A DNA stretch of 64,000 bases, taken from the NCBI GenBank assembly GCA_049889795.1, contig JBMHCS010000003.1, forward strand, positions 101,149 through 165,148, in the 5' to 3' direction. Made by a program: the position numbers and the translations under genes. The DNA comes from Candidatus Puniceispirillaceae bacterium (lineage in GTDB: Bacteria > Pseudomonadota > Alphaproteobacteria > Puniceispirillales > Puniceispirillaceae). The notes beneath the pieces are model-generated. The model did no database searches. It worked only from the letters and a program-made list of their open reading frames with translations, and was not told the origin of the DNA. Of this stretch, positions 1 through 64,000 are shown in pieces (the first letter of the stretch is position 1; every line of letters starts with the position of its first letter).

Positions 1-613
1 GGTTCACGACACCAGCGCGCTCACCACCAAGCTGGTGTGACAGACCGCCGGTCCCCCAGATCCCGACGGTAATATCTTCATCGAAACTTTCAATTGCACG
101 ACGGATTGCCTGTCCCAGCTTGTAACAACGAAGCGGTGTCGGCTGCGGGTACTGGATTACATTCACGCAAAGCGGAATGACCTTTGTTGGCCATGCTTTC
201 GGCTGATCATATGCGATTGACAGCGGCACCGTCAGACCGTGATCAACGTCAAAATCAGCTGTGACTGCCATATCAAATTCATTCAGGATCAGATCCTCGA
301 CAATGTGCCATGCCAGTTCCGGATGGCCATCGACAACCGGCACCTTGCGCGGGCCCCAGCCCTCATCCGCTGGCTGGAACTGCTCGCCAACACCCATCAT
401 GAAAGTCGAATAATTATTCAAAGACATCGATGTTGCATGGTCATTGAATACGATGATGGTGACATCCGGCACATGCTCGGCATGCCAGGCGCGCAATGGC
501 GCAAACCCTTTGAACAGGTCTACCCAGTAATCTTCATGTGTCTTGCCATTATCCATCGCTGCGCCGACACCCGGCACATGTGATGTTCCCATTCCACCGA
601 TCAGCCTAGCCAT
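1..613 (-). CDS. ligB: Protocatechuate 4,5-dioxygenase-type beta subunit (LigB family), truncated by window edge
   Basis: Not in ORF track. My translation from ATG at 613: MARLIGGMGTSHVPGVG...VFNDHA...PADEGWGPR...DVDHGLTVPL...GTGGLSHQLGGERAG, all LigB hallmark motifs. Start overlaps the ligA stop. Confidence 0.9.
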   Translation of the reverse strand, partial: MARLIGGMGTSHVPGVGAAMDNGKTHEDYWVDLFKGFAPLRAWHAEHVPDVTIIVFNDHATSMSLNNYSTFMMGVGEQFQPADEGWGPRKVPVVDGHPELAWHIVEDLILNEFDMAVTADFDVDHGLTVPLSIAYDQPKAWPTKVIPLCVNVIQYPQPTPLRCYKLGQAIRRAIESFDEDITVGIWGTGGLSHQLGGERAGVVN

Positions 614-1007
614 GATCTGTCTCCTTCTTGCTGCGGTTGCCGTCGATCGGCCGTCCGCCCTCAATCATCATTTCCTGGAATTCTTCAAAAGACAGCTGCG
701 GCGATGACATCTTGCCATACATCACCTGAGGCGGCTGGCGGTCATGGCTGACAATCTTGAAGGTGTAATAGACATTGGCGCCAAGCTGCAGCAGCCGAAT
801 GTAATCACGGTCACGAACGGCCTGTCGCTGTTCTTCCGTCATCGGAAATTTAGTAAGATACGCGTTTTCATCTGCCGCGAATTCAGCGCGGCATTCAGCA
901 TCATTCAATGACATGCAGAACATGTTGAGGTGATAGCCCTTGCGATAGCTGCGGCTATCCAGAATATATGTGCCCGGCACATCATCATAGTCACGCGGTG
1001 TCGACAT
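606..1007 (-). CDS. ligA: Protocatechuate 4,5-dioxygenase-type alpha subunit (LigA family)
   Basis: DDVPGTYI...RKGYHLNMFCMSL...F.ADE.AYL...MTEEQ.QAV..RDY motif; directly upstream of ligB. Confidence 0.88.
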   Translation of the reverse strand: MSTPRDYDDVPGTYILDSRSYRKGYHLNMFCMSLNDAECRAEFAADENAYLTKFPMTEEQRQAVRDRDYIRLLQLGANVYYTFKIVSHDRQPPQVMYGKMSSPQLSFEEFQEMMIEGGRPIDGNRSKKETDHG

Positions 1008-1095
1008 TCGGCCCTCCTGGATGTCTCAAAATCCTTGTCAGATTGCATCCTAGCGCATACCATAATCGGCACAAATAGATATTTTTGAGACATAT

Positions 1096-1113
1096 CGTTC
1101 ATGAAATGGAACG
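1096..1113. promoter_or_regulatory. Candidate LysR recognition box (T-N11-A dyad) overlapping the LysR start
   Basis: CGTTC-atgaaat-GGAACG dyad between divergent ligA and lysR. A further inverted pair atgtctcaaaa (1021-1031) / ttttgagacat (1083-1093) lies in the same gap. Confidence 0.45.
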
Positions 1114-2015
1114 TTGATCATCTTCCCGCTTTTGTCGCAGTTGCCCGCCATGGGGGCATTTCGGCAGCGGCCCGTGCCCTGGGCCAGCCAAAATCGAGCC
1201 TGAGCCGTATCATCAGCCGGCTGGAAGATGATGTTGGCATACATCTGTTCCTGCGGGGGACGCGTGAATTTACCCTGACGGCGGACGGCGCGCTATTCTA
1301 TCAGCATGCGGTGCGGATCTGCGAACAGGTGGATGCGGCCAGCGCCGAGTTGAGCGGACTTGGCGATACGCCGCATGGCCGTTTGGCAGTGGCCCTGCCC
1401 ATGGCGTTCAGCCGCGAGGTTGTCAGCCCCTATCTGGCACGGTTTATGGCTGAATATCCTGATCTGCGTCTTGATATAACAGTGTCCAGCTTCATGCCCG
1501 ATCTCGCCCGCGACCAGATCGACATGGCTGTTGTCGTCGGCAGTCTGCCTGATTCAGACTTTGTGCAGCAGGCGCTTGTGGCCGCGCCCCTCATCTGGAT
1601 TGCCAACCCTGAGGTTGCCGCCAGCCTGCCATCCCGGCCCGATCCGCACCAGCTGGCCCGTCAGGTTCGCGTCACCGAGACACGCTATGCCCAGAATGCG
1701 TTACCAGTCCGCAGCGCGGGCGGTGACCGTGTGACGGCACGGCTGGATGTTGATTCCATGTTGCAGGTTAATGACCCGTTGATCGTGCGCGATATGGTGG
1801 CATCAGGCTATGGCGTTGGGTTTGCACCACATATTTATTGCCGAAACGCCATCGCTGACGGCACGCTGGTGCAGCTGGCACCGGAACTGCAGATTGAACA
1901 TGAATCCCGCCTGTCCCTTTTGCATGCCGGACGCCGTCGGATGCCGCCAAAAACGCGCGCCTTCATCACATTTCTACAGGCCTGTTGCAGCGGCCATTTC
2001 AGTCAAAATGACTGA
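1101..2015 (+). CDS. LysR-family regulator (CrgA/DmlR-like)
   Basis: N-terminal HTH FVAVARHGGISAAARALGQPKSSLSR..RLE; C-terminal P.KTRAFI.FL; divergent from ligAB. Confidence 0.92.
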   Translation: MKWNVDHLPAFVAVARHGGISAAARALGQPKSSLSRIISRLEDDVGIHLFLRGTREFTLTADGALFYQHAVRICEQVDAASAELSGLGDTPHGRLAVALPMAFSREVVSPYLARFMAEYPDLRLDITVSSFMPDLARDQIDMAVVVGSLPDSDFVQQALVAAPLIWIANPEVAASLPSRPDPHQLARQVRVTETRYAQNALPVRSAGGDRVTARLDVDSMLQVNDPLIVRDMVASGYGVGFAPHIYCRNAIADGTLVQLAPELQIEHESRLSLLHAGRRRMPPKTRAFITFLQACCSGHFSQND

Positions 2016-2691
2016 GGATTTCATCTAGGGGTTTCTTGCGTTTGGCAACTTGCGGGATCCGGGCATCGCTTGCCGGATGCCCGACGGCCAGGATCATCAG
2101 TGGTTTGTTGGAGGCTGGCCGCTTGCAGATACGGGTCAGGAACCCCATCGGATTGAGGGTGTGGGTCAGGCAGACAAGCCCGGCATTATGGATGGCAGCA
2201 ATCAGGAATCCCGATGCGATGCCCACACTTTCCGGCACATAGTAATTCTTGTAGCGCGTTCCATCGTCAAAAACGCCATAGCGTTCGGCAAAGACAACGA
2301 TCAGCCAGGGCGCATCTTCCAGATGTGGTTTATGCGGGCCTGTGCCAATCGGCTCCAGCGCCTTGATCCATTCATCATGCGTGCTGCTTTCATAGAATTT
2401 TTGCTCTTCGACCTCGGCCGCCTCACGGATGGCCGCTTTCATTTCGGGATTGCCGATCAGCGCGAAATGCCAAGGCTGGTGGTTGGCGCCGCTTGGCGCC
2501 AGCCCGGCCGTACGGATGCAATCCTCGAGGATCTCGCGGGGCACTGGCCGGCTGGAAAAATCACGTACCGTGTGCCGTGTCTGCATATGCGCCAGATAGG
2601 CACGCGCGGCAGCGGCGCTATCCGCATCGCTCATCTCGGCCCTGTCGGGCAGCGGTTGTGGTTCGTAATTCAGTTTTTCGCGAATGAACAT
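1999..2691 (-). CDS. Nitroreductase-superfamily flavoprotein, iodotyrosine deiodinase (IYD)-like
   Basis: RHTVRDFS, AGLAPSGANHQPWHF, IREAAEVEEQKFY, LEDAPWLIVVF, KNYYVPESVGIA, LTHT motifs match the IYD subgroup. Start taken at Met80 of the track ORF. Confidence 0.8.
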   Translation of the reverse strand: MFIREKLNYEPQPLPDRAEMSDADSAAAARAYLAHMQTRHTVRDFSSRPVPREILEDCIRTAGLAPSGANHQPWHFALIGNPEMKAAIREAAEVEEQKFYESSTHDEWIKALEPIGTGPHKPHLEDAPWLIVVFAERYGVFDDGTRYKNYYVPESVGIASGFLIAAIHNAGLVCLTHTLNPMGFLTRICKRPASNKPLMILAVGHPASDARIPQVAKRKKPLDEILSHFD

Positions 2692-2836
2692 GTGGTGAGC
2701 GTCCCGGCTGAATGGATGACCCTTTGTCAAAGGCAAGCAGACAGTCTGCCGTGCTTTCACAGCCCCCGCAACTTTGCTAGTCTGGCGCGGCCTTTGCTGG
2801 TCACTACCAGCTGTTTTCCGGAGTGATTTTTTTGTG

Positions 2837-3994
2837 ATGTTCAATCCTGCTGTAGCCGCGCTGACCGCCCCTCCCGTTTCTGTTGTGCAGGATTGGCGCG
2901 CCTCATATGACGGCAGTCTGGGCCCCATGATCGATATGAGCCAGGCTGTGCCCGGCTACGAAGCGCATCCCGACATGATTGACGCCCTTGCGGCATCGGC
3001 AGGCGACCCTGACGCGGCGAAATATGGCCGGGTGGAAGGCGATGAGGGGTTGCGCGCAGCCTATGCGGCGCATTTGGGTGACATTTACGATGCGCAAATT
3101 GACGCCGAACAGACCCATATCACGTCAGGCTGCAATCAGGCTTTCGTTGCGGCCGCGCTGGCAGTTGCCGGTACCGGTGACGAAATCCTGATGACGCGCC
3201 CCTGCTATTTCAATCATGAATCCGCGCTTGGCATGCTGGGCATCGCAACGGGCTATGTTGATTGCACCCCCGAAAACGGCATGCTGCCGACCGTCGATGA
3301 TGTGGCATCTGCCATCAGCCCCCGCACCCGCGCGCTGGCGATCGTATCGCCGAATAACCCCTGCGGTGCCATATATCCTGCCACTTTGCTGGATGATCTT
3401 TTCAGCCTGTGCCAGCAACGCGGCATCTGGCTGATCCTTGATGAGACATATCGCGACTTCATGCCCATGAATAGCGACCGGCCACATGATTTGCTGCACC
3501 GCGAGGGCTGGCAGGATACGTTGATACAGCTCTACAGCTTTTCAAAATCCTATTGCATGCCCGGGCATCGTCTTGGTGCGGTGACAGCTGGCGCCGCGCT
3601 GATCCAGCAACTTGCCAAGATCATCGACAATATCCAGATCTGTGCCCCGCGTGCGCCGCAGATGGCAGTAACACCCATGCTGACAGAACTGGCTGACTGG
3701 CGGCAGGAAAACCGCCAGCGCATTGCAGCGCGCGCGGATCTGTTCTGCCGCATCATGGAAGGGCTGGACGGCTGGGACCTGCTTAGCAGCGGCGCCTATT
3801 TCGGGTATGTCAGACACCCGTTTGACAGCGTTTCGTCGCATGATGTTGCCATGCGCATGGCGCGCGAGGCGGGTGTCCTGACGATACCCGGTACTTTTTT
3901 CGGTGACGGTCAGCAGGCCTGTCTGCGGTTCGCGTTCGCCAATGCCGGGCGCGATGTCATTGCCCAGCTGCCCGAAAGACTGGCTGTTCTCTGA
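2837..3994 (+). CDS. PLP-dependent aminotransferase class I/II
   Basis: SPNNPCG, ILDETY, SFSKSYCMPGHRLG (PLP lysine), LRFAFAN. Confidence 0.9.
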   Translation: MFNPAVAALTAPPVSVVQDWRASYDGSLGPMIDMSQAVPGYEAHPDMIDALAASAGDPDAAKYGRVEGDEGLRAAYAAHLGDIYDAQIDAEQTHITSGCNQAFVAAALAVAGTGDEILMTRPCYFNHESALGMLGIATGYVDCTPENGMLPTVDDVASAISPRTRALAIVSPNNPCGAIYPATLLDDLFSLCQQRGIWLILDETYRDFMPMNSDRPHDLLHREGWQDTLIQLYSFSKSYCMPGHRLGAVTAGAALIQQLAKIIDNIQICAPRAPQMAVTPMLTELADWRQENRQRIAARADLFCRIMEGLDGWDLLSSGAYFGYVRHPFDSVSSHDVAMRMAREAGVLTIPGTFFGDGQQACLRFAFANAGRDVIAQLPERLAVL

Positions 3995-4000
3995 CCAGCG

Positions 4001-4804
4001 TCAGGTTTTCCAGCTAGGATCAATGCGATCCAGCATGCGCCAGAATGCCGGCCATTCCGGATGCCGCACCGCCGCACCGGACTGCGCATCACCACCTTCG
4101 AATTGCTGGCGTGTATGACGCATGATTTCATCGGGGATATAGCTGATCTGGGCCCCGGATGACAGCGCCCGCAGCTGGATCTCGGCGTTGCGGATAAACA
4201 GCTGGTGCCGCACAAAGGCCCAGGCCACATTCGGCCCCGCTGTCAGCAATCCGTGGTTCTTCAGCACAAGCGTATGCTTGTCTGTACCCATGGCCGCAGT
4301 CAGCTGTTCCTGCTCGCCCTCATCCAGAACGATGCCGTTAAAGCTGTGATAACCAATCCGCTCAAACAGTTGGCACCCCTCCTGCATCAGCGGCACTACC
4401 TCGACATCCAGCGCGGCGATCGACTGGCTGAACGGTTCATGCGTATGCATGACGCAATGCAGATCGTCAGGGCGGGCCTTGTGGATGGCCGCATGGATTA
4501 CATAGCCGGCCCGATTCACGGGCCAGTTATCATCTGACACCTTGTTGCCGTCCAGATCGATGCAGGTCAAATTCGATGCGGTGATCTCATCATAGGTCAG
4601 CCCGAACGGATTAATCAGAAATGTATCGGTTCCCGGCACCCGCAAGGTGATGTGGTTGTAAACAACACTCGTCCAGCCATAGAAATGCGTCAGGCGATAG
4701 GCCGCAGCCAGATCAACCCGCGCATGCCATTCAGCATCGCTCATCCCCTTTGGCGTGTCGGGGTAGGAAATTTCGAGCGGTATTGGTGTATCACCCTGTG
4801 CCAT
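4001..4804 (-). CDS. Class II aldolase/adducin family protein
   Basis: RVDLAAAYRL, NHIT.RVP, INPFGL.YDEITASNL, IH.AIH, CVMHTH, LKNHGLL metal-binding motifs. Confidence 0.9.
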   Translation of the reverse strand: MAQGDTPIPLEISYPDTPKGMSDAEWHARVDLAAAYRLTHFYGWTSVVYNHITLRVPGTDTFLINPFGLTYDEITASNLTCIDLDGNKVSDDNWPVNRAGYVIHAAIHKARPDDLHCVMHTHEPFSQSIAALDVEVVPLMQEGCQLFERIGYHSFNGIVLDEGEQEQLTAAMGTDKHTLVLKNHGLLTAGPNVAWAFVRHQLFIRNAEIQLRALSSGAQISYIPDEIMRHTRQQFEGGDAQSGAAVRHPEWPAFWRMLDRIDPSWKT

Positions 4805-4850
4805 TAGACCCTCACAATTTCAACAGACGCTTATCAGACGCTTTTCGGCC

Positions 4851-5777
4851 CTAATAGTTTGCCTCGCGCTGATGGACCAAGGCAAGCAATGTCTCGTTAT
4901 AGGGCGTCGGAACACCATGAGACGCGCCGATCGCGACAACCGCGCCATTAATCGAATCAATCTCGGTCGGGCGTTTGGCCATCATGTCATGCAGCATTGA
5001 CGGCACATGGTCGCGATGCTCGCGCTGCACCATTTGCAGGCGCGCCTCCATCTCGTCCCGGTCAACCATGATGCCGGCAGCGGCCGCCACATCGCAGGTT
5101 TCCATAATAGTCGCGCGCACAAGACGGGACATTTCAGGCGAGTCCAGCAACGCTCCCGGACGCAACTCATTCAGCGCACACAGGCTGTTCATCGCACAAT
5201 TGAACGCCACCTTGGCCCAGATCACCGTATCGACATCCTCATTGACGATTGTCGGCACACCGGCGTCATCCAGTGCGCGCGCCAGAACAGCCGCATAAGA
5301 CTGGCTTGTCGCGTCGCCAGTTGCCGCCCTGATCTGGGTCAGATGTGATCCCTGCGAAGCAACAACGCCTGGCCCCTGCAGATTGCCTGGCGCCATGGTT
5401 GTGCCGTAAATAACCCTGTCCAGCGGCACGAAATCGGCCAGGATTGCGGCATTGCCCAGCCCATTTTGCACGCTTACCAGTCGTGTCTCGGGACCAATCA
5501 ATGGTGCAGATGCCGCCAGCACATCACGCGTGGCACCTGTTTTACAGAAGATGATCAAGAGGTCGGCAGGCGCTTCGCCGGCAACCGCATCAGGTGCGAT
5601 GACGTGCGGACGGACGATTTTTTCACCCGAATCCAGGCGCATCAGCAGCCCGTTCGCCAAAATCGCCTCACGATGTTCCCTATTTCTGACCACGAGGGTC
5701 ACATCATGCCCGGCGGCGGCCAGCGCGCCGCCAAAATACGATCCCAGCGCACCCACCCCGACAACAACAAAACGCAT
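4851..5777 (-). CDS. panE: Ketopantoate reductase (PanE/ApbA) family protein
   Basis: GVGALGSYFG, CKT, QNGLG, W.K...N...N, SMLHD...RPTEIDSING. Confidence 0.8.
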   Translation of the reverse strand: MRFVVVGVGALGSYFGGALAAAGHDVTLVVRNREHREAILANGLLMRLDSGEKIVRPHVIAPDAVAGEAPADLLIIFCKTGATRDVLAASAPLIGPETRLVSVQNGLGNAAILADFVPLDRVIYGTTMAPGNLQGPGVVASQGSHLTQIRAATGDATSQSYAAVLARALDDAGVPTIVNEDVDTVIWAKVAFNCAMNSLCALNELRPGALLDSPEMSRLVRATIMETCDVAAAAGIMVDRDEMEARLQMVQREHRDHVPSMLHDMMAKRPTEIDSINGAVVAIGASHGVPTPYNETLLALVHQREANY

Positions 5778-5868
5778 TCCTGAGCTCCGGCAACTTGCGA
5801 GGGCGTCATTCTTCCGCAACCGTCAGATGTCAGCAAGCGCTAAATCACCGTTGTGGTCTGGCCAGAAT

Positions 5869-6249
5869 TCAGATCAGAGCATGGACCAATACCAAGACCA
5901 TAAGCGCCATCATCCAATATCCGGCATTGATCAGGCGCACCGCGATCGGATGGCCGGCAAAGCTCTCGCCACTATATCCCAGCAGCAAAAATGATATGGC
6001 ACCAAGGAGCAAAAGCAGCAGTGCAGGGACCTCTATGCTGACCCCGACAAACAGGCTGAGCAGAAACAGACCGCCGATCTGACACAGCATCGGTACGACC
6101 AGTATCCTGTTCTCCATATGCACACCCAGCCCATCTGCCCACTGGTCGCCAAAGAGCAGCGGCGAATACCAAATCCAGCCGGCGACAAAGGCCGTCACTG
6201 TGCCGGCAAAAACAGCGACCCAGCTCAAATTCTGCATCAATTCAAGCAT
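5869..6249 (-). CDS. DUF1761-like membrane protein
   Basis: F..GWIWYSPLLFG..W and INAGY motifs; four hydrophobic segments. Confidence 0.75.
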   Translation of the reverse strand: MLELMQNLSWVAVFAGTVTAFVAGWIWYSPLLFGDQWADGLGVHMENRILVVPMLCQIGGLFLLSLFVGVSIEVPALLLLLLGAISFLLLGYSGESFAGHPIAVRLINAGYWMMALMVLVLVHALI

Positions 6250-6294
6250 GACAACTTATCCCTTCCCTGCCGGTTTTCCGGCAGTCTGAAAGTC

Positions 6295-6609
6295 TCACAA
6301 GGTGACTTCATGAATTTCCGCCACCTCGACAGACCCGTGACCCAGGATCGGGCACTTACTGGCCATCTGGACCGCCTCGTCAATATCGTCGGCAATCACG
6401 ATGGTATAGCCGGATAGCGGGTTTGGGCCGCCATCATCGACCACACCGCCATCTGATACCGTTCGTGATTCACCCACCGGATTCCCCGGATCGACAATTG
6501 ACGCGCTGATGCTGTCAAACCAGCCTTGCCAACTGGCAATTTCAGCCTCTGTCTCCTGCTGCGTTTCGGGCATCTTTCCGCCGTGATAAGCAAAAAGAAA
6601 ATGTGGCAT
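6295..6609 (-). CDS. YCII-related protein
   Basis: RBS GGAG before ATG 6609; VDPGNP...DGGPNPLSGYTIV.A.D.DEA..MA..CP....G.VEVAE. Confidence 0.75.
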   Translation of the reverse strand: MPHFLFAYHGGKMPETQQETEAEIASWQGWFDSISASIVDPGNPVGESRTVSDGGVVDDGGPNPLSGYTIVIADDIDEAVQMASKCPILGHGSVEVAEIHEVTL

Positions 6610-6870
6610 GTCCGTCTCCGTCATCTGCAAGCCTGTCCGCATATGCACCGCCTGCATACCGATCCCGATGACGGGTCGCGCACCAAAGGCGGGCCTGGCC
6701 GGAAGACTGACGGCATTAACACCCGTCCAAAAATGACATACGCGTGAGCATTCAAAAGAAAGTAGGCACAAAAGAATCTGCATCATCAACGCAGTGCGCA
6801 GCCTGAGCGGGCCCATGCTCTAGGCAGGAACAGGGCATCAGATAGGCGGTGCCATTTGGCAGAACGGGCG

Positions 6871-8406
6871 TCAGGCGCCCTTTGCGCCGGCGCGGCCATT
6901 GCGGATCCGGTTCACCAGCGGACGGATCATGGGCAGCAGGATCAGGAAGATGGCCGCGATGGTAATGGGGCCGGCAATCGGGCGGGTCAGGAACACGGTA
7001 AAGGTTTCATATTGCATCAGTGTCTGGCGCAATGTCGGTTCCGCAATCGGACCAAGCACAATGGCAAGGACAGCCGGCGCGACAGGATAATTCATCATTC
7101 GCATGAAAAACCCGCCGATACCCACAAGTACCATCAGCCAGACATCAAACATGTTCATATAGGCCGCGTAGGTACCAACGACGGATAATACAAACACCAG
7201 TGGCACCAGAATGGTGAAAGGCATGCGCAGCATCCACAAAAAGAGGGGGATGAACGCAATATTCACCAGCACAGCGACAAAGTTGGAAATGTAGAAGGAG
7301 CCGATCAGCGGCCAAACGAAGTCAGGCTGTTCGGTAAACAGAAGAGGCCCTGGCTCAAGCCCCCATATGACCATCCCGGCCAAGAGGACAGCCGTTGTGG
7401 GCGACCCCGGAATACCAAGCGTCATCATGGGTAGCATGGCCCCTGTTGATGCAGAGTTGTTGGCAGCTTCAGGCGCGGCCACCCCGTCAAGCGCGCCTTT
7501 GCCAAAATTCTTTGAATCGCGTGATGTCATTTTGGCGATCCCATAGGACATCAATGATGCAGGCGTTGCCCCTGCAGCCGGCAGCAAACCCACAAAAAAG
7601 CCGAGCGCGGAGCCGATCAGCGTGCCTCTCCATGCTTCGCGAAACCGGAGCATCGCTTCGAACATGCTCGCAAAGCTGACTTCGACCTTGGTGATAGGGG
7701 AATCCCCGCGGGCGCCATTCAGCGTCCAGAGCATTTCGGCAATACCATAAATGCCGATGGCAAGGACAAGAAAGCGGATACCGTGCGAGAAGCCTTGAAT
7801 ATCGAAAAACATCAGGCGCGGTTCACCTGAAATGATGTCGAAGCCGACTGCCGACAGGGCCAGGCCGAAACAAATCGAAAAAATGGTCTTTGCGACGTCA
7901 TCACCACCCAGCCCGGCGAATGTGGCAAAGGCCAGCAGCATCAGCGCAAAAATTTCCGGATTGCCAAAATCAAGCGCAACGGACGCCAACAGGGGGGCGA
8001 AGGCTGTGAACAGGACATTCGAAATGGTGGCCCCGGCAAACGAGGCGAGCGCTGCGGCCATCAAGGCGATATGCGCACGTCCTTGCAATGCCAACGGCCG
8101 CCCGTCAAAGGTTGTGGCCACTGCGGTAGAGGCCCCGGGAATACCCAGCGCCACCGACGAGATTGCCCCGCCATACATGGCACCATAATAAACCGCTGCC
8201 AGAAAAATCATCGGCGATGTGGCGCCGCCGCTGATATTGTGAATAACAAAGGTAAAAGGCAGCAAGATCGCCACGCCATTGACCGACCCCAGGCCCGGCA
8301 TGGCACCCACAAAAAGCCCGACAATGACCCCGACGATGGCAAGGCCAAGATTCATCGGCTGCAAGGCGATCAGGATCCCGTCGATGAGAGAAAATAGAAT
8401 GTCCAT
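6871..8406 (-). CDS. tctA: Tripartite tricarboxylate transporter large permease
   Basis: GAMPGLG, YYGAMYGGAI, GIPG, GVAAPEAANN, TLGIPGS, PGPLLF motifs. Confidence 0.95.
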   Translation of the reverse strand: MDILFSLIDGILIALQPMNLGLAIVGVIVGLFVGAMPGLGSVNGVAILLPFTFVIHNISGGATSPMIFLAAVYYGAMYGGAISSVALGIPGASTAVATTFDGRPLALQGRAHIALMAAALASFAGATISNVLFTAFAPLLASVALDFGNPEIFALMLLAFATFAGLGGDDVAKTIFSICFGLALSAVGFDIISGEPRLMFFDIQGFSHGIRFLVLAIGIYGIAEMLWTLNGARGDSPITKVEVSFASMFEAMLRFREAWRGTLIGSALGFFVGLLPAAGATPASLMSYGIAKMTSRDSKNFGKGALDGVAAPEAANNSASTGAMLPMMTLGIPGSPTTAVLLAGMVIWGLEPGPLLFTEQPDFVWPLIGSFYISNFVAVLVNIAFIPLFLWMLRMPFTILVPLVFVLSVVGTYAAYMNMFDVWLMVLVGIGGFFMRMMNYPVAPAVLAIVLGPIAEPTLRQTLMQYETFTVFLTRPIAGPITIAAIFLILLPMIRPLVNRIRNGRAGAKGA

Positions 8407-8466
8407 ATCAACGTCTACCGGTAAAAAAAGGCAGCAAGGCGTGTCGGGTCTTTACGCACGGGGCCA

Positions 8467-8997
8467 TTAAAGAAAAATGTCATACAAAGGAATGAAAAGA
8501 GGCTCGAGATAGCCCTTGGGCAGCACAATCCGCATGGCAATGTCGAAAAAGAAAAAGCAGATCACCGGCACCGCGACCGAGATGCTGATTGTCTTGCCCC
8601 ACGCATGCTTGCCAAGAAAGCGGATGTAATAGAGCAGGAAGACAAGAATCGCCCCATAGGCGCCAAGAATATGGATCAGTCCCGTGAACCCCAGCAATCC
8701 GCCGCCAACCGTGATCAGCATCTTCCAGCCATAGGCGTCGAGCAGCGGAGCGTCAGATACTGATGCGGGGGTGCGTTTCAGGGCCCAGCTGACCCCAGTC
8801 CAGACACAGCTGGCCAGCATTATGACGCCAAGCCAGAACGGCCAAAGACCACTGCCGGGGGTGCCTGATTCGTCGTAGCCGATATTCGCAAAACGGGGAA
8901 CATCCGGATTCCATGCCGGCGGCTCCCCGCTCTTCCACATTAAATAGACAGAGAATATGCCAAGAATGAAGGCTGTGATTATTTCGCCTCTGCGCAT
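8467..8997 (-). CDS. tctB: Tripartite tricarboxylate transporter small permease
   Basis: PGSGLWPFWLG and F...M.IVLPKG; lies between tctC and tctA. Confidence 0.88.
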   Translation of the reverse strand: MRRGEIITAFILGIFSVYLMWKSGEPPAWNPDVPRFANIGYDESGTPGSGLWPFWLGVIMLASCVWTGVSWALKRTPASVSDAPLLDAYGWKMLITVGGGLLGFTGLIHILGAYGAILVFLLYYIRFLGKHAWGKTISISVAVPVICFFFFDIAMRIVLPKGYLEPLFIPLYDIFL

Positions 8998-9042
8998 CGG
9001 CTTTACTCTCTGTCTATCCTGTTTCAGTTGGTCTGTTCAGGC

Positions 9043-10017
9043 TTATTTGATGGCGCCTGACGCCCGCAGAATGGATTCATGGTTGTTACGCTGCAGCTTC
9101 CAATAGGCTGTCAGCTCTTCACCACTCATCAACTCACCCATCAACGACTTCTTTGCGCGATAGTCCTGCCATCCCTCGGACGCAAATACCTCGGCAAAGA
9201 GGGTCGAATAATAATCGGCTGCCTCTGTCGACATGCCAGGAGCACCAACAACCGAGCGCTGCATAAAGTAGCTGAAATCACCACCCTTTTCGCGCAGTGT
9301 CGGTACATCCGGGAACATCGGCAGGCGCTCGTCGGTGAAGGCAACCAATGGCACCATGTCACCAGACTGCCAGAAACCGATGGCTTCGGACGGGTTGTTG
9401 ACTGACGAATTGATCTGCTTGCCAGCAACATCCTTGGCAACGGCCCCGCCACCCTTATACGGGATATATTTCATATCTAGACCGTAATTGGTGTTCAGGA
9501 AGTCGGTAATGATGTTGTCCTCGGAATTTGAACCGGTTCCACCCATTACCCAGCTGCGCCCCTCATTGCGGGCGACATCAAGCCATTGCTCAAAGGTGGT
9601 GATGCCTGTATCGGCATGAACCCATAGAAGGAATGTATCCTCTGCCATCCGCGCGATGGGCGCGAACTGCAGAACATCCACATCCAGGCCGGGCTGGCGC
9701 AGCGGTGTGGTGTAGAACGAGTTCAGGGTCACCATGATAGTGTGATCAGGATCATTCGCTGATTTTGCCGCGATAAGCGCCTCGGCACCTGATCCGCCGG
9801 ATTTGTTCACCGGCACAAGCGGCCGGCTGGCAAGTGAATCCTTCTCAACGATCGACTGCATCAGGCGCGCCATCTTGTCGGCGCCGCCGCCTTTGCCAGC
9901 CATGATGATGAAATTGATCGGCTTGTCTGGCTGCCAGGCAAAGGCAGGGACCGACAGGCAAAGTGTTGCTGTGCCAAGGGCAGCTGCCATTGACACGATT
10001 TTCAAAAGCTTCTTCAT
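9043..10017 (-). CDS. tctC: Tripartite tricarboxylate transporter substrate-binding protein (Bug/TctC)
   Basis: Signal peptide; P.KPI..I....GGGAD..AR, VNKSGGSG, IPYKGGG, PDVPTLRE.G. Confidence 0.93.
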   Translation of the reverse strand: MKKLLKIVSMAAALGTATLCLSVPAFAWQPDKPINFIIMAGKGGGADKMARLMQSIVEKDSLASRPLVPVNKSGGSGAEALIAAKSANDPDHTIMVTLNSFYTTPLRQPGLDVDVLQFAPIARMAEDTFLLWVHADTGITTFEQWLDVARNEGRSWVMGGTGSNSEDNIITDFLNTNYGLDMKYIPYKGGGAVAKDVAGKQINSSVNNPSEAIGFWQSGDMVPLVAFTDERLPMFPDVPTLREKGGDFSYFMQRSVVGAPGMSTEAADYYSTLFAEVFASEGWQDYRAKKSLMGELMSGEELTAYWKLQRNNHESILRASGAIK

Positions 10018-10233
10018 TTGTCTCTCCTCTGGACAATAGGTTTGCTGTTGAACGCCGCGGCGTTCTGTTTGTGGCGGCAGGCTGCCGCCGGTTCAGTTGG
10101 CACACTGGAATTTGGTTTAGCGACGGCGATGGTTTTTATTGCTCGCTTCGTCACCGGGTGTCGCAGCCGGCGGGGAGACCGGCCTCGACAGCCTCAGCTT
10201 AGGCGAAAGCGCGACGCTCTCAAGAAAAAAACG

Positions 10234-10268
10234 GCAAAATTGCAAACTGTAAATTTTTACAATTTTGC
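10234..10268. promoter_or_regulatory. AT-rich dyad in the tctC / acyl-CoA ligase divergent promoter region
   Basis: gcaaaattg...caattttgc inverted repeat with an overlapping tgtaaa-ttt-ttaca dyad. Confidence 0.4.
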
Positions 10269-10472
10269 ATTTTACTAGAATACTAATGAAACCCGTTACA
10301 GCGCGACATGTTTCGTGTTAAACGGATGGCCGTTCCTGCGGCGCTGACTGTTGCCACCTGTTCATCCGCCAATGGCCAGCGCTTGCTGGTACTGCGTAAT
10401 CACCACACCTTGTCTGGCGCGTGATAATTGCCAATTACCAAGGTGAAGACTTCCCTTAGAGGCACTTAGACC

Positions 10473-11972
10473 ATGACTTTACGTTCTTTGCTTTCCGCCG
10501 GCGCTGACGACGCTATTGCCATTTCAGCACCGGGTCGGCCCGCGCTCGACTATGCCGGGCTTCGCGCCCATTGCGACCGGATCGGACGACAACTTGCCGG
10601 CCAGGGGTTGGGCCCTGATGATCGGGTCGCGATTGTGCTGCCAAACGGGCCCGAAATGGCCAGCGCGTTTCTTGCCGTTGCAAGCGTCATGTCAGCCGCC
10701 CCCCTGAACCCAGCCTATAAGCAAAGCGAATATGCGTTCTATCTTGAAGATCTTGCGCCAAAGCTGGTGATTGTCGAAAAGAACAACACAAACCCGGTCT
10801 GTGCCGCGGCAAAGGAACTTGGCATCCCGGTGGTTGAAACGCATGTGGCAGACGATGAAGCTGCCGGTCTGTTCACTCTGTTTGACAGCGAGGCGGACAT
10901 CAAACCTGCCGGACCGGACAGTGAAGCGCTTGTCCTGCACACATCCGGCACGACATCGCGCCCAAAAGTTGTGCCGCTCTTGCAGCGCAATATCGCCGCC
11001 TCTGCGCGCAATATTGCGGCCAGTCTTGAATTGTCTGCGGGGGATCATTGTCTGAACATCATGCCGCTGTTCCATATTCACGGATTGATCGCGGTATTGA
11101 CCACCAGCATGTCGCAAGGGGCATCGGTTTGTTGCACCGACGGATTCAATGCGCTGAAATTTCTGGATCAGGCGCGCGAGGAAGCCATCACCTGGTATTC
11201 CGGGGTGCCCACGATGCATCAGGCCATCCTGCTGCGGGCCAAGCGCCAGTCAGAAACAGCCGGGGCGCTGGGCCTTCGCTTGATCCGGTCCTCTTCCGCG
11301 TCATTGCCGCCTGCCGTCTTTGACGAATTGAATGCCGTTTTTGAATGTCCGGTCATTGAGGCCTATGGGATGACTGAGGCCGCCCATCAGATGACCTCAA
11401 ATCCGCTCGCCAGCGGCAAACAGAAAGCCGGCTTTGTCGGCATTGTTACATCACCGGAAGTCTGCATCATGGATGCCGAAGGCAACCAGCTGCAGGGGGA
11501 TGCCGAGGGCGAGGTATGTATTCGCGGCGATAATGTGACGCCGGGATATGAAAACAACCCGGCCGCCAATGAAAGCAGCTTTACCAACGGGTGGTTCCGC
11601 ACTGGCGATCAAGGCTATCTTGATGAAGATGGCTATCTGAAGATTACCGGACGCCTGAAGGAAATCATCAATCGCGGCGGCGAAAAAATATCCCCGCTGG
11701 AAGTCGATAATGTCCTGATGGAACATCCCGATATCCAGCAGGTCGTCACCTTCGCGGTGGCTGACCGGATGCTGGGCGAGGAAATCGGTGCTGCCGTGGT
11801 CCTGCGTGACGGTGCCGAAATGGATGCTGCAGCGTTGCGCAGCTATGCCGAGACACATCTTGCCAAATTCAAAATCCCGAAACATGTCTGCTTCCTTGAC
11901 GAGATACCGAAAGGCGCCACCGGCAAACTGCAGCGCATCGGCCTCGCCGCCAAGCTGGGCCTTGAAGGCTGA
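10473..11972 (+). CDS. Acyl-CoA synthetase, oxalate--CoA ligase-like (AAE3/Pcs60 subgroup)
   Basis: LHTSGTTSRPKVVPL, MPLFHIHGL, WYSGVPTMHQ, RSSSASLPP, EAYGMTEAAHQMTSNPL, PKGATGKLQR are characteristic of the oxalyl-CoA synthetase clade. Confidence 0.82.
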   Translation: MTLRSLLSAGADDAIAISAPGRPALDYAGLRAHCDRIGRQLAGQGLGPDDRVAIVLPNGPEMASAFLAVASVMSAAPLNPAYKQSEYAFYLEDLAPKLVIVEKNNTNPVCAAAKELGIPVVETHVADDEAAGLFTLFDSEADIKPAGPDSEALVLHTSGTTSRPKVVPLLQRNIAASARNIAASLELSAGDHCLNIMPLFHIHGLIAVLTTSMSQGASVCCTDGFNALKFLDQAREEAITWYSGVPTMHQAILLRAKRQSETAGALGLRLIRSSSASLPPAVFDELNAVFECPVIEAYGMTEAAHQMTSNPLASGKQKAGFVGIVTSPEVCIMDAEGNQLQGDAEGEVCIRGDNVTPGYENNPAANESSFTNGWFRTGDQGYLDEDGYLKITGRLKEIINRGGEKISPLEVDNVLMEHPDIQQVVTFAVADRMLGEEIGAAVVLRDGAEMDAAALRSYAETHLAKFKIPKHVCFLDEIPKGATGKLQRIGLAAKLGLEG

Positions 11973-11989
11973 GCGGACAGGAGTAGATC

Positions 11990-12982
11990 ATGACACGCAT
12001 CTGTATTTTTGGCGCTGGCGCGATCGGTGGCTATCTGGCAGCCGCACTCGACAATGCGGGGGCTGCTGTCAGCCTGGTGGCGCGGGGGCCCCATCTCGCG
12101 GCCATTCTGGAGAACGGGCTGACCTTTGAAAAAGATGGCGTGACATCTACCCATCATCTGCCAGCAAGCAGTGACCCGGCAGAGCTTGGGCCGCAGGATG
12201 TCGTGTTTCTGGCGGTAAAGGCGCACGGCATTCCGGCCATTATCGACAGTCTGAAGCCGTTGCTGCATGGCGATACCATCATCGTACCCGCTGTAAACGG
12301 GCTGCCATGGTGGTATTTCCATGGCGCCGGCACGGGCACGGCGCTGGATGAACAGCCGCTTCTTGCCGTTGATCCGGATCGCCGTATCTGGGACGAGATC
12401 GGACCGCACCGGGCCATTGGCTGCGTCGTTTATCCGGCCTGCGAAATTGCCGCGCCAGGGCATGTGCGGCATCTGGATGGTGATCGGTTCAGCCTTGGCG
12501 AACCGTCGGGCGAGCGGACTGACCGCATCCGTGATTTGTCTGCCCTGATGATCGCTGGTGGATTGAAAGCGCCGGTACGGCCCCGCATTCGTGACGAGAT
12601 CTGGATCAAACTATGGGGTAATTGTTCCTTTAATCCGGTCTCTGCCCTGACCGGTGCCACGCTTGACGAGATCGGCAATAACGCAGATGCACGCCAGCTG
12701 GTAACGGATATCATGACTGAAGTGCAAGCCATTGGCGAGGCGGCCGGCGCGCGTTTTGGGGTTTCAATCGATAAACGTATTGCCGGCGCAACCGCCATTG
12801 TCGGACACAAGCCGTCAACGCGCCAGGATATCGAGGCAGGACGACCGCTGGAAATCGACCCTATCCTGACCGCCGTTATCGAATTGGCTGATCGGCTGGA
12901 AATCGAAGCACCCGCATTGTCGCGTGTCACCGCGCTGCTGAAATTGCAGGCCGCCACGCTTGGGCTATACACATATCCCTGA
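11990..12982 (+). CDS. PanE-family reductase, PanE2/oxalyl-CoA reductase-like
   Basis: GAGAIGG, VARGPHL.AI...GL, GPQD.V..AVKAH, NGLPWWYF, GCVVYPA, IW.KLWGN.SFNP.SALT; cotranscribed with the oxalate-CoA ligase-like gene. Confidence 0.75.
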   Translation: MTRICIFGAGAIGGYLAAALDNAGAAVSLVARGPHLAAILENGLTFEKDGVTSTHHLPASSDPAELGPQDVVFLAVKAHGIPAIIDSLKPLLHGDTIIVPAVNGLPWWYFHGAGTGTALDEQPLLAVDPDRRIWDEIGPHRAIGCVVYPACEIAAPGHVRHLDGDRFSLGEPSGERTDRIRDLSALMIAGGLKAPVRPRIRDEIWIKLWGNCSFNPVSALTGATLDEIGNNADARQLVTDIMTEVQAIGEAAGARFGVSIDKRIAGATAIVGHKPSTRQDIEAGRPLEIDPILTAVIELADRLEIEAPALSRVTALLKLQAATLGLYTYP

Positions 12983-13120
12983 GCGAAGCTGCGGCGCCAG
13001 AATGAAACGGAAAAACAGCAGGGAAACAAAAGGCCACAACTTTACGACCTGTCGGTTGCTGGCCTATGATCGGTCGTGAGGGGTCGCGCCGGACACGGTG
13101 CTGACAGCTTGCCGCCCCTT

Positions 13121-13195
13121 TTAGACACATTTCACTTAGACACAGTTCACTTAGACACATTTCACTCTGGCAGGTTTCATTCAAGCAGATTTCAT
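13121..13195. repeat. 15-bp-period tandem repeat, three near-exact plus two degenerate units
   Basis: ttagacacatttcac / ttagacacagttcac / ttagacacatttcac / tctggcaggtttcat / tcaagcagatttcat, just upstream of gloA. Confidence 0.9.
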
Positions 13196-13209
13196 TGCGG
13201 AAGGGTCAC

Positions 13210-13650
13210 ATGCGCTATCTTCACACCATGGTCCGGGTTGCGGACATCGACGCGTCACTCGATTTCTACTGTAACAAGCTCGGTCTGGTGGAAACCCACC
13301 GGATGGACCATGAGGCCGGTCGCTTTACATTGATTTTTTTGGCGGCCCCAAAAGATAAGGCACATGCTGAAGAGCATCGCGCGCCAGAGCTGGAACTAAC
13401 CTATAACTGGGACCCTGAAGACTATGAGGGAGGGCGCAATTTCGGGCATCTTGCCTATAAGGTTGATGACATCTATGCCCTTTGCCAGTCGCTGATGGAT
13501 GCAGGTGTGACAATTAACCGACCACCGCGCGATGGCCGCATGGCCTTTGTCCGCTCGCCCGACAATATTTCCATCGAATTGCTTCAGGAAGGCGACCCAT
13601 TGCCACCTGCCGAACCCTGGGCATCCATGGAAAATACCGGCAGTTGGTAA
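13210..13650 (+). CDS. gloA: Lactoylglutathione lyase (glyoxalase I)
   Basis: [47 protein letters not shown]. Confidence 0.9.
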
Positions 13651-13660
13651 ATCAACGCCC

Positions 13661-14413
13661 ATGCCCGATATCCATCAATTTCCCTATGGCAGCGATAATT
13701 ACGGCGTGTTGCTGCATGACCCGCAGACGGGTAGCACAGCATTGGTTGATGCCGGCGATGCCGCGGCGGCGCTGGCCGCGCTTCAGGAAACGGGATGGCC
13801 GCTGTCCCAGATCTGGCTCACCCATCATCACGGGGACCATGTCGCTGGCACTGCTGCCATTGTCGAAGCCACTGGTGCCAGTGTCATAGGACCGGCGCAT
13901 ATCAATCATGTGACAGATCCCGTCAATGATGGTGACAGCTTTGATTTCGCCGGCACTGCGGTGACGGTCATTGCAACCCCGGGCCATACGCTGGACATGC
14001 TGAATTATCACATGGCTGCAGACAATCTGCTGTTTACCGGCGATACCTTGTTTGCCATGGGGTGTGGGCGCCTGTTCGAAGGTGACGCCGCCATGATGTG
14101 GGACAGCCTGTCACGACTGATGCAGCTGCCCGATGATACGATCATCTATTGCGGGCATGAATATACGGCTGCTAATGCCGATTTCGCACTATCTGTTGAC
14201 CCCGGCAATGCGGCGCTGCAGCGCCGTGCGGCCGCAGTGCGTGATCTGCGTGCCGGCGGCCAGCCAACCATTCCCACAATGATGGCACTGGAAAAACTGA
14301 CCAACCCGTTCCTGCGCGCGGCCGATCCGGCAATCCGTCAGAATCTGGGCATGATAGATGCTGGCGACGCCGCAATATTTGCCGAAATCCGCCGTCTGAA
14401 AGACAATTTCTAA
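13661..14413 (+). CDS. gloB: Hydroxyacylglutathione hydrolase (glyoxalase II)
   Basis: DNY, THHHGDH, TPGHT, FTGDTLF.MGCGRLFEG, YCGHEYT, E..TNPFLR, R..KDNF. Confidence 0.93.
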   Translation: MPDIHQFPYGSDNYGVLLHDPQTGSTALVDAGDAAAALAALQETGWPLSQIWLTHHHGDHVAGTAAIVEATGASVIGPAHINHVTDPVNDGDSFDFAGTAVTVIATPGHTLDMLNYHMAADNLLFTGDTLFAMGCGRLFEGDAAMMWDSLSRLMQLPDDTIIYCGHEYTAANADFALSVDPGNAALQRRAAAVRDLRAGGQPTIPTMMALEKLTNPFLRAADPAIRQNLGMIDAGDAAIFAEIRRLKDNF

Positions 14414-14455
14414 CCGGCCGCGTTTTACGGTCCGGGCTGGATTCAGAACGGCGCG

Positions 14456-15529
14456 TCAGAGTCCCGGTTTATGCGGATGCCCGTCCACAGTGCCGCCGAC
14501 CTTTGAAAGTCCGTCAAGGCTGCCCGCCCCTGTAAGAAACAGGGCAAGTCGCAACTGTTCCTGCCACTGACCGATATGGGCACAGGCGCGTTCCCTGTCC
14601 GGGCTGCCAATACCGTCATCCGAAATCGCCCGCAGCACCGCGCCAGCCATCGATACCATTTCGGCACCAAGCCATAACGCCTTTGCCGCATCCAGCCCGT
14701 TCATGACACCACCAGACGCGATGAGCCGGCCTGCCGGAACCGTCGCGCGCACCGCCATCAGGGCATCAACAGTCGGCACCCCCCAATCAAGGAAGGGTGT
14801 GAACAGCTCGGCATCCGCGCGCCGCGCCGCCTCTATACGTGTCCAGTTCGTGCCGCCAATGCCGGCAACATCAATTGCATGCACCCCGATATCAAATAGG
14901 CGCCGGGCGGTTGCAGCACTGATCCCAGCACCCACTTCCTTGATAAGGACCGGGCACGCACAGGCCTGCGTAACCGCCTCAATCGCCGCCAGAACGCCGC
15001 GCCAGTCTGTTTCGCCCTCGGGCTGTACGGCTTCCTGCAGCGGATTGAGGTGGATGAAAAGCGCATCCGCACCGATATCCTCGACCGCATGGCGGGCCAG
15101 ATCAACGCCGCCATCAGCGGCAATCTGCACCCCGCCCAGATTGCCGACTAACGGCACGGATGGGGCAAGTGATCGCAATCGCGACTGGCTGCGGCCTGAT
15201 TCCAGCGATGCGCGCTGCGAGCCGATCGCAAGACCGACGCCACACGCCTCAGCCGTTTCGGCCAGCGCATCATTAATGGCGTCCGCATGGTCCGTACCGC
15301 CTGTCATCGACCCGATAAAAAGCGGCGCGGCCAGTTTTTTTCCCAGCCAGCTGGTCCCGGTGTCGATGCTGCCAAGGTCGCATTCGGGCAGCGCAGAATG
15401 TTCCAGCTGCACACGCGCAAAACCGGCGGCGCGCAATGACTGTGCTAAGGGGGCGGCCGCAAGGCTTAGATGCGCATTCTTGCGATCTCCTGCCTTTTGC
15501 TTGCCTTTGTCTTCAGGGTGCGAGTCCAT
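14456..15529 (-). CDS. fni: Type 2 isopentenyl-diphosphate isomerase
   Basis: RKNAH, SMTGG, GSQR, HLNPLQEAVQPEG, KEVGAG, GGTNW.RIE, WG.PT, ASGG..NGLD.AK; last gene of the retinal operon. Confidence 0.93.
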   Translation of the reverse strand: MDSHPEDKGKQKAGDRKNAHLSLAAAPLAQSLRAAGFARVQLEHSALPECDLGSIDTGTSWLGKKLAAPLFIGSMTGGTDHADAINDALAETAEACGVGLAIGSQRASLESGRSQSRLRSLAPSVPLVGNLGGVQIAADGGVDLARHAVEDIGADALFIHLNPLQEAVQPEGETDWRGVLAAIEAVTQACACPVLIKEVGAGISAATARRLFDIGVHAIDVAGIGGTNWTRIEAARRADAELFTPFLDWGVPTVDALMAVRATVPAGRLIASGGVMNGLDAAKALWLGAEMVSMAGAVLRAISDDGIGSPDRERACAHIGQWQEQLRLALFLTGAGSLDGLSKVGGTVDGHPHKPGL

Positions 15530-15534
15530 GGGGC

Positions 15535-16392
15535 CTACCTGCTGATGAAACGCCGCTTCAGGCTGGGCCGGGCGTTGCGCAGCAACCCGTCTACCAGAAT
15601 CATATGCGGCACTGTTAGGGCGGCAAGCCCGATAAAGACCACACGCATGAGCGCTGATTCTGCGCTACCAGGACTGGCAAGCAGCCAAAAGGCAGCTGCC
15701 CCGGCCAGCCAGCTGGCAAGGGTGAATAGCGCCGCCTGCGCAAAGACCAGCCGGCCCGACATGCTGGTCGCGAGGCCCGACAGAACCGTGCGCACATGGC
15801 GCAATGTATGGACCAGACAGAAATACACTGCAAATCCGACCAAAGGCGGCGTGAAGACAAACAGCACCGCCAGCAACACAAGCTCGGCAAGGCCGGCGCG
15901 CCATCTGCGGTCCGTCACCCCTTTGATCACGCAAAAGGCCAGCGCAATGGCAATAAAGACAGCCAGTATTTCGAGCCCCTGCCAGACCATCTGTGTGGAC
16001 CCGCCAACAAGATAGCCAAAGATCACGTCAACCTCATCGCGATGGATCAGGCTGATCCCAGCCACCACCAGACCGCCATGGGCCACTGCATCCAGCAACC
16101 CTTCCCAGCCACCGCCAGGCCGGGCATCCCCAAGGCCAAAATGCAGCATACTGATCAGCAGAAATATCAGCAGACAGACCGCCGGGGCGGCCATCCATGC
16201 CGCCACAACCAGCGCCGCCGCCACGACATATAGCAGGACAAACCGCAGCAACAGCACAACACGCTTTGAATAGCCCAGATAAATGGCAATGGCCCCATCG
16301 AGCGCGCCATGTGGCAGGCCTATGATGACCACCGCGGCCAGCGCCAGCAGCGTTGGCTGTGGTATGGTCGCCAGACTTCCCATCATCTCCAT
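15535..16392 (-). CDS. blh: Beta-carotene 15,15'-dioxygenase (Brp/Blh)
   Basis: IGLPHGALD, S.LHFG..D, GFAVYFC.VHT.RH, LAALTVPHM.LVD. Start is 16392 or 16386. Confidence 0.93.
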   Translation of the reverse strand: MEMMGSLATIPQPTLLALAAVVIIGLPHGALDGAIAIYLGYSKRVVLLLRFVLLYVVAAALVVAAWMAAPAVCLLIFLLISMLHFGLGDARPGGGWEGLLDAVAHGGLVVAGISLIHRDEVDVIFGYLVGGSTQMVWQGLEILAVFIAIALAFCVIKGVTDRRWRAGLAELVLLAVLFVFTPPLVGFAVYFCLVHTLRHVRTVLSGLATSMSGRLVFAQAALFTLASWLAGAAAFWLLASPGSAESALMRVVFIGLAALTVPHMILVDGLLRNARPSLKRRFISR

Positions 16393-17519
16393 GCCCGCCC
16401 CGCTTTCATTGTCAGTCCCGGACTGGTCAGCAGCAGACGCATCGCAGCCTTCACAAAAATCCATTTCGGCATGGCCATAATCACTTTCAGGCGTAGCGAC
16501 CAATCTGCCTCGCCGCTGAGAAAGCGGGCGAATTGATCACCAGTCAATGCGCTTGCCATACGCAAAAACAGTTCAGGCGCTGTTTCCGGCTGGTGGCGCA
16601 GCACCCGCAACAGAACGGCATCCATCCATAAATCAACCCGCTGATGTGGTTTTGCAAAATGCAGGCTGCCGCGTGTTGCCCCGTCAATGGCCCGATCAAT
16701 CTGTTTCTGGATAAAGGCAAAGGCATATCCGCTGGAAGGGCGGATGGCGCCGCCATTACCACCAATGCCGGCGATCTCGGGGTCATGCCGGTCCATCATG
16801 CCAAGGGGGATAACCCCGCGTTCCTGATGCTTGACCTTGTATGTCTCAACGCCAAGATGCGTTTTCAGATAACCGTCAATCGCGTCGAGATAGAATTGGT
16901 CTGGCGCCTGCCGGGGCGTGAACAGGGTTGATTCAACAAGCGCCTCGGTTGCCGAGAATGGTAGCAGATAAATGAAATGCATGCCGCGCGACTGATCCAC
17001 CCGAAAGTCCATCAATGTGGCCGTGTCGGGCGTGAATGTTTCGCGATCAGTCTGCACTTCCAGCCCGACGAAATGCTGCAGCATCATGCCATCCGGCACC
17101 ACAGGCGGGCGGCTGTCAAACCAGATGGCGGCAGGGTCATTCTGCCGTGGGGGCATGGGTGCAAAACCGACACCTGCCGATGTTGCGGCATGACGACAAT
17201 CGGCGATCCAATCAGACCGGCGCAGCGCATGATAGGGGCGAGCCTTGGCCGTCATCACAACGGCCCTGTCCTGCGACACCAGCTGCCATTTATGCCAGCG
17301 GGCAAAGGCCAGCCGGGCTGCCCGGTCCAGATATGGCGTGCCCCAAAACCCCCAGATATGATCCTTTTCCGGAACATCCCTGTCTGGTTGATAAATCGTC
17401 AGGTTGAAACCAGGCAGATCGCGCGCCCGCGCGGCGAGCGACAGGGCAGCGCACCCGTCACCCAGAATACCCACCGGCCGGATCGCTTGCTCTGGAGACA
17501 TTGAGCCATCAGACGACAT
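16383..17519 (-). CDS. crtY: Lycopene beta-cyclase
   Basis: GDGCAALSLA, DSRP, QHF.G.EV, LMDFR.DQ..G.HFIY.LPFS...ALVEST, E.G.IP.G, GG.IRPSSGYAF. Confidence 0.9.
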   Translation of the reverse strand: MSSDGSMSPEQAIRPVGILGDGCAALSLAARARDLPGFNLTIYQPDRDVPEKDHIWGFWGTPYLDRAARLAFARWHKWQLVSQDRAVVMTAKARPYHALRRSDWIADCRHAATSAGVGFAPMPPRQNDPAAIWFDSRPPVVPDGMMLQHFVGLEVQTDRETFTPDTATLMDFRVDQSRGMHFIYLLPFSATEALVESTLFTPRQAPDQFYLDAIDGYLKTHLGVETYKVKHQERGVIPLGMMDRHDPEIAGIGGNGGAIRPSSGYAFAFIQKQIDRAIDGATRGSLHFAKPHQRVDLWMDAVLLRVLRHQPETAPELFLRMASALTGDQFARFLSGEADWSLRLKVIMAMPKWIFVKAAMRLLLTSPGLTMKAGRAWR

Positions 17520-18441
17520 AAGGAAGGCCCTGCAGACTGCTGTGAAGCGACGGGTCATGCAGCCCGCGGCGCGGCACAAACCGGTCTGTCAGCGTAAGCA
17601 TGGCCCGCAGGGAACAACCGGCCTTGGTCGCACTGCTGGTGACCTGTCTGCCGGCATGCCACGCATGATCAGCATCGGCAAGCTGGACACCGATCTGACG
17701 ATAGACGCGCGCCGCAACTGCAATCGCCAGATGCGCGCGGATCGGCAAATAGCCATAGCCGTGGCGGCCACTGGCATAAAATGTCTCGGCCAGAGCCAAC
17801 AGCCGCTTTACTGCCATCGTGACCTGTTGTGCCACCGGCCCTTCAGGGCGCGCCGCCGCCTCGGCGATTGTCGCCGGGCAGGCACCGCCAACCCAGTCGC
17901 CCGGAATATAGCGCCGGTTCATTTCTGCATCCTCCAGCACATCACGGGCAATATTAGTCAGCTGCATGGCAATGCCCAGATCGATAGCATGGGCCCGGGC
18001 CGCCTCGTCGTGACAATCCAGCACATGGCACATCAACAGCCCCACAGTCCCGGCGACGCGGTAGGCATAGCGCAGCAATTCCGTTTCGTTGGCAAGCGCC
18101 ACTTCTGGCTTCTGGTCATCCAGCAAGCCGTCAATCAGGGCAACAATTACATCTGGCGGAAACGCGCGTTGCTGCATGAAATCATGAAACCCGGCATAGG
18201 CAGGGTCTGCCCCGGGGCGACCAGCCATAAGATCGGCGCGAATGGTCTGAAGACGCGCCGGGCCTGCCGCGATATCACCATCAGCCATATCATCGAGAAC
18301 CCGGCAAAAGGCATAGAGCCGGGCGGCATCATAACCCATGCGCTGGCCCAGAAAGCGCCGCGCCCAGTGGAAACTCCTGCCATTTGCGGCGAGGGATTCC
18401 TCGGATGTCAGCCGTTCATTCGACATGTCGTGCCGCAACAT
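17509..18441 (-). CDS. crtB: Phytoene synthase
   Basis: GRSFHWA, LYAFCRVLDDMAD, YAYRVAGTVG, LGIAMQLTNIARDVLED. Confidence 0.95.
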   Translation of the reverse strand: MLRHDMSNERLTSEESLAANGRSFHWARRFLGQRMGYDAARLYAFCRVLDDMADGDIAAGPARLQTIRADLMAGRPGADPAYAGFHDFMQQRAFPPDVIVALIDGLLDDQKPEVALANETELLRYAYRVAGTVGLLMCHVLDCHDEAARAHAIDLGIAMQLTNIARDVLEDAEMNRRYIPGDWVGGACPATIAEAAARPEGPVAQQVTMAVKRLLALAETFYASGRHGYGYLPIRAHLAIAVAARVYRQIGVQLADADHAWHAGRQVTSSATKAGCSLRAMLTLTDRFVPRRGLHDPSLHSSLQGLPYVV

Positions 18442-18463
18442 GGCATCGCCGGGCGACTGGCTT

Positions 18464-20023
18464 TCAGCCGCTTGAACGATCCTGCTGCTCCTCCTCCTCG
18501 ATCAGCCGTTCAACTACCTTAGCAGAACACAGCACACCGGGCATCCCGGCACCTGGATGTGCCCCTGCGGCGGCAAAATACAGATTGGAAATATGCGGGT
18601 CGCGATTGTGATACCGGAACCAGGCAGATTGCACGAATAGCGGCGCAATCGAAAAGCCGGCCCCATGCATGGAACGATAATCATCACGGAAATCTTCCGG
18701 GGTCATCCAGAAATCGTCTGTAATCACATCGCCCAGCCCAGGCATGATGGTACGATCCAGCGCTGTCACAATCCGGTCGCGCAACGCAGGGCCTTCTGTC
18801 TTCCAGTCAACATCGCCAAGCAGATTGGGTACCGGACATAGAACGTAGAAACTGTCACAATCGTCTGGCGCAAAGCTCTTGTCGGTGGCTGTCGGACGAT
18901 GCAGATAAAGCGAAAAATCATCCGCCAGAATTTTGCGATCAAAAATGTCGGCCAGCAATTCCCGATAGCGCGGCCCCATCCAGATCGTGTGATGCGCCAC
19001 ATCGTCAAAGGTTTTGCGGGTGCCAAAAAACAGCACATACAGACCCATCGAATATTGTGTCAGAGCTTCCGGCAGCGCCTTCTTGCGCCGGCTTTCCTGC
19101 GGCATCATCTGACGATATACGGTTGGTGGATCGCCATTGCAGATCACCCTGTCAGCATCATAGCAGCGCCCGTCGACAGCAACCGCCCCGGTCACTTTTG
19201 TTCCCTGCTGGACAATATGTTCGATATCCACGCCCAGCTGTACCGATACGCCGGCACGCTCCAGCAACCGATGCAGTTCAGCCACCAACCTGCCAGTGCC
19301 TCCCATACAGAAGAACACGCCCCACTGGCGTTCCAGATAATGGATCAGCGCATAGATGGATGTTGTACTGAACGGATTGCCGCCGACAAGCAGCGGGTGG
19401 ATCGAAAAGGCCTGCCGCAGCAGCGGATGACGGATGTGGCTGTTTACAAGCCCGGTGACCGTGCGGTAGCTGCGAAGGCGCAGCAAGGCCGGGATCTGCC
19501 CGAGCATGCTGGTGAAGCGGGTAAATGGCTTGTCGGCCAGCTTTTCAAAACCGACCTCGAAAATCGCCTTGGACGTCCTCAGCAGCCGGGCGTACCCCTT
19601 GATATCCTGTTCATCGAAACGCGCGATTTCGGCATTGGTATCTTCAATACCGGGCCGATAGTCAAATTGCTGCCCGTCGTCGAAATGGAAACGGTACCAG
19701 GGGTCGAGCGGCCGAAATTCGAGATAATCCTCGCGGCGCTCGCCAAACAGCTCGAACAGCTCGTCAAACAGAAATGGCGCGGTAATCACCGTCGGGCCGG
19801 CATCATGGCGAAAACCACCCCGTTCAAAGACCTGCGCACGCCCACCAATGGCCTGCAGCCTGTCGACGAGCGTGACCGAATAGCCGCGCGCCCGCATCCG
19901 CAGGGCGGCAGCAATACCGCCAAACCCGGCGCCGATCACAAGAACATCGCTTATTTGCGGCGCGGTTGAGGCTCCGGCCGGTTCGGCAGGGGCTGATGAT
20001 TTGACGATGGGAGCCGCAGTCAT
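18464..20023 (-). CDS. crtI: Phytoene desaturase
   Basis: GAGFGGIAAA, GGRA, DAGPTVIT, HPLLVGGNPF, HHTI, HPGAGMPGVL.SA. Confidence 0.95.
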   Translation of the reverse strand: MTAAPIVKSSAPAEPAGASTAPQISDVLVIGAGFGGIAAALRMRARGYSVTLVDRLQAIGGRAQVFERGGFRHDAGPTVITAPFLFDELFELFGERREDYLEFRPLDPWYRFHFDDGQQFDYRPGIEDTNAEIARFDEQDIKGYARLLRTSKAIFEVGFEKLADKPFTRFTSMLGQIPALLRLRSYRTVTGLVNSHIRHPLLRQAFSIHPLLVGGNPFSTTSIYALIHYLERQWGVFFCMGGTGRLVAELHRLLERAGVSVQLGVDIEHIVQQGTKVTGAVAVDGRCYDADRVICNGDPPTVYRQMMPQESRRKKALPEALTQYSMGLYVLFFGTRKTFDDVAHHTIWMGPRYRELLADIFDRKILADDFSLYLHRPTATDKSFAPDDCDSFYVLCPVPNLLGDVDWKTEGPALRDRIVTALDRTIMPGLGDVITDDFWMTPEDFRDDYRSMHGAGFSIAPLFVQSAWFRYHNRDPHISNLYFAAAGAHPGAGMPGVLCSAKVVERLIEEEEQQDRSSG

Positions 20024-20033
20024 TGTCTGGCGG

Positions 20034-21059
20034 TTATGTCTGATTCAGTGAAGCAACAGACTTCACGCATACCTGCTGTAGCAACTGCTGTATAGGGGTA
20101 ATGACGGCACTCAGTTCAGCTGGCAATGTGTCGGCGCATTCACCCGCGCGCGCCATCAACGCATTCATCCGTCTTGCCGCTTCGCCGGCAGCAGATGATT
20201 CCAGAATGGCTGCCAGCCAGACATCAAAACCGGCGTCATCGCCGCTTGCATACCACGCATCAAAGGCAGCACGCCTGTCATCATCCAGCGATGCGCGGAA
20301 CAGGACAACAACGCCGTTGGGCGCGCGGCGGCGCATGTCAGACCCGCAGGTATTTGCACCGTCCCCACCGCTGAAATTCAGAATATCATTGCCAATCTGA
20401 TAGGCATTGCCGAGCGCCCGGAAACACTGACCGATGGTCGTTGCCGAATTGCCGTGCAACGCCATGGTTGCAACACCTTCCAGTGGCGCGGTCAGCAAAG
20501 GGGCTGTCTTATCGCCGGCGCCCTGCAGGTAGGCATCCCAGCTGGCAACCGGGCTGATATCGAATTCGCGTGCCTCACCAAGGGTGGTTGTTTTCATATG
20601 GGTCGCCAGAATTTTCACCAGCATGGGTGTCTGCGAGCGTTGCGCCGCCTCTGCTGCAAGTTCGAACGCCAATGCGATCAGCCAGTCACCAAGCGTCAGG
20701 GCAACATCGCGGCCAAATATCGACCAGACGGCGGGGCGCCCACGCCGCAGGCGGTCACCATCACAAATATCATCATGGATCAGCGAGGCATTATGCAGAA
20801 CCTCTATCGCCGCAGCCCAGTGCATTGCTGCTGCACGGTCAACCTTGAGCGCATCAGCAGCCCGTAGCGCCATCTTGGCCCGCAGCATCTTTCCAGGTGC
20901 CATAAAATGATGGGCCGCAGCCTCGGAAAGTGGCTGGCCCGCGGCCGGCATACGCTCAGCTATGAAGACATGGATGGCTTCGGATGTTGACCGTGAAATC
21001 GCGCCGCCTGCGCCTGCATCTGTCAGGATATTCTTGGCTGGTTTGGACAGGTCAGTCAT
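20034..21059 (-). CDS. crtE: Geranylgeranyl diphosphate synthase
   Basis: GKMLR, E.LHNASLIHDDICDGD..RRGRP, LGD.L, KTA, LG.AYQI.ND. Confidence 0.9.
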   Translation of the reverse strand: MTDLSKPAKNILTDAGAGGAISRSTSEAIHVFIAERMPAAGQPLSEAAAHHFMAPGKMLRAKMALRAADALKVDRAAAMHWAAAIEVLHNASLIHDDICDGDRLRRGRPAVWSIFGRDVALTLGDWLIALAFELAAEAAQRSQTPMLVKILATHMKTTTLGEAREFDISPVASWDAYLQGAGDKTAPLLTAPLEGVATMALHGNSATTIGQCFRALGNAYQIGNDILNFSGGDGANTCGSDMRRRAPNGVVVLFRASLDDDRRAAFDAWYASGDDAGFDVWLAAILESSAAGEAARRMNALMARAGECADTLPAELSAVITPIQQLLQQVCVKSVASLNQT

Positions 21060-21106
21060 TGGTACCGGCTTTGCTGTTTCCAGTCACTCTGGTGAAAGAG
21101 TCATCA

Positions 21107-21148
21107 AAGAAATAGTGCCAGGGACAGTGCTTGGCGCTGTCCCTGACA
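21107..21148 (-). terminator. Stem-loop / weak intrinsic terminator between proteorhodopsin and crtE
   Basis: Minus strand: tgtcagggacagcgc-caa-gcactgtccctggca followed by ctatttcttt. Confidence 0.65.
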
Positions 21149-21159
21149 ATGTTGGGTAT

Positions 21160-21948
21160 TTAGGCTTTTGCTTCGGTCTCGGTGACCGCAACGTTCCAGA
21201 TGATCACACCGAACGCAATTTTGTTCAGCACGTCAGCCAGGTTGTAGATCACGTTGAGCGAGTTTGCCGAGCTGGCTGGGTCGCCAGTCGCCAGGTAACC
21301 ATAGAAATAGCCAAGCGGATAAATCGCCCAGCCAATGGTCACAATCCAGCGCATGGTTGAGAAGGCCGACTTGACCGACTCAGGAGCCTGCTCTGCAGAA
21401 AGCTTACCGGCTTCACCTGCAAAAATTTCATACAGGATGTAGAACCAGCCTACCATACCGATGACAAAGCCGAGCCATACGTTCATATAGCCCACCTCAC
21501 CGGCATAACCGCCGACCAGCATGATCAGCGTACCGACGGTCAGACGCCAGAAGATGCCAGACGATACGTTGGCAATGGCGCGCAGGATCAGGTAGAACTC
21601 GATCATCAGCAGCGGAACTGTGATGAGCCAGTCGATGTAACGATACACGGTTGGTGTGTCGCCGGTGTTTACCCATACGTCACGCATGTAGAAATAGTGT
21701 ACAGCAGCAACCAAAGTCACCAGACCGGACACAGTAAGCGAAGTCTTCCACTTACCTTCCACGCGCTGTGTCTCAATGAAGAAGAACGCGGTTGAAGCAA
21801 CCAGCGCCATTGAGATCAACCAGAACGAAATACCGACGAAATCATCACTCGCCAGGTTATCGCCTGCAGCAAACGCAACAGTGGGTGTGATGGCCAACGC
21901 CGCCGTAATCAGCGCCGTTTTCGCGGCCTTACCCGTGAAGAGTTTCAT
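21160..21948 (-). CDS. Proteorhodopsin, DTE proton pump, green-tuned (Leu105)
   Basis: Signal peptide; AAVHY (His75), RYIDWLITVPLLMIEF (D97, T101, L105, E108), GWAIYP.GY, YNLADVLNK (D227, K231 Schiff base). Confidence 0.98.
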   Translation of the reverse strand: MKLFTGKAAKTALITAALAITPTVAFAAGDNLASDDFVGISFWLISMALVASTAFFFIETQRVEGKWKTSLTVSGLVTLVAAVHYFYMRDVWVNTGDTPTVYRYIDWLITVPLLMIEFYLILRAIANVSSGIFWRLTVGTLIMLVGGYAGEVGYMNVWLGFVIGMVGWFYILYEIFAGEAGKLSAEQAPESVKSAFSTMRWIVTIGWAIYPLGYFYGYLATGDPASSANSLNVIYNLADVLNKIAFGVIIWNVAVTETEAKA

Positions 21949-22053
21949 TTTGTACCTCCGTTAACGAAAAGGTACGGACGGACCTTGCCGCGATCGCGAC
22001 ATTATGACCCACCCGTAGCGCCCCTACCGTATCTACGGAAACAGTGAGGGCGC
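21949..22053 (-). promoter_or_regulatory. Structured 5' leader of proteorhodopsin with an SD-sequestering hairpin
   Basis: Three consecutive stems on the sense strand; the last, GUACCUUUUCGUUAACGGAGGUAC, pairs with the GGAGG SD. Confidence 0.55.
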
Positions 22054-22546
22054 AATTACTAACCGGCCCGTTTTCAGCCCCAAACCAGATAAGGCTATTT
22101 TATTGTTTATTTACAGATATTTAATACATGAAAAACAGTTTTGACGAATTCGCAACATTCCCCCTGAAATTTGTGCAAAAAATTACTAACACACTCTATT
22201 TATTTGATTTTTATGAATTTCGACAAAATGGCCTATTTTCGCCAGTTCGCATAGATTATGCGCCAAATGGGGCGTAAATGGCCCTGCAAATCGACCGCAG
22301 CCCGGCAGATTGGCCTGCCGGCGTTCTTGCATGGTTCCATGCAATCCGAACGCGACCTTCGGGCTGTGATTGCCGCAGATGGCCGGCTTTGCTAGCCTGA
22401 CGGCGTGGATCGGAAAAGCGGCAGCGCGCGGTTCGTCGTTCCGGAAACAGTGCGCTGTGCCGGAAAATGCAAAATCACAGGAATGCCACAGTTTTGTCAT
22501 CTCAGCCTGATACCGGCAATAATAACCTCAACCACGCAAGGATGGT

Positions 22547-23368
22547 GTGATGCCGTCAACACAAGCCGCGCACCCCATTTTTTCATTCGCCGATGGCGAG
22601 ATGGGACCGATTTCAAATGCCTTGATCAGAGGCATAGAGCGCATCAGCGGCCAGCCTAGGATTCGCAAACTCTATTTTGACTATGTCGATGAGCAGCGTC
22701 CCTTTGACAGCTTTTGGTCAGATGCGCTGGAACGGCTGAACATCTCGGTTGACCTGCATCGTGATTTTGGCGCTGAAATTCCAAGCAGTGGGCCTACCTT
22801 GATTGTTGCCAACCATCCCTATGGTGTTGTCGACGGCTTGGTTCTATGTGCCCTCGTGGCGCAGGTCAGGTCCGATTACAAAATCATCACCCACCGCGTA
22901 TTGCGCCAGGCACCCGCAACAATGGATAAAATTCTGCCGGTTGATTTCGATGAAACGGAAGCAGCCCTGCAGACCAACATCCAGACGCGCAAGGACGCGG
23001 CCGCATATTTGCGTCAGGGCGGTGCCGTGATCATCTTTCCCGCAGGGGCGATCTCGCTGGCACCAAATTTGATTGGCGATGCCTATGACAAAGAATGGAA
23101 GACCTATGCCGGCAAACTGGCAACGCAGCCGGGAACAACAACGGTTCCATTCCTGTTTGATGGACAGAATTCGGTTCTATTCCAAGCGGCACGCAGGATC
23201 AGTCTGACGCTGGCCTATTCCCTTATGTTCCGTGAAATCTGCAAACTGATGGGAACGACTGTCTCGCTTACAATGCGTAAACCGTTACATGCAGACGCGC
23301 TGGCGCAGCTGTCAGACCGCAAGGTGATCATCGACCATCTGCGTGACCATACTTATGGTTTGCTCTGA
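22547..23368 (+). CDS. Lysophospholipid/glycerolipid acyltransferase (PlsC-like)
   Basis: VANHPYGVVDG (HxxxxD), IIFPAG, F.GQNS.LFQ. Confidence 0.85.
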   Translation: MMPSTQAAHPIFSFADGEMGPISNALIRGIERISGQPRIRKLYFDYVDEQRPFDSFWSDALERLNISVDLHRDFGAEIPSSGPTLIVANHPYGVVDGLVLCALVAQVRSDYKIITHRVLRQAPATMDKILPVDFDETEAALQTNIQTRKDAAAYLRQGGAVIIFPAGAISLAPNLIGDAYDKEWKTYAGKLATQPGTTTVPFLFDGQNSVLFQAARRISLTLAYSLMFREICKLMGTTVSLTMRKPLHADALAQLSDRKVIIDHLRDHTYGLL

Positions 23369-23628
23369 CCATCATCCTTGCCGGTGTCAGATTTCTCGGC
23401 TGCTTCCGGCCTCCGACGCGGTGCGCGGGTGACCATCTTCAAAAACACCATTACGAAAATCACCATGGCAACATAGAGGATCAGCACATGCGGGTGGTCC
23501 TGCAGGTTTTCATGCAGGCTGTCATTCATACAGATGAAGTCGCGCTTGAACTCGCCAACCGACGGATCGGCTGACAGGATTTCGCAGGTGTTCGGACCGT
23601 CGGGTGTTACCTTGCCATCATTTGCCAT
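23353..23628 (-). CDS. Small hypothetical protein with one TM helix
   Basis: Starts 1 nt after the upstream stop; single hydrophobic segment followed by a basic tail. Confidence 0.6.
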   Translation of the reverse strand: MANDGKVTPDGPNTCEILSADPSVGEFKRDFICMNDSLHENLQDHPHVLILYVAMVIFVMVFLKMVTRAPRRRPEAAEKSDTGKDDGQSKP

Positions 23629-23629
23629 G

Positions 23630-24103
23630 TCACCAGATCCCCAGATTGTCGCTCAGTAAAATATCCTTCAGGAACATCAGGGTGAAATATCCGGCATTCA
23701 CCATGATGATAAAACAGATGGCCGTGCGGATCTCAGGCTGCAAAGCCTCATCCAGCAGCCGTTTGAAAAAGCCACGTGACAGCATCACTGTAAATTCAAT
23801 GACATAAAGTGAAATCACACCAGCGTTCACAAACAGCACGGTGGCGATCCCGCTATGGCGGCCGACAAGGATGCTGATCACACAAACCGCCGCCGCAAGG
23901 GCGATTGCCGACACCATCGTATTCAACCAGCTGGCGGTCAGAACCGGAAACCGCCCCAGAAAGGCGCCGGGCTGGGCTGCCGCACCGCGAAAAACCGTTA
24001 CAAGCGCAGCAAAATGCAACAGAAAGACCAGCGCAAGCTTGGCGCGTTCCAACGCGTCGAGGTGTAGGAATAGCTGGTCTGTACGATCAATACCCATCGC
24101 CAT
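23630..24103 (-). CDS. Hypothetical multi-pass membrane protein
   Basis: About four hydrophobic segments; same strand as and directly downstream of tag. Confidence 0.6.
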   Translation of the reverse strand: MAMGIDRTDQLFLHLDALERAKLALVFLLHFAALVTVFRGAAAQPGAFLGRFPVLTASWLNTMVSAIALAAAVCVISILVGRHSGIATVLFVNAGVISLYVIEFTVMLSRGFFKRLLDEALQPEIRTAICFIIMVNAGYFTLMFLKDILLSDNLGIW

Positions 24104-24176
24104 AATGCCCTGCAATGATGCCGCCCCCTCCCCAGCAGATGGGGCCGGCACCGGGGCGCTTCAATCCCGCAGGCCG

Positions 24177-24788
24177 CTATCGCACCGTTTCTGTGCGCCG
24201 CCAGCAGCCATCGACATGATCATTCACCATACCGATACCCTGCATAAAGGCATAGATGATGGTGCTGCCAACAAAGCTGAAACCACGCCTTTTCATATCC
24301 TTTGACAGCTGGTCACTCAGCGGTGTCGAAGCCGGCACATCGGCGATGCTGGCAAAGCGGTTGATGACCGGCTGGCCATCGACAAAACCCCAGAGATAAG
24401 CATCAAGGCTGCCATGCGACTGCCGCAGGGCAAGAATAGCTTCGGCATTGCTGCGCACCGAGGCAATTTTCATCCTGTTCCGCACGATACCGGGATCATT
24501 GCGCAGCTCGAGCAGCGCCGAATCCTCCATTACGGCCACCCGCTCGACATCAAAATCATGAAAGGCCGCACGGTAACCTGCGCGTTTGCGCAACACGACA
24601 TCCCAGCTGAGACCGGCCTGCGCGCCCTCAAGCGTCAGCATCTCGAAAAGATGCCGGTCATCATGAACCGGCACACCCCATTCCTCGTCATGATAGCGCG
24701 CCAGCACATGCTGTCCTGCCGCCGTGCCAAAGCAGCGACGCACACCGTCAGCCGACATCAGAGGATCATTATTCTGCTGGTCTGTCAT
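24177..24788 (-). CDS. tag: DNA-3-methyladenine glycosylase I
   Basis: YHDEEWG.P, LFE.L.LEG.QAGLSW, IVRNR.KI, F.FVGSTI.YAFMQ..G.VNDH..C. Confidence 0.95.
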   Translation of the reverse strand: MTDQQNNDPLMSADGVRRCFGTAAGQHVLARYHDEEWGVPVHDDRHLFEMLTLEGAQAGLSWDVVLRKRAGYRAAFHDFDVERVAVMEDSALLELRNDPGIVRNRMKIASVRSNAEAILALRQSHGSLDAYLWGFVDGQPVINRFASIADVPASTPLSDQLSKDMKRRGFSFVGSTIIYAFMQGIGMVNDHVDGCWRRTETVR

Positions 24789-24815
24789 GCGCGCTTTTCT
24801 GGCTCTCGAAGCTGG

Positions 24816-25562
24816 TTATGAAAACGAAACGGCAAGCGTGCGCGCCATCAGCACCACACCTGACACCAACATAAGTCCGATAAGAATCCGTGAATAGAGC
24901 CCTTCCGGCATCTTGCCAAAGCACCACAGGCCAAACAGGCTGCCGGCAAGGCTGGCCGGCAATATGATCAACATCGCCTGCAACACCGCCTTGTCGAAGA
25001 TCCCCTCACGCCACATGAGGATGCTCATTATGCTGAGGATCACAACATTGAATGGCTGCAGGGCACCGCGCTGCTCGGTCTTAGGCCATGGGCGCAGGGC
25101 AATCCACATTGATGGCACCGCACCGGACAAGCCGGCCATTGCCCCCAGCACGCCCCCCAGAAACCCGGCGGCCACATCAACCGAATGCCATTTACCGGAG
25201 ATGAGCGGCAAGGTCCGTCGCAAACTGAAATAGCCGCCATAGACCAGCATCAACGCGGCCACCAGCAATGACAGCATGCGCATGTCGAGGCTCTGCAGAA
25301 GCCCAAATCCCAGAGGCATGCCGATCAGGGCCGGCACCAGGAATCGTGCCTGCCGCCGCGCCCGGATATGCTTTCGTACTTTCCAGACGCCCGGCATGCT
25401 GATCAGCACCGAAACCAGCACGACAATGGCGACTGCCTGCTGCGGCGGCATAACCTGTAACAGCCACCCAAGGGCAAACAGCCCCGTGCCAAAACCGGCA
25501 AGCCCGTTGATAAAACCGCCCGACAAGCCCGCTGCCAACAGGCAGATCATTGCAAATTCCAT
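24816..25562 (-). CDS. Sulfite exporter TauE/SafE family protein
   Basis: [12 protein letters not shown] and [15 protein letters not shown] repeats; about eight TM segments. Confidence 0.85.
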
Positions 25563-25703
25563 AGTGCCTCCGCAGTGCGTCTGGCGATCATCTGTGTCCG
25601 CAGAAACTACGCGCCCGGCAGGCTGCTGTCACAGGTTTTACAGTTGCCGCCTGCAGGTGGAGACGGCAGGATTGCTTCATGGATACACGCCAGGACAGCA
25701 GCG

Positions 25704-27347
25704 ATGACAGCGTTTGAAGCGGATTACATCATTATTGGCGGCGGGTCGGCAGGCTGTGTTCTCGCGGCGCGATTGAGCGAAAACCCGGACATGTCGGTTT
25801 TGCTGGTTGAAGCTGGTGGCGAGGACCGAAACCCGCTGATCCACATTCCGGCCGGCTATATCAAAACCATGGTTAATCCGGCCATGAACTGGATGTTTGA
25901 AAGCGAGCCCGAAGCCAGTAGCGGCAACCGCCGGATTAAAATTCCGCGCGGCAAGGTGCTGGGAGGGTCTTCTGCGATCAATGCGATGCTGTATGTGCGT
26001 GGACAGGCTGCCGATTATGATGAATGGGCACAACGCGGCAATAGCGGATGGGGGTTTGACGATATCCTTCCTTACTTTCGCAAAGCCGAACATGCTGAAT
26101 TTGCCACAGATAATGACCGGTTTCACGGACATGGCGGACCGCTGAATGTCGCGCAGCTGCGCAACCGCTATAGCGGCCTCGACCAGGTGATCAAAGCGGC
26201 AGAAAGCTGCGGTTATGACCAGAACCCGGACTATAACGGTGCGCGTCAGGACGGGTTTGCCTATTATCAGGTGACGCAGAAAAACGGCATGCGCTTTTCT
26301 GCAAAAAAAGCCTATCTGGACATGGCAAGGCGGCGGCGCAATCTGCGAGTCATTACCGGTGCGCATGTTACAAACATTGTCTTTGATGATGTTGGGGGAC
26401 AGGCACCACGGGCGCGATCTATTCAATTTTCCTGGCGCGGGCGCCGGCATGTCGCACGCGCCGGTCGCGAAATTATTCTGTCGGCGGGCGCCATCCAGTC
26501 ACCGCAGATACTTGAATTGTCCGGGATTGGCGATCCGTCCCTGCTGGCGGCACAGGGGATCGGGATCACCGCAGCGCTCAAGGGCGTTGGCGAACATCTG
26601 GCGGACCATTATATATCACGTCTGTCCTGGCGCCTGTCCTCGCCGCTGTCGATCAACCATCATGCGCACGGTATCGGCCTTGTGGGTGCGGTGCTTCAAT
26701 ATGCGCTGACGCGACGTGGCGTCCTGAGCATGCCGGCAGGCATGCTGGCCGGGTTTGTTCGCAGCCGGCCCGGGCTTGCCGGACCGGATATCCAGTACCA
26801 CATCGCCAATGCCAGCTTTGCCAATCCGGAAAAGCGCGTTTTTGACAGCTTTCCCGGCATGACCTTCGGCCCATGCCAACTGCGGCCGGAAAGCCGCGGC
26901 AGCGTGCATATCACCAGCGCAGACCCGTTGGCAGCACCGGCAATTCGCCCGAACTATCTTGCCACCGAAGAAGATTGCCGCGTGCATGTTGCCGGCATGC
27001 AAATCGCCCGCCAGATCATGGAAAGCGATATCATGGCCCCCCATGTGGCGTATGAAATGAAGCCCGGGGCAGATGTTGCGCATGCGGCTGATTTGCTGGC
27101 CTATGCACGTGAGACCGGGGTGACGCTGTACCATCCGGTTTCAACCTGCCGTATGGGCCCATCGCTATCGAATGGCGATGTTGTGGATTCGCGCTTGCGG
27201 GTTCACGGTATCAGAGGTCTGCGCGTGGTTGATGCCTCTGTCATGCCGACACTTGTATCCGGCAACACCAACGCGCCAACCATCATGATCGCTGAAAAGG
27301 CCGCCGACATGATCAAATCCGATGTGACACATGGAGACGCCAGATGA
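25704..27347 (+). CDS. GMC oxidoreductase (choline dehydrogenase-like)
   Basis: [74 protein letters not shown]. Confidence 0.92.
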
Positions 27348-28534
27348 GTGATGCCGGCATCTTTGACCCGCAACTGATTGCGCAGATGACCGCATGGCGA
27401 CGGGATTTTCACCGCCATCCGGAACTGGGCTTTGCCGAGGAACGCACGGCGGCGCGTGTGGCAGATCTGTTGGAATCTTTCGGGCTGGAGGTGCATCGCA
27501 GCATTGGAAACACCGGCGTTGTCGGCATATTGCAACGCGGCAACGGGCCGGGCAGCATCGCGTTTCGCGCCGATATGGATGCGCTTCCCATCACCGAGAC
27601 AGGCACTGCCGAATGGGCCTCCACCAATGACGGCGTGATGCATGCCTGCGGGCATGATGGCCATACCAGCATGTTGCTGGGTGCGGCGTGCCATCTTGCA
27701 ACACAGGATGATGTCAACGGCCGCATAATATTCATCTTTCAGCCAAATGAGGAACATGGGCTTGGTGCCCGCGCCATGATTGATGACGGTCTGTTTGCGC
27801 GCTTTCCGGCGGATGCGGTATTTGCCATGCATAATATCCCCGGCATGCCAGCCGGAAGCTTTGCCACCCGTGCCGGACCCATGACCGCCAGCGAAAGCCT
27901 GTTCGAGATCACGATAAAGGCACGCGGCGGGCATGCCGCATTACCGCATATGGGGGTCGATGCCATTCTTGTCGGCGCCCAGCTTGTCACTGCGCTGCAA
28001 TCGGTTGTCGCGCGCAAGATCGATCCGGCGCGCAATGGTGTGGTGTCGATCACGGAATTCATCACCGATGGTGGCCGCAATATACTGCCATCGAACGCGG
28101 TTCTGAAAGGGGATGCACGCGCGCTCAGCGATGACACAAACAGGGCCATCGAAACCCATATGCGCCAGATTGCGTCAGGCATTGCACAGGCACATGATGT
28201 TGACATCAGCCTGACCTATGACACTGTGTTTCCAGCCTTGCAGAATGACCCAGATGCCACCGCGCAGGCGGTGCGTGCCGCCCGTCTGACTGGCCAACCC
28301 GTCGACCCGGCGTGCGACCCAAAGCTGTTTTCCGAGGATTTTGCCCATATGGCACGAGCCGTGCCGGGGTGCTTCATGCTGATCGGTAATGGCACCGAGG
28401 GCGCCCATGCACGCCCGCTTCATGCCAGCGACTATGATTTCAATGATGATATCCTTGAAAGCGGTGCTGGCTATATTGCCGCGCTGGCAAAGCAATTCCT
28501 GAACAGTGACGAACCGGTGGGCGGATCCGGTTAG
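27344..28534 (+). CDS. M20D amidohydrolase (hippurate hydrolase-like)
   Basis: [42 protein letters not shown]...YDFND; ATGA overlap with the GMC gene. Confidence 0.92.
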
Positions 28535-30516
28535 GCATCGCCCTCTTCATCAGCCAGATCCAGCGACAGGATAAGGTCATCGACATTCAGATTGTCCCCG
28601 ACACTTACCGCGACTGAAGTGACCGTGCCGCGCGCTTCGGATGTCAGGATATTCTCCATCTTCATTGCTTCGATGATGGCGACATCTTGTCCGGCCTGAA
28701 CCTCATCGCCAACCGCGACGAGAATACGGGTAATCTGTCCAGGCATGGGTGCGATGATTTCATCCGCCCCGGCCCCTTCGGTCTGCGCGGGCATCAATGC
28801 CAGCATCGGGCCAAAGCGCGCCGGCAGGATTTTGACTGCCAGACGGTGTGCCCCGCGGGTCAAATACACATTATGGTCGTTACCGCGCAGCTGCACGGCA
28901 ACCGGTTCTTCGTTGATCGTACCGTCAAACAAATAAAGCGGCCGGCGCAGGCGGCCAGCCAGCGCATAGCGGCGGCCATCCACAATCACCATGGCTTCCG
29001 TCTGTGTGACCGCGTCGACCTCCACTTCATATTGCCGCCCTGTCTGGTCGATCACGACAAAATGCCGGTCGGGCGTAATGGGATTGCGTTCTTCCAGCTG
29101 CAGGGCAGCCACAGCCGTACCAAGTGCCACCATATTGCAGGCCGCGAGATCCGCGGGCGCGCCGGCAACAAAATCACCGTCAAATTCGGCCGCGATAAAG
29201 CCTGTCGTCAGATTGCCACTTTTGAAAGCTGCATTTTCCAGCACCGCCGAAAGGAACTGGCGGTTGCTGGCAATGCCGTCAATCTCGTAATGGTCCAGCG
29301 CCAGATGCAACCGGTCAATCGCCGCATCGCGCGTCGGGGCGTGCGCCACCAGCTTGGCAATCATCGGGTCATAATACATCGAGATTTCACCGCCCTCGGC
29401 AACCCCTGTATCAACCCGCACCCCGTCGCCCTGCGGTTCACGATACCGCGTCAGCTGGCCAATGGATGGCAGAAAGCCCCGCGCCGGGTCCTCGGCATAG
29501 ACGCGGGCCTCGATGGCCCATCCGTTCGGCGTGATGTCATCCTGTGTAAAGGGCAGGGTTTCACCGGCTGCGACCCGGATCATGGTCTCGACAAGGTCAA
29601 GCCCATAGACCATTTCGGTCACCGGGTGTTCCACCTGCAGTCGGGTGTTCATCTCAAGGAAATAGAAATCCTGGTCGGCACCAACGATGAATTCCACCGT
29701 ACCGGCCGACCGGTAATTTACAGCGCGCGCAAGTGATACCGCCTGGGCGCCCATCGCAGCACGTGTTTCTGCCGAGATGAACGGGCTTGGTGCCTCTTCG
29801 ATGACCTTTTGATGCCGCCGCTGAATTGAACATTCCCGTTCGCCAACATAGACAATATTGCCATGCTGGTCGGCGATCAGCTGGATTTCGATGTGACGCG
29901 GCTGCACAACGAATTTTTCGATAAATACCCGCGAATCGCCGAAAGCGGTCTGCGCCTCATTCATCGCGGCGCGCATGCCGTCTGGAAGTTCATCCGCGGT
30001 CTCAATCACGCGCATGCCCTTGCCACCACCACCGGCAGAAGCCTTCACCATAACGGGAAAACCGATATCCGTGGCGGCTTTCAGGGCGGTATCGATATCT
30101 TCAACCGCGCCCGGCGTGCCCGGCACAACCGACACACCGACTTTTTCAGCAAGTGTCTTTGATTCAATCTTGTCGCCCATCACACGGATGGCCTCGGTGC
30201 CCGGTCCGATAAAGACCAGACCGGCCGCTTCTACCGCTGTGACAAAGGCTGCATTTTCTGACAGGAACCCAAATCCCGGGTGGATCGCCTCCGCGCCGGT
30301 TGCCTGTGCGGCTTCAATGATCCGGTCCGCCCGCAGATAGCTCTCGGCGGAGGCAGCTGGCCCGATATGCACAGCTTCATCCGCCATCTGGACATGTGGC
30401 GTTCCGGCATCGGCATCCGAATAGACAGCGACCGTCTGAATTCCCATGCTTTTGGCTGTGCGCATGATGCGGCACGCGATTTCGCCGCGATTGGCAATCA
30501 GGATCTTGTTGAACAT
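28531..30516 (-). CDS. pccA: Propionyl-CoA carboxylase alpha subunit
   Basis: KILIANRGEIA, KASAGGGGKGMR, ERECSIQRRHQK, EMNTRLQVEHPVTE, biotin site EAMKM. Confidence 0.92.
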   Translation of the reverse strand: MFNKILIANRGEIACRIMRTAKSMGIQTVAVYSDADAGTPHVQMADEAVHIGPAASAESYLRADRIIEAAQATGAEAIHPGFGFLSENAAFVTAVEAAGLVFIGPGTEAIRVMGDKIESKTLAEKVGVSVVPGTPGAVEDIDTALKAATDIGFPVMVKASAGGGGKGMRVIETADELPDGMRAAMNEAQTAFGDSRVFIEKFVVQPRHIEIQLIADQHGNIVYVGERECSIQRRHQKVIEEAPSPFISAETRAAMGAQAVSLARAVNYRSAGTVEFIVGADQDFYFLEMNTRLQVEHPVTEMVYGLDLVETMIRVAAGETLPFTQDDITPNGWAIEARVYAEDPARGFLPSIGQLTRYREPQGDGVRVDTGVAEGGEISMYYDPMIAKLVAHAPTRDAAIDRLHLALDHYEIDGIASNRQFLSAVLENAAFKSGNLTTGFIAAEFDGDFVAGAPADLAACNMVALGTAVAALQLEERNPITPDRHFVVIDQTGRQYEVEVDAVTQTEAMVIVDGRRYALAGRLRRPLYLFDGTINEEPVAVQLRGNDHNVYLTRGAHRLAVKILPARFGPMLALMPAQTEGAGADEIIAPMPGQITRILVAVGDEVQAGQDVAIIEAMKMENILTSEARGTVTSVAVSVGDNLNVDDLILSLDLADEEGDA

Positions 30517-30559
30517 CTATTTACCGTCCCTCTGCGTACCGGCCGTTGCGCATCGTGCG

Positions 30560-32092
30560 TCAAAGCGGAAGATTGTCGTGCTTGCGCGGCGGATTTTCCA
30601 ACTGCTTGTCCTGCAGCATCGACAATGCCCGTGCAATGCGCCGGCGTGAATTACGTGGCATGATAATGTCGTCCAGATAACCCCGCCCTGCAGCGACAAA
30701 CGGGTTGGCGAATTTCTCGCGATATTCGTCGGTTTTTGCCGCCAGCTTGTCTGGGTCGGCCGCATCCTCGCGGAAAATGATGCGGGCCGCGCCTTCCGGG
30801 CCCATCACCGCGATTTCAGCACTCGGCCAAGCGTAATTCACATCACCGCGCAGATGTTTTGACGCCATGACATCGTAGGCACCGCCATAGGCCTTGCGGG
30901 TAATAAGCGTCACTTTTGGTACTGTGGCCTCGGCATAGGCGAACAGCAGTTTGGCACCATTGCTAATAATGCCGCCTGTTTCCTGTGCCAGACCAGGCAT
31001 GAAGCCAGGCACATCAACAAGCGTCACCAGCGGGATGTTGAACGCATCACAAAACCGCACGAAACGTGCTGCCTTGCGCGACGCATTGATATCGAGGCAG
31101 CCCGCCAGAACCATAGGCTGGTTACCCACAACGCCAACGGTTTTCCCGTCGATACGGCCAAAACCGACAATAATATTCGCCGCATAATTCTGATGAACTT
31201 CAAAAAAATCGCCATTATCGACAATCTGCAACACAACCTCGCGCATGTCGTATGGCATATTGGCATTGTCCGGAATGATGGCATCAAGCACCGCCGACGG
31301 CCTGTCTATCGGGTCATGGCAAGGCACTTCGGGCACATCTTCACGATTAGAGAGCGGCAGATACCCCATCAGCGCGCGGGTCTGCATCAGCATTTCCACA
31401 TCATTTGCAAAGGCACCATGCGCGACGCCAGACTGACGGCTGTGCATTTTTGCGCCGCCAAGTTCCTCGGCGGTCAGATCTTCATGCGTGACAGTTTTGA
31501 CAACATCCGGCCCGGTGACAAACATATAGCTTGATCCCTCGACCATGAAGATGAAGTCAGTGATGGCAGGCGAATAGACCGCGCCGCCGGCACATGGCCC
31601 CATGATAAGAGAAATCTGCGGAATAACTCCCGACGCCAGCACATTGCGCTGGAACACTTCGGCATAACCACCAAGCGATGCCACCCCTTCCTGAATGCGG
31701 GCACCGCCGGAATCATTCAGGCCGATCAGGGGAATCCCTGTCTTGATGGCCTGATCCATGATCTTGCAGATTTTTGCTGCGTGGGTTTCGGAAAGCGACC
31801 CGCCAAGGACGGTGAAATCCTGCGAATACACAAATACTGGCCGGCCTGAAATCGTACCATAACCGGTGACAACACCATCGCCTGGCACCTTTGATTCCGC
31901 CATCCCGAAATCATGGCAACGATGCTCGACGAACATGTCCCATTCCTCAAAAGAGGCTTCATCCAGCAGCAGGGTGATCCGCTCGCGCGCTGTCAGCTTG
32001 CCTTTGGCGTGCTGTGTATCAATCCGGCGCTGTCCACCTCCAAGGCGCGCCTGTGCGCGTTTCGCCTCAAGCTCGGCAAGGATATCGGTCAT
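30560..32092 (-). CDS. pccB: Propionyl-CoA carboxylase beta subunit
   Basis: [58 protein letters not shown]. Confidence 0.95.
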
Positions 32093-32204
32093 GTGACGGG
32101 TCCTGTAAAATGAAAAGCGGGCAGGTATCCCGCTAAACTATCGGATATGCGGATATGATATCAATGCCTTTCGGCCGGCATGTGAATTGTCGGCAAGCCG
32201 CCGG

Positions 32205-32648
32205 TCAGACAGGCAGACCACCATGCCGCAGCGCGCTTTTTTTGGCTTTGTTCCAATAGCGGAAAAAACGGCCAAGATCCGGGGTTGCAGCAAGGCTGAC
32301 AAAGGGCGTCTCGGCAATAGCGTCAATCTGCAGGTCAGGGCAGGTGCGACGGACCGTGGCAAGCGCTGCATGAATGGCCGGGTTTGGCGTTTCCGCCACA
32401 ACAAGCCGGCTCACATCTTCGCAGGCCGCGCGCGATGACAATATATCTGCCGTCTTGCCGGCGATGATATCAACATCCATTTCAACCAGGGTCTGATAGA
32501 TGAAAAGGCGGCGTTTGCTGCCGATAAAGGCGGCATCAAATCTGACGCTGTCCCAGATGAAGATCGCCCGCGCGCCATCGCTGGCGGCGTCAAAGACAGG
32601 ATGTGTGGCGCGCAGCGCATCTTCATGGATCCAGACAAGATCAGCCAT
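32205..32648 (-). CDS. Stand-alone photolyase alpha/beta (Rossmann-like) domain protein
   Basis: LVWIHEDALR..HP, IFIWD, KR..FIY.TL.E.., RFFRYWNKA; start overlaps the stop of the photolyase FAD-domain gene. Confidence 0.7.
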   Translation of the reverse strand: MADLVWIHEDALRATHPVFDAASDGARAIFIWDSVRFDAAFIGSKRRLFIYQTLVEMDVDIIAGKTADILSSRAACEDVSRLVVAETPNPAIHAALATVRRTCPDLQIDAIAETPFVSLAATPDLGRFFRYWNKAKKSALRHGGLPV

Positions 32649-33465
32649 GCGGGCCTCGCATATGCGGGAACAGCAGGGCTGTCAGCCGCTCATAGGATTG
32701 GTCAAGGGCAAGGTTATGGCGGGGAATGGTGTTGATGTCAGGGCCACAATATTTGGCGACATTCTCGAGATTGAAAATATAGGGTTTGTTCGAGAATGTG
32801 CTGGCAATCCACTGCCAGGACAGATTGTTGCTTGCCGGATCGCCGTCCAATAGCTGCTGCAGAAACCATCCTGCCCCGGCCTGCCATTTGATCCGCCGCC
32901 AATGAATAATATAGGCGGCAAGATACATGCGGGCATGATTGTGCAGATAGCCGGTATCGGACAGAGTTGCGATGAACTGGTCGATGCAGGCAATGCCGGT
33001 GTCCCCGGCCTTGATGTCGTCAGGCAGCGTGTCGTCATAATCCTCGGCATCAAAGCCGGTCTTGTAATCCTCAATATCAGTCCAGATGCGGTCAGGATGC
33101 GCCAGATAAATACGCTGCCAGTAATCACGCCAGGCGAGTTCCTGAATGAATTTTTCCGCTTCCTTGGCGTTTGCGACGCACGCCAGCGCGTGGTTGCGCA
33201 CCTCATCAAGACTGAGGATACCGTGGCGGATATAGGGCGACAGCCGGGTAACAGAACCATCCAGGTGATTACGGCTGGCCGCATAGGAACGCGGATCAAT
33301 TGCGGCCAGCGCAGCCTCGGCAGCCGCCCTGCCACCCGCATATGGCGCCGCCTCAATGGCGGGTGCGGCATGATCACCCGAAAGCCCGGCGACAAAGCGG
33401 GCCATGTCCGACGCGCTGTCAAATGTTTTGGGAAGAAGCGTGTAATCTGTCATAGGCGCAGACAT
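32641..33465 (-). CDS. Short photolyase (catalytic FAD-binding domain only)
   Basis: GGR.AA...L, YA..RNHL.G.VTRLSPYIRHG, F.QELAWRDYW, TG..CID, GYLHNHARMY.A, LLDGD.ASN.LSWQW. No N-terminal antenna domain. Confidence 0.9.
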   Translation of the reverse strand: MSAPMTDYTLLPKTFDSASDMARFVAGLSGDHAAPAIEAAPYAGGRAAAEAALAAIDPRSYAASRNHLDGSVTRLSPYIRHGILSLDEVRNHALACVANAKEAEKFIQELAWRDYWQRIYLAHPDRIWTDIEDYKTGFDAEDYDDTLPDDIKAGDTGIACIDQFIATLSDTGYLHNHARMYLAAYIIHWRRIKWQAGAGWFLQQLLDGDPASNNLSWQWIASTFSNKPYIFNLENVAKYCGPDINTIPRHNLALDQSYERLTALLFPHMRGPHG

Positions 33466-33550
33466 GGGGGGTCCTGCCTGCGATTCAATCCGCAACGCCC
33501 GCTAAAATGCCCGGCATCATCTCAAAACTCTTTTGCGTGAACCCTCTTCG

Positions 33551-33610
33551 GGCCCGCTGTCTTTGGGCATGCTGTCTTTGGGCCCGCTGGCTTTGGGCCC
33601 GCTGTCTTTG
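33551..33610. repeat. 15-bp-period tandem repeat, four units
   Basis: ggcccgctgtctttg / ggcatgctgtctttg / ggcccgctggctttg / ggcccgctgtctttg, between tetR and the photolyase. Confidence 0.92.
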
Positions 33611-33673
33611 GGTAAGGGGGCCGGGCAGGAGGGCCGGGCACGGGACGGCCGGAGCATTTGCCTGGTGCCGGTT

Positions 33674-34252
33674 TCAGTCTGCGTCTTGTATCTGCAACGG
33701 TTCATCGACAAGATGCTGCAACATGGCTGCAAGCCGCTTCCGGCGCTCTGCGCTTGCCATATCCTCAAGCGCTGCAATGCCGATTACGCGCCGCATCATA
33801 TCATAGCCAGCCATCACCGACAGGATCATGCCCGCACGCGCCTCGGCATGCGGACCTTCAAGCCGCAACGCAAGAGGCGCGATAACCTGTCGATCCAGGG
33901 CGTTCCGCAGTGCCGGCGCACAAGCCGGACTGGCGGCCGCCCGCACAAGCGCCGTCATAGGGTCAAAGCCACGCCCCGACTTCATATCCATGATGGCCGC
34001 CGCCCGTTCGCCAAACTGTGACATTGAGCCCCCCAGCAAGGCCCTGACCTCCAGCTTTGGGGGCACGGCTGCCAGAAACAGCCCTTCCTTGGACCCGAAA
34101 TAGCGTCCGATCAACGCCACATTGACATCAGCCAATGCCGCGATCGCCCGCAAGCCGGTACCATCATAGCCATAGCTGGCAAATTGCCGCCGTGCCGCTG
34201 CCAGAATAGCATCGGCGGTACGGGCTGAAATCGCGGGTGACTGCGCATCCAT
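33674..34252 (-). CDS. TetR-family regulator
   Basis: IL.AAR..FA..GYD.T.LR.IA..A.VNVALI.RYFGSKEGLF HTH. Confidence 0.92.
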   Translation of the reverse strand: MDAQSPAISARTADAILAAARRQFASYGYDGTGLRAIAALADVNVALIGRYFGSKEGLFLAAVPPKLEVRALLGGSMSQFGERAAAIMDMKSGRGFDPMTALVRAAASPACAPALRNALDRQVIAPLALRLEGPHAEARAGMILSVMAGYDMMRRVIGIAALEDMASAERRKRLAAMLQHLVDEPLQIQDAD

Positions 34253-34261
34253 GGCAGCACT

Positions 34262-34347
34262 TTAAACGATCGTATAATTTTTGCCATGCTGAAAATATAA
34301 ACGACCGTTTACATGAATGTTTTAGTATTTTTTATACGATCGTTTAA
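34262..34347. promoter_or_regulatory. Three equally spaced palindromic operators (likely TetR autoregulation)
   Basis: ttaaacgatcgtataa (34262-77), taaacgaccgttta (34298-311), ttatacgatcgtttaa (34332-47); centres exactly 35 bp apart. Confidence 0.75.
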
Positions 34348-34411
34348 TTTTTTTTGAAAAGGTTGATTTTTCACGGATTTCCGCCGAAAAACCCGCAGCA
34401 AATACTCACCA

Positions 34412-35395
34412 TTACCGCGTGGCAAGGATGATTTTGGGCGGCGCATGCCCTTCGTGAATATCCAGAAATGCCTGCGCCCCGGCATCAAGATCACGTATTT
34501 CGGTCCAGCCGGCGCCGCTGACGGCACCCTCTATCAAAAGACGTAGCGCCTCGGCAAAATCATCCGGCCGATAACAGTAGGTGCCCGTAAAGGTAATGTC
34601 CTGCAATGTGAACCGGCGCGTATCAAGCCCCGGCTCGGAATCTTCAAGCCCGACATGCACAATGATTCCCCCTGGCCGGACAATGGCCGATGCCGCCATC
34701 CGGGTGATGCCAGACCCGACCGCATCAAGCACAATATCGGCCGAACTGTCCGCTGCCGGCATGGCAACAGGATCGTAACTTTCACCAATATCCAGCCCGT
34801 CAAGCCGCTGGCGGCGCAGCGCATTCGGCTCGGCAATGCGAATATGCGGCCGTCCATAGGCTTTCAACACAAGCCCGCATAAAAGACCGATCGCGCCACC
34901 GCCCAGAATAACAATGCGCGCCGCTGCATCGCCGCTATGCGCGATGGCAACACGCACTGTCCGCACAGCCACCGCCAGGGGTTCGGCAAGCGCGGCATCG
35001 GAAAAGGACAGCCCGGCATCAATTTCGGTTACATTGCGATCGGGTACCACCACCTGTTCGGCAAAGGCACCGGGAAGCCGCATCCCAATCAATTCACGCG
35101 CCGCACAGAGATGCGAGCGCCCGGATTGGCAAAAGTCACATATCTGGCAGCTGATCAACGGGTTGATGGCAACAGGCTTGCCAGCATGGGGGCCGTTCCG
35201 CGCCGTGCCGACGGCTTCGTGCCCAAGAATCAGTGGCGGTACACGGCGGGCATCCTTGCCATGCCAGGCATGCATGTCAGAGCCGCAAATGCCGCAGAAT
35301 GCCAGGTCAACAAGCGTTTCTTCCGCTGCCGCAACAGGGGCGTCGGTATCGCGTATTTCGCTGGCCTTCGTGCCGGTATAGAACAATGCTTTCAT
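34412..35395 (-). CDS. hpsP: Zn-dependent DHPS 2-dehydrogenase, HpsP-like
   Basis: MKAL.YTG, GICGSDMHA..G.DARR..PLILGHE, C..C..C...C Zn site; follows an hpsO-like gene. Confidence 0.8.
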   Translation of the reverse strand: MKALFYTGTKASEIRDTDAPVAAAEETLVDLAFCGICGSDMHAWHGKDARRVPPLILGHEAVGTARNGPHAGKPVAINPLISCQICDFCQSGRSHLCAARELIGMRLPGAFAEQVVVPDRNVTEIDAGLSFSDAALAEPLAVAVRTVRVAIAHSGDAAARIVILGGGAIGLLCGLVLKAYGRPHIRIAEPNALRRQRLDGLDIGESYDPVAMPAADSSADIVLDAVGSGITRMAASAIVRPGGIIVHVGLEDSEPGLDTRRFTLQDITFTGTYCYRPDDFAEALRLLIEGAVSGAGWTEIRDLDAGAQAFLDIHEGHAPPKIILATR

Positions 35396-36153
35396 TTCGC
35401 GGTGAATCCCCCGTCAACCATCAGAATCTGCCCGGTCACATAGTCGGCTGCCGGTGAACACAGGATCAGCAACGGCCCGTCAATATCCTCCAGCCGGCCA
35501 TTACGACCAATGCACGTCTGCGCCGCATTACGTTCTGCGCGAGCATCATCAGCAAACACGGCGGCTGTCAGCTCTGTCGGGAAAAAGCCGGGGCCAATCG
35601 CATTGGTGTTGATCCCGTCCGCCGACCACGCCTCGGCCATGGCCCGGGTCATCTGTGCGACACCGCCCTTCGAGGCCCCATAGGCAATGCCACCCGGAAA
35701 AGCGCGCGCGCTTTGCAGAGATGCAAAATTGACAATACGCCCCCAGCCGCGCGCCTTTATATGCGGCAGAAGCCGTTGGCTGAGCAAAAAGGGAACTGTC
35801 AGATTCAGCCACAATGTCTGCTGCCATCCCTCTGCCGTCACCTCATCGGCCGGCTGACGCAGATTGACACCCACCGCATGAACAATAATGTCAGGCGCAC
35901 CAAAGGGCATGACCAGCTTGTCACACAGCGCATCCAGCCCGGCCTCATCCATCAGGTCGGCGGCCACATAGGCGCGCTTTCCGGCGCCGGATGCCGCCCA
36001 TTGTGCCAGCATGTCCTCGCGGCGCGCCACCCCGACCACTGCAGCCCCGGCCGCCGCAAGCGCATCGGCGCATCGCCTTCCAAGACCGCCACTTGCGCCC
36101 GTAATACAGGCGACGCGCCCGGCAACATTGAATTTGTCCGACCCTGTCGACAT
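35392..36153 (-). CDS. hpsO: SDR DHPS 2-dehydrogenase, HpsO-like
   Basis: FGAPDI.VHA.GVN.RQ.AD.VT.EGW, WGRIVNFASLQ..RAFPGGIAYGASKGG, ARAERNAAQTCIGRNG, VDGGFTAK closely resemble Roseobacter HpsO as I recall it. Confidence 0.85.
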   Translation of the reverse strand: MSTGSDKFNVAGRVACITGASGGLGRRCADALAAAGAAVVGVARREDMLAQWAASGAGKRAYVAADLMDEAGLDALCDKLVMPFGAPDIIVHAVGVNLRQPADEVTAEGWQQTLWLNLTVPFLLSQRLLPHIKARGWGRIVNFASLQSARAFPGGIAYGASKGGVAQMTRAMAEAWSADGINTNAIGPGFFPTELTAAVFADDARAERNAAQTCIGRNGRLEDIDGPLLILCSPAADYVTGQILMVDGGFTAK

Positions 36154-36189
36154 AGGCTGGTGGTGCCCCTTACTGCTAGCCTGCCCTGC

Positions 36190-36744
36190 CTAGCCGGCGA
36201 CGGCGGTCATGAAACGTTCCTTGATCATCACCGGGTCCTTGTCGATGACTGGCACCTTGATATTGCCGGACTCGCATTTGGACACAATGACCGTCGCCTT
36301 GTCGCCGGCCAGAGCGGCCTTGACCGCATCTGCCGTGTCCTCGGCACTGCATTCCACCACATAGTCACAGCCGCAAGCCGTAGCCACATCGGCGAGAGAT
36401 GTCTTCAGGCCAGCATAGGTCGTCTGGTCACCGGTCGATCCATAGCTGCCATTATCGATGATCAGCAGGATGAAATTGGGAACCTGATTATTGGCGATGG
36501 TCGGCAAGGTGCCGAGATTCATCAACACTGACCCGTCACCGTCAATCGCAATGACCTTTTTCGGCTGTGCCAGCGCGAGGCCAAGGCCAATGGACGAGGC
36601 CAACCCCATCGTGCCAAGCATATAGAAATTGGTTGGCTGGTCATCCAGCAGGTGCAATTCCTGACTTGGCAGGCCGATATTGGTCACAACCAGTTCATCA
36701 GAAATAAGCGGAATCAGCATTTTCAGTACGTCACTGCGAATCAT
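36190..36744 (-). CDS. comE: Sulfopyruvate decarboxylase beta subunit
   Basis: NIG.PSQEL, NFYMLGTMGLASSIGLGLA, ThDP motif DGDGS...DNGSYGSTG.Q. Confidence 0.9.
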   Translation of the reverse strand: MIRSDVLKMLIPLISDELVVTNIGLPSQELHLLDDQPTNFYMLGTMGLASSIGLGLALAQPKKVIAIDGDGSVLMNLGTLPTIANNQVPNFILLIIDNGSYGSTGDQTTYAGLKTSLADVATACGCDYVVECSAEDTADAVKAALAGDKATVIVSKCESGNIKVPVIDKDPVMIKERFMTAVAG

Positions 36745-36748
36745 TGTC

Positions 36749-37246
36749 TCAATATCCCTTCCAGAAGCTGGCATCCATCAGCACCGCGACGGGTTTGCGC
36801 GCCATATAGGCGTGGTTGAGAATGGCTGATAATTCGGCTGCATCCTCTTCTTTGCGGAAATGGTAGGTGGGGATCGCCAACCGGTCGAGAAGCGCCTTCG
36901 TATGGACCGCCATTTCGACCTGGCAGGCGACAGGCTCGCCAATCTCGCCACGATAGCTGATCAGCATCGGCAGCGGGATCCTGTAATACTGGATCAGTGT
37001 GGTCAACGCATTGATGGTCACACCGATAGCCGTATTCTGCATGATGATGGCGGGGCGTTTGCCGCCCATAAAGGCACCGGCGCACAGCCCCATCCCCTCA
37101 TCCTCACGGTTTGACGGGACATGAATCATGTCCTCCGACTGCTCAATCTTCTCAATCACCCCGGCAAGCTGCTTGCAGGGCACGGTCGTTACAAAGCCGA
37201 CATCATTGGCTTTCAGCGCGTCCATGATTACGTCATTTACTGACAT
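36749..37246 (-). CDS. comD: Sulfopyruvate decarboxylase alpha subunit
   Basis: TVPCKQL, REDEG.G.CAGA.MGG, MQNT.IG..IN, SYRGE.GE....Q..M. Confidence 0.9.
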   Translation of the reverse strand: MSVNDVIMDALKANDVGFVTTVPCKQLAGVIEKIEQSEDMIHVPSNREDEGMGLCAGAFMGGKRPAIIMQNTAIGVTINALTTLIQYYRIPLPMLISYRGEIGEPVACQVEMAVHTKALLDRLAIPTYHFRKEEDAAELSAILNHAYMARKPVAVLMDASFWKGY

Positions 37247-37282
37247 TCCGGTTACGTCCTCTTCACTTGGTTTCTGTCAGTT

Positions 37283-37381
37283 TCAGGCAAGATTCTCGCC
37301 CGGAAAATATTTGCGCAGGCGTGCGTCTCCCGCGCGTGCGTGGGCATCCATACCTTCCAGCCGCGAAATACGTGCCGCCGC
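37283..37381 (-). pseudogene. hpsN: C-terminal remnant of sulfopropanediol 3-dehydrogenase HpsN (histidinol-dehydrogenase fold)
   Basis: Frame reads AAARISRLEGMDAHARAGDARLRKYFPGENLA*, matching the HpsN C-terminus (ARISRLEGME.HAR.AD.RL.KYFP); no start or upstream part. Confidence 0.8.
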
Positions 37382-37497
37382 CTGAATTCCGGGGCCAGCC
37401 CGGCGGCGGCCATACCGATCACCAGCGCATTGTCTCCCGACAGAATGATATCGGCAAAAACAATCTGCAGAATATCCAACGCCCATTCCAGCGTCAT
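37375..37497 (-). pseudogene. 5' fragment of a TerC/YjbE-family membrane protein
   Basis: ATGA overlap with the GMC stop; ILQIVFADIILSGDNALVIGMAAAGLAPEFRRR is the TerC signature, then homology stops after about 41 codons. Confidence 0.8.
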
Positions 37498-39089
37498 GCC
37501 GCATCCTCCAGAATCATGTCAGCAGCCTTTTCGCCAATCATCATGGCGGGCGCATTGGTATTGCCAGATGTGATCACCGGCATGATCGAGGCATCAGCGA
37601 CCCGCAAATTCTCGACACCATGGACGCGAAGCCGCGGATCAACGACCGCCATGGCATCAGTGCCCATCTTGCAGGTGCCTGTGGGGTGATAGATGGTGGT
37701 TGCCGTATTCCGCACCCATTCAAGGATCGCCGCATCATCATCCGGCACGGACGGGCCAGGCGCATGTTCCTCGGTGATCAGGTCGCGCACTGGCTCTGCC
37801 CGGCAGATCTCGCGCGCCATCCTGACCCCAGCGACAATCGTGTCGCGGTCGGTCTGCGCTGACAGATAATTCGGATGAATGCTGATATAGTCATCCGGCG
37901 AGGCCGATTTCAGCGCCAGATGCCCGGTACTTTGCGGTCGCAACTGCAACACCGATGCGGTAAAGGCGGAAAAGGGATGGGTGCCGGCGCCCGGACGGTC
38001 GGCGCTGAAAGGCTGGATATGGAACTGGATATCCGGTGTCTCCAGCTCTGGCCGCGTTTTCAGGAAGCCGGTGCCAAGACTGGCTGCCATGGCCATGGGC
38101 CCGCGGCGCGACAACGCATATTGCAGCGCAATCCTCACATATTGTAACGGATGACGGGTTTCGATGTTGATTGTGCTTGCTGTGGTTTTGAAAACCGGAC
38201 GCGCCTGCAGATGATCCTGCAAATTCTGCCCGACGCCGGCCAGATCATGAATGACCAAGATATCCTTGTCGCGCAACGCCGCACCATCCCCGATGCCCGA
38301 CAGCATCAGCAGATGCGGTGATCCCAACGCACCTGCCGACAGCACAACTTCGCGGCCAGCCAGCAGCGTGACATCATGGCCATTCTGACGATAGACGACA
38401 CCGGTAGTACGCCGTCCTTCCATCACCAGATGGCGGATTTGGGCACCCGTAATGATTTTCAGATTCTTGCGCTGGCGTGCCGGTTTCAGAAAGGCGGCCG
38501 CGCTGCTGCACCTCTGGCCACGCCGCATCGTCATCTGAAACTGGCCGACACCTTCCTGATCGGTGCCATTATAATCATCAGTTCGCGGATATCCCAGCCC
38601 GGCAGCAGCATCGACCCAGGAATCCACCACATCACGGCGCAACCAGCCTGACGATACATTCAAAGGCCCGCCTTTACCGCGTACCTCTGACGCGTCGCCT
38701 TCCCAATGTTCCATGCGGCGGAACAGCGGCATCACGTCATCCCAGCCCCAGCCAACATTGCCAAGCTGGCGCCAATGGTCAAAATCCTGCGGCTGGCCAC
38801 GGACATATAACAAACCATTGATCGAAGAACTGCCCCCCAGCACGCGGCCACGCGGCCACGCAATCGCACGCCCGTTCAGCCCCGGGTCCGGTTCCGTGTG
38901 GTAACGCCAGTCAGTGGCCGGGTTGCCCATCGTCTTGAAATAGCCAACCGGAATGTGAATCCATGGGGACCTGTCACGCCGACCCGCCTCGAGCAAGGCA
39001 ACATTGTATCTGCCACAGGCTGATAAGCGGTTCGCCAGAACGCATCCAGCAGAACCTGCACCGACTATCACAAAGTCGAACAGCACCAT
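37494..39089 (-). CDS. GMC oxidoreductase (choline dehydrogenase-like)
   Basis: GGAGG RBS; [54 protein letters not shown]. Confidence 0.92.
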   Translation of the reverse strand: MVLFDFVIVGAGSAGCVLANRLSACGRYNVALLEAGRRDRSPWIHIPVGYFKTMGNPATDWRYHTEPDPGLNGRAIAWPRGRVLGGSSSINGLLYVRGQPQDFDHWRQLGNVGWGWDDVMPLFRRMEHWEGDASEVRGKGGPLNVSSGWLRRDVVDSWVDAAAGLGYPRTDDYNGTDQEGVGQFQMTMRRGQRCSSAAAFLKPARQRKNLKIITGAQIRHLVMEGRRTTGVVYRQNGHDVTLLAGREVVLSAGALGSPHLLMLSGIGDGAALRDKDILVIHDLAGVGQNLQDHLQARPVFKTTASTINIETRHPLQYVRIALQYALSRRGPMAMAASLGTGFLKTRPELETPDIQFHIQPFSADRPGAGTHPFSAFTASVLQLRPQSTGHLALKSASPDDYISIHPNYLSAQTDRDTIVAGVRMAREICRAEPVRDLITEEHAPGPSVPDDDAAILEWVRNTATTIYHPTGTCKMGTDAMAVVDPRLRVHGVENLRVADASIMPVITSGNTNAPAMMIGEKAADMILEDAA

Positions 39090-39230
39090 TTCCTCCAAAA
39101 TATTATTTTTTAAGACTTTTTTTCTCTTTTATTGTTAATATGCTATAGTTGAAACCATGAGCCCGTCAATGAAACAAAGTGGAATGCGTTGGAAAATGTC
39201 GATTGCGTGCATTATTCGGCCGATTATGCC

Positions 39231-40016
39231 GTGACCAATATTGATGATGATCATATGCCGCCCAATGTCCGGGTGATATATCTGCTGGAAGTGATGGCGC
39301 GGATTGGCCAGCCGGTAACACCGACCGAATTGAACAGCCATATCGGATGGCCAAAACAGACCATTCACCGGTTATGTCAGACGATGCTGAAGGCCGGCAT
39401 TCTCGAACGTCACAACAGGCGGCTCTATCCAGGCCGCCGCGCCTTGATGATGGCAACCGGGCTGGTGAACCAGGCGGCCGGCCATATCGGTGTTCATCAG
39501 GTGCTGCAGCGTGTGTCCAGACGTTTTGGTGAAACCGTCAATTTCGTGCGTCCAGAACCACAGGGCATGATCTATGTTGATCGTGTCGAAACGAACTGGG
39601 CGTTCCGCGTCGCCCTGCCCGTTGGCACACATGTGCCCTTTCACTGTACCGCCAGCGGCAAATTATTTATGTCGAGCCTGTCATCGGCCCGCCGTCGGGC
39701 CATGGTCGAGGCGCTGCCTCTGGATGCCCTGACGCCAAACACACATACCGGCCCTGACAGCCTTGCCCGTGAACTCGTTTCAATCCGCAAGGATGGGTAC
39801 AGTCTTGACCGCGAGGAATTTCATATTGGTATGGTGGCCATCGCTGTTCCCGTGACCGATACCGAGGGCCGGTTCTATGCCGCGCTTGCCGTTCATGGGC
39901 CAAACCAGCGTTTTTCACTCGAATCCGCGCGCAACAGCTTTGACGGGCTGTGCGAGGCCGCTGCCCAGATTTCTACGATTCTGTTCGAAAAAGATACGCC
40001 GGATTCAGCTGGCTGA
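39231..40016 (+). CDS. IclR-family regulator
   Basis: HTH PKQTIHRL; GETVN, P.HCTASGK, GY.LD.EEF..GM.AIAVP. Start uncertain (39189, 39231 or 39255). Confidence 0.9.
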   Translation: MTNIDDDHMPPNVRVIYLLEVMARIGQPVTPTELNSHIGWPKQTIHRLCQTMLKAGILERHNRRLYPGRRALMMATGLVNQAAGHIGVHQVLQRVSRRFGETVNFVRPEPQGMIYVDRVETNWAFRVALPVGTHVPFHCTASGKLFMSSLSSARRRAMVEALPLDALTPNTHTGPDSLARELVSIRKDGYSLDREEFHIGMVAIAVPVTDTEGRFYAALAVHGPNQRFSLESARNSFDGLCEAAAQISTILFEKDTPDSAG

Positions 40017-40172
40017 CCGCTCGGCGATGGCACGCTGACGGCGCGCCTCTTCCAGCATCTCCATGCCCAGCACACAGATCAGGTAATAGGCCGCAAACTG
40101 GTCCAGCAGCGCATCGGTCAGCGGCGTGTCAGACACATCTTCGGCCGGGGCAGATGCGTGTGGATCGGTCAT
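40005..40172 (-). CDS. Unannotated 55-aa protein coupled to the di-heme peroxidase
   Basis: ATGA overlap at 40169-40172; MTDPHASAPAEDVSDTPLTDALLDQFAAYYLICVLGMEMLEEARRQRAIAERSAS*; codon usage like neighbours (CTG, GCC, GAT). Confidence 0.6.
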   Translation of the reverse strand: MTDPHASAPAEDVSDTPLTDALLDQFAAYYLICVLGMEMLEEARRQRAIAERSAS

Positions 40173-41518
40173 TTGTCGACGGGCAGCCCTGACGGCACAG
40201 TGTCAGGCACCCCGAACAGTGGATTGCTGGTGCTTGCGCCGGTCAATGCACCCATGAAATCTACCAGCGCTGCCACTTCATCATCGGCAAGCGCACGCGG
40301 CGTGATATCGATTTTCGCCCGCACCCGTGCAATTTCAAATCTGTCCTGCCAGACCACAAAATCAATCGGGGCCAGCCAGGGCGCCGCGGGCAGTTGCGCA
40401 AAATCCTGCTGCCAGGCATCAAAGCTGCCCTGTGGATCGAGATGGTGCCGGATGATGCCTTCCAGGTCTGGATAGGCCCCATTATGCCCATAAGGCGCTG
40501 TCAGCGCGATATTGCGAAGTGACGGGGTGCGAAAACGATAGGCATCAGCCAGATCATCGGTTTCGCCCATACGGCCCACATCGCGTGTATAGGGGTCAAA
40601 CCGGCGGGTCCGTCCCGGACCAAATGGCGGTATCGCCAGCGCATGGAATTTCTGATCGGTCAGTAGAGCCCCGCTGTGGCAATCAGCACAGCCCGCCTTG
40701 CCATAGAACAGATTGGCACCACGTCGCTGCATCGGCGTCAGCGCCGTTTCGTCTCCTGTCAGAAACGCATCAAAGGGAGAATCATCCGATCGGAATTCGA
40801 TGGCAATAAACGCGGCCAGCGCCTCGCCAATATGGGCAATGGTGACCTCCTCGGCCGTGTCAATATCGTCAAAAGTCTCGACGAACATCTGGCCATATTC
40901 CGGAATTACTCGCACGCGCTTGGCGAGAATGGGCCAGACAGCATCAATCCGGTCATGCAAGGCGCCGGCCACCTCGTTCTCTTTTGGATTACCGGCCATC
41001 TCAAACTGTGCCGTCATGGGAAAGATAGCCTGTGTGCCCAAAACGGTTTCCAGACCATGTGGCAGCCATTCCTCGGCCGGTGTGTTGAACCCGTTATCGA
41101 AATCATCTGCAATCGCCAGCCGCCCGTCATGAAACAGGACGGTGAATTTCTTGGCCGCCAAATTCCACAAGGCGCTGGCATTGCGCGGCACGCGTTTGCG
41201 TATCCGCGACTCGCCGGACCCCGGATGCCGGTCTGGCCCAACACCGACACCGCCTTCACCAATGCCAAGCGATAATCCGTCCGTCCCACCAAACCGGTGG
41301 TGGTGGCAGGTGCCACAAGAAATATTTCGATTGCCGGAAAGAATCTTGTCGTAAAAAAGCAACTGTCCGATCTTGGCGCGCTGCATTGAAAAACTATGAT
41401 AATCTGCATCCGTCATCGGGGCAGGCAGCAGATGGGAACTGGCCGCGCCGGCAGCGGATGACACTGTGGCACCCAGCAGAAATACGAGAGCAGAAATTAC
41501 ATGAAACGTCTTTTGCAT
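40169..41518 (-). CDS. Di-heme cytochrome c peroxidase / MauG-superfamily protein
   Basis: Signal peptide; G..LFYD..LSG...ISCGTCH, GA.LFYGKAGCADCH, FRTPSLRN...TAPYGHNG. Confidence 0.9.
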   Translation of the reverse strand: MQKTFHVISALVFLLGATVSSAAGAASSHLLPAPMTDADYHSFSMQRAKIGQLLFYDKILSGNRNISCGTCHHHRFGGTDGLSLGIGEGGVGVGPDRHPGSGESRIRKRVPRNASALWNLAAKKFTVLFHDGRLAIADDFDNGFNTPAEEWLPHGLETVLGTQAIFPMTAQFEMAGNPKENEVAGALHDRIDAVWPILAKRVRVIPEYGQMFVETFDDIDTAEEVTIAHIGEALAAFIAIEFRSDDSPFDAFLTGDETALTPMQRRGANLFYGKAGCADCHSGALLTDQKFHALAIPPFGPGRTRRFDPYTRDVGRMGETDDLADAYRFRTPSLRNIALTAPYGHNGAYPDLEGIIRHHLDPQGSFDAWQQDFAQLPAAPWLAPIDFVVWQDRFEIARVRAKIDITPRALADDEVAALVDFMGALTGASTSNPLFGVPDTVPSGLPVDK

Positions 41519-42016
41519 CGCACAGCAACGGCCCCGTTTGTATCAATCGCCTTTATCTTGCATCTGACTCTTGCCATGACGCAACCGGCAGTTGCGGAAA
41601 TTGAGCACGCGCGTGATCTGATGGAAGCCAACCGCTTTGAAGAAGCCTACCGGGAGTTATGGCCAGCAGCGCGATCCGGCAACGCCGATGCCGAGGAGCT
41701 GATCGGTGTAATGTACGCAATGGGGCTTGGCGTCGAGCAGGATTACAGGCGTGCCTTTGAATGGTATCTGCGCTCGTCAATGAAAGGTCATCCAGGTGCG
41801 CAATCCGGTATTGGCTGGTACTATGAGGTTGGCCTTGGCATGCCGTCGCCCGATCTTGTGCGTGCATATATGTGGTACGTTCTTTCTGCCATAGGCGGCG
41901 ATCCCGACGCCGCGATCAGCCAGGAAGAAGTCATCAAGAAAATGACACCCGAGCAGATCAAAGAAGCGCATGAATTAATTGATGACTATCGTGTGTGGTT
42001 GTATCCCTTCCGGTAG
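41501..42016 (+). CDS. Secreted Sel1-repeat protein
   Basis: Signal-like N-terminus; GNADA...IG.MY..GLGVEQD..RAFEWY, GHPGAQ..IG.YY..G.G...D.VRAYMWY. Confidence 0.88.
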   Translation: MKRLLHRTATAPFVSIAFILHLTLAMTQPAVAEIEHARDLMEANRFEEAYRELWPAARSGNADAEELIGVMYAMGLGVEQDYRRAFEWYLRSSMKGHPGAQSGIGWYYEVGLGMPSPDLVRAYMWYVLSAIGGDPDAAISQEEVIKKMTPEQIKEAHELIDDYRVWLYPFR

Positions 42017-42020
42017 GTCG

Positions 42021-42725
42021 TCACACCTTGATCGGTTTGGCAAACCTCTTTGGGCGCCCTGTTTCCGGGTCATTGATCGGACCTGAAGAATATTGAGTGA
42101 CATAGGCTCTTCGCGGGAATGGCGTGATATTCTCACCTGATCGGTGGAGGGTGAGGCTAGAAAATGCGACAATGGTACCAGCGGCGCACTCGATAGGAAC
42201 GCCAGGGTCTTTACCAAAATAGCCGTTGAGTTCATTGGTTGCATCCTGCCACTCATGTGGGTCAACTTCGGGCAACAGATCAATGTTACGGGGCTGGATG
42301 TAGATGCAACCATTATCAACCGTTGCATCATCAAGGGCAATCCAGATGGTCAGATAAGCAGTATGGTCAAAACCGACATATGCACTGTCCTGATGCCAAG
42401 CAAAACTGGCACCTTCATCTGCCGCCTTCACAACGAATTGTTCGTTAAACAGCATTGCGTTCTGAACACCGCACGAAGTTGCAATGCAGCCAATAGTCTG
42501 GCCTGTAACAAAGTCCTCTAGTGCCGGGAAGTCAGCATGCCGGTGTCTCAGAAAGCGCCTTTTCTCGCCAAGACCGATTTTATGCGTTGTCCCACCACCA
42601 TCTTCGAACGGCTCGTTGAGCAATTCATCACAGACATGTCGTAAGGTGGCCAATTCGTTCTGTGACAGCGCCTGCTCAAACAGCACATAACCCTGTTCTC
42701 TATAAGTCTCACGAATATTTTTCAT
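42021..42725 (-). CDS. PhyH-family Fe(II)/2-oxoglutarate dioxygenase
   Basis: Y..QGY, FAWHQD (HxD), WIALDDAT..NGC, LHRSG.N....RRAY. Confidence 0.9.
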   Translation of the reverse strand: MKNIRETYREQGYVLFEQALSQNELATLRHVCDELLNEPFEDGGGTTHKIGLGEKRRFLRHRHADFPALEDFVTGQTIGCIATSCGVQNAMLFNEQFVVKAADEGASFAWHQDSAYVGFDHTAYLTIWIALDDATVDNGCIYIQPRNIDLLPEVDPHEWQDATNELNGYFGKDPGVPIECAAGTIVAFSSLTLHRSGENITPFPRRAYVTQYSSGPINDPETGRPKRFAKPIKV

Positions 42726-42817
42726 CAATTTTACTTCCTTGCTGGATCAAATGTTGATGTCATTATAGATCGTGTGACATCAAATTCTTTTCAGGAAAAT
42801 ATCAATTTATTGCAAAA

Positions 42818-43624
42818 ATGGTCGAATCAGCTCCCCATCCCGAAGTTGTTCCCGCCCCCGGCGGGTTGATGTGGCGCCGGTCCTGGCGCCGACGTCACGC
42901 TGCCGCACCCGAAGCTCATCAAGAACTGGTTGTCCTAATAGGCATCACTGGCAACGCGTCTTACCTGATTGATGGTGTCGTGCATGAGGTCAGACGTGGC
43001 ACACTTGTTTGGGCTCTTGCAGGACAGCAGCATTTTCTACTTTCGGAAAGTGCTGAATTTGATATGTGGGTGGTGCTTGTCTCCCGCCGTATCGTAACGC
43101 AGGACCCAGACATGCCACCACAGCACATTTCGGACACCGGCGCCGCATTACCGCCACGCGTTCTAACCGCCGAGGCCTTCGAAGCATTGCATACAATTGC
43201 CGTTGCACAAACAGACGCAACAACCATTTGCACCAAGGCGGCCGGTTTGCGCCTTTGGCTTGCCAAGGCCTGGGCGCAATGGCAAATAGCTGCTACTGAT
43301 GCTGGCCGCCACATCCACCCGGCTGTAAGCAGAGCGGCGCAAATCTGGCGTCAATACCCTGATCGAAATCTAAAGGCAGTCGCCCGCGACGCTGGCTTGT
43401 CACCCGGTAGGCTAGGCCGTCTGTTCAGAGCACAGATTGGAAAGGATGTTGTGACATATCGGACTGAACAGAAAATCAGACGGTTTGAAGCGATCAAAGC
43501 CCGATACCCTAGGCTGTCGCTTACGTCAGCGGCGCTTGATGCAGGATTTGGCAGTTACACCCAATTCTATCGGGCATGGCGCACTAGTTATGGCACACAT
43601 CCTAACGATCCAAAATTCAGGTAA
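42818..43624 (+). CDS. AraC-family regulator
   Basis: Cupin N-terminus (H.EL...GNASY...H); C-terminal A..AGLS..RL.RLF and ALDAGFGSY.QFYR HTH motifs. Confidence 0.88.
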   Translation: MVESAPHPEVVPAPGGLMWRRSWRRRHAAAPEAHQELVVLIGITGNASYLIDGVVHEVRRGTLVWALAGQQHFLLSESAEFDMWVVLVSRRIVTQDPDMPPQHISDTGAALPPRVLTAEAFEALHTIAVAQTDATTICTKAAGLRLWLAKAWAQWQIAATDAGRHIHPAVSRAAQIWRQYPDRNLKAVARDAGLSPGRLGRLFRAQIGKDVVTYRTEQKIRRFEAIKARYPRLSLTSAALDAGFGSYTQFYRAWRTSYGTHPNDPKFR

Positions 43625-43659
43625 AAAACGGTGTGCAGCGATTAAAAACGCTGCACACC
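43623..43659 (-). terminator. Intrinsic terminator after dctP
   Basis: ggtgtgcagcg-N8-cgctgcacacc, then g and a T6 run on the minus strand. Confidence 0.85.
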
Positions 43660-43671
43660 ATAGATGTTTGG

Positions 43672-44733
43672 TTAGTTGGTATCCGCCGAGCGTACACCGT
43701 TGATGGAAGCTTCCGCATCCGCCACAGATGCCACAAGGGCATCAAATGCAGCTGTTCCGCCATCTACATTTGACTTGAACCAGTCATATACCGGTGAAGC
43801 CGCTTCCTTAAAGGCAGCCTTTTCAGCGGGTGTCGGCACATAAAGATCGCCACCCCCGGCAACAAAGTCAGAATAGGCCTGAATAGACTTGCGCTTTGGC
43901 GAAGCAAATGTTGCCTGCTGGAGCTGATAGAAGCCATCGACAATAACGGTGCGCATTTCAGCTGGCATTGACATGAACTTATCATTGTTCATGAACCAAA
44001 GGGCGCCCATATAGGCATGGCCGTCGAGGGTTACATATTTCAGGCCGGCATCAGGAAACTTCATATTCATGATGTCAGTGATACCGTTCTTAGACCCTTC
44101 AACAACGCCTGTCTGGAAGCTTGTGAACAGCTCTGGCCACGGAATAGGTGTCGGTGACGCACCAAGCGCCCGCACCAATTCCTGAGGCAGGTCGGCAACA
44201 ACGGTCCGGATCTTTAGGCCGTCCATGTCACCCGGGTTCTGAACACGACGCTTTGTGTTCGCGAAGTTACGCCAGCCACCGGTGTTGCCGATGGTCATAA
44301 GGCGTATCGCACCGCCAGACTTTTCCGCAACCATGTCTTGCATGGTGGTTACAAATTGACTGCCATTGGAGAGCACAGCTTCGGCAACACGGTCATCGGC
44401 CATCAGGTAGGGCAGGTCCAAAACCTGGACAAAAGGGAAGAGGCCAGCAGTACCACCAGACGTCTGGATAACAACGTCGATCGTACCATCTGCGATACCC
44501 TGAAGACACTCAGTACCGTTTGAACAGAGTTGTGTACCGATGAATAATTCAACTGAAATTGCACCATTGGATGCACTCTCAACGTAATTTTTGAAAACTA
44601 CCAGACCGTCATAATCTTCGTCATTCTCATTCGAATTGGCAGTCGCCCGAATGGTAAAGTCAGCCGCTTGGGCTACGCCCGTAACAGCCATCATAGCGGC
44701 AATGAGCGCCGCCTTAAAAAACCCTGCTTTCAT
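43672..44733 (-). CDS. dctP: TRAP substrate-binding protein (probable sulfoquinovose/SQ-glycoside binding)
   Basis: Signal peptide; DLPYL, GWRNF, D..GLKIR, LGASPTPIPW.EL.TS.QTGVVEG..N; in the smoCB operon. Confidence 0.9.
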   Translation of the reverse strand: MKAGFFKAALIAAMMAVTGVAQAADFTIRATANSNENDEDYDGLVVFKNYVESASNGAISVELFIGTQLCSNGTECLQGIADGTIDVVIQTSGGTAGLFPFVQVLDLPYLMADDRVAEAVLSNGSQFVTTMQDMVAEKSGGAIRLMTIGNTGGWRNFANTKRRVQNPGDMDGLKIRTVVADLPQELVRALGASPTPIPWPELFTSFQTGVVEGSKNGITDIMNMKFPDAGLKYVTLDGHAYMGALWFMNNDKFMSMPAEMRTVIVDGFYQLQQATFASPKRKSIQAYSDFVAGGGDLYVPTPAEKAAFKEAASPVYDWFKSNVDGGTAAFDALVASVADAEASINGVRSADTN

Positions 44734-44757
44734 TTGGTTCCTCCCTAAATGCAAAGG

Positions 44758-46047
44758 TTAATCGACAAATCCTGTCAGTCGAGGAATTGTCATCGAAATT
44801 GCCGGAAAATACGTTATCAGGAAAATCGTGACGATTTCTACTGCCAGAAACGGCAATATGGCACGTGCAATATTTTCGATCCGCTCTCCGGACACGGATG
44901 ATGCTACAAACAACACCAATCCCATTGGCGGTGTGGCAAGGCCCACCGTCAAATTCACACTCATGATTATAGCAAAATGCACAGGGTCAATGCCCATGCT
45001 TACGAATATCGGCCCAAGGATAGGGCCAAGAATAATGATAGCCGGACCAGCATCTAAAAACATGCCTACAATAAATAGCAGTAGGTTAATCAAAAACAGG
45101 AGCATCAATGGATTTTCTGAAATCGAGAGAATGAACTCCGCCAGTATTTCGGGCGCATGGCTTAGGCTGACAACAGTCTTGAAGGCCATAGCAGCACCTA
45201 CCAGTAATAGCACCACGGCTGAGGTCAGTGCCGCACGGCCTAACACATCAGGTAGATCACCGGGCCGGATTGTACGCATTACAAACATCCCGATGACCAC
45301 CGCGTAGCCAACCGCCACCGCCGCCGCTTCCGTCGGCGTAAACACCCCGCCTAAAATGCCTCCCAGAATAATGACTGGCGTCATTAGTGGGAAAAAGGCC
45401 TTCAAACTGGCGCCTCCACGCTCGCGCCAGCTATAGCGGCGGGTCGCCACTGGAAAATCATAGCGATCCGCCATCCAGGTCACGGTCAGCATCAGCCCTA
45501 CTCCAACAAGGATGCCAGGCACGATCCCGGCAAGAAACAATGCGGCAACGCTTTCACCCATCACATAGGCATAGATGATCATTATGCCTGAAGGTGGAAT
45601 GATCGGGCCAATTACTGAACTTGCAGCAGTGATCGCTGCCGCAAATCTACGGGTATAACCCTGCTTTTCCATTGCAGGTATGAGCATGGATCCAAGGGCC
45701 GAGGTGTCGGCAACGGCCGAACCGGAAAGACCGGCAAACAGCATTGATGACAGGATATTCACATGTGCCAGACCACCACGCAGATGTCCCATCATCGCCT
45801 GGGCAAATTCCACCAGCCGCTCCGTGATGCGGCTTCGGTTCATCAATTCACCAGCCAGCATGAAGAACGGTATCGCCATCAACGGAAAGCTGTCCATGCC
45901 ATTATAGACATTTCGATATAACAGAGCTATGTCGCGTTCCTGCCCATTCAGCCAAAGTAAGAGCCCAGGCGCAGCAAGCAACGCAAACAATACCGGCAGG
46001 CCAAGCAGCAGGAACACCAGAAAGACGGGAAGGAACCAGATCAGCAT
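44758..46047 (-). CDS. dctM: TRAP large permease
   Basis: SFPLMAIPFFMLAG, FAGLSGSAVAD, IIPPS, GVFTPTEA, GLATPPMG. Confidence 0.95.
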   Translation of the reverse strand: MLIWFLPVFLVFLLLGLPVLFALLAAPGLLLWLNGQERDIALLYRNVYNGMDSFPLMAIPFFMLAGELMNRSRITERLVEFAQAMMGHLRGGLAHVNILSSMLFAGLSGSAVADTSALGSMLIPAMEKQGYTRRFAAAITAASSVIGPIIPPSGIMIIYAYVMGESVAALFLAGIVPGILVGVGLMLTVTWMADRYDFPVATRRYSWRERGGASLKAFFPLMTPVIILGGILGGVFTPTEAAAVAVGYAVVIGMFVMRTIRPGDLPDVLGRAALTSAVVLLLVGAAMAFKTVVSLSHAPEILAEFILSISENPLMLLFLINLLLFIVGMFLDAGPAIIILGPILGPIFVSMGIDPVHFAIIMSVNLTVGLATPPMGLVLFVASSVSGERIENIARAILPFLAVEIVTIFLITYFPAISMTIPRLTGFVD

Positions 46048-46634
46048 TATGTTGGCTCCGCCATTTTGGTGCCGGGTACCGGACGCAGCCGGTCATCACC
46101 GCCCATCAGCGACAAGACGGACCGCAAAATCAGCTCGACATTCACGCTGATCATCAGGCAGACCCCGACAAATAACGACATATACATCCAGGCCAGCTTC
46201 AGCTTTTGCGACTTCATACCAATGATCGACAGGGGAAGTCGCAGCGATGAGCTGGAAAACAACCAGCCAGAATTGACATGGTTCCACCCAAGCTGCGCGG
46301 CGATAACCAGCACGAGAAGTGACAGGCACAGCAATAGAATGGAAACAATCCTGACGGCCGGTGCCGGAAACAGCTCCAGCACCCCGGTAATGGCGACCAT
46401 GCCACCCTGGCGCAGCGCCACAGGTGCCATCAGCCCGGTCAGCCACAGCATCATGAAACGCGCTGCCTCATCCGGCCAGGGCAACGCATTGTTCAGGACA
46501 TAGCGGAAGAACACCTGCAAGAGGATGACAATCACCATAATGGCGATTGCCGCAACCGAGAGATTCCGGCCAATACGGCCGGCCCAGTCGTTGAACCATT
46601 CAAGCGGTTTCAATATCGTCAGCAAAAATGCCAT
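46047..46634 (-). CDS. dctQ: TRAP small permease
   Basis: QVFFRYVLN.AL.WPDEAARF.M.W. Confidence 0.92.
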   Translation of the reverse strand: MAFLLTILKPLEWFNDWAGRIGRNLSVAAIAIMVIVILLQVFFRYVLNNALPWPDEAARFMMLWLTGLMAPVALRQGGMVAITGVLELFPAPAVRIVSILLLCLSLLVLVIAAQLGWNHVNSGWLFSSSSLRLPLSIIGMKSQKLKLAWMYMSLFVGVCLMISVNVELILRSVLSLMGGDDRLRPVPGTKMAEPT

Positions 46635-46709
46635 GCGGCCGGCTGACCTCCTCCCTATATGTTAATGGCACGACAGGTTTGCCCTGTTCTACACCAAGCT
46701 TCCGTCTGG

Positions 46710-47600
46710 TCAGGGCACCTCTTCGCCAAGAGCTGCCGTGTAAATTTCGTACCATGTCTGGCGATCAATGGTCAGTGCGGCCGCCTTTTCAAAGCCTGCG
46801 ATACGTTCCAGATTGTTGGTGCCCATGACCGGAATGATCCGCGCGGGATGCGCCAGCAACCAGGCCACGGAGACCGACGTCACGTCACTATCCAGGCGCG
46901 CCGCCACCCCGGCAAGCGCATCATGGAGCGGCCTGTTGGCCGCGTCAAACAGGGTCCCGCCCGCCAGAGGCGACCAGGCCATTGGCAGCACGCCATGCTG
47001 CTGCAGATAGGCGATATCACCATTTGTGAACGGCGCATGATGCAACACGCTGATTTCGATCTGGTTGGTCACAATCGGTGTCTTCATCGCCGATTGCAGC
47101 AAATCTATATCCCACGGGCGGAAGTTGGATACACCGACCGCCCTGATCTTGCCGGACGATACAAGATCATCCAGCGCACCGCCGGTCTCGTGGTGATCCA
47201 TCATCGGATCGGGACGGTGGATGAGCAACAGGTCTATCTGGTCAATGCCCATCAACTGAAGCGAGGCATCGACCGAACTCGTGATATGGGCGCGTGATGT
47301 GTCATAATATTTGACCCGCGCCGCCGCATGCCGACCCGCCGGGGCAACAATATCGCATTTGGTGACAATTTCGATCTGGTCCCGCAGTCCGGTGCCGCGC
47401 AGCGCATTGCCAAGCACTTCTTCGGCCATGTATCCACCATAGATATCCGCCTGATCCATGGTGGTGATCCCCTGCGCAAGGCAGGATTCAATCTTGGCCT
47501 GCACATGGGCTGGCGAGGTGTCACTGTCATCGGCAAGTCGCCACATGCCATAAACAATCCGCGACATCGACAAATCTGTGCCAAGAGCAACCCGTTCCAT
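46710..47600 (-). CDS. smoB: Aldo/keto reductase, 6-oxo-glucose reductase-like
   Basis: SRIVYGMWRL, DQADIYG.Y, EIVTKC, LLIHRPDP, GVSNF, NQIE.S, MAWSPL.GG; TAATG overlap with smoC. Confidence 0.85.
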   Translation of the reverse strand: MERVALGTDLSMSRIVYGMWRLADDSDTSPAHVQAKIESCLAQGITTMDQADIYGGYMAEEVLGNALRGTGLRDQIEIVTKCDIVAPAGRHAAARVKYYDTSRAHITSSVDASLQLMGIDQIDLLLIHRPDPMMDHHETGGALDDLVSSGKIRAVGVSNFRPWDIDLLQSAMKTPIVTNQIEISVLHHAPFTNGDIAYLQQHGVLPMAWSPLAGGTLFDAANRPLHDALAGVAARLDSDVTSVSVAWLLAHPARIIPVMGTNNLERIAGFEKAAALTIDRQTWYEIYTAALGEEVP

Positions 47601-48757
47601 TATCGTCTTTCTCCTGCGGCGAGTGGTGTTGCCGGTGTGCTGGCCGGCACGCGCCCATAAATATCGGGAAGCGAGCAGCCTTTCAGATGCGGCATCACAA
47701 GTTTGCCAAAATGGGCACATTCCTCAATATGCGGATAGCCTGAAAGAATAAAGGCCCGAATGCCCATCTTCCGATACGCTTCCAGTTCCGACAGGATCTG
47801 GTCAGCTGACCCGACAAGCGCCGCCCCGCACCCCGAACGCGCACGCCCGACCCCGGTCCATAGATGCGGTTCGATGAACCCTTCCATATCCGCGATTTCG
47901 CGATTGCGCGACTGATGCGACACCCCCAGCGAAGTGCTGTCCAGCGCCCGCTCCCGGATCTCGGTGCCCTTATTATCATCCAGCTTTGAAACAAGCTCGG
48001 CTGCATATTCGCGCGCCTCGGCCTCGGTATCGCGCACAATGACATGGCAGCGCAGGCCGTAATCCAGTGTCCGTCCATAAGATGAAGCGCGTTCATGCAC
48101 GGCCTTCATGCGCGACTCAAGATCGGGTCTGGTTTCCGGCCACATCAGATAGACATCACAGAATTCACCGCACAGATCGAGCGCCGATGGCGAGTAGCCG
48201 CCGAAATAGAGGAGTGGCCCCCCATTCTGCTGATAGGGACGCGCCGGATCTGTGTTCAGCCCTTCAAACTGGTAAATCTCGCCATCATGGTTGATCTCAT
48301 CCTGCGACCAGGCCTGTTTGAGAATCTGCACCACTTCGCGCGAACGATGATAGCGATAGGCGCTTTCCTCGGTCTGGCCGGGAAAGTCAGAGCTGATAAT
48401 ATTGACTGTCAGCCGGCCTTCCAGCATGTGATCCAATGTCGCCAATGTGCGCGCCAGCATGATGGGTTGCATTTCTCCACACCGCACCGCCGCCAAAAGA
48501 TTGATTTTATGTGTCAGCGGGGCACATCCGGCAACAAAGGACAATGTGTCTTGCCCAACCTGATAGGATGACGGGCAGAGAATATTACCGAAACCCTGTG
48601 ATTCGGCTTCGCGCACGATGTCCGAACAATGTGCCCAGCTTGACCGTAATGATCCGTCCGGCACCCCGAGATAGCGATAATCATCCGAGCATAATGCCGC
48701 AAACCAGGCATATTCTGCAGCATCAAGATCCGGCGATGTAATTGGCACGACCGTCAC
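47600..48757 (-). CDS. smoC: Sulfoquinovose monooxygenase (LLM class)
   Basis: GTG start with GGAGAGG RBS; TVVP.TS.DLDAAE..WF.ALCSDDY.YLGVPDG.LRSS, CPSSYQVGQD, RARSGCGAALVG, PATPL..GER closely match Agrobacterium SmoC as I recall it. Confidence 0.92.
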   Translation of the reverse strand: MTVVPITSPDLDAAEYAWFAALCSDDYRYLGVPDGSLRSSWAHCSDIVREAESQGFGNILCPSSYQVGQDTLSFVAGCAPLTHKINLLAAVRCGEMQPIMLARTLATLDHMLEGRLTVNIISSDFPGQTEESAYRYHRSREVVQILKQAWSQDEINHDGEIYQFEGLNTDPARPYQQNGGPLLYFGGYSPSALDLCGEFCDVYLMWPETRPDLESRMKAVHERASSYGRTLDYGLRCHVIVRDTEAEAREYAAELVSKLDDNKGTEIRERALDSTSLGVSHQSRNREIADMEGFIEPHLWTGVGRARSGCGAALVGSADQILSELEAYRKMGIRAFILSGYPHIEECAHFGKLVMPHLKGCSLPDIYGRVPASTPATPLAAGERR

Positions 48758-48903
48758 CTGTCCGACCTCTCCTTTCAAAGGCAACCGCGCTGACGGCTGC
48801 GACATCTTTGTATTTGCGTATCAGGCGATAATAGGTAAATCAATAGTATATCAATTTACCTGATTGTTTGTCCTGCATCAGGATTTACCAGGAGCCGCTT
48901 TGC

Positions 48904-49605
48904 ATGTCCGATGCTGCCAGCCCACCCATTTACCAGCAAATTGCCGGCATGCTGCGCCGCGAAATCGCCGGCGGGCAACTCGTTGTCGGCCAGCCGCTGG
49001 CCCCGGAACGCCAGCTGGCAAAGCAGTTTGGCGTGTCTGTCGTGACGCTGCGCAAGGCACTGCACCTGCTGACGGAAGAGGGCATGCTGCGCCGCCGACA
49101 GGGATCGGGCAATTACGTCAGTGCGCGGGCCGACCCGGAACAGAAATACGGCTTTTTCCGGATCGAGACACTGGCGGGCGGCGGCTTGCCGACGGCGCAG
49201 ACACTGTCGGTTGACTATCAGCATCGACCAGCAGACATGCCGGATACCGGAACCGGCACCCATAGCTGGCGAATCAGGCGGCTGCGCTTTCTTGATTCGG
49301 TGCCGGCGGTGCTGGAGGATATTTGGCTGGACGCGGCCCGCGCATCCGATCTTGATGTCAGCATGCTGCCAGAATCGCTATATCACTTTTATCAGTCGCA
49401 GCTGGGATTCTGGATTTCCCGCACCGAAGACAGCGTCGGGGTCGGCGCTGTTCCCGACTGGGCACCTGCCAGATTTGCTCTTGAACCGGCAAGCCCATGT
49501 GGGGTAGTGGACCGCATTGCATGGGCGCAGGACGCAACGCCTGTCGAATATTCGCGAAGTTGGTTTAATCCCGCCATTGCACGCTATGTGGCGCGGCTGA
49601 TCTAG
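48904..49605 (+). CDS. smoD: GntR/HutC-family regulator (SmoD-like)
   Basis: P.YQQIA..LR, PER.LA..FGVS..TLRKAL, RRQGSGNYV, UTRA domain; divergent from smoC. Confidence 0.8.
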   Translation: MSDAASPPIYQQIAGMLRREIAGGQLVVGQPLAPERQLAKQFGVSVVTLRKALHLLTEEGMLRRRQGSGNYVSARADPEQKYGFFRIETLAGGGLPTAQTLSVDYQHRPADMPDTGTGTHSWRIRRLRFLDSVPAVLEDIWLDAARASDLDVSMLPESLYHFYQSQLGFWISRTEDSVGVGAVPDWAPARFALEPASPCGVVDRIAWAQDATPVEYSRSWFNPAIARYVARLI

Positions 49606-49616
49606 AAGAGGTGCTT

Positions 49617-50711
49617 ATGACTGACAGCCACATACGCTATGGAATCATCGGCTGCGGCATGATGGGGCGGGAGCATATTCGCAACATCAGCCTGATTGAT
49701 AACACCAGTATAACCGCCATTTACGAACCGGATTTGCAGATGCAACAGGCCGCCGCCGAACTGGCGCCCGCTGCTGTCTTTGCCGATGATATCGCGTCTT
49801 TTGTGGGACGCGACGATATCGATGCGGTTGTCATCGCCTCGCCAAATTTTCTGCATATCGACCAGATTGAAGCGCTGATGGCGCGGCCGCGGCCCTTGCT
49901 GGTGGAAAAACCGCTCTACACCGATCCGGCACAAGCCAAGAGGCTGGCCGCCATCTCATCCGGCTATGGCGCGCCGGTGTGGGTGGCGATGGAATATCGC
50001 TATATGCCGGCCATCCGGCGGCTTGCCGAGGAAATTCCCGCAGCCACCGGTGATCTGAAAATGCTCACCATCAGCGAACACCGCTTTCCATTTCTCGAGA
50101 AAATCGGCGATTGGAACAGGTTTAACCACAATACCGGCGGGACGCTGGTTGAGAAATGCTGCCATTTCTTTGACCTGATGCGGCTGATTACCGGCGGCGA
50201 GGCGGTGCGGGTCATGGCCTCGGCCGGGCAGGCGGTCAACCATCTTGATGAACGCTATGACGGCAGAGTTCCGGATATATGGGACCATGGCTTTGTGATT
50301 GTCGATTTTGACAATGGCAAACGCGCCATGCTGGAACTGTGCATGTTTGCCGAGGGGTCCCGCTATCAGGAAAAGATTTCGGCGATTGGCACCGATGGCA
50401 TGGTCGATGCCTTTGTGCCGGGCCCAACGCGGTTCTGGCCGACGCATGCAGGCCCCCCACCCGTTGCCGAGCTGGTGATATCCCCGCGCACAATGCAGGG
50501 TATGCGGCGTGAACCCATTGATGTTGACCCGACATTGCTGGCCGCCGGCGACCATAACGGGTCAACCTTCTACCAGCATGAACGCTTTGCCGATGTGGTA
50601 CGCGGCCATGGTCATGTCGAGGTCAGCCTTGACGATGGCGCAAAGGCGGTCGCCATTGGTCTGGCCGCCCAGGAAAGCGCGGCAACGGGCACCGCTATTT
50701 CGCTCGGCTAG
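49617..50711 (+). CDS. sqgA: Gfo/Idh/MocA protein, probable NAD+-dependent sulfoquinovosidase (GH188)
   Basis: YGIIGCGMMG.EH..NI, EKP, AMEYRYMP, EHRFPFL.K.GDWNRF...TGGT.VEKCCHFFDLM, GDHNGST; located in an smo cluster lacking GH31. Confidence 0.78.
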   Translation: MTDSHIRYGIIGCGMMGREHIRNISLIDNTSITAIYEPDLQMQQAAAELAPAAVFADDIASFVGRDDIDAVVIASPNFLHIDQIEALMARPRPLLVEKPLYTDPAQAKRLAAISSGYGAPVWVAMEYRYMPAIRRLAEEIPAATGDLKMLTISEHRFPFLEKIGDWNRFNHNTGGTLVEKCCHFFDLMRLITGGEAVRVMASAGQAVNHLDERYDGRVPDIWDHGFVIVDFDNGKRAMLELCMFAEGSRYQEKISAIGTDGMVDAFVPGPTRFWPTHAGPPPVAELVISPRTMQGMRREPIDVDPTLLAAGDHNGSTFYQHERFADVVRGHGHVEVSLDDGAKAVAIGLAAQESAATGTAISLG

Positions 50712-50727
50712 ACGCTGGCAGTGCCCC

Positions 50728-51192
50728 TCAGGCGATCACCTTGCCGGGCACCCAGCAATAGCCTTCAAGATCCAGCAGATAGCACTCGCGCAACCCGTGC
50801 GGCTTGTCGGTCGGCGGTTGCAGAATGTGCCATCCCGCCACCTCGGCCCGGCGTGTGGCAGCATCCGGGTCCATGTCGAACAGCCGGAATTCCGCACCGG
50901 CGCCGCGCGCCCCGACATCTGGTAGCAATGACGATAGCGGGTTGGCATGATAGGTGGCATCGGCATGCAGCTGGATGATCAACGACTTTGCCACCTGCGG
51001 GCCAGCGATGATGGCATAGTCATCATTTGCCCGTATCACCCGCATCTCCAGCACCGATGCTATGCTCTCTGCCAGCGGAATCACCCGTCGGCATAAAAGG
51101 TTCAGCCCAAAACCGCGCAACGCCCGGCCAACCTCTGCAGCTTCCATATGTTGCATCGCGTCAGCTGCGATATCTTCGGTCATAATGTCCAT
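50728..51192 (-). CDS. VOC/glyoxalase-family protein
   Basis: G.GLNLL, QLHAD.TY, RGAGAE.RL...DPD, DKPHGLRE.YL.D.EGYCWVP. Confidence 0.75.
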   Translation of the reverse strand: MDIMTEDIAADAMQHMEAAEVGRALRGFGLNLLCRRVIPLAESIASVLEMRVIRANDDYAIIAGPQVAKSLIIQLHADATYHANPLSSLLPDVGARGAGAEFRLFDMDPDAATRRAEVAGWHILQPPTDKPHGLRECYLLDLEGYCWVPGKVIA

Positions 51193-51312
51193 GGCAACCC
51201 CGTTCTGTCAGGAGGTGAAATCCAGGTCATCATGAAACCGGCAAGTAACAAGCTGGGTCAACACGCAGCATGGACAAGGACCATCCGGCCTGACAGTAAT
51301 GGAGGCATGACA

Positions 51313-51882
51313 ATGGCTGCATCATGGCGTCACCGCCTCACCATCCTTTGCGCAGCATTTCTGCTGCTTCTGCCGGGTGCCGGCAATGCGCAGGCTGAAC
51401 CGGTCCGCAATGCCGTCGACGCCATTGACGCCGATATCCTTTTCATGCGGCACGCGCTGGCCCCGGGCTTTGGCGACCCGGCGCATTTCCGGATCGATGA
51501 CTGCATGACGCAGCGCAATCTTGATGATCAAGGGCGGGCACAGGCGCGTGCCATCGGCGCCTATTTCCGCCGCCACGACATCCAGCCGGATATCATTCTT
51601 TCCAGCGAATGGTGCCGGTGCCGCGACACCGCCACCGAGATGGATATTGGCACGGCTGTGCCATTTGCCGGGCTGAATTCCTTTTTTGACGGGCATGTGG
51701 ACCGCACGGCCACGCTGGCGATGCTGCGCAACCGGATGCAACAGATTGAAACCGGCCAGCTGGTGTTGATGGTCACCCATCAGGTCGTGATCAGCGCCAT
51801 TACCGGAATCGCCCCGCGTAGTGGCGGGATTATCGCCTATAACAGCCGCACCGATAGCGCCCGACGCATCACCCTGCCCTGA
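51313..51882 (+). CDS. Secreted histidine phosphatase family protein
   Basis: GGAGG RBS; signal peptide; MRHALAPG.GDP, C.TQRNL, SS.WCRC..TA, VTHQV. Confidence 0.85.
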   Translation: MAASWRHRLTILCAAFLLLLPGAGNAQAEPVRNAVDAIDADILFMRHALAPGFGDPAHFRIDDCMTQRNLDDQGRAQARAIGAYFRRHDIQPDIILSSEWCRCRDTATEMDIGTAVPFAGLNSFFDGHVDRTATLAMLRNRMQQIETGQLVLMVTHQVVISAITGIAPRSGGIIAYNSRTDSARRITLP

Positions 51883-51891
51883 CGGGGCACA

Positions 51892-53538
51892 TCACCCTGC
51901 TTCCTTTACTTTGGGCATGCGGATTTTAGGCATGCGGATATAATCCCAGGGCGAGGGAAATTCGCCAACAGGCACCTCGATCAAATTCGGGCCGGTTTGG
52001 GCCACCGCCTCGGCAAGCGCTGTCTGCAATGCATCAGGGCTGTCTGCCTGCACCGCGCTGACCCCGCAGGCTTTTGCCAGCGCCACAAAATCCGGGCTGG
52101 TCAGGTCAGAGGCGATAAAACGGCCATCGAAATTATCCCGCTGGATGCCGCGTACATTGCCAAAGGCATTGTCATTCATCACGATGATATTGACCGGGAT
52201 ATTGTGATGTTTGGCGGTTGCCAGTTCGGCAATCGCAAACATCGCGCCGCCATCGCCGGAGACCGATACCACCGGCACATCAGGCCGCGCATGCGCCGCC
52301 CCTATGGCCGAAGCAATACCCCAGCCGAGCGTGCCCTGATACCCGGTTGACAAAAACCGCCGCGGCGCGCTGACCGGAAAGGCAAAGCGCGACACATAGC
52401 CGATCTGCGTCAGCTCATCGACAAACAGCCCGTCCTCCGGCAAGGCCGACCGAATGGCCTGCAGCCAGCCAAGCTGGGGCGCCAGTGTCGCGTCAATTTC
52501 GGCAGAAACCGCCGCCTTTACCGCGGCAATACGGGCACGCCAGGCAGCACGGTCCGGGCCAGCATTGCTAAGGGCAGCACTGATTCGCGGCACCGCATCA
52601 CCCAGATCGCCAACAAGTTTCAGCGTCGGTGCCGGTCCGCGATCGGGAACCGCAGGATCAATGTCGATATGCAGGATCTTCAGCGCGTCATCGACGCCCC
52701 ATTCCATTTTCTGCACGGTCAGGCGCGTGCCAAGCCCGATAACCAGATCGCAGTCAGGCCACAGCTTGTACCCCTGCGGCATTGACAACGCCTCTGCCGC
52801 GGCGGAATCAACAACCCCGTGGCCGGTGCGGAACGCCATGACCCCGGCACCTGTCTGGGCGGCCAACTGCCGCACAGCATCGCTATGGTCCTGCGCGCCG
52901 CCGCCAACAACAATCAGGGGACGCTCAGCCCCTGCAATCAGCGCCGCAGCAGCGGCAATATCGTCATCCGTGAGTGATGGAACAGGCGCGGCGCTGCTGG
53001 GCTGAACCGCATCAATGCCGCTATCCTGCGCCCAAATATCGGCCGGCACTTCGACCCCGACCGGGCCCGGACAGCCCGACAGCATGGTGGTCCAGGCATT
53101 GGAAAAGGCGGCTGGCGCCTCTGCGCCCTGTGTCACGCTGATGGCCGATTTTGTCAGCTGCGCCATGATTTCGCGTTGTCCGCTGATTTCATGCAGCAAC
53201 CCGAACCCCTTGCCGACGGCGCGCGAAGGAATCTGCCCGATCAACGCAAAAAGCGGCGCGTTCAGCGCCTGCGCCGTACAGAGCGCCGCACAACCATTCA
53301 GAAACCCCGGCCCCGGCACCAGACAAAAGGCCTGCGGCCGACCGGTCGCCAGCGCTGCGCCAAGCGCCATATAGGTAGCGCCCTGTTCATGGCGGGCCTG
53401 AACCGGTTGCAGCCTGTCCGTGTGATCATAAAGGGCATTGAAAAACGGGTCATTCTGTACGCCGGGGACGCAATATAGCGTGTCGATCCCATTTGCGATC
53501 AGTGATTCAACTGCCAGTTCGGCGACATTCAGCCCCAT
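51892..53538 (-). CDS. ThDP-dependent enzyme (acetolactate synthase-like family)
   Basis: PGVQND, RHEQGA.YMA, PGPG, QGTLGW, GDGG.MF...EL.T, N...GNV. Confidence 0.88.
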   Translation of the reverse strand: MGLNVAELAVESLIANGIDTLYCVPGVQNDPFFNALYDHTDRLQPVQARHEQGATYMALGAALATGRPQAFCLVPGPGFLNGCAALCTAQALNAPLFALIGQIPSRAVGKGFGLLHEISGQREIMAQLTKSAISVTQGAEAPAAFSNAWTTMLSGCPGPVGVEVPADIWAQDSGIDAVQPSSAAPVPSLTDDDIAAAAALIAGAERPLIVVGGGAQDHSDAVRQLAAQTGAGVMAFRTGHGVVDSAAAEALSMPQGYKLWPDCDLVIGLGTRLTVQKMEWGVDDALKILHIDIDPAVPDRGPAPTLKLVGDLGDAVPRISAALSNAGPDRAAWRARIAAVKAAVSAEIDATLAPQLGWLQAIRSALPEDGLFVDELTQIGYVSRFAFPVSAPRRFLSTGYQGTLGWGIASAIGAAHARPDVPVVSVSGDGGAMFAIAELATAKHHNIPVNIIVMNDNAFGNVRGIQRDNFDGRFIASDLTSPDFVALAKACGVSAVQADSPDALQTALAEAVAQTGPNLIEVPVGEFPSPWDYIRMPKIRMPKVKEAG

Positions 53539-53718
53539 TCTTGCGTTTCCCTTGCTGGTTCCAGATGGCCGCTCTGCGCTATCTGCGCGCGCTGCCAGAT
53601 CATGAAACCATCAGTAACCGTCGCAAACAAATCATGCAATGCTGCCGGGAACCACGGCGAAACATTGACGACGCCCCCCGCAATCCGGCAAGAATCACAC
53701 AGATAGGACAAAGGGCAC

Positions 53719-53785
53719 AAAAAAAGGACCGGCCATGGCCGGTCCAGTTTCACAGAGGGAGAAACATGTCACAGGCTGAAGACTG
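53719..53785 (-). ncRNA. Candidate MmgR/suhB (alpha-r8)-like small RNA
   Basis: Minus strand UGUUUCUCCCUCUGUGAAACUGGACCGGCC-AU-GGCCGGUCC-U7: anti-SD core plus an intrinsic terminator with no minus-strand CDS upstream. 5' end approximate. Confidence 0.55.
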
Positions 53786-53797
53786 GCAGCAGAGCTT

Positions 53798-53814
53798 GGC
53801 ACCAAAATGGTACA
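53798..53814. promoter_or_regulatory. NtrC-like binding site
   Basis: GGCACCA-aaa-TGGTACA versus consensus TGCACCA-N3-TGGTGCA (two mismatches). Confidence 0.5.
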
Positions 53815-53840
53815 ATTATGGTCATTAGGAGGCAGCAAAA

Positions 53841-54371
53841 ATGAGTGATATTTCCCCTATCGACGGGCCGGTACTGGAAACGGAACGGCTGGTATTGCGC
53901 CCACCTACTGGCGATGACTACCCCGGATTTCGTGACCTCATCATGTCTGAGCGTGGCCGTTTCATCGGCGGTCCGCTGGAAGATGAAGGCCGTGCCTGGC
54001 GTGCATTTGCATCCATCATCGGCCATTGGCACATGTGCGGATATGGCACCTTCACCATTACCGATGCCCAAAGCGGCACACCGCTTGGTGTATGCGGACA
54101 CTGGCACCCGGCGGGATGGCCCGCGTTGGAACTCGGCTGGAGCCTGTTTGACGGACAGGAAGGAAAAGGCATCGCAGTCGAGGCAGCGATGGCGATCCGC
54201 GATTACAGCTTTCTGGAGATGAATATTGACCGCATCTTCAGCTTTATCGACCCGCGCAATCACCGGTCGGTTGCTGTGGCAAAGGCTATTGGCGGCGTCC
54301 TTGACGCGGATGCCGCCACACCGGGTGAGGATACGCAGGCATGGCGGCATGATCGCCCGCATAATCTCTAG
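53841..54371 (+). CDS. GNAT acetyltransferase (RimJ/RimL-like)
   Basis: AGGAGG RBS; LETERL.LR, GHW...GYG, ELGW, EGKGIA.EAA, I.P.N.RS..VA..IG. Confidence 0.9.
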   Translation: MSDISPIDGPVLETERLVLRPPTGDDYPGFRDLIMSERGRFIGGPLEDEGRAWRAFASIIGHWHMCGYGTFTITDAQSGTPLGVCGHWHPAGWPALELGWSLFDGQEGKGIAVEAAMAIRDYSFLEMNIDRIFSFIDPRNHRSVAVAKAIGGVLDADAATPGEDTQAWRHDRPHNL

Positions 54372-54418
54372 CCTGCCGCGGCTGATTAAGGCACGCAAAG
54401 GGGCTGGAAACAAAGGGT

Positions 54419-54448
54419 CTTGAATCAGGGTCACCATCTTCCCAAATA
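54419..54448 (+). promoter_or_regulatory. RpoH (sigma32)-type promoter of ibpA
   Basis: CTTGAA-N16-CCCAAATA upstream of a small heat-shock gene. Confidence 0.65.
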
Positions 54449-54454
54449 CACTTG

Positions 54455-54549
54455 GTAACGCCGAAACGGGTTACACATATGTCAAACTTCGCCATCTTGC
54501 CTTGCAGGGAGATGGCACCAGACTCGCTTTTGAAAAGGAGACGATGATG
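54455..54549 (+). promoter_or_regulatory. ROSE-like RNA thermometer
   Basis: Two hairpins (54455-74, 54491-516), then a hairpin in which UCGCU (54524-28) faces the AAGGAG SD. Confidence 0.7.
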
Positions 54550-54981
54550 ACGCTGTTTACCAGCCCTATGGCCCGCCAGTTTGTGGGCTTCGACACCCTG
54601 TTTGACGAGCTGAACAAGCTGTCAGACCGCAAAGAGCCAAATTACCCCGCCTATAACATTGCCAAGGATGATGACGAGCATTATCGCATCGAAGTGGCCC
54701 TGGCCGGCTTTTCTGCTGATGATATTTCGCTGCAGACCGAAAAAGGTGTGCTGACGATCGAGGCGCAGAAAGCTGATGATGGCGGCAACTATATCCATCA
54801 GGGGATTGCCGCGCGCGCCTTTTCCAAGATGTTCCGTCTTGCCGAATATATGAAGGTGAATGACGCACAATTCGTTGACGGGATCCTGACCATCTTCCTG
54901 CAGCGCGAAATTCCCGAGGCGGACAAGCCAAAGCAGATCAGCATCAGCACCAAGCAGAAGAAACTGATCAAAGCTGCCTGA
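54547..54981 (+). CDS. ibpA: Small heat shock protein
   Basis: GFD.LF, NYP.YNI, YRIE.ALAGF, Y.HQGIA.R.F...F.LA, A...DG.L.I.L.REIPE..KP..I.I. Confidence 0.93.
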   Translation: MTLFTSPMARQFVGFDTLFDELNKLSDRKEPNYPAYNIAKDDDEHYRIEVALAGFSADDISLQTEKGVLTIEAQKADDGGNYIHQGIAARAFSKMFRLAEYMKVNDAQFVDGILTIFLQREIPEADKPKQISISTKQKKLIKAA

Positions 54982-55035
54982 TACACCAATGCTGCGGCAT
55001 CGGGTGGTATCATCCGGTGCCGTGACAGGATGACA

Positions 55036-55067
55036 GGGTGGTGGCCAGAACGGCCGCCACCTTTTTT
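55036..55067 (+). terminator. Intrinsic terminator after ibpA
   Basis: ggtggtggcc-agaac-ggccgccacc-T6. Confidence 0.85.
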
Positions 55068-55252
55068 GTACCTGCAACAGACACCCAGCGCCCGGATAAC
55101 GGGTCCCGAATCCATCTATGCCTGAAACTGCCTTTGCATTATCGGCCTTTAAGGAGCAGGCTTTGACAGCGGGGTTCACGCGGCATAATGCGCAGGCGCC
55201 GATCTCGCAGGCCGCTATTCTGTTGCGGCATGGATAGGGGGATGATCGAGAA

Positions 55253-56461
55253 ATGGAACAGAGCTTTTCACCAAGCCGGCGCGACCTTCTGGCCGCCATT
55301 ATCGCAGGATGTATGGTCGCATTCATCGGGTTCGGATTTGCCGCAAGTTTTGGTGTGTTTCTGCGTCCCATGTCGGTTGACCTGTCCTGGCCACGGGAAA
55401 TCTTTTCGCTATCCATTGCATTGCAAGCGCTGTTCTGGGGGTTTACCCAACCACTGGCCGGCATGGTGGCCGACCGTTACGGGTCGGCGCGGGTGCTTGC
55501 GCTGGGGGCCATTTTCGCGGCAGCAGGGTTTTTTCTTCGTGGCACGATCGTTGACCCGACGGTCTTCATCGCATCGGGTGTGATTGTCGGCATCGGCACA
55601 GGTGCCTGTTCCTTTCCCGTTGTGATTATTGCCCTTGGCAAAGTCGTATCCGCCCGCCAACGCAGCCTGGTTCTCGGGCTGGGCACGGCAGCGGCATCAA
55701 CAGGCATGCTTGTCGCCGCACCCCTTTCGCAATTCCTGCTGGCGAATGGCGGCTGGGAAACGGCCATACATGTCATTGCGTTTGGCTTTCTGACAATTCT
55801 GCCCTTTCTCTATTTTATCGGCCGGGTATCCATGCCGTCGGCGAAATCCAATCATACGGCAGGTATTCTGCCCGCCATCCGGCTGGCCTTTACCGATCAG
55901 GCCTATCTGCTTTTGTTTTTCGGCTTTTTCGTATGTGGTTTTCACGTCAATTTCATCCAGACGCACCTGCCGGCCTATATCGTGGATAGCGGGCTGGCAG
56001 TGGTTGTTGGCGGCTGGTCACTCGCACTGATCGGGCTGTTCAATATTGCCGGGTCTTTCCTGTCTGGCTGGTCCGGGCAGGTGCTGCCGAAAAAGAATGT
56101 ACTTGCCGGCATCTATGGCGCGCGGGCGGTTGTGATCCTGATCTTTATCCTGACGCCGATGTCGCCGCTTTCGGTCTATGTCTTTTCGGCCGCGATGGGT
56201 GTTCTCTGGTTGTCCACGGTACCGTTGACGACGGGGTTGGTAGCGCAGACACAAGGGCTGACCTATCTGTCGACATTGGCGGGGTTTGTGTTTCTCAGCC
56301 ACCAGACAGGCGCCTTTATTGGCACCTGGCTTGGCGGGCGCGTGTTTGATATCTATCAGGATTATCAGCCGATATGGATTGCATCGATCATTCTTGGCAT
56401 TGTCGCGATGATCATTCACCTGCCCATTCGCGAAACACCAAGACAAGCAGCAACCTCATAA
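55253..56461 (+). CDS. MFS transporter
   Basis: G..ADRYG motif A; GFFVCGFH..FI.THLP, LWLSTVPLT, F.SHQ.G.F.G.WLGG. Confidence 0.9.
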   Translation: MEQSFSPSRRDLLAAIIAGCMVAFIGFGFAASFGVFLRPMSVDLSWPREIFSLSIALQALFWGFTQPLAGMVADRYGSARVLALGAIFAAAGFFLRGTIVDPTVFIASGVIVGIGTGACSFPVVIIALGKVVSARQRSLVLGLGTAAASTGMLVAAPLSQFLLANGGWETAIHVIAFGFLTILPFLYFIGRVSMPSAKSNHTAGILPAIRLAFTDQAYLLLFFGFFVCGFHVNFIQTHLPAYIVDSGLAVVVGGWSLALIGLFNIAGSFLSGWSGQVLPKKNVLAGIYGARAVVILIFILTPMSPLSVYVFSAAMGVLWLSTVPLTTGLVAQTQGLTYLSTLAGFVFLSHQTGAFIGTWLGGRVFDIYQDYQPIWIASIILGIVAMIIHLPIRETPRQAATS

Positions 56462-56478
56462 TCAGAAAACCGACCCGC

Positions 56479-57657
56479 ATGCGCTACCCCACAATCGCGC
56501 TTTCCTTTCTTGCCGCCGTCAATGCCTTTGCCATTGATGTGTCAACGCCGGTGCTGCCGGCGGCGGCGGCGGCGCTAAATGTTGAAATCGGCCTGATGCA
56601 GCTGACCATCGGGCTCTACATGCTTGGCTATGCTATCGGCCAGATTCCGATCGGGCTGATGGGGGATTATTTCGGCCGACGAATCACCGTCATCATTTCC
56701 CTGATCATCTTTATTCTGGCGGGGTTTGTGGCGGCAACGGCATCAAGCGTGGAATTGCTGCTGGCAATGCGGTTTGTGCAAGGGGTGTCCGGTGCAGCCG
56801 GCGCGGTGATTGCGCGTGCCATCGCGCGTGATATCACAACCGGTGCGGGCACTGGCAGGTTGTTGGGGCTGATGACCGCAACATTGGGCGGGGTGATGAT
56901 TGTCGGCCCTCTCATCGGCGCTGTGCTTCTTGATCTGACGGGCTGGTGGGGGCCTTTCATGGCATCGGCTGTATTTGGTTTCCTTGCGCTTATGCTATTA
57001 TTGACAGGCATTGAGGAAACACTGAAACATCGTCCCGATGGCACCCTTGGCGCCCGCTTTATTGAGGGTATGACTGCTTTTCGCAACAGCCCGCAAGCGC
57101 GTTTGAGCGCCCTGCTGATCGCCTTTGCCTTTTGTATCCTGATGGCTTTTGTCACCTTGGCATCAGAGGTTTTCATCCGTCAATTCGCCATGGGCGAGAT
57201 GGGATATGCGGTGATTTTCGCCATCGCGTCGGCGGGTTACATGCTGGGCGGACTGGCCTGCCGTCGCCTTGTCAGCCAGATGTCTACCATCAACCTGGCC
57301 CGCATCACGGTGGCCGGTTTCAGCGCGGTGGGGTTGGCATCCCTGCTGTTGTTGCCGGTCTCTGCCGGTCATCCTGCCGCGCTCTCCATCCTGATGATCG
57401 CCTCTTTCTGCTGTATCGGGGCGATGCTGAGTGTTGCCGCAACGCTCGCGCTGGAAGCCCTGCCACGCAACGCCGGAATGGCATCGGGGATCATGGGATC
57501 TTTTCAGATTCTGGTTGGTGCCTGCTTTTCGGCGGGCCTGAGCCTTGTTCAGGCCGATTCACTGGTGATCCTGCATCTGTCGGTAGGCGGATGTGCAGCC
57601 CTTATGGCGGTGACCGCCTTGGCAACACGGCGCTTGACATCAAATACTGCACGGTAA
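56479..57657 (+). CDS. MFS drug efflux transporter (Bcr/CflA-like)
   Basis: AID...P.LP, G..GD.FGRR, RFVQG, ARAIARD, GP.IG. Confidence 0.85.
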   Translation: MRYPTIALSFLAAVNAFAIDVSTPVLPAAAAALNVEIGLMQLTIGLYMLGYAIGQIPIGLMGDYFGRRITVIISLIIFILAGFVAATASSVELLLAMRFVQGVSGAAGAVIARAIARDITTGAGTGRLLGLMTATLGGVMIVGPLIGAVLLDLTGWWGPFMASAVFGFLALMLLLTGIEETLKHRPDGTLGARFIEGMTAFRNSPQARLSALLIAFAFCILMAFVTLASEVFIRQFAMGEMGYAVIFAIASAGYMLGGLACRRLVSQMSTINLARITVAGFSAVGLASLLLLPVSAGHPAALSILMIASFCCIGAMLSVAATLALEALPRNAGMASGIMGSFQILVGACFSAGLSLVQADSLVILHLSVGGCAALMAVTALATRRLTSNTAR

Positions 57658-57701
57658 TAAGCCGCGATAGACACACGTCATCACATAGTAGTGCCGAGAT
57701 C

Positions 57702-59279
57702 ATGCCACTGCAGATTACCCTTGGCGAATTGCTGCACCAGCTTGCGCATGAGCATATGGACCGCCCTGCCATCACAATGGCAGAAAGCGGAGAGACAATT
57801 TCCTATATCCAGTTTGAACGGCTGGTGAACCGCGTCGCACACGGCTTTCAGTCCCTGCCGCATGCCGGTAATGGCTATGTCGGAATCATGCATGAGAATG
57901 CCATCAGCTATCTGGCAATGGCCTATGCGCTGAAGAAACTGGGTCGCGTCGAAGTATCGATAAACCGCGCGTTTCGGGGGGCGGCCCTGACGCGGATGAT
58001 CAACCTGACAGAATGCCAGCTGCTGATGACATCGCAGCAGCATCTTGATGCTCTTGCTGCGGTGGTTGATGACCTGCCGCATCTTCGAGCGCTGATCCTG
58101 ACCAGCGGCCACAACGCGGCAAAACGCCGATTCCCGCATCTGAAGATTATTGATTTCGAACAAATGCAGTCATCTGATGAATGTCACATCGCCTCGACTG
58201 CCCATGACACCGATCTGGCAACCATCATGTTCACCTCGGGAACGACCGGTGTGTCCAAAGGGTGTCGGCTGTCACATCGCTATGCTGTGCGCACGGCAGA
58301 GAACATGATCAAACCCTTTCACCTGACCGCAGAGGATGTGAATTATACGCCTTACCCCCTCTCGCATGTCGGGCCTGCCTATTATGATATTCTGCCAAGC
58401 CTGATGACTGGCGGGCGGGTGGTGTTGCGCGATCATTTCAGCCTGACCCGCTTTTGGCCAGAAATCATCCGCCACAAGGTGACCTGGTTTATGTGCCTTG
58501 GCTCGGTACAACAGCTGTTATATGCCGCACCGCCATCCCCGCTTGAAAAGCAGCATCATGTCACGCGCGCCTGGGCAACGCCCGCGCCCGTACCAAAGGC
58601 TGATTTTGACAGGCGTTTCGGGTTGCATCTTTTACCCGGCGGCGGTTACGGCTCGACCGATGCGGGGTGGGTCGTCACACCGCAATGGGATCATGCTGGC
58701 GGGATTGTGCTGCCGCATTATGAAGTGGCCATCATGGATGATCATGATAATCCGTTGCCCGCCGGCGAGAAAGGCGAAGTGGTCATTCGCCCGCGTGAAG
58801 CCGGGATCATGGCTGACGGCTATTTCGGCATGCCGCAGGAAACGCTGAAAGCACAGCGCAATCTGTGGTTCCACACTGGTGATATCGGCTGGCTGGATGC
58901 AGACGGGCTATTCTACTTTTCCTGCCGCATGTCAGAACGCATCCGGGTAAAGGGCGAAATGGTCTCGGCATTCGAAGTTGAAGAAGGCGTGCTCACACTT
59001 GAAGGCATCGAGGATGCGGCCGCCATCGGCATTGCGGCGGCGCATGGCGAGGAAGATATCAAACTGTTTGTCACAGTGAAGCCCGGATACCGCCTCGATG
59101 AAGCCGCCATCGACGCGCATTGTCGAAACGTCATGGCAAAATTCATGGTGCCGGTCGAGATCGAGATTTGTGACAGCCTGCCGCGCACCCCCACCGGCAA
59201 GGTTGAAAAGGCACGACTGACCGAAGCACATAGCCAGCACGCAGCCGGCCACGTGCCCGATCCATCACCGACACGGTGA
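57702..59279 (+). CDS. ATP-dependent acyl-CoA ligase (CaiC-like)
   Basis: IMFTSGTTG.SKG, YGSTD, WFHTGD, IRVKGE.VS.FEVE, LPRTPTGKV.K. Start at MPLQITL. Confidence 0.88.
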   Translation: MPLQITLGELLHQLAHEHMDRPAITMAESGETISYIQFERLVNRVAHGFQSLPHAGNGYVGIMHENAISYLAMAYALKKLGRVEVSINRAFRGAALTRMINLTECQLLMTSQQHLDALAAVVDDLPHLRALILTSGHNAAKRRFPHLKIIDFEQMQSSDECHIASTAHDTDLATIMFTSGTTGVSKGCRLSHRYAVRTAENMIKPFHLTAEDVNYTPYPLSHVGPAYYDILPSLMTGGRVVLRDHFSLTRFWPEIIRHKVTWFMCLGSVQQLLYAAPPSPLEKQHHVTRAWATPAPVPKADFDRRFGLHLLPGGGYGSTDAGWVVTPQWDHAGGIVLPHYEVAIMDDHDNPLPAGEKGEVVIRPREAGIMADGYFGMPQETLKAQRNLWFHTGDIGWLDADGLFYFSCRMSERIRVKGEMVSAFEVEEGVLTLEGIEDAAAIGIAAAHGEEDIKLFVTVKPGYRLDEAAIDAHCRNVMAKFMVPVEIEICDSLPRTPTGKVEKARLTEAHSQHAAGHVPDPSPTR

Positions 59280-59283
59280 CCGG

Positions 59284-59430
59284 TTAGTCGTTCGTAGCCG
59301 GCGCCTTGGCAGCCTGCTTTGCCTCATAGGCCTCTTTTTTGGCGGCGTAGTCGGCCTCGCTCAGCTTGTGCCAGCCAATACATTGTTCTGTTGGCGATCT
59401 ACCACAGCCACAGTTCCGTCCTTCAGACAT
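59284..59430 (-). CDS. Unannotated 48-aa microprotein with a CDGSH-like Cys3His motif
   Basis: GGAGG RBS 5 nt before ATG; MSEGRNCGCGRSPTEQCIGWHKLSEADYAAKKEAYEAKQAAKAPATND*; divergent from LysR. Confidence 0.8.
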   Translation of the reverse strand: MSEGRNCGCGRSPTEQCIGWHKLSEADYAAKKEAYEAKQAAKAPATND

Positions 59431-59547
59431 TCGATCCTCCTATGTTCATTGATGGGTTTACGAGTCTACAACCCGATAGATGGGCATAGGTTTTAGGTTT
59501 ATAATGTCTCAGTATCTTACTTCTTCATTAACTTATGGTCATTAATT

Positions 59548-60447
59548 ATGCTCTATCATCCCGGGTTTGAAGCGCTGCGCGAGGTGGCGCGTCAAGGAAG
59601 CTTCATCAAGGCGGCACGCATACTTGGCATTTCCGGACCTGCCATCAGCAAACAGATCAAGAACCTCGAAGCGCGACTCAATCTGGTATTGCTGCATCGC
59701 ACCACCCGCGCCGTCACCCTGACCGAGGCCGGCCGGCGCCTGACAGAAGTTCTGGACCGTGGCGGCAGTGAGGTGGACACCTTGCTGGAACAGCTGTCAG
59801 TCGGGCAGGACAGGCCCTTTGGGCGGTTGAAGATGAATGTGCCCATGTCCTTTGGCGAGATGTTTTTGCATAAACCAATCGCCGATTATGCGGCCGCCTA
59901 TCCGGATGTGGTTGTCGAGGTCGATTTCGATGACAAGCGCGTGCATCTCGTCGAGGAAGGTTATGATTTGGTTGTCCGGATCGGCGTGTTGGAAGATTCA
60001 GGCCTGTTTGCACGACGGGTAGGCGATTGTCCCATATATCTGTGCGCGACGCCTGATTTTGTTGCGCGGCATGGCACGCCGGAAACGCCACATGATCTGT
60101 CAGCCTTGCCGGCCATCATCTATTCAAATGCACCGGGCAGCCCAACTCTGACCTTCCGCGATGCGGACGGGCAGGACGGGACCGCGGCGCTGCGTCCACA
60201 ATTCTATGCAAACAGTGCAGGCATGATGCGTGAAGCCTGCCTGCGCGGTGTCGGTGTCGCCCTTCTGCCAGCTTTCTGCTGCGAGGATCATCTTGAATCT
60301 GGTGCATTGGTCAAGCTGCTGCCATCATTTGAAACGTCTCCTGACCGCGGAATCTATGCTGTCTATCCTGACAGACGGTTTCTGCCGCTAAAGGTGCGGG
60401 CCTTCATTGATATTCTGGAACAGAGCCTGCGCGCCGCACGGGGATAG
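59548..60447 (+). CDS. LysR-family regulator (CrgA/DmlR-like)
   Basis: VARQGSF.KAA..LG.S..AISKQI..LE.RL...LL.RTTR, G.L.MN.P.SFG, P.KVRAFID. Confidence 0.93.
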   Translation: MLYHPGFEALREVARQGSFIKAARILGISGPAISKQIKNLEARLNLVLLHRTTRAVTLTEAGRRLTEVLDRGGSEVDTLLEQLSVGQDRPFGRLKMNVPMSFGEMFLHKPIADYAAAYPDVVVEVDFDDKRVHLVEEGYDLVVRIGVLEDSGLFARRVGDCPIYLCATPDFVARHGTPETPHDLSALPAIIYSNAPGSPTLTFRDADGQDGTAALRPQFYANSAGMMREACLRGVGVALLPAFCCEDHLESGALVKLLPSFETSPDRGIYAVYPDRRFLPLKVRAFIDILEQSLRAARG

Positions 60448-60497
60448 GCGCGACAGGCGCACACACAAATCTGGCCGGGATTATCTCGAACCGTGCC

Positions 60498-60710
60498 TTA
60501 TTCGGAGTCAGCGCTGACAGTCTGGCGCATCGCCAGCCAATGGGCAGTCGTCATCGTCCCGACACCAGGTGAAGGCGCAGACCAGTTTACCGGCGGGGGT
60601 GGCATCTCAGGGGGCATATCCTGATCGGCCTCCTCATCCGGCTTGTCTGCAGCCGTATAGCGGCGACGGCGGAAATCCTGCCGCGTTTGTGTCAGGGGCT
60701 TTACGTCCAT
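60498..60710 (-). CDS. Possible small hypothetical protein
   Basis: Only sizeable ORF in the gap; Pro/acidic-rich; the nearest RBS fits a different frame, so it is doubtful. Confidence 0.3.
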   Translation of the reverse strand: MDVKPLTQTRQDFRRRRYTAADKPDEEADQDMPPEMPPPPVNWSAPSPGVGTMTTAHWLAMRQTVSADSE

Positions 60711-60924
60711 GGATATGTAACGACATGAGAGGGTCCTTTTTTATCCTGTGTGTTGAAAGATACTGCAGGTGAACATCGCCAAGCATGTTGTTTGCATGCC
60801 GGCCAAAAGGACCGCGCGGGGGCCATCTCAGGGGTCGAAACCGCTGCCAGCCTGTGCCATCATGCTGCCAACAAACACCGCGTATGACGATAAATGCGCG
60901 CAGGCATGACCGCAGGGGGCAATT

Positions 60925-61119
60925 ATGGAACGTTACAGAAAAATCTTTACGCTGGCCGTCTGGGCGGCAGCAGCCGTTTTTGGCGCCACACGGCTGGCCG
61001 GAGATAAAGCGCTCATGCTGGGGCTGATCGAGGCTTTGATGGTGCTGATTGCCGCCTTTGTTGCCTTGAAAACCATCGATTTGATTTTTCCGCCCAAAAA
61101 GGCCGATGACGATAGCTGA
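60925..61119 (+). CDS. Small two-TM membrane protein
   Basis: AGGGGG RBS; basic N-terminus, two hydrophobic helices, acidic tail. Confidence 0.7.
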   Translation: MERYRKIFTLAVWAAAAVFGATRLAGDKALMLGLIEALMVLIAAFVALKTIDLIFPPKKADDDS

Positions 61120-61120
61120 G

Positions 61121-61222
61121 AAAAAATGGGCGGACGCATCTGGCACTGAATGCCTTGCGCCCGCCCAGCAAAGGTACGGCATAAAACCGTGAATTTCGTG
61201 GAGGAGCTTCGAAATCCACAGA
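61121..61222 (-). ncRNA. Candidate small RNA with CUCCUCC anti-SD motif
   Basis: Minus strand: hairpin containing CUCCUCC, a short hairpin, then UGGGCGGGCGCA...UGCGUCCGCCCA-U6 terminator; no minus-strand CDS upstream. Confidence 0.4.
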
Positions 61223-61310
61223 CGGTATAGCTGGTTATATGCGATACCGTAAAATGCTATAAATTCGCTACAGCGCTGCATTTTTTGCAGCATCGCTTGC
61301 AGAGTCTGCC

Positions 61311-63116
61311 ATGGCCACATCATCGCCTAAAGCTGTTCGAGACGCACAATCGGGAACCGCCAATCCCATCGACAAGACAGGGAATCTGATTTTGGCGGGT
61401 GCCCCGGCCCTTGGTCCCGCAGCTGGCGACGCCCTGGATATTCTTGTCTGCAGCCAGGGGGTCAGCCTCTGGGGTGGGGTGGATCCGCAAACCGGACGCA
61501 TCATCGACGCACATCATCCCCAACATGGGGCCGATCTGGCCGGGCGCATTGTGATGATGCCAACGTCACGGGGGTCATGCAGCGGCAGCAGCGTGTTGTT
61601 GCAGCTTGCCCTGAATGGCAGGGCGCCTGCGGCGCTGGTCTTTCACCAGCACGAAGATATTCTGACGCTTGGCGCATTGGTTGCCGAGCATATCTTTGAC
61701 ACCGCAATCCCGGTATTCAGCCTGACCCAGACAGACTATCAGGCGATGACCCATGCCAGCACCGCACGCCTTGCAAGGGGTGAAATCGTTACTGACGACG
61801 CGCAGATTTCCATTGATCCCCTTCCGCTCAACCAGCTGGTGCTGACCGACCGGGATCTGCACATCCGTAACGGTGCAGAGGGGCGGGCGATGGCAATGGC
61901 CATGGATATTATCTGCCGGATCGCGGCCGTTCAGGGCGCACACAGCCTGCGTGATGTGACGCGCGGCCATATTGATGGCTGCATCCTTGCCCATCCCGCC
62001 AACCTTGTCTTTGCCGAAAAGATGGCTGCCCTTGGTGCCAAGACGTCCATTCCAACCACAACCAACGCTATTTCGGTTGATCAGTGCCACTGGCAGCAAC
62101 AGGGGATCGACAAGGATTTCGGGCATGCTGCCAGCGCACTTGCAACCCTCTATACGGACATGGGAGCAGCCCCGACATTTACCTGTGCGCCCTATCTGCT
62201 GGAGTTCCCGCCCGCCGCTGGTGAATCGATCGGCTGGTCTGAGTCAAATGCCGTCATCTACGCAAACACTGTTCTTGGCGCGCGCTCGACAAAATTGCCG
62301 GATTTTCTGGATCTGTTTGTGGCGATGACAGGACGTGCACCATTGGCGGGGGTCTATAGCGATGACGGGCGCCGGCCCGCGCGGGTCATTGATGTCAGCC
62401 TGCCGCAACAGGCGCATGATGACAGCATATGGCCGCTGGTTGGATGGTTGGTTGGCAGCCTGTCGCCCGACCGCATCCCGCTCGTGCGCGGCCTTGAAGC
62501 GGTCCGCCTTACTGATGATGATCTGAAAGGATTTTGCGCGGCTTTCGGCACAACCTCCGGCATGCCATTGCTGCATATCGCAGGGCACACACCAGAGGCC
62601 ACACTGCCACCTTTGGCCAATGCTGACATAATGCAGATTGATCAGATGGCCCTGGCACAGGCATGGCGGACATTGAATGCCGATGTGACAGAGATCGACC
62701 TTGTGGCCATCGGAAGCCCACACGCCTCTCTGACCGAACTGCAGCTGATTGCCAGTTTGATGGACGGGCGCAGATGCCATGCGCGCATCGATTTTATCGC
62801 CACCGTCGGGCGCGAGGTGATGGCTGCCGCCATGAGCGACGGCACGGCAGAGCAGCTTGCACAAGCCGGCATCAGGGTCATCCCCGATGTCTGTTGGTGT
62901 TCAATAACCGAACCGCTTTTTCCGCCTGCGGCACGCGTTCTGATGACCAATTCCGGGAAATATGCGCATTACGCCGACGGATTGTGCGGGCGCAAAGTAC
63001 GTTTTGGCAGTCTTAAGGATTGCGTCGAGGCGGCGGTCACTGGCGTGGCAAAACCGCATCCGCCACAATGGGCACAGCAGGTGACACCCGGACATCACCA
63101 CAATTACGAATCATAA
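61311..63116 (+). CDS. Aconitase X, fused swivel plus catalytic domains (LhpI / cis-3-hydroxy-L-proline dehydratase-like)
   Basis: S.WGGVDP.TG.IID.HHP, RGSCSGS, HIDGC, FTCAPY, WSESNA..YAN.VLGAR, GSPH.S..E, D.CWC, TNSGKYAHY. Confidence 0.88.
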   Translation: MATSSPKAVRDAQSGTANPIDKTGNLILAGAPALGPAAGDALDILVCSQGVSLWGGVDPQTGRIIDAHHPQHGADLAGRIVMMPTSRGSCSGSSVLLQLALNGRAPAALVFHQHEDILTLGALVAEHIFDTAIPVFSLTQTDYQAMTHASTARLARGEIVTDDAQISIDPLPLNQLVLTDRDLHIRNGAEGRAMAMAMDIICRIAAVQGAHSLRDVTRGHIDGCILAHPANLVFAEKMAALGAKTSIPTTTNAISVDQCHWQQQGIDKDFGHAASALATLYTDMGAAPTFTCAPYLLEFPPAAGESIGWSESNAVIYANTVLGARSTKLPDFLDLFVAMTGRAPLAGVYSDDGRRPARVIDVSLPQQAHDDSIWPLVGWLVGSLSPDRIPLVRGLEAVRLTDDDLKGFCAAFGTTSGMPLLHIAGHTPEATLPPLANADIMQIDQMALAQAWRTLNADVTEIDLVAIGSPHASLTELQLIASLMDGRRCHARIDFIATVGREVMAAAMSDGTAEQLAQAGIRVIPDVCWCSITEPLFPPAARVLMTNSGKYAHYADGLCGRKVRFGSLKDCVEAAVTGVAKPHPPQWAQQVTPGHHHNYES

Positions 63117-63153
63117 AACGGGCGTGCCCACCATTTGCAAGGATATCCTCACG

Positions 63154-63228
63154 GGCGGGTTGGCAAAGGCCGGGTTGGCAATAGCCGGGTTTGCAAGGGG
63201 CGGGTTGGTAATGGCCAGATTGAACGCA
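63154..63228. repeat. 15-bp-period degenerate tandem repeat, four to five units
   Basis: ggcgggttggcaaag / gccgggttggcaata / gccgggtttgcaagg / ggcgggttggtaatg / gccagattgaacgca. Confidence 0.8.
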
Positions 63229-63255
63229 GCCTTATGAAAGCGGCAGCACCGACGG

Positions 63256-63453
63256 CTATTCCGATGATTTACCGGAGGATTCCTCACCCCAGAACCGGTT
63301 GATCAAAATATGCAGCACAACGGCCGGACCCAGATAGATGGCACCAAAGATGATCTGGTTGGCCAACCCCTCAAGACTGCTCTGGGCCTTTGCTGCCAGA
63401 AATACCGAAGTGGCATAGGTCAGCATAATGACAAGGCGTCGCTTACTTTTCAT
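63256..63453 (-). CDS. Small two-TM membrane protein
   Basis: AAGGA RBS; basic N-terminus, two hydrophobic helices, polar tail. Confidence 0.7.
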   Translation of the reverse strand: MKSKRRLVIMLTYATSVFLAAKAQSSLEGLANQIIFGAIYLGPAVVLHILINRFWGEESSGKSSE

Positions 63454-63760
63454 TTGTTATTCCTTCTCGTCATAAGCAGCCCTCTTCCATGCGCAGGGCA
63501 ACCGCCACATGCAGATCCAGGTGACGCATGAGGCTCATGGTAAAAGCCTGCCGGCAAATTCCCAAGCCCTTTCCGATGGTCTCCCCTTTCCCATATCTGC
63601 CAGCCTTATGCATTGGGCCTTTTGCACCCTTACCGCATGCTGCATTTTTTGCAGGGGGCGGATGTATTTTTAGCGCTGTGGCGCATCATGACGCCATGCC
63701 AACTTTCATCCTGCGCTGATGTCCGTTGCGGACCTTGAACGGCAGGGAAGGATGAAAATC

Positions 63761-64000
63761 ATGGCCATCATTTTTATGACAGACCTTGATGGCACCTTGC
63801 TTGGCCATGATGATTTCAGCTGTGGCGCCATCCGCGACGAGCTGCTTGGTCTGATCAGGCAGGACATCAAAGTCGTCTTGAATTCCAGCAAGACAAAGGC
63901 GGAAATAGAGCTGTTTTGCCAGTCATTGGGCGTCAGGCTGCCTTTTATTTGCGAAAATGGTGCTGCCTTTTTCAATAGCGAGATTCTGGGGCTTTCAGGG
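63761..64000 (+). CDS. HAD-IIB phosphatase, mannosyl/glucosyl-3-phosphoglycerate phosphatase-like (partial)
   Basis: Not in ORF track. MAIIFMTDLDGTLLGHDDFS...VVLNSSKTKAEI...PFICENGAA runs off the window end. Confidence 0.85.
   Translation, partial: MAIIFMTDLDGTLLGHDDFSCGAIRDELLGLIRQDIKVVLNSSKTKAEIELFCQSLGVRLPFICENGAAFFNSEILGLSG

Follow-up and report, generated by a model that had tools for sequence, protein, structure and literature searches.

Comparison of the sequence upstream of the proteorhodopsin (opsin) gene among SAR116 (Puniceispirillaceae) bacteria shows a leader RNA motif whose central helix, P2, is conserved in its pairing with compensatory changes, which occurs as a single copy and which is tied to the opsin start. 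Proteorhodopsin is a light-driven proton pump, and its gene is among the most abundantly transcribed in the surface ocean; to our knowledge, the control of its expression is poorly understood except in a few cultured strains. We read the leader, with about even confidence, as a lineage-specific and probably constitutive cis-acting RNA module tuning both the life of the mRNA and its translation. The structure is absent from Rfam, and it is of a familiar kind, the structured 5' leader, rather than a demonstrated sensor. An opsin-specific leader conserved in SAR116 would provide a concrete element through which mRNA stability and translation rate could be controlled after transcription, and the motif is a candidate for listing as a new family in RNA databases.

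The opsin locus and the leaders compared

The window (the whole stretch of 64,000 nucleotides analysed) belongs to a genome assembly of 2.4 Mb that is 87.5% complete and has 57% G+C. In its list of open reading frames, the opsin coding sequence (262 amino acids) occupies positions 21160-21948 of the minus strand, with its AUG at 21948, and is followed downstream on the same strand by a crtE-like frame (20034-21059) and a crtI-like frame (18464-20023), both named by eye from their translations. The upstream neighbour is divergent and starts at 22547, which leaves about 600 nt of non-coding sequence before the opsin. Opsin homologues are present in 58 of 61 related genomes. Upstream regions were taken from 30 loci, 12 further genome regions and 25 metagenome contigs, the latter recruited via the invariant Shine-Dalgarno (SD) block alone, so that their recruitment was blind to P2. 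Together, these gave 39 distinct leaders that share the type found in the window and come from metagenomes and from three SAR116 genera, namely g1 (the window's own), g8 and g13.

Fold of the leader

The first-pass annotation had described a highly structured leader at 21949-22053 with three stems, and P1, P2 and P3 indeed sit at the coordinates and have the sequences that it gave, all three being reproduced in the MFE fold of RNAfold. On the minus strand, P1 (22018-22053) pairs GCGCCCU (22053-22047) with GGGGCGC (22024-22018) and encloses CCGU-AGAU-ACGG. P2 (21973-22017) has an outer stem of 12 bp with four G-U pairs, formed by UACGGGUGGGUC (22017-22006) and GGUCCGUCCGUA (21984-21973), which encloses an internal loop rich in A and U (AUAAU) and an inner hairpin that varies among leaders, here GUCGC-GAUC-GCGGC (21987-22000). 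P3 (21952-21975), the short hairpin predicted to sequester the SD, joins GUACCUUU and GGAGGUAC around an 8-nt loop, pairs the GGAGG (21959-21955) and has its stem end 3 nt before the AUG. Folding energy alone is weak evidence for such a structure: the sense strand between 21940 and 22060 folds at -45.1 kcal/mol (RNAfold; z -2.64, with 3 of 200 shuffles as good), P2 folded by itself gives a z of -0.85, and the MFE of the region from -60 to +20 stands at the 47th percentile of 839 gene starts, crudely called, in this genome. The predicted accessibility of the proteorhodopsin SD lies at the 4.5th percentile of these 839 starts. The antisense strand folds more weakly (-33.6, z -1.60) and does not form P2, in agreement with the earlier argument that the four G-U pairs of P2 work on the mRNA strand only. 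Judged from the alignments, it is the comparison with relatives alone that sets P2 apart from chance; P1 gains nothing from it, and P3 gains conservation without covariation.

P2, a helix conserved in its pairing

The check for conservation and covariation in relatives that had been proposed with the first-pass annotation came out in favour of P2, at about 86% pairing (86.7% of the P2 cells in 22 leaders, and 91% in the outer stem) and with compensatory double changes (six pairs changed on both sides), a result matched by 0 of 500 shuffles; when the partner strand was slid by 1-3 columns, pairing in the same 22 leaders fell to 32-48%. Alignment of all 39 leaders to the model gave P2 a covariation score that, again, 0 of 500 shuffles reached. 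RNAalifold on a plain MAFFT alignment missed P2 because the arms of the g8 and g13 leaders are bulged and were misaligned, and because the covariance-model alignment also places these rows imperfectly, the g8 set was counted separately. Its six near-identical leaders vary in the basal stem solely by swaps that keep the pairing, namely double changes from U-A to C-G and from G-C to A-U in one leader (L068) and from U-A to C-G in another (L070). Within g1, the G-rich 5' arm is fixed, and C and U replace each other along the 3' arm (G-C to G-U, U-G to U-A); such a drift of one arm with pairing kept is what selection on RNA pairing predicts. The G-U pairs give way to G-C or A-U through changes confined to the 3' arm, as fits RNA but not duplex DNA, and a hairpin at the position of P2 appears in the folds of every orthologue from the three genera despite differing arm sequences. 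These comparisons argue that P2 is a genuine strand-specific RNA helix, kept by selection that acts on its pairing and not on its sequence.

The P2 hairpin is single and unbranched, and its inner part is variable: the inner hairpin differs in length, its loops change freely (GAUC, GAGU, GAAA, GACA), and two leaders (L013 and L055) have an A-rich loop in place of the inner hairpin. The 5' strand and the A/U-rich internal loop (CAUAAU), on the other hand, are more conserved than pairing alone demands, the loop being conserved on its 5' side only. An inner hairpin that is variable or absent argues against a binding pocket, and the riboswitch, one of the mechanisms initially put forward, finds no support in a P2 that has no junction, that lacks its inner hairpin in two leaders and whose internal loop is conserved on one side only. 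Two further readings of this part of the leader were considered. From the AUG within CAUAAUG, a 13-codon frame, MSRSRQGPSVPFR (21961-22002, minus strand), extends as far as the UAA of GUUAAC; it was rejected as a leader peptide, since neither frame nor start nor stop is kept in relatives. Complementarity between the loop and the start codon, as in a pseudoknot, is seen in g8 (CAUAAU-AUUAUG) and g13 (CAUUUU-AAAAUG), and is reduced to four of six matches in g1 with no consistent covariation.

P3 and the Shine-Dalgarno block

The SD, GGAGG (21955-21959, minus strand), lies within a block, UUUCGUUAACGGAGGUA, that is invariant in all 39 aligned leaders and includes nucleotides of the P3 loop, and positions -30 to -1 show 95% identity, compared with 65% at four-fold degenerate (neutral) sites. 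The string GTTAACGGAGG has a single occurrence in the whole 2.4-Mb genome. The predicted free energy of P3 is -7.5 kcal/mol at 37 °C and -10.3 kcal/mol at 25 °C; on its 5' side, an upstream CCUUU stretch pairs with the SD through contacts that include two U-G pairs, the corresponding arm of g8 and g13, UAUUUC, pairs in a shifted register, and an alternative register, UUUCG-UUAA-CGGAG, is possible in all leaders. Across 22 leaders, P3 is 89% paired with zero double changes; because its 3' arm is the invariant SD, covariation is impossible. The loop itself, UCGUUAAC, is invariant, which suggests sequence-specific recognition and is left unexplained by a constitutive model. A short palindrome adjoins the SD in each SAR116 clade (21961-21966 in the window, with equivalents in L018-L031); it reads GTTAAC in g1, g8, g13, g5 and g2, CGTTCTAGAACG in the sister genera and CAACGTTG in family f2, all composed of GTT/AAC half-sites.

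The first-pass annotation had presented P3 as a hairpin occluding the SD. This is upheld as a prediction for the present genome, where P3 pairs the GGAGG, and does not extend evenly to its close relatives, among which predicted occlusion varies widely: the predicted probability that the SD is unpaired ranges from 0.007 to 0.88 across the 39 orthologous leaders, so occlusion is not uniformly kept. At 25 °C, the SD is predicted to have an accessibility below 0.1 in roughly half of these leaders, whereas the values for g8 and g13 are 0.24-0.5 and several species of g1 reach 0.6-0.9. An RNA thermometer had also been suggested, and the placement of the SD in a weak hairpin with U-rich and G-U pairs is a trait of that class; the mean unpaired probability predicted for the SD of the window's leader nevertheless rises smoothly, from 0.09 at 5 °C through 0.18 at 25 °C to only 0.24 at 50 °C, and this predicted course, without sharp melting, lends a thermometer no support. 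A similar outcome was reached for the proposal that P2 and P3 compete. The two stems share GUA alone in this genome, and in the MFE folds of most relatives they abut end to end without a linker and co-exist; no conserved, mutually exclusive pairing of P2 and P3 was found in the orthologue folds, and competition as a conserved switch is therefore not supported.

Sequence and transcription upstream of P2

In contrast to P2, P1 does not behave as part of an RNA motif, as had been assumed at first: in 22 leaders it is 59.5% paired, a value equalled by 344 of 500 column shuffles. Its stretch has an identity of 0.63 between species pairs, against 0.65 at four-fold degenerate opsin sites, and hence evolves at the neutral rate. 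The stem is a strain-level feature of the window strain and its nearest relative only, and unrelated hairpins occupy the position in two sub-lineages, one formed by the window with L003 and the other comprising L038, L043 and L046. The sole fixed features of the P1 stretch are a TTGC and a (C)AATAC-like hexamer 16-17 nt downstream; in genus g1, the TTGC is invariant and the (C)AATAC stands at a fixed distance. In the window, this putative promoter-like motif overlaps P1 at 22028-22055 of the minus strand, as TTGCGC (22055-22050), 16 nt and GATACG (22033-22028), the last of which is AATACT in most relatives. By eye, a like arrangement precedes the first hairpin at a similar distance in g5 (TTGAAG-N16-AATACT) and in family f2 (TTGCC-N14-CATAAT). 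A consensus promoter scan did not call the TTGC-N16-(-10) motif, and a sigma-54 promoter at the TTGC was rejected, the GG element being absent or one position off. The P1 stretch is thus putatively promoter DNA or unconstrained leader, outside the RNA module.

Transcription of the leader was followed in public RNA runs as Logan contigs, which are fragmented by strain variation and cannot show transcript ends. One seawater metatranscriptome contig (run X3, depth 14, error-free) spans 21930-22132 on the minus strand and so covers the whole leader and runs into the coding sequence, extending 79 nt beyond P1; low-depth contigs of runs X1 and X2 cover 22068-22361 and may be DNA carry-over. The X3 contig, for which DNA carry-over is likewise possible, hints at a transcription start at or upstream of 22132, and the proximal promoter-like motif would put the RNA start 0-8 nt before P2. 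Our literature search found no relevant proteorhodopsin transcription start site.

A distal palindrome, AAAAC-T-GTTTT(TCA), lies at 22129-22142 of the minus strand, about 180 nt upstream of the AUG, and is conserved in g1, g8 and g5 leaders. It stands upstream of the opsin across the genus, about 80 nt (counted by eye) from the TTGC motif, and AAAACNGTTTT has four copies in the genome compared with 0.86 expected. It may be a site for a transcription factor or another protein acting on the opsin. In genome G000, a 14-nt identical copy of the palindrome AAAAC-N-GTTTT (AAAACTGTTTTTCA) is found on contig C15 at 176281-176293, with an amine-oxidase/DUF1365 operon on one side and, on the other, a mutarotase-like gene (names given by eye). 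A regulon defined by the palindrome was considered and dropped; the amine-oxidase/DUF1365 copy is common to the closest genome only, and the other extra copies fall in unrelated places or inside genes.

Distribution among SAR116 clades

A search of Rfam (release 15, E up to 10), which had been recommended as a check, returned no relevant match and no family, the best overlapping hit being BSR1350 at 17.3 bits against a gathering threshold of 216 (E 2.1). Among the papers searched, none describes a leader RNA motif for proteorhodopsin, in line with the first-pass annotation, which knew of none. The covariance model (R1) matched once per genome, with every match running up to the start codon of the opsin, in 18 of 21 g1 genomes, three of seven g8 genomes and the one g13 genome; its matches in g5 cover the SD block only. 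A reading of the leader as a repeat element was discarded, since it is unique in its genome both by BLAST and by the covariance model. Two genomes (G019, leader L038; G016, leader L039) carry the same P2-P3 leader and upstream blocks before opsins that are 67% identical to that of the window. A fixed leader before differing opsins suggests, on this sequence comparison, that the coding sequence may have been exchanged behind a fixed control region.

Other SAR116 clades have leaders of unrelated sequence with a similar plan, that is, a covarying 5' hairpin and pairing close to the SD. In the sister genera (L018-L023, L025, L026 and L028), the last 95 nt before the opsin AUG consist of a variable hairpin followed by a nearly invariant 45-nt block, in which GUAGGACGUUCU pairs with GGGAGUGUCCU-AU to form 12 bp over the SD and part of the start codon; this helix shows zero variation and hence no covariation. 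The Puniceispirillum-like genus g5 (L016 and L033-L035) has its own leader, with a hairpin CGUGAAC/GUUUGCG that bears a compensatory change from A-U to G-C in L034, and then a weak hairpin, GAUCA...UGAUC, whose loop also contains CAUAAU.

Discussion

We give about an even chance to a module that is lineage-specific and probably constitutive. P2 would form a stable barrier shielding a very highly expressed opsin mRNA from 5'-end-dependent attack or scanning by RNase E. It may stack coaxially on P3, which begins where P2 ends, and P3 would damp and set the rate of 30S binding. The conservation of one P2 strand and of the GUUAAC loop, which such a module leaves unexplained, keeps alive a second reading, in which P3 is a true switch and access to the SD is set by temperature or by a trans factor, an RNA-binding protein or a small RNA, that would recognise the single-sided P2 sequence GGGUC-AUAAU-GUCGC or the invariant GUUAAC loop. 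In agreement with a switch, the proteorhodopsin SD is predicted to be among the 5% least accessible of its genome, the UUUCGUUAACGGAGGUA block is invariant down to its nucleotides in the P3 loop, P2 has its 5' strand and internal loop conserved in all three genera, an invariant helix of 12 bp covers the SD in the sister clade, and the U-rich pairing of the SD resembles that of fourU thermometers. Yet covariation in P3 is neither possible nor seen, predicted occlusion spans 0.007 to 0.88 among close relatives, predicted opening of the SD goes from 0.09 at 5 °C to no more than 0.24 at 50 °C, most folds hold P2 and P3 together with no conserved alternative pairing found, and no Rfam family matches, which together make a switch unlikely. 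That P2-P3 and the invariant UUUCGUUAACGGAGGUA serve a dedicated trans factor as its docking site, or sense a physical cue, is a shade less likely again; if true, it would mean post-transcriptional on/off control of proteorhodopsin in SAR116, with the SD-covering leaders of other clades as variants of one principle.

Lower probabilities attach to the readings in which P2 acts on transcription or not at all. P2 is a long GC-rich hairpin directly followed, in all three genera, by a conserved U-rich tract (CCUUUUCGUU; UAUUUCGUU in g8 and g13, where the U-run begins at the first base past the stem), and might work as a leaky intrinsic terminator, restricting how far transcription reads through into the opsin operon. 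We consider such attenuation improbable, as a scan for terminators was negative on this strand, the stem and the Us are two Cs apart in this genome, and a hand estimate by the d'Aubenton-Carafa rule was negative for g1 and borderline for g8; in addition, the sequence upstream evolves neutrally and yielded no conserved antiterminator, the RNA contig reads through into the coding sequence and other SAR116 clades carry an A-run after their hairpin. The inverted repeat could instead work as DNA, as an operator, with the CATAAT inside P2 as the -10 box of a real promoter. CATAAT-like hexamers do recur in g1, g8, g5 and f2 leaders, that of f2 with a TTGCC 14 nt upstream, and the 5' strand of P2 is conserved in sequence; the four departures from a perfect DNA palindrome are, on the other hand, all compatible with G-U pairing, on the sense strand only, and compensatory changes keep the arms paired, which neither operator nor promoter would need. 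There is also no conserved -35 at 17 nt upstream of CATAAT, and a start 7 nt past it would cut the covarying helices, so that we hold this DNA-level function to be slightly more improbable than attenuation. Finally, chance folding of a functionless GC-rich intergenic stretch would be in line with the z of -0.85 for P2 alone, with a regional MFE that is ordinary for the genome and with a P1 that behaves as chance; conservation with compensatory change in three genera, together with an unvarying place in front of the opsin, disfavours it, and we hold it to be very improbable.

The leader of the sister genera (L018-L028) is a parallel in plan. It occupies the same position before an orthologous opsin and likewise begins with a 5' hairpin that varies and covaries, after which further pairing covers the SD, whereas its sequence is unrelated, its invariant 12-bp SD helix reaches the start codon, and its first hairpin is trailed by an A-run where the window's type has a U-run. 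With fourU and ROSE thermometers, the leader shares a short hairpin immediately before the AUG in which a U-rich stretch (CCUUUU) binds the SD by G-U and A-U pairs; unlike them, it is without sharp predicted melting, its occlusion varies among orthologues, no Rfam thermometer matches it, and the opsin is neither a heat-shock nor a virulence gene. The 5' untranslated hairpins of the ompA type in Escherichia coli are 5'-proximal stem-loops that protect mRNA from RNase E, and such stabilisers were reportedly described by Belasco and colleagues. The leader has no sequence relation to them, and a start near 22132 would leave P2 about 115 nt from the 5' end, and hence no 5'-terminal stabiliser. As in the ompA type, P2 is a stable hairpin kept by structure and not by sequence, through compensatory change, in the mRNA of a highly expressed membrane protein, whose leader also has a single-stranded segment rich in A and U and, next to the SD, another small hairpin.

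Follow-up and report, generated by a model that had tools for sequence, protein, structure and literature searches.

Sulfoquinovose (SQ) is a sulfosugar of plants and algae and ranks among the largest organosulfur pools. Among the closest described systems to the locus reported here, the di-heme enzyme MbnH oxidises its partner MbnP to a kynurenine copper site, and in TPAT systems (T. pallidum TatT/TatP) a secreted helical-repeat protein is encoded beside a TRAP binding protein. To our knowledge, canonical cytochrome c peroxidases (bCCPs) need no dedicated partner gene. Published SQ clusters list a transporter, glycosidase, regulator and cytoplasmic enzymes (PMC12780224, PMC10507154), and smoC transcripts in Tara Oceans samples stand at a median of 1.6% of the single-copy gene level (PMC12780224). 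A periplasmic di-heme enzyme or Sel1-repeat (SLR) protein goes unmentioned in the cluster descriptions consulted, and a literature search joining sulfoquinovose with cytochrome c peroxidase returned nothing relevant. The pair of such proteins described here appears to be a so far undescribed accessory of the SQ pathway; it offers a genetically well-defined entry into a large uncharacterised bCCP/MauG clade and may bring to light a periplasmic step, or a protective mechanism, by which marine bacteria take up sulfosugars.

The window, as we call the whole stretch of DNA analysed, comprises 64,000 nt of Candidatus Puniceispirillaceae bacterium (SAR116-like; GCA_049889795.1, JBMHCS010000003.1, positions 101,149-165,148). 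The organism is not a Roseobacter. The window carries an SQ monooxygenase locus, the roles of its genes being assigned after PMC12780224 and PMC10507154:

43672-44754, minus strand: TRAP transporter DctP (binding protein, TRAP-P), part of the SQ/SQ-glycerol (SQGro) importer
44758-46047, minus strand: TRAP transporter DctM, part of the same importer
46047-46634, minus strand: TRAP transporter DctQ, part of the same importer
46710-47720, minus strand: aldo-keto reductase (AKR), SmoB-like, SQ monooxygenase-pathway gene
47600-48805, minus strand: luciferase-like monooxygenase (LLM), SsuD-like/SmoC-like, SQ monooxygenase-pathway gene
48868-49605, plus strand: GntR regulator, SQ monooxygenase-pathway gene
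49611-50711, plus strand: Gfo/Idh/MocA protein, SqgA-like, SQ monooxygenase-pathway gene

Beside the importer lie the pair and two further genes:

40169-41518, minus strand: di-heme protein of the CCP/MauG superfamily, 449 aa (Pfam PF03150, E 4e-32)
41501-42016, plus strand: SLR protein, hereafter Sel1, 171 aa (Pfam Sel1, PF08238, E 1.8e-14)
42021-42728, minus strand: PhyH-family dioxygenase, between Sel1 and TRAP-P
42818-43624, plus strand: AraC regulator, between Sel1 and TRAP-P

Synteny across loci gives a conserved gene order of Gfo-GntR-LLM-AKR-TRAP-Sel1-diheme. The PhyH dioxygenase and AraC genes are a lineage-specific insertion separating Sel1 from TRAP-P, present in one locus only (L003) among those compared; in locus L075, whose di-heme protein is 99% identical to that of the window, Sel1 almost adjoins TRAP-P.

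The di-heme and Sel1 genes stand head-to-head, with the first 18 nt of each overlapping on opposite strands, and the divergent secreted Sel1 neighbour remarked on in a preliminary description of this DNA proved to be a general feature, adjacent and head-to-head in 77 of 80 loci. Of the three unpaired loci, two are truncated at contig ends, and the other is an outlier at 47% identity. A di-heme orthologue at E ≤1e-150 was found in 79 of the 80 Sel1-positive Rhodobacterales genomes, and the Rhodobacterales orthologues directly adjoin Sel1 at every spot-checked place. The di-heme enzyme and Sel1 are a fixed, conserved two-gene unit. Beyond its orthologues, a homologue at 41% identity (L081) has a divergent 164-aa neighbour that is not Sel1-like and a second, also at 41%, has no neighbour of that 164-aa type, so that the pairing ends near ~50% identity. 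A di-heme paralogue at 44-49% identity is widespread, lacks Sel1 and stands alone; an FG-GAP/ASPIC-UnbV gene neighbours it in 4 of 8 loci, offering no functional clue.

Both proteins were called secreted from inspection of their N-termini. Sel1 matches PF08238 with two repeats (54 bits against a cutoff of 30.7) and has a signal peptide cleavable ahead of EIEHARD, giving a mature form of ~139 aa from position 41597. Its orthologues all retain the signal peptide, share 58 invariant columns and are more conserved than the di-heme enzyme (median identity 77% versus 63%). The predicted structure is an SLR solenoid (pLDDT 88), for which a fold search returned only generic SLR proteins (LpnE, c5321, LceB and Oxalobacter SLR proteins), and prediction of a complex of the di-heme protein (residues 28-449), Sel1 (residues 33-171) and two hemes gave a score of 0.21 against a mark of 0.32, which argues neither for nor against a complex. 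We also considered whether the ORF of 587-630 aa called in databases is the true gene and Sel1 an antisense artefact. This was rejected because Sel1 has a Pfam match and, at all loci, an undamaged reading frame that includes the signal peptide, because its third codon positions vary as in neighbouring genes, because the antisense frame has stop codons in the window and several other loci, and because the di-heme gene of the window has a clean ATG and signal peptide of its own.

Across the window's order, Sel1 and the TRAP binding protein occurred in the same 19 of 151 genomes, always within ~2 kb, and Sel1 was found in none of the 132 genomes without the SQ TRAP protein. Rhodobacterales comprised 80 genomes with both Sel1 and TRAP, 25 with TRAP only, none with Sel1 only and 146 with neither; all 80 Sel1-positive genomes fall among the 105 TRAP-positive ones, with the two genes ≤8 kb apart in 76 of the 80 and far apart in four. 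The pair is syntenic with SQ gene clusters in 61 of 80 loci, and all five genomes in which it seemed isolated still possess TRAP-P and SqgA orthologues, apparently ~10 kb from the pair in two of them if numbered contigs correspond to named records. In one genus, gain and loss of the pair coincide with gain and loss of the TRAP genes (6 of 12 genomes). By synteny and by presence and absence in two orders, the di-heme/Sel1 pair is strongly linked to SQ loci, and the finding named beforehand as speaking against such a link, a lack of enrichment near smo genes, does not apply. Several hosts are cultured: Roseibium hamelinense ATCC BAA-252, Ruegeria intermedia DSM 29341, Thalassobacter stenotrophicus CECT 5294 and Marivita species.

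The SQ importer is accompanied by the pair in about three-quarters of TRAP-positive Rhodobacterales genomes and in every TRAP-positive genome sampled from the SAR116 order. No pair was present in the 25 TRAP-positive, Sel1-negative Rhodobacterales genomes, yet nine of the ten checked among these had a complete smo cluster, indicating that the pair is not needed for the core SQ pathway. Such dispensability would suit a generic periplasmic scavenger of H2O2 that travels with the SQ island, without any SQ-specific role, because SQ is met in peroxide-rich phytoplankton surroundings. This explanation also draws on the intact peroxidase pocket and the His/Met or His/His electron-transfer heme described below, on the four of 80 Rhodobacterales genomes in which the pair is distant from the TRAP genes and on the widespread solitary paralogue at 44-49% identity. 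We judge it quite unlikely, however, given the complete absence of Sel1 from genomes without the SQ TRAP protein (0 of 146 and 0 of 132) and the joint gain and loss within one genus; confinement to SQ-TRAP genomes and a private SLR partner are unexpected for a generic defence gene. The bCCP-like explanation that we favour below meets objections too: as canonical bCCPs are partner-free, a plain peroxidase role fails to explain an obligate and extremely conserved SLR partner, and we know of no step in either SQ pathway that makes or needs periplasmic peroxide.

The pair occurs both in SQ-monooxygenase clusters and in sulfo-EMP2-like clusters with the order DeoR-TRAP-Sel1-diheme-PfkB-LacD aldolase-FucI-like-SqgA-epimerase-ALDH. 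A SmoC homologue was absent from six of six genomes carrying the pair in a sulfo-EMP2-like cluster, in a search whose positive control worked, which indicates that the pair follows SQ import and not monooxygenase by-products. The pair is thus independent of the SQ monooxygenase, and the idea, raised from the window, that it handles sulfite or peroxide released by that enzyme loses its footing with the pair equally embedded where no SmoC was found. A broader form of that idea has the enzyme oxidise a small molecule in the periplasm, either exported sulfite or a reduced or peroxidised sulfoquinovosyl compound, which would be detoxified or made importable. Heme peroxidases can in general oxidise sulfite, the enzyme is predicted to be periplasmic and is encoded beside the importer, and the preliminary description proposed a role of this kind. 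Even so, we consider this very unlikely: the sulfo-EMP2-like clusters end at sulfolactate in genomes lacking SmoC, neither an exporter nor a dehydrogenase for sulfite is conserved next to the pair in the clusters of this type examined, and the enzyme presents no candidate substrate-binding feature.

A third gene had been thought to join the pair:

40005-40172, minus strand: 55-aa ORF with a start codon that shares the sequence ATGA with the di-heme stop codon, its final 12 nt overlapping the convergent IclR gene

The overlap with the di-heme gene is real, occurring in the window and in one other locus (L006), and the core of the ORF appears coding-like, with six synonymous third-position changes over ~31 conserved codons. 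Both observations would favour a three-part system in which a translationally coupled microprotein completes the module, but the ORF follows the di-heme gene in only 2 of 81 loci. Homologues were found in 28 of the 151 genomes of the window's order and are distributed by genus independently of Sel1: of the 12 genomes of one genus (g7), 11 have the ORF and none has Sel1, whereas two others (g6 and g14) have Sel1 and lack the ORF. In six congeneric species the ORF and the pair lie on different contigs, and in seven same-genus loci, including five of those six species, the ORF sits upstream of a GMC oxidoreductase gene, IclR being present in some cases and absent in others; in other genera its gene contexts are different again. 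The three-part system, to which we attach next to no probability, is refuted by this distribution, which places the ORF outside the module. The 55-aa ORF is a real, conserved member of a separate SAR116 small-ORF family.

The di-heme protein begins with a signal-peptide-like N-terminus (MQKTFHVISALVFLLGATVSSAAGAAS) and scores 112.3 bits against PF03150 (CCP_MauG; cutoff 25.6). Its landmarks, with residue numbers, are as follows:

41303-41317, minus strand: heme motif 1, CGTCH, residues 68-72 (C68, C71 and H72 unchanged across all 51 sequences aligned)
41120-41134, minus strand: FHDGR, residues 129-133, His130 taking the position of the inter-heme Trp (MauG W93, PaCCP W94)
41000-41032, minus strand: distal pocket Q163, P167 and E173-M174, spaced as in MauG Q103/P107/E113
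40676-40690, minus strand: heme motif 2, CADCH, residues 277-281 (C277-H281), invariant in the alignment
40442-40444, minus strand: His359, predicted sixth ligand of heme 2, at the position of MauG Tyr294 and PaCCP Met275

The two heme motifs and the replacement of the inter-heme Trp by His, all noted beforehand, are present as described, and FHDGR recurs in 75 of 81 orthologues, the remainder having Q, W or A in place of His130. By homology, heme 1 (CGTCH) is probably the peroxide-reactive heme. Its distal pocket is well kept: E173 is invariant and Q163, P167 and M174 are at least 90% conserved in the alignment of 51 sequences, and the pattern Q-x3-P-x5-EM was found in 81 of 81 orthologues. 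N113, T340 and P342 match by alignment position the inter-heme Ca site of PaCCP (Asn79/Thr256/Pro258), giving a predicted metal site. Heme ligation was read from the alignment and not from structure coordinates. Residues 342-362 (PYGHNGAYPDLEGIIRHHLDP) contain His359, which a gap-free alignment to MauG residues 263-294 places opposite MauG residue 294; the missing Tyr of the MauG ligand region, suspected earlier, is thus a His at exactly the position of Tyr294. The best PDB match of the C-terminal fragment containing His359 is 3orv, the MauG Y294H mutant. Across the wider clade this position is conserved to at least 90%, and among the 81 orthologues it is mostly His, Met in ~14 and Tyr in none.

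An AF2 model (pLDDT 93.2) has the two-domain bCCP fold, and its top Foldseek matches, at probability 1.00, were 1IQC, 4AAM, 9QDT, 6E1C and MauG, with identities of 22-26% to these bCCPs, MauG and an MbnH-like protein. The best NCBIfam model was TIGR03981 (264.7 bits, covering residues 36-369, which falls short of the cutoff of 340); scores for TIGR03791 (MauG; 115.9 bits) and TIGR04039 (MbnH; 119.6 bits) fell below their cutoffs of 443.85 and 362.85. The enzyme is a member of a large, uncharacterised bCCP/MauG-superfamily clade, counted as 720 representatives at E ≤1e-30.

We favour, at about even confidence, a two-protein periplasmic accessory of the SQ/SQ-glycerol TRAP locus, in which a bCCP-like enzyme works with a dedicated SLR partner. 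Heme 1 would have a complete peroxide-activating site (Gln163, Pro167, Glu173) at which H2O2 or a hydroperoxide would be reduced, with electrons entering via heme 2, predicted to be six-coordinate with His/His ligation in the window and His/Met in some orthologues. The SLR protein may act as a docking adaptor or as the electron or oxidation target. With an intact heme 1 pocket, Ca-site residues and a putatively six-coordinate heme 2, a bCCP-like working is the most likely; we infer that the chemistry is of the peroxidase type, that the enzyme physically partners the SLR protein and that the pair has some role in SQ acquisition.

The same pair could instead be a maturase in the manner of MauG or MbnH, as first envisaged, with peroxide driving oxidation of a Trp, Tyr or His in a neighbouring periplasmic protein (Sel1 or the SQ-binding subunit of the TRAP importer) and so creating a site for a cofactor or ligand, with better SQ/SQ-glycerol capture as the result. 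An obligate small partner recalls MauG/preMADH, MbnH/MbnP and BthA/phosphatase; the partner is better conserved than the enzyme and rich in invariant aromatics; the pair tracks the importer and not the cytoplasmic pathway; and the best-scoring curated family, TIGR03981, is tied to a putative peptide-modification system, so that protein modification may still be entertained. Against it, the Sel1 aromatics mostly match the ordinary Sel1-repeat consensus, the inter-heme Trp is missing and the axial-ligand residue of the orthologues is always His or Met, never Tyr, which, with the intact peroxide pocket and Ca site, argues for bCCP-type chemistry over MauG-type bis-Fe(IV). Tyr-to-His mutants of MauG (Y294H) and BthA (Y463H) lose bis-Fe(IV), the BthA mutant retaining peroxidase turnover (PMC6405878). 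By analogy, the natural His359 is expected to prevent a bis-Fe(IV) state, a MauG-type form of which is unlikely in this enzyme. We regard the maturase explanation, so weakened, as unlikely. A related and speculative view, held with similarly low confidence, is that of a new kind of TRAP-importer accessory, whose enzyme matures the SLR protein or SQ-binding subunit (compare MbnH/MbnP) or converts an extracellular sulfoquinovosyl compound for uptake; if true, surface-ocean SQ acquisition would have a heme- and peroxide-dependent step absent from described sulfoglycolytic and sulfolytic pathways.

Canonical bCCPs (P. aeruginosa CcpA 1EB7, N. europaea 1IQC, MacA 4AAM, YhjA 9QDT) share the fold (Foldseek E ~1e-17), two c-type hemes, the Ca-site residues, the distal Gln/Pro/Glu-Met pocket and a periplasmic location with the window enzyme and, with ~14 of its orthologues, Met at the axial-ligand position. 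The window enzyme departs from them in having His359 for Met275 and hence no His/Met heme, His130 for the inter-heme Trp of FWDGR, Glu88 where a His71-type distal ligand would stand, an insertion of ~23 residues after FHDGR, an obligate SLR partner gene and a tie to SQ loci. With MauG, the TTQ maturase (3L4M), it shares the superfamily, the Q103/P107/E113 spacing and the possession of a partner protein of its own encoded alongside, but lacks equivalents of Tyr294 and Trp93, and no mau genes occur among the annotated neighbours of the di-heme gene. TIGR03981 (His-Xaa-Ser system-associated, MauG-like) is probably part of the same clade, the one with the RHH motif, although no radical-SAM or HxsA-D genes are among the annotated neighbours within the window. 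BthA of Burkholderia (6NX0) is a weak match (E ~1e-9) that forms bis-Fe(IV) and whose Tyr/His ligation differs from the ligation predicted for the window enzyme; like the window pair it has a conserved neighbouring secreted partner, and its own lack of the inter-heme Trp (Ser257) provides a precedent for that loss. Compared with the helical-repeat proteins of TPAT systems, the window SLR protein is much smaller and is transcribed from the other strand, and the di-heme enzyme always accompanies it. MbnH/MbnP (6E1C-type enzyme) likewise sets a di-heme enzyme and a small periplasmic partner beside an uptake system, but here the partner is an SLR solenoid and not an MbnP-type protein, and the import served is that of a sulfosugar instead of copper.

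The di-heme gene, its Sel1 (SLR) neighbour and a small ORF proposed earlier as a third member of their module are arranged in the window as follows, with the motifs of the di-heme protein given by residue:

40169-41518, minus strand: di-heme gene, 449 aa (Pfam CCP_MauG, E 4e-32)
41501-42016, plus strand: Sel1 gene, 171 aa (Pfam Sel1, E 1.8e-14)
40005-40172, minus strand: 55-aa ORF, its ATG overlapping the di-heme stop codon as ATGA
Residues 68-72 of the di-heme protein: CGTCH
Residues 129-133: FHDGR
Residues 277-281: CADCH
Residues 342-362: PYGHNGAYPDLEGIIRHHLDP

The 5′ ends of Sel1 and the di-heme gene overlap by 18 nt on opposite strands, and the 3′ end of the 55-aa ORF reaches 12 nt into a convergent IclR gene. 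To the right of Sel1 come, in order, a PhyH-family dioxygenase, an AraC regulator, the P, M and Q genes of the TRAP importer of sulfoquinovose (SQ), an aldo-keto reductase (AKR) and then onward genes, namely an SsuD-like luciferase-type monooxygenase, a GntR regulator and a Gfo/Idh/MocA protein. The marine sulfo-SMO cluster has the same gene make-up, with the GH188 sulfoquinovosidase SqgA and a TRAP importer (PMC12780224, PMC10507154). The nearest relatives of the window are SAR116/Puniceispirillaceae MAGs, not Roseobacters. Sel1 is separated from the gene for the binding protein, TRAP-P, by the inserted PhyH-family Fe/2OG dioxygenase and AraC genes (window 42021-43624), both of which were detected in this position in one related locus only (L003); the PhyH stop codon is 4 nt from that of Sel1, so that the convergent transcripts must overlap. 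Further along, the AKR ORF (46710-47720) and the 3′ end of the monooxygenase ORF (47600-48805) share 121 nt; the Pfam match to the AKR starts only at residue 54, and the real start of the AKR is therefore probably downstream of the listed one.

Gene content across genomes marks the di-heme–Sel1 pair as accessory to the SQ import locus, in line with the link drawn in the preliminary description. Every Sel1-positive genome also encoded TRAP-P, both in the window's order (19/19; none of the 151 genomes had either gene alone and 132 had neither) and in Rhodobacterales (80/80; of 251 genomes, 25 had TRAP-P only, none Sel1 only and 146 neither), counts that are descriptive, as related genomes are not independent. 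The two genes always lay within ~2 kb of each other in the window's order and ≤8 kb apart in 76 of the 80 Rhodobacterales genomes with both; counted by related locus, TRAP-P was ≤8 kb away in 61/80. Five genomes with a seemingly isolated pair all had TRAP-P and SqgA orthologues, which in two of them are apparently ~10 kb off, by coordinates, if the numbered contigs correspond to the named records. The pattern recurs across two orders and two pathway types as well as inside one genus, and in the window's genus the trait is patchy (6/12 genomes). Generic peroxide defence, as the role of the pair, would leave this strict co-occurrence unexplained. On the same genomic evidence, the pair is unnecessary for the core SQ pathway: 9 of 10 examined TRAP-positive, Sel1-negative genomes carried a complete smo cluster.

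The usual gene order is SqgA-GntR-SmoC-SmoB-TRAP QMP-Sel1-diheme, SmoC being the SQ monooxygenase. A second cluster type, found with the same TRAP importer in Roseobacter-group genomes (related loci L025, L036, L051, L052, L066, L068 and similar ones), runs DeoR-TRAP-Sel1-diheme and continues with genes for a PfkB kinase, a LacD-type aldolase, a fucose-isomerase-like protein and, after these, SqgA, an aldose epimerase and an aldehyde dehydrogenase, a gene set similar to that of the sulfo-EMP2 pathway. No SmoC homologue was found in 6/6 genomes with this cluster, in a search whose positive control, four smo-type genomes, gave matches at 73–80% identity. By this distribution the pair is independent of the SQ monooxygenase, and the earlier suggestion that it handles sulfite from that enzyme is not supported; sulfite handling as its role is at odds with the sulfo-EMP2-type clusters.

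The pair itself is nearly invariant in arrangement. The head-to-head orientation reported in the preliminary description was found in 77/80 related loci, and among the three non-adjacent loci two are truncated by contig ends and one is an outlier at 47% identity. A di-heme orthologue (E ≤ 1e-150) was present in 79 of the 80 Sel1-positive genomes among the 251 Rhodobacterales, adjoining Sel1 directly in all places spot-checked, and the pairing persists to ~50% di-heme identity and is absent at 41%. Median identity is 77% for Sel1 against 63% for the enzyme; 58 columns of the Sel1 orthologue alignment are invariant, and all orthologues carry a signal peptide, with cleavage before (E/D)(I/L)E. 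Sel1 is predicted to form a short SLR solenoid, and the model matches generic SLR proteins only. In every locus just 126–216 nt lie between the first mature Sel1 codon and codon 45 of the enzyme, so the signal-peptide coding regions of the two genes abut or overlap everywhere. A stand-alone di-heme paralogue (44–49% identity, ~440–480 aa) is widespread in Rhodobacterales (e.g. loci L108-L115), where it has no Sel1 neighbour, in 4/8 loci faces a convergent gene for an FG-GAP/ASPIC-UnbV protein and, in one lineage, lies ~13 kb from the SQ-linked copy.

The di-heme frame runs antisense to that of Sel1, codon for codon (window 41501-42016; related loci L001-L080). This antisense frame is open across the whole Sel1 gene in 54/78 loci, compared with ~26 expected from the TTA, CTA and TCA codon usage of neighbour genes, which accounts for database gene calls of 587–630 aa. 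Third positions of Sel1 codons are free to vary, four stops interrupt the antisense frame across the Sel1 region of the window, and an ATG, GTG or TTG immediately before the signal-peptide-like stretch is missing from several Rhodobacterales loci (L041, L053, L054, L067 and others).

The 449-aa ORF has a signal-peptide-like N-terminus and contains all of the CGTCH, CADCH and FHDGR motifs first described. It attains the cutoff of no curated NCBIfam model, scoring 264.7 bits with TIGR03981 (His-Xaa-Ser-associated MauG-like; cutoff 340), 119.6 bits with the MbnH model (cutoff 362.85) and 115.9 bits with the MauG model (cutoff 443.85), and its confident AlphaFold2 model (pLDDT 93.2, pTM 0.90) is about as close to bCCPs as to YhjA, an MbnH-like protein and MauG (22–26% identity). 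Residues 328-359 pair gap-free with MauG residues 263-294 in a HMMER alignment, and His359 therefore sits on MauG Tyr294, bearing out the earlier remark that Tyr is missing at this ligand position; the top PDB match of the same fragment is the Y294H MauG mutant, and an alignment to P. aeruginosa CCP, counted onward, places His359 on Met275. Position 359 is mostly His among the 81 orthologous loci, with ~14 Met, one Lys and no Tyr. Gln163, Pro167 and Glu173 are spaced as MauG Q103, P107 and E113, and in a 51-sequence alignment (down to 33% identity) Glu173 never changes, with Gln163 and Pro167 each conserved at 90% or more; the peroxide-pocket pattern is present in 81/81 orthologous loci, and Asn113, Thr340 and Pro342 fall at the positions of the Ca site. 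FHDGR occurs in 75/81 of these loci, the remainder having Q, W or A in place of His; across the wider clade (720 representatives at E ≤ 1e-30) an RHH motif is common and the FHDGR position is free to vary (W, F, A, G, Y and others).

In MauG and in BthA, a Tyr-to-His change abolishes bis-Fe(IV) formation, yet BthA Y463H retains peroxidase turnover, and BthA, too, is without the inter-heme Trp (PMC6405878). Together, the alignments, conservation and mutant literature point to a heme 1 that reacts with peroxide and a heme 2 of the ordinary six-coordinate, electron-transfer kind, and on our best reading the chemistry would be bCCP-like rather than MauG-like. A MauG/MbnH-like maturase role is less likely, being disfavoured by the heme-ligand data. 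We favour a periplasmic peroxidase of the bCCP type that has an SLR protein as its private partner and would act in the service of the SQ importer.

As a small ORF, the 55-aa frame is real: it has a conserved core (LTDALLDQFAAYYL..VL...LEEARRQ), its differences between the window and related locus L006 include six synonymous third-position changes, and homologues with open frames occur in 28/151 genomes of the order. The ATGA overlap with the di-heme stop codon also stands; membership of the module does not. In seven same-genus loci the ORF lies upstream of a GMC oxidoreductase, sometimes separated from it by an IclR gene, and no di-heme gene is near. Six congeneric species with both the ORF and Sel1 have them on different contigs, genus g7 has the ORF in 11/12 genomes and Sel1 in 0/12, genera g6 and g14 have Sel1 and lack the ORF, and in other genera the ORF precedes unrelated genes. 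Judged by these contexts, its position behind the di-heme gene in the window and L006 is a junction of two gene clusters. The ORF belongs to a SAR116 family of 52-105-aa ORFs (window 40005-40172; loci L085-L097) with an acidic N-terminus, a core PLTDxLLDxFAxYYLxxVLA and a basic tail, single-copy per genome and in front of different genes by genus (GMC oxidoreductase, threonine-synthase-like, LysE-like, or histidinol-dehydrogenase-like with a split TPP enzyme).

The left flank (34412-39098) encodes a split TPP enzyme (N domain 36749-37246, C domain 36190-36774), presumably similar to the sulfopyruvate decarboxylase ComDE, together with an SDR, a Zn-ADH, a GMC oxidoreductase (choline-dehydrogenase-like, 593 bits) and the IclR regulator. 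From family-level evidence, it may be a second, C3-sulfonate module adjoining the SQ cluster.

No description of the di-heme clade, its obligate SLR partner or its tie to SQ import was found in the literature covered, Liu et al. 2023 lying outside it. These three elements would be new, within a di-heme fold and superfamily that are already known.
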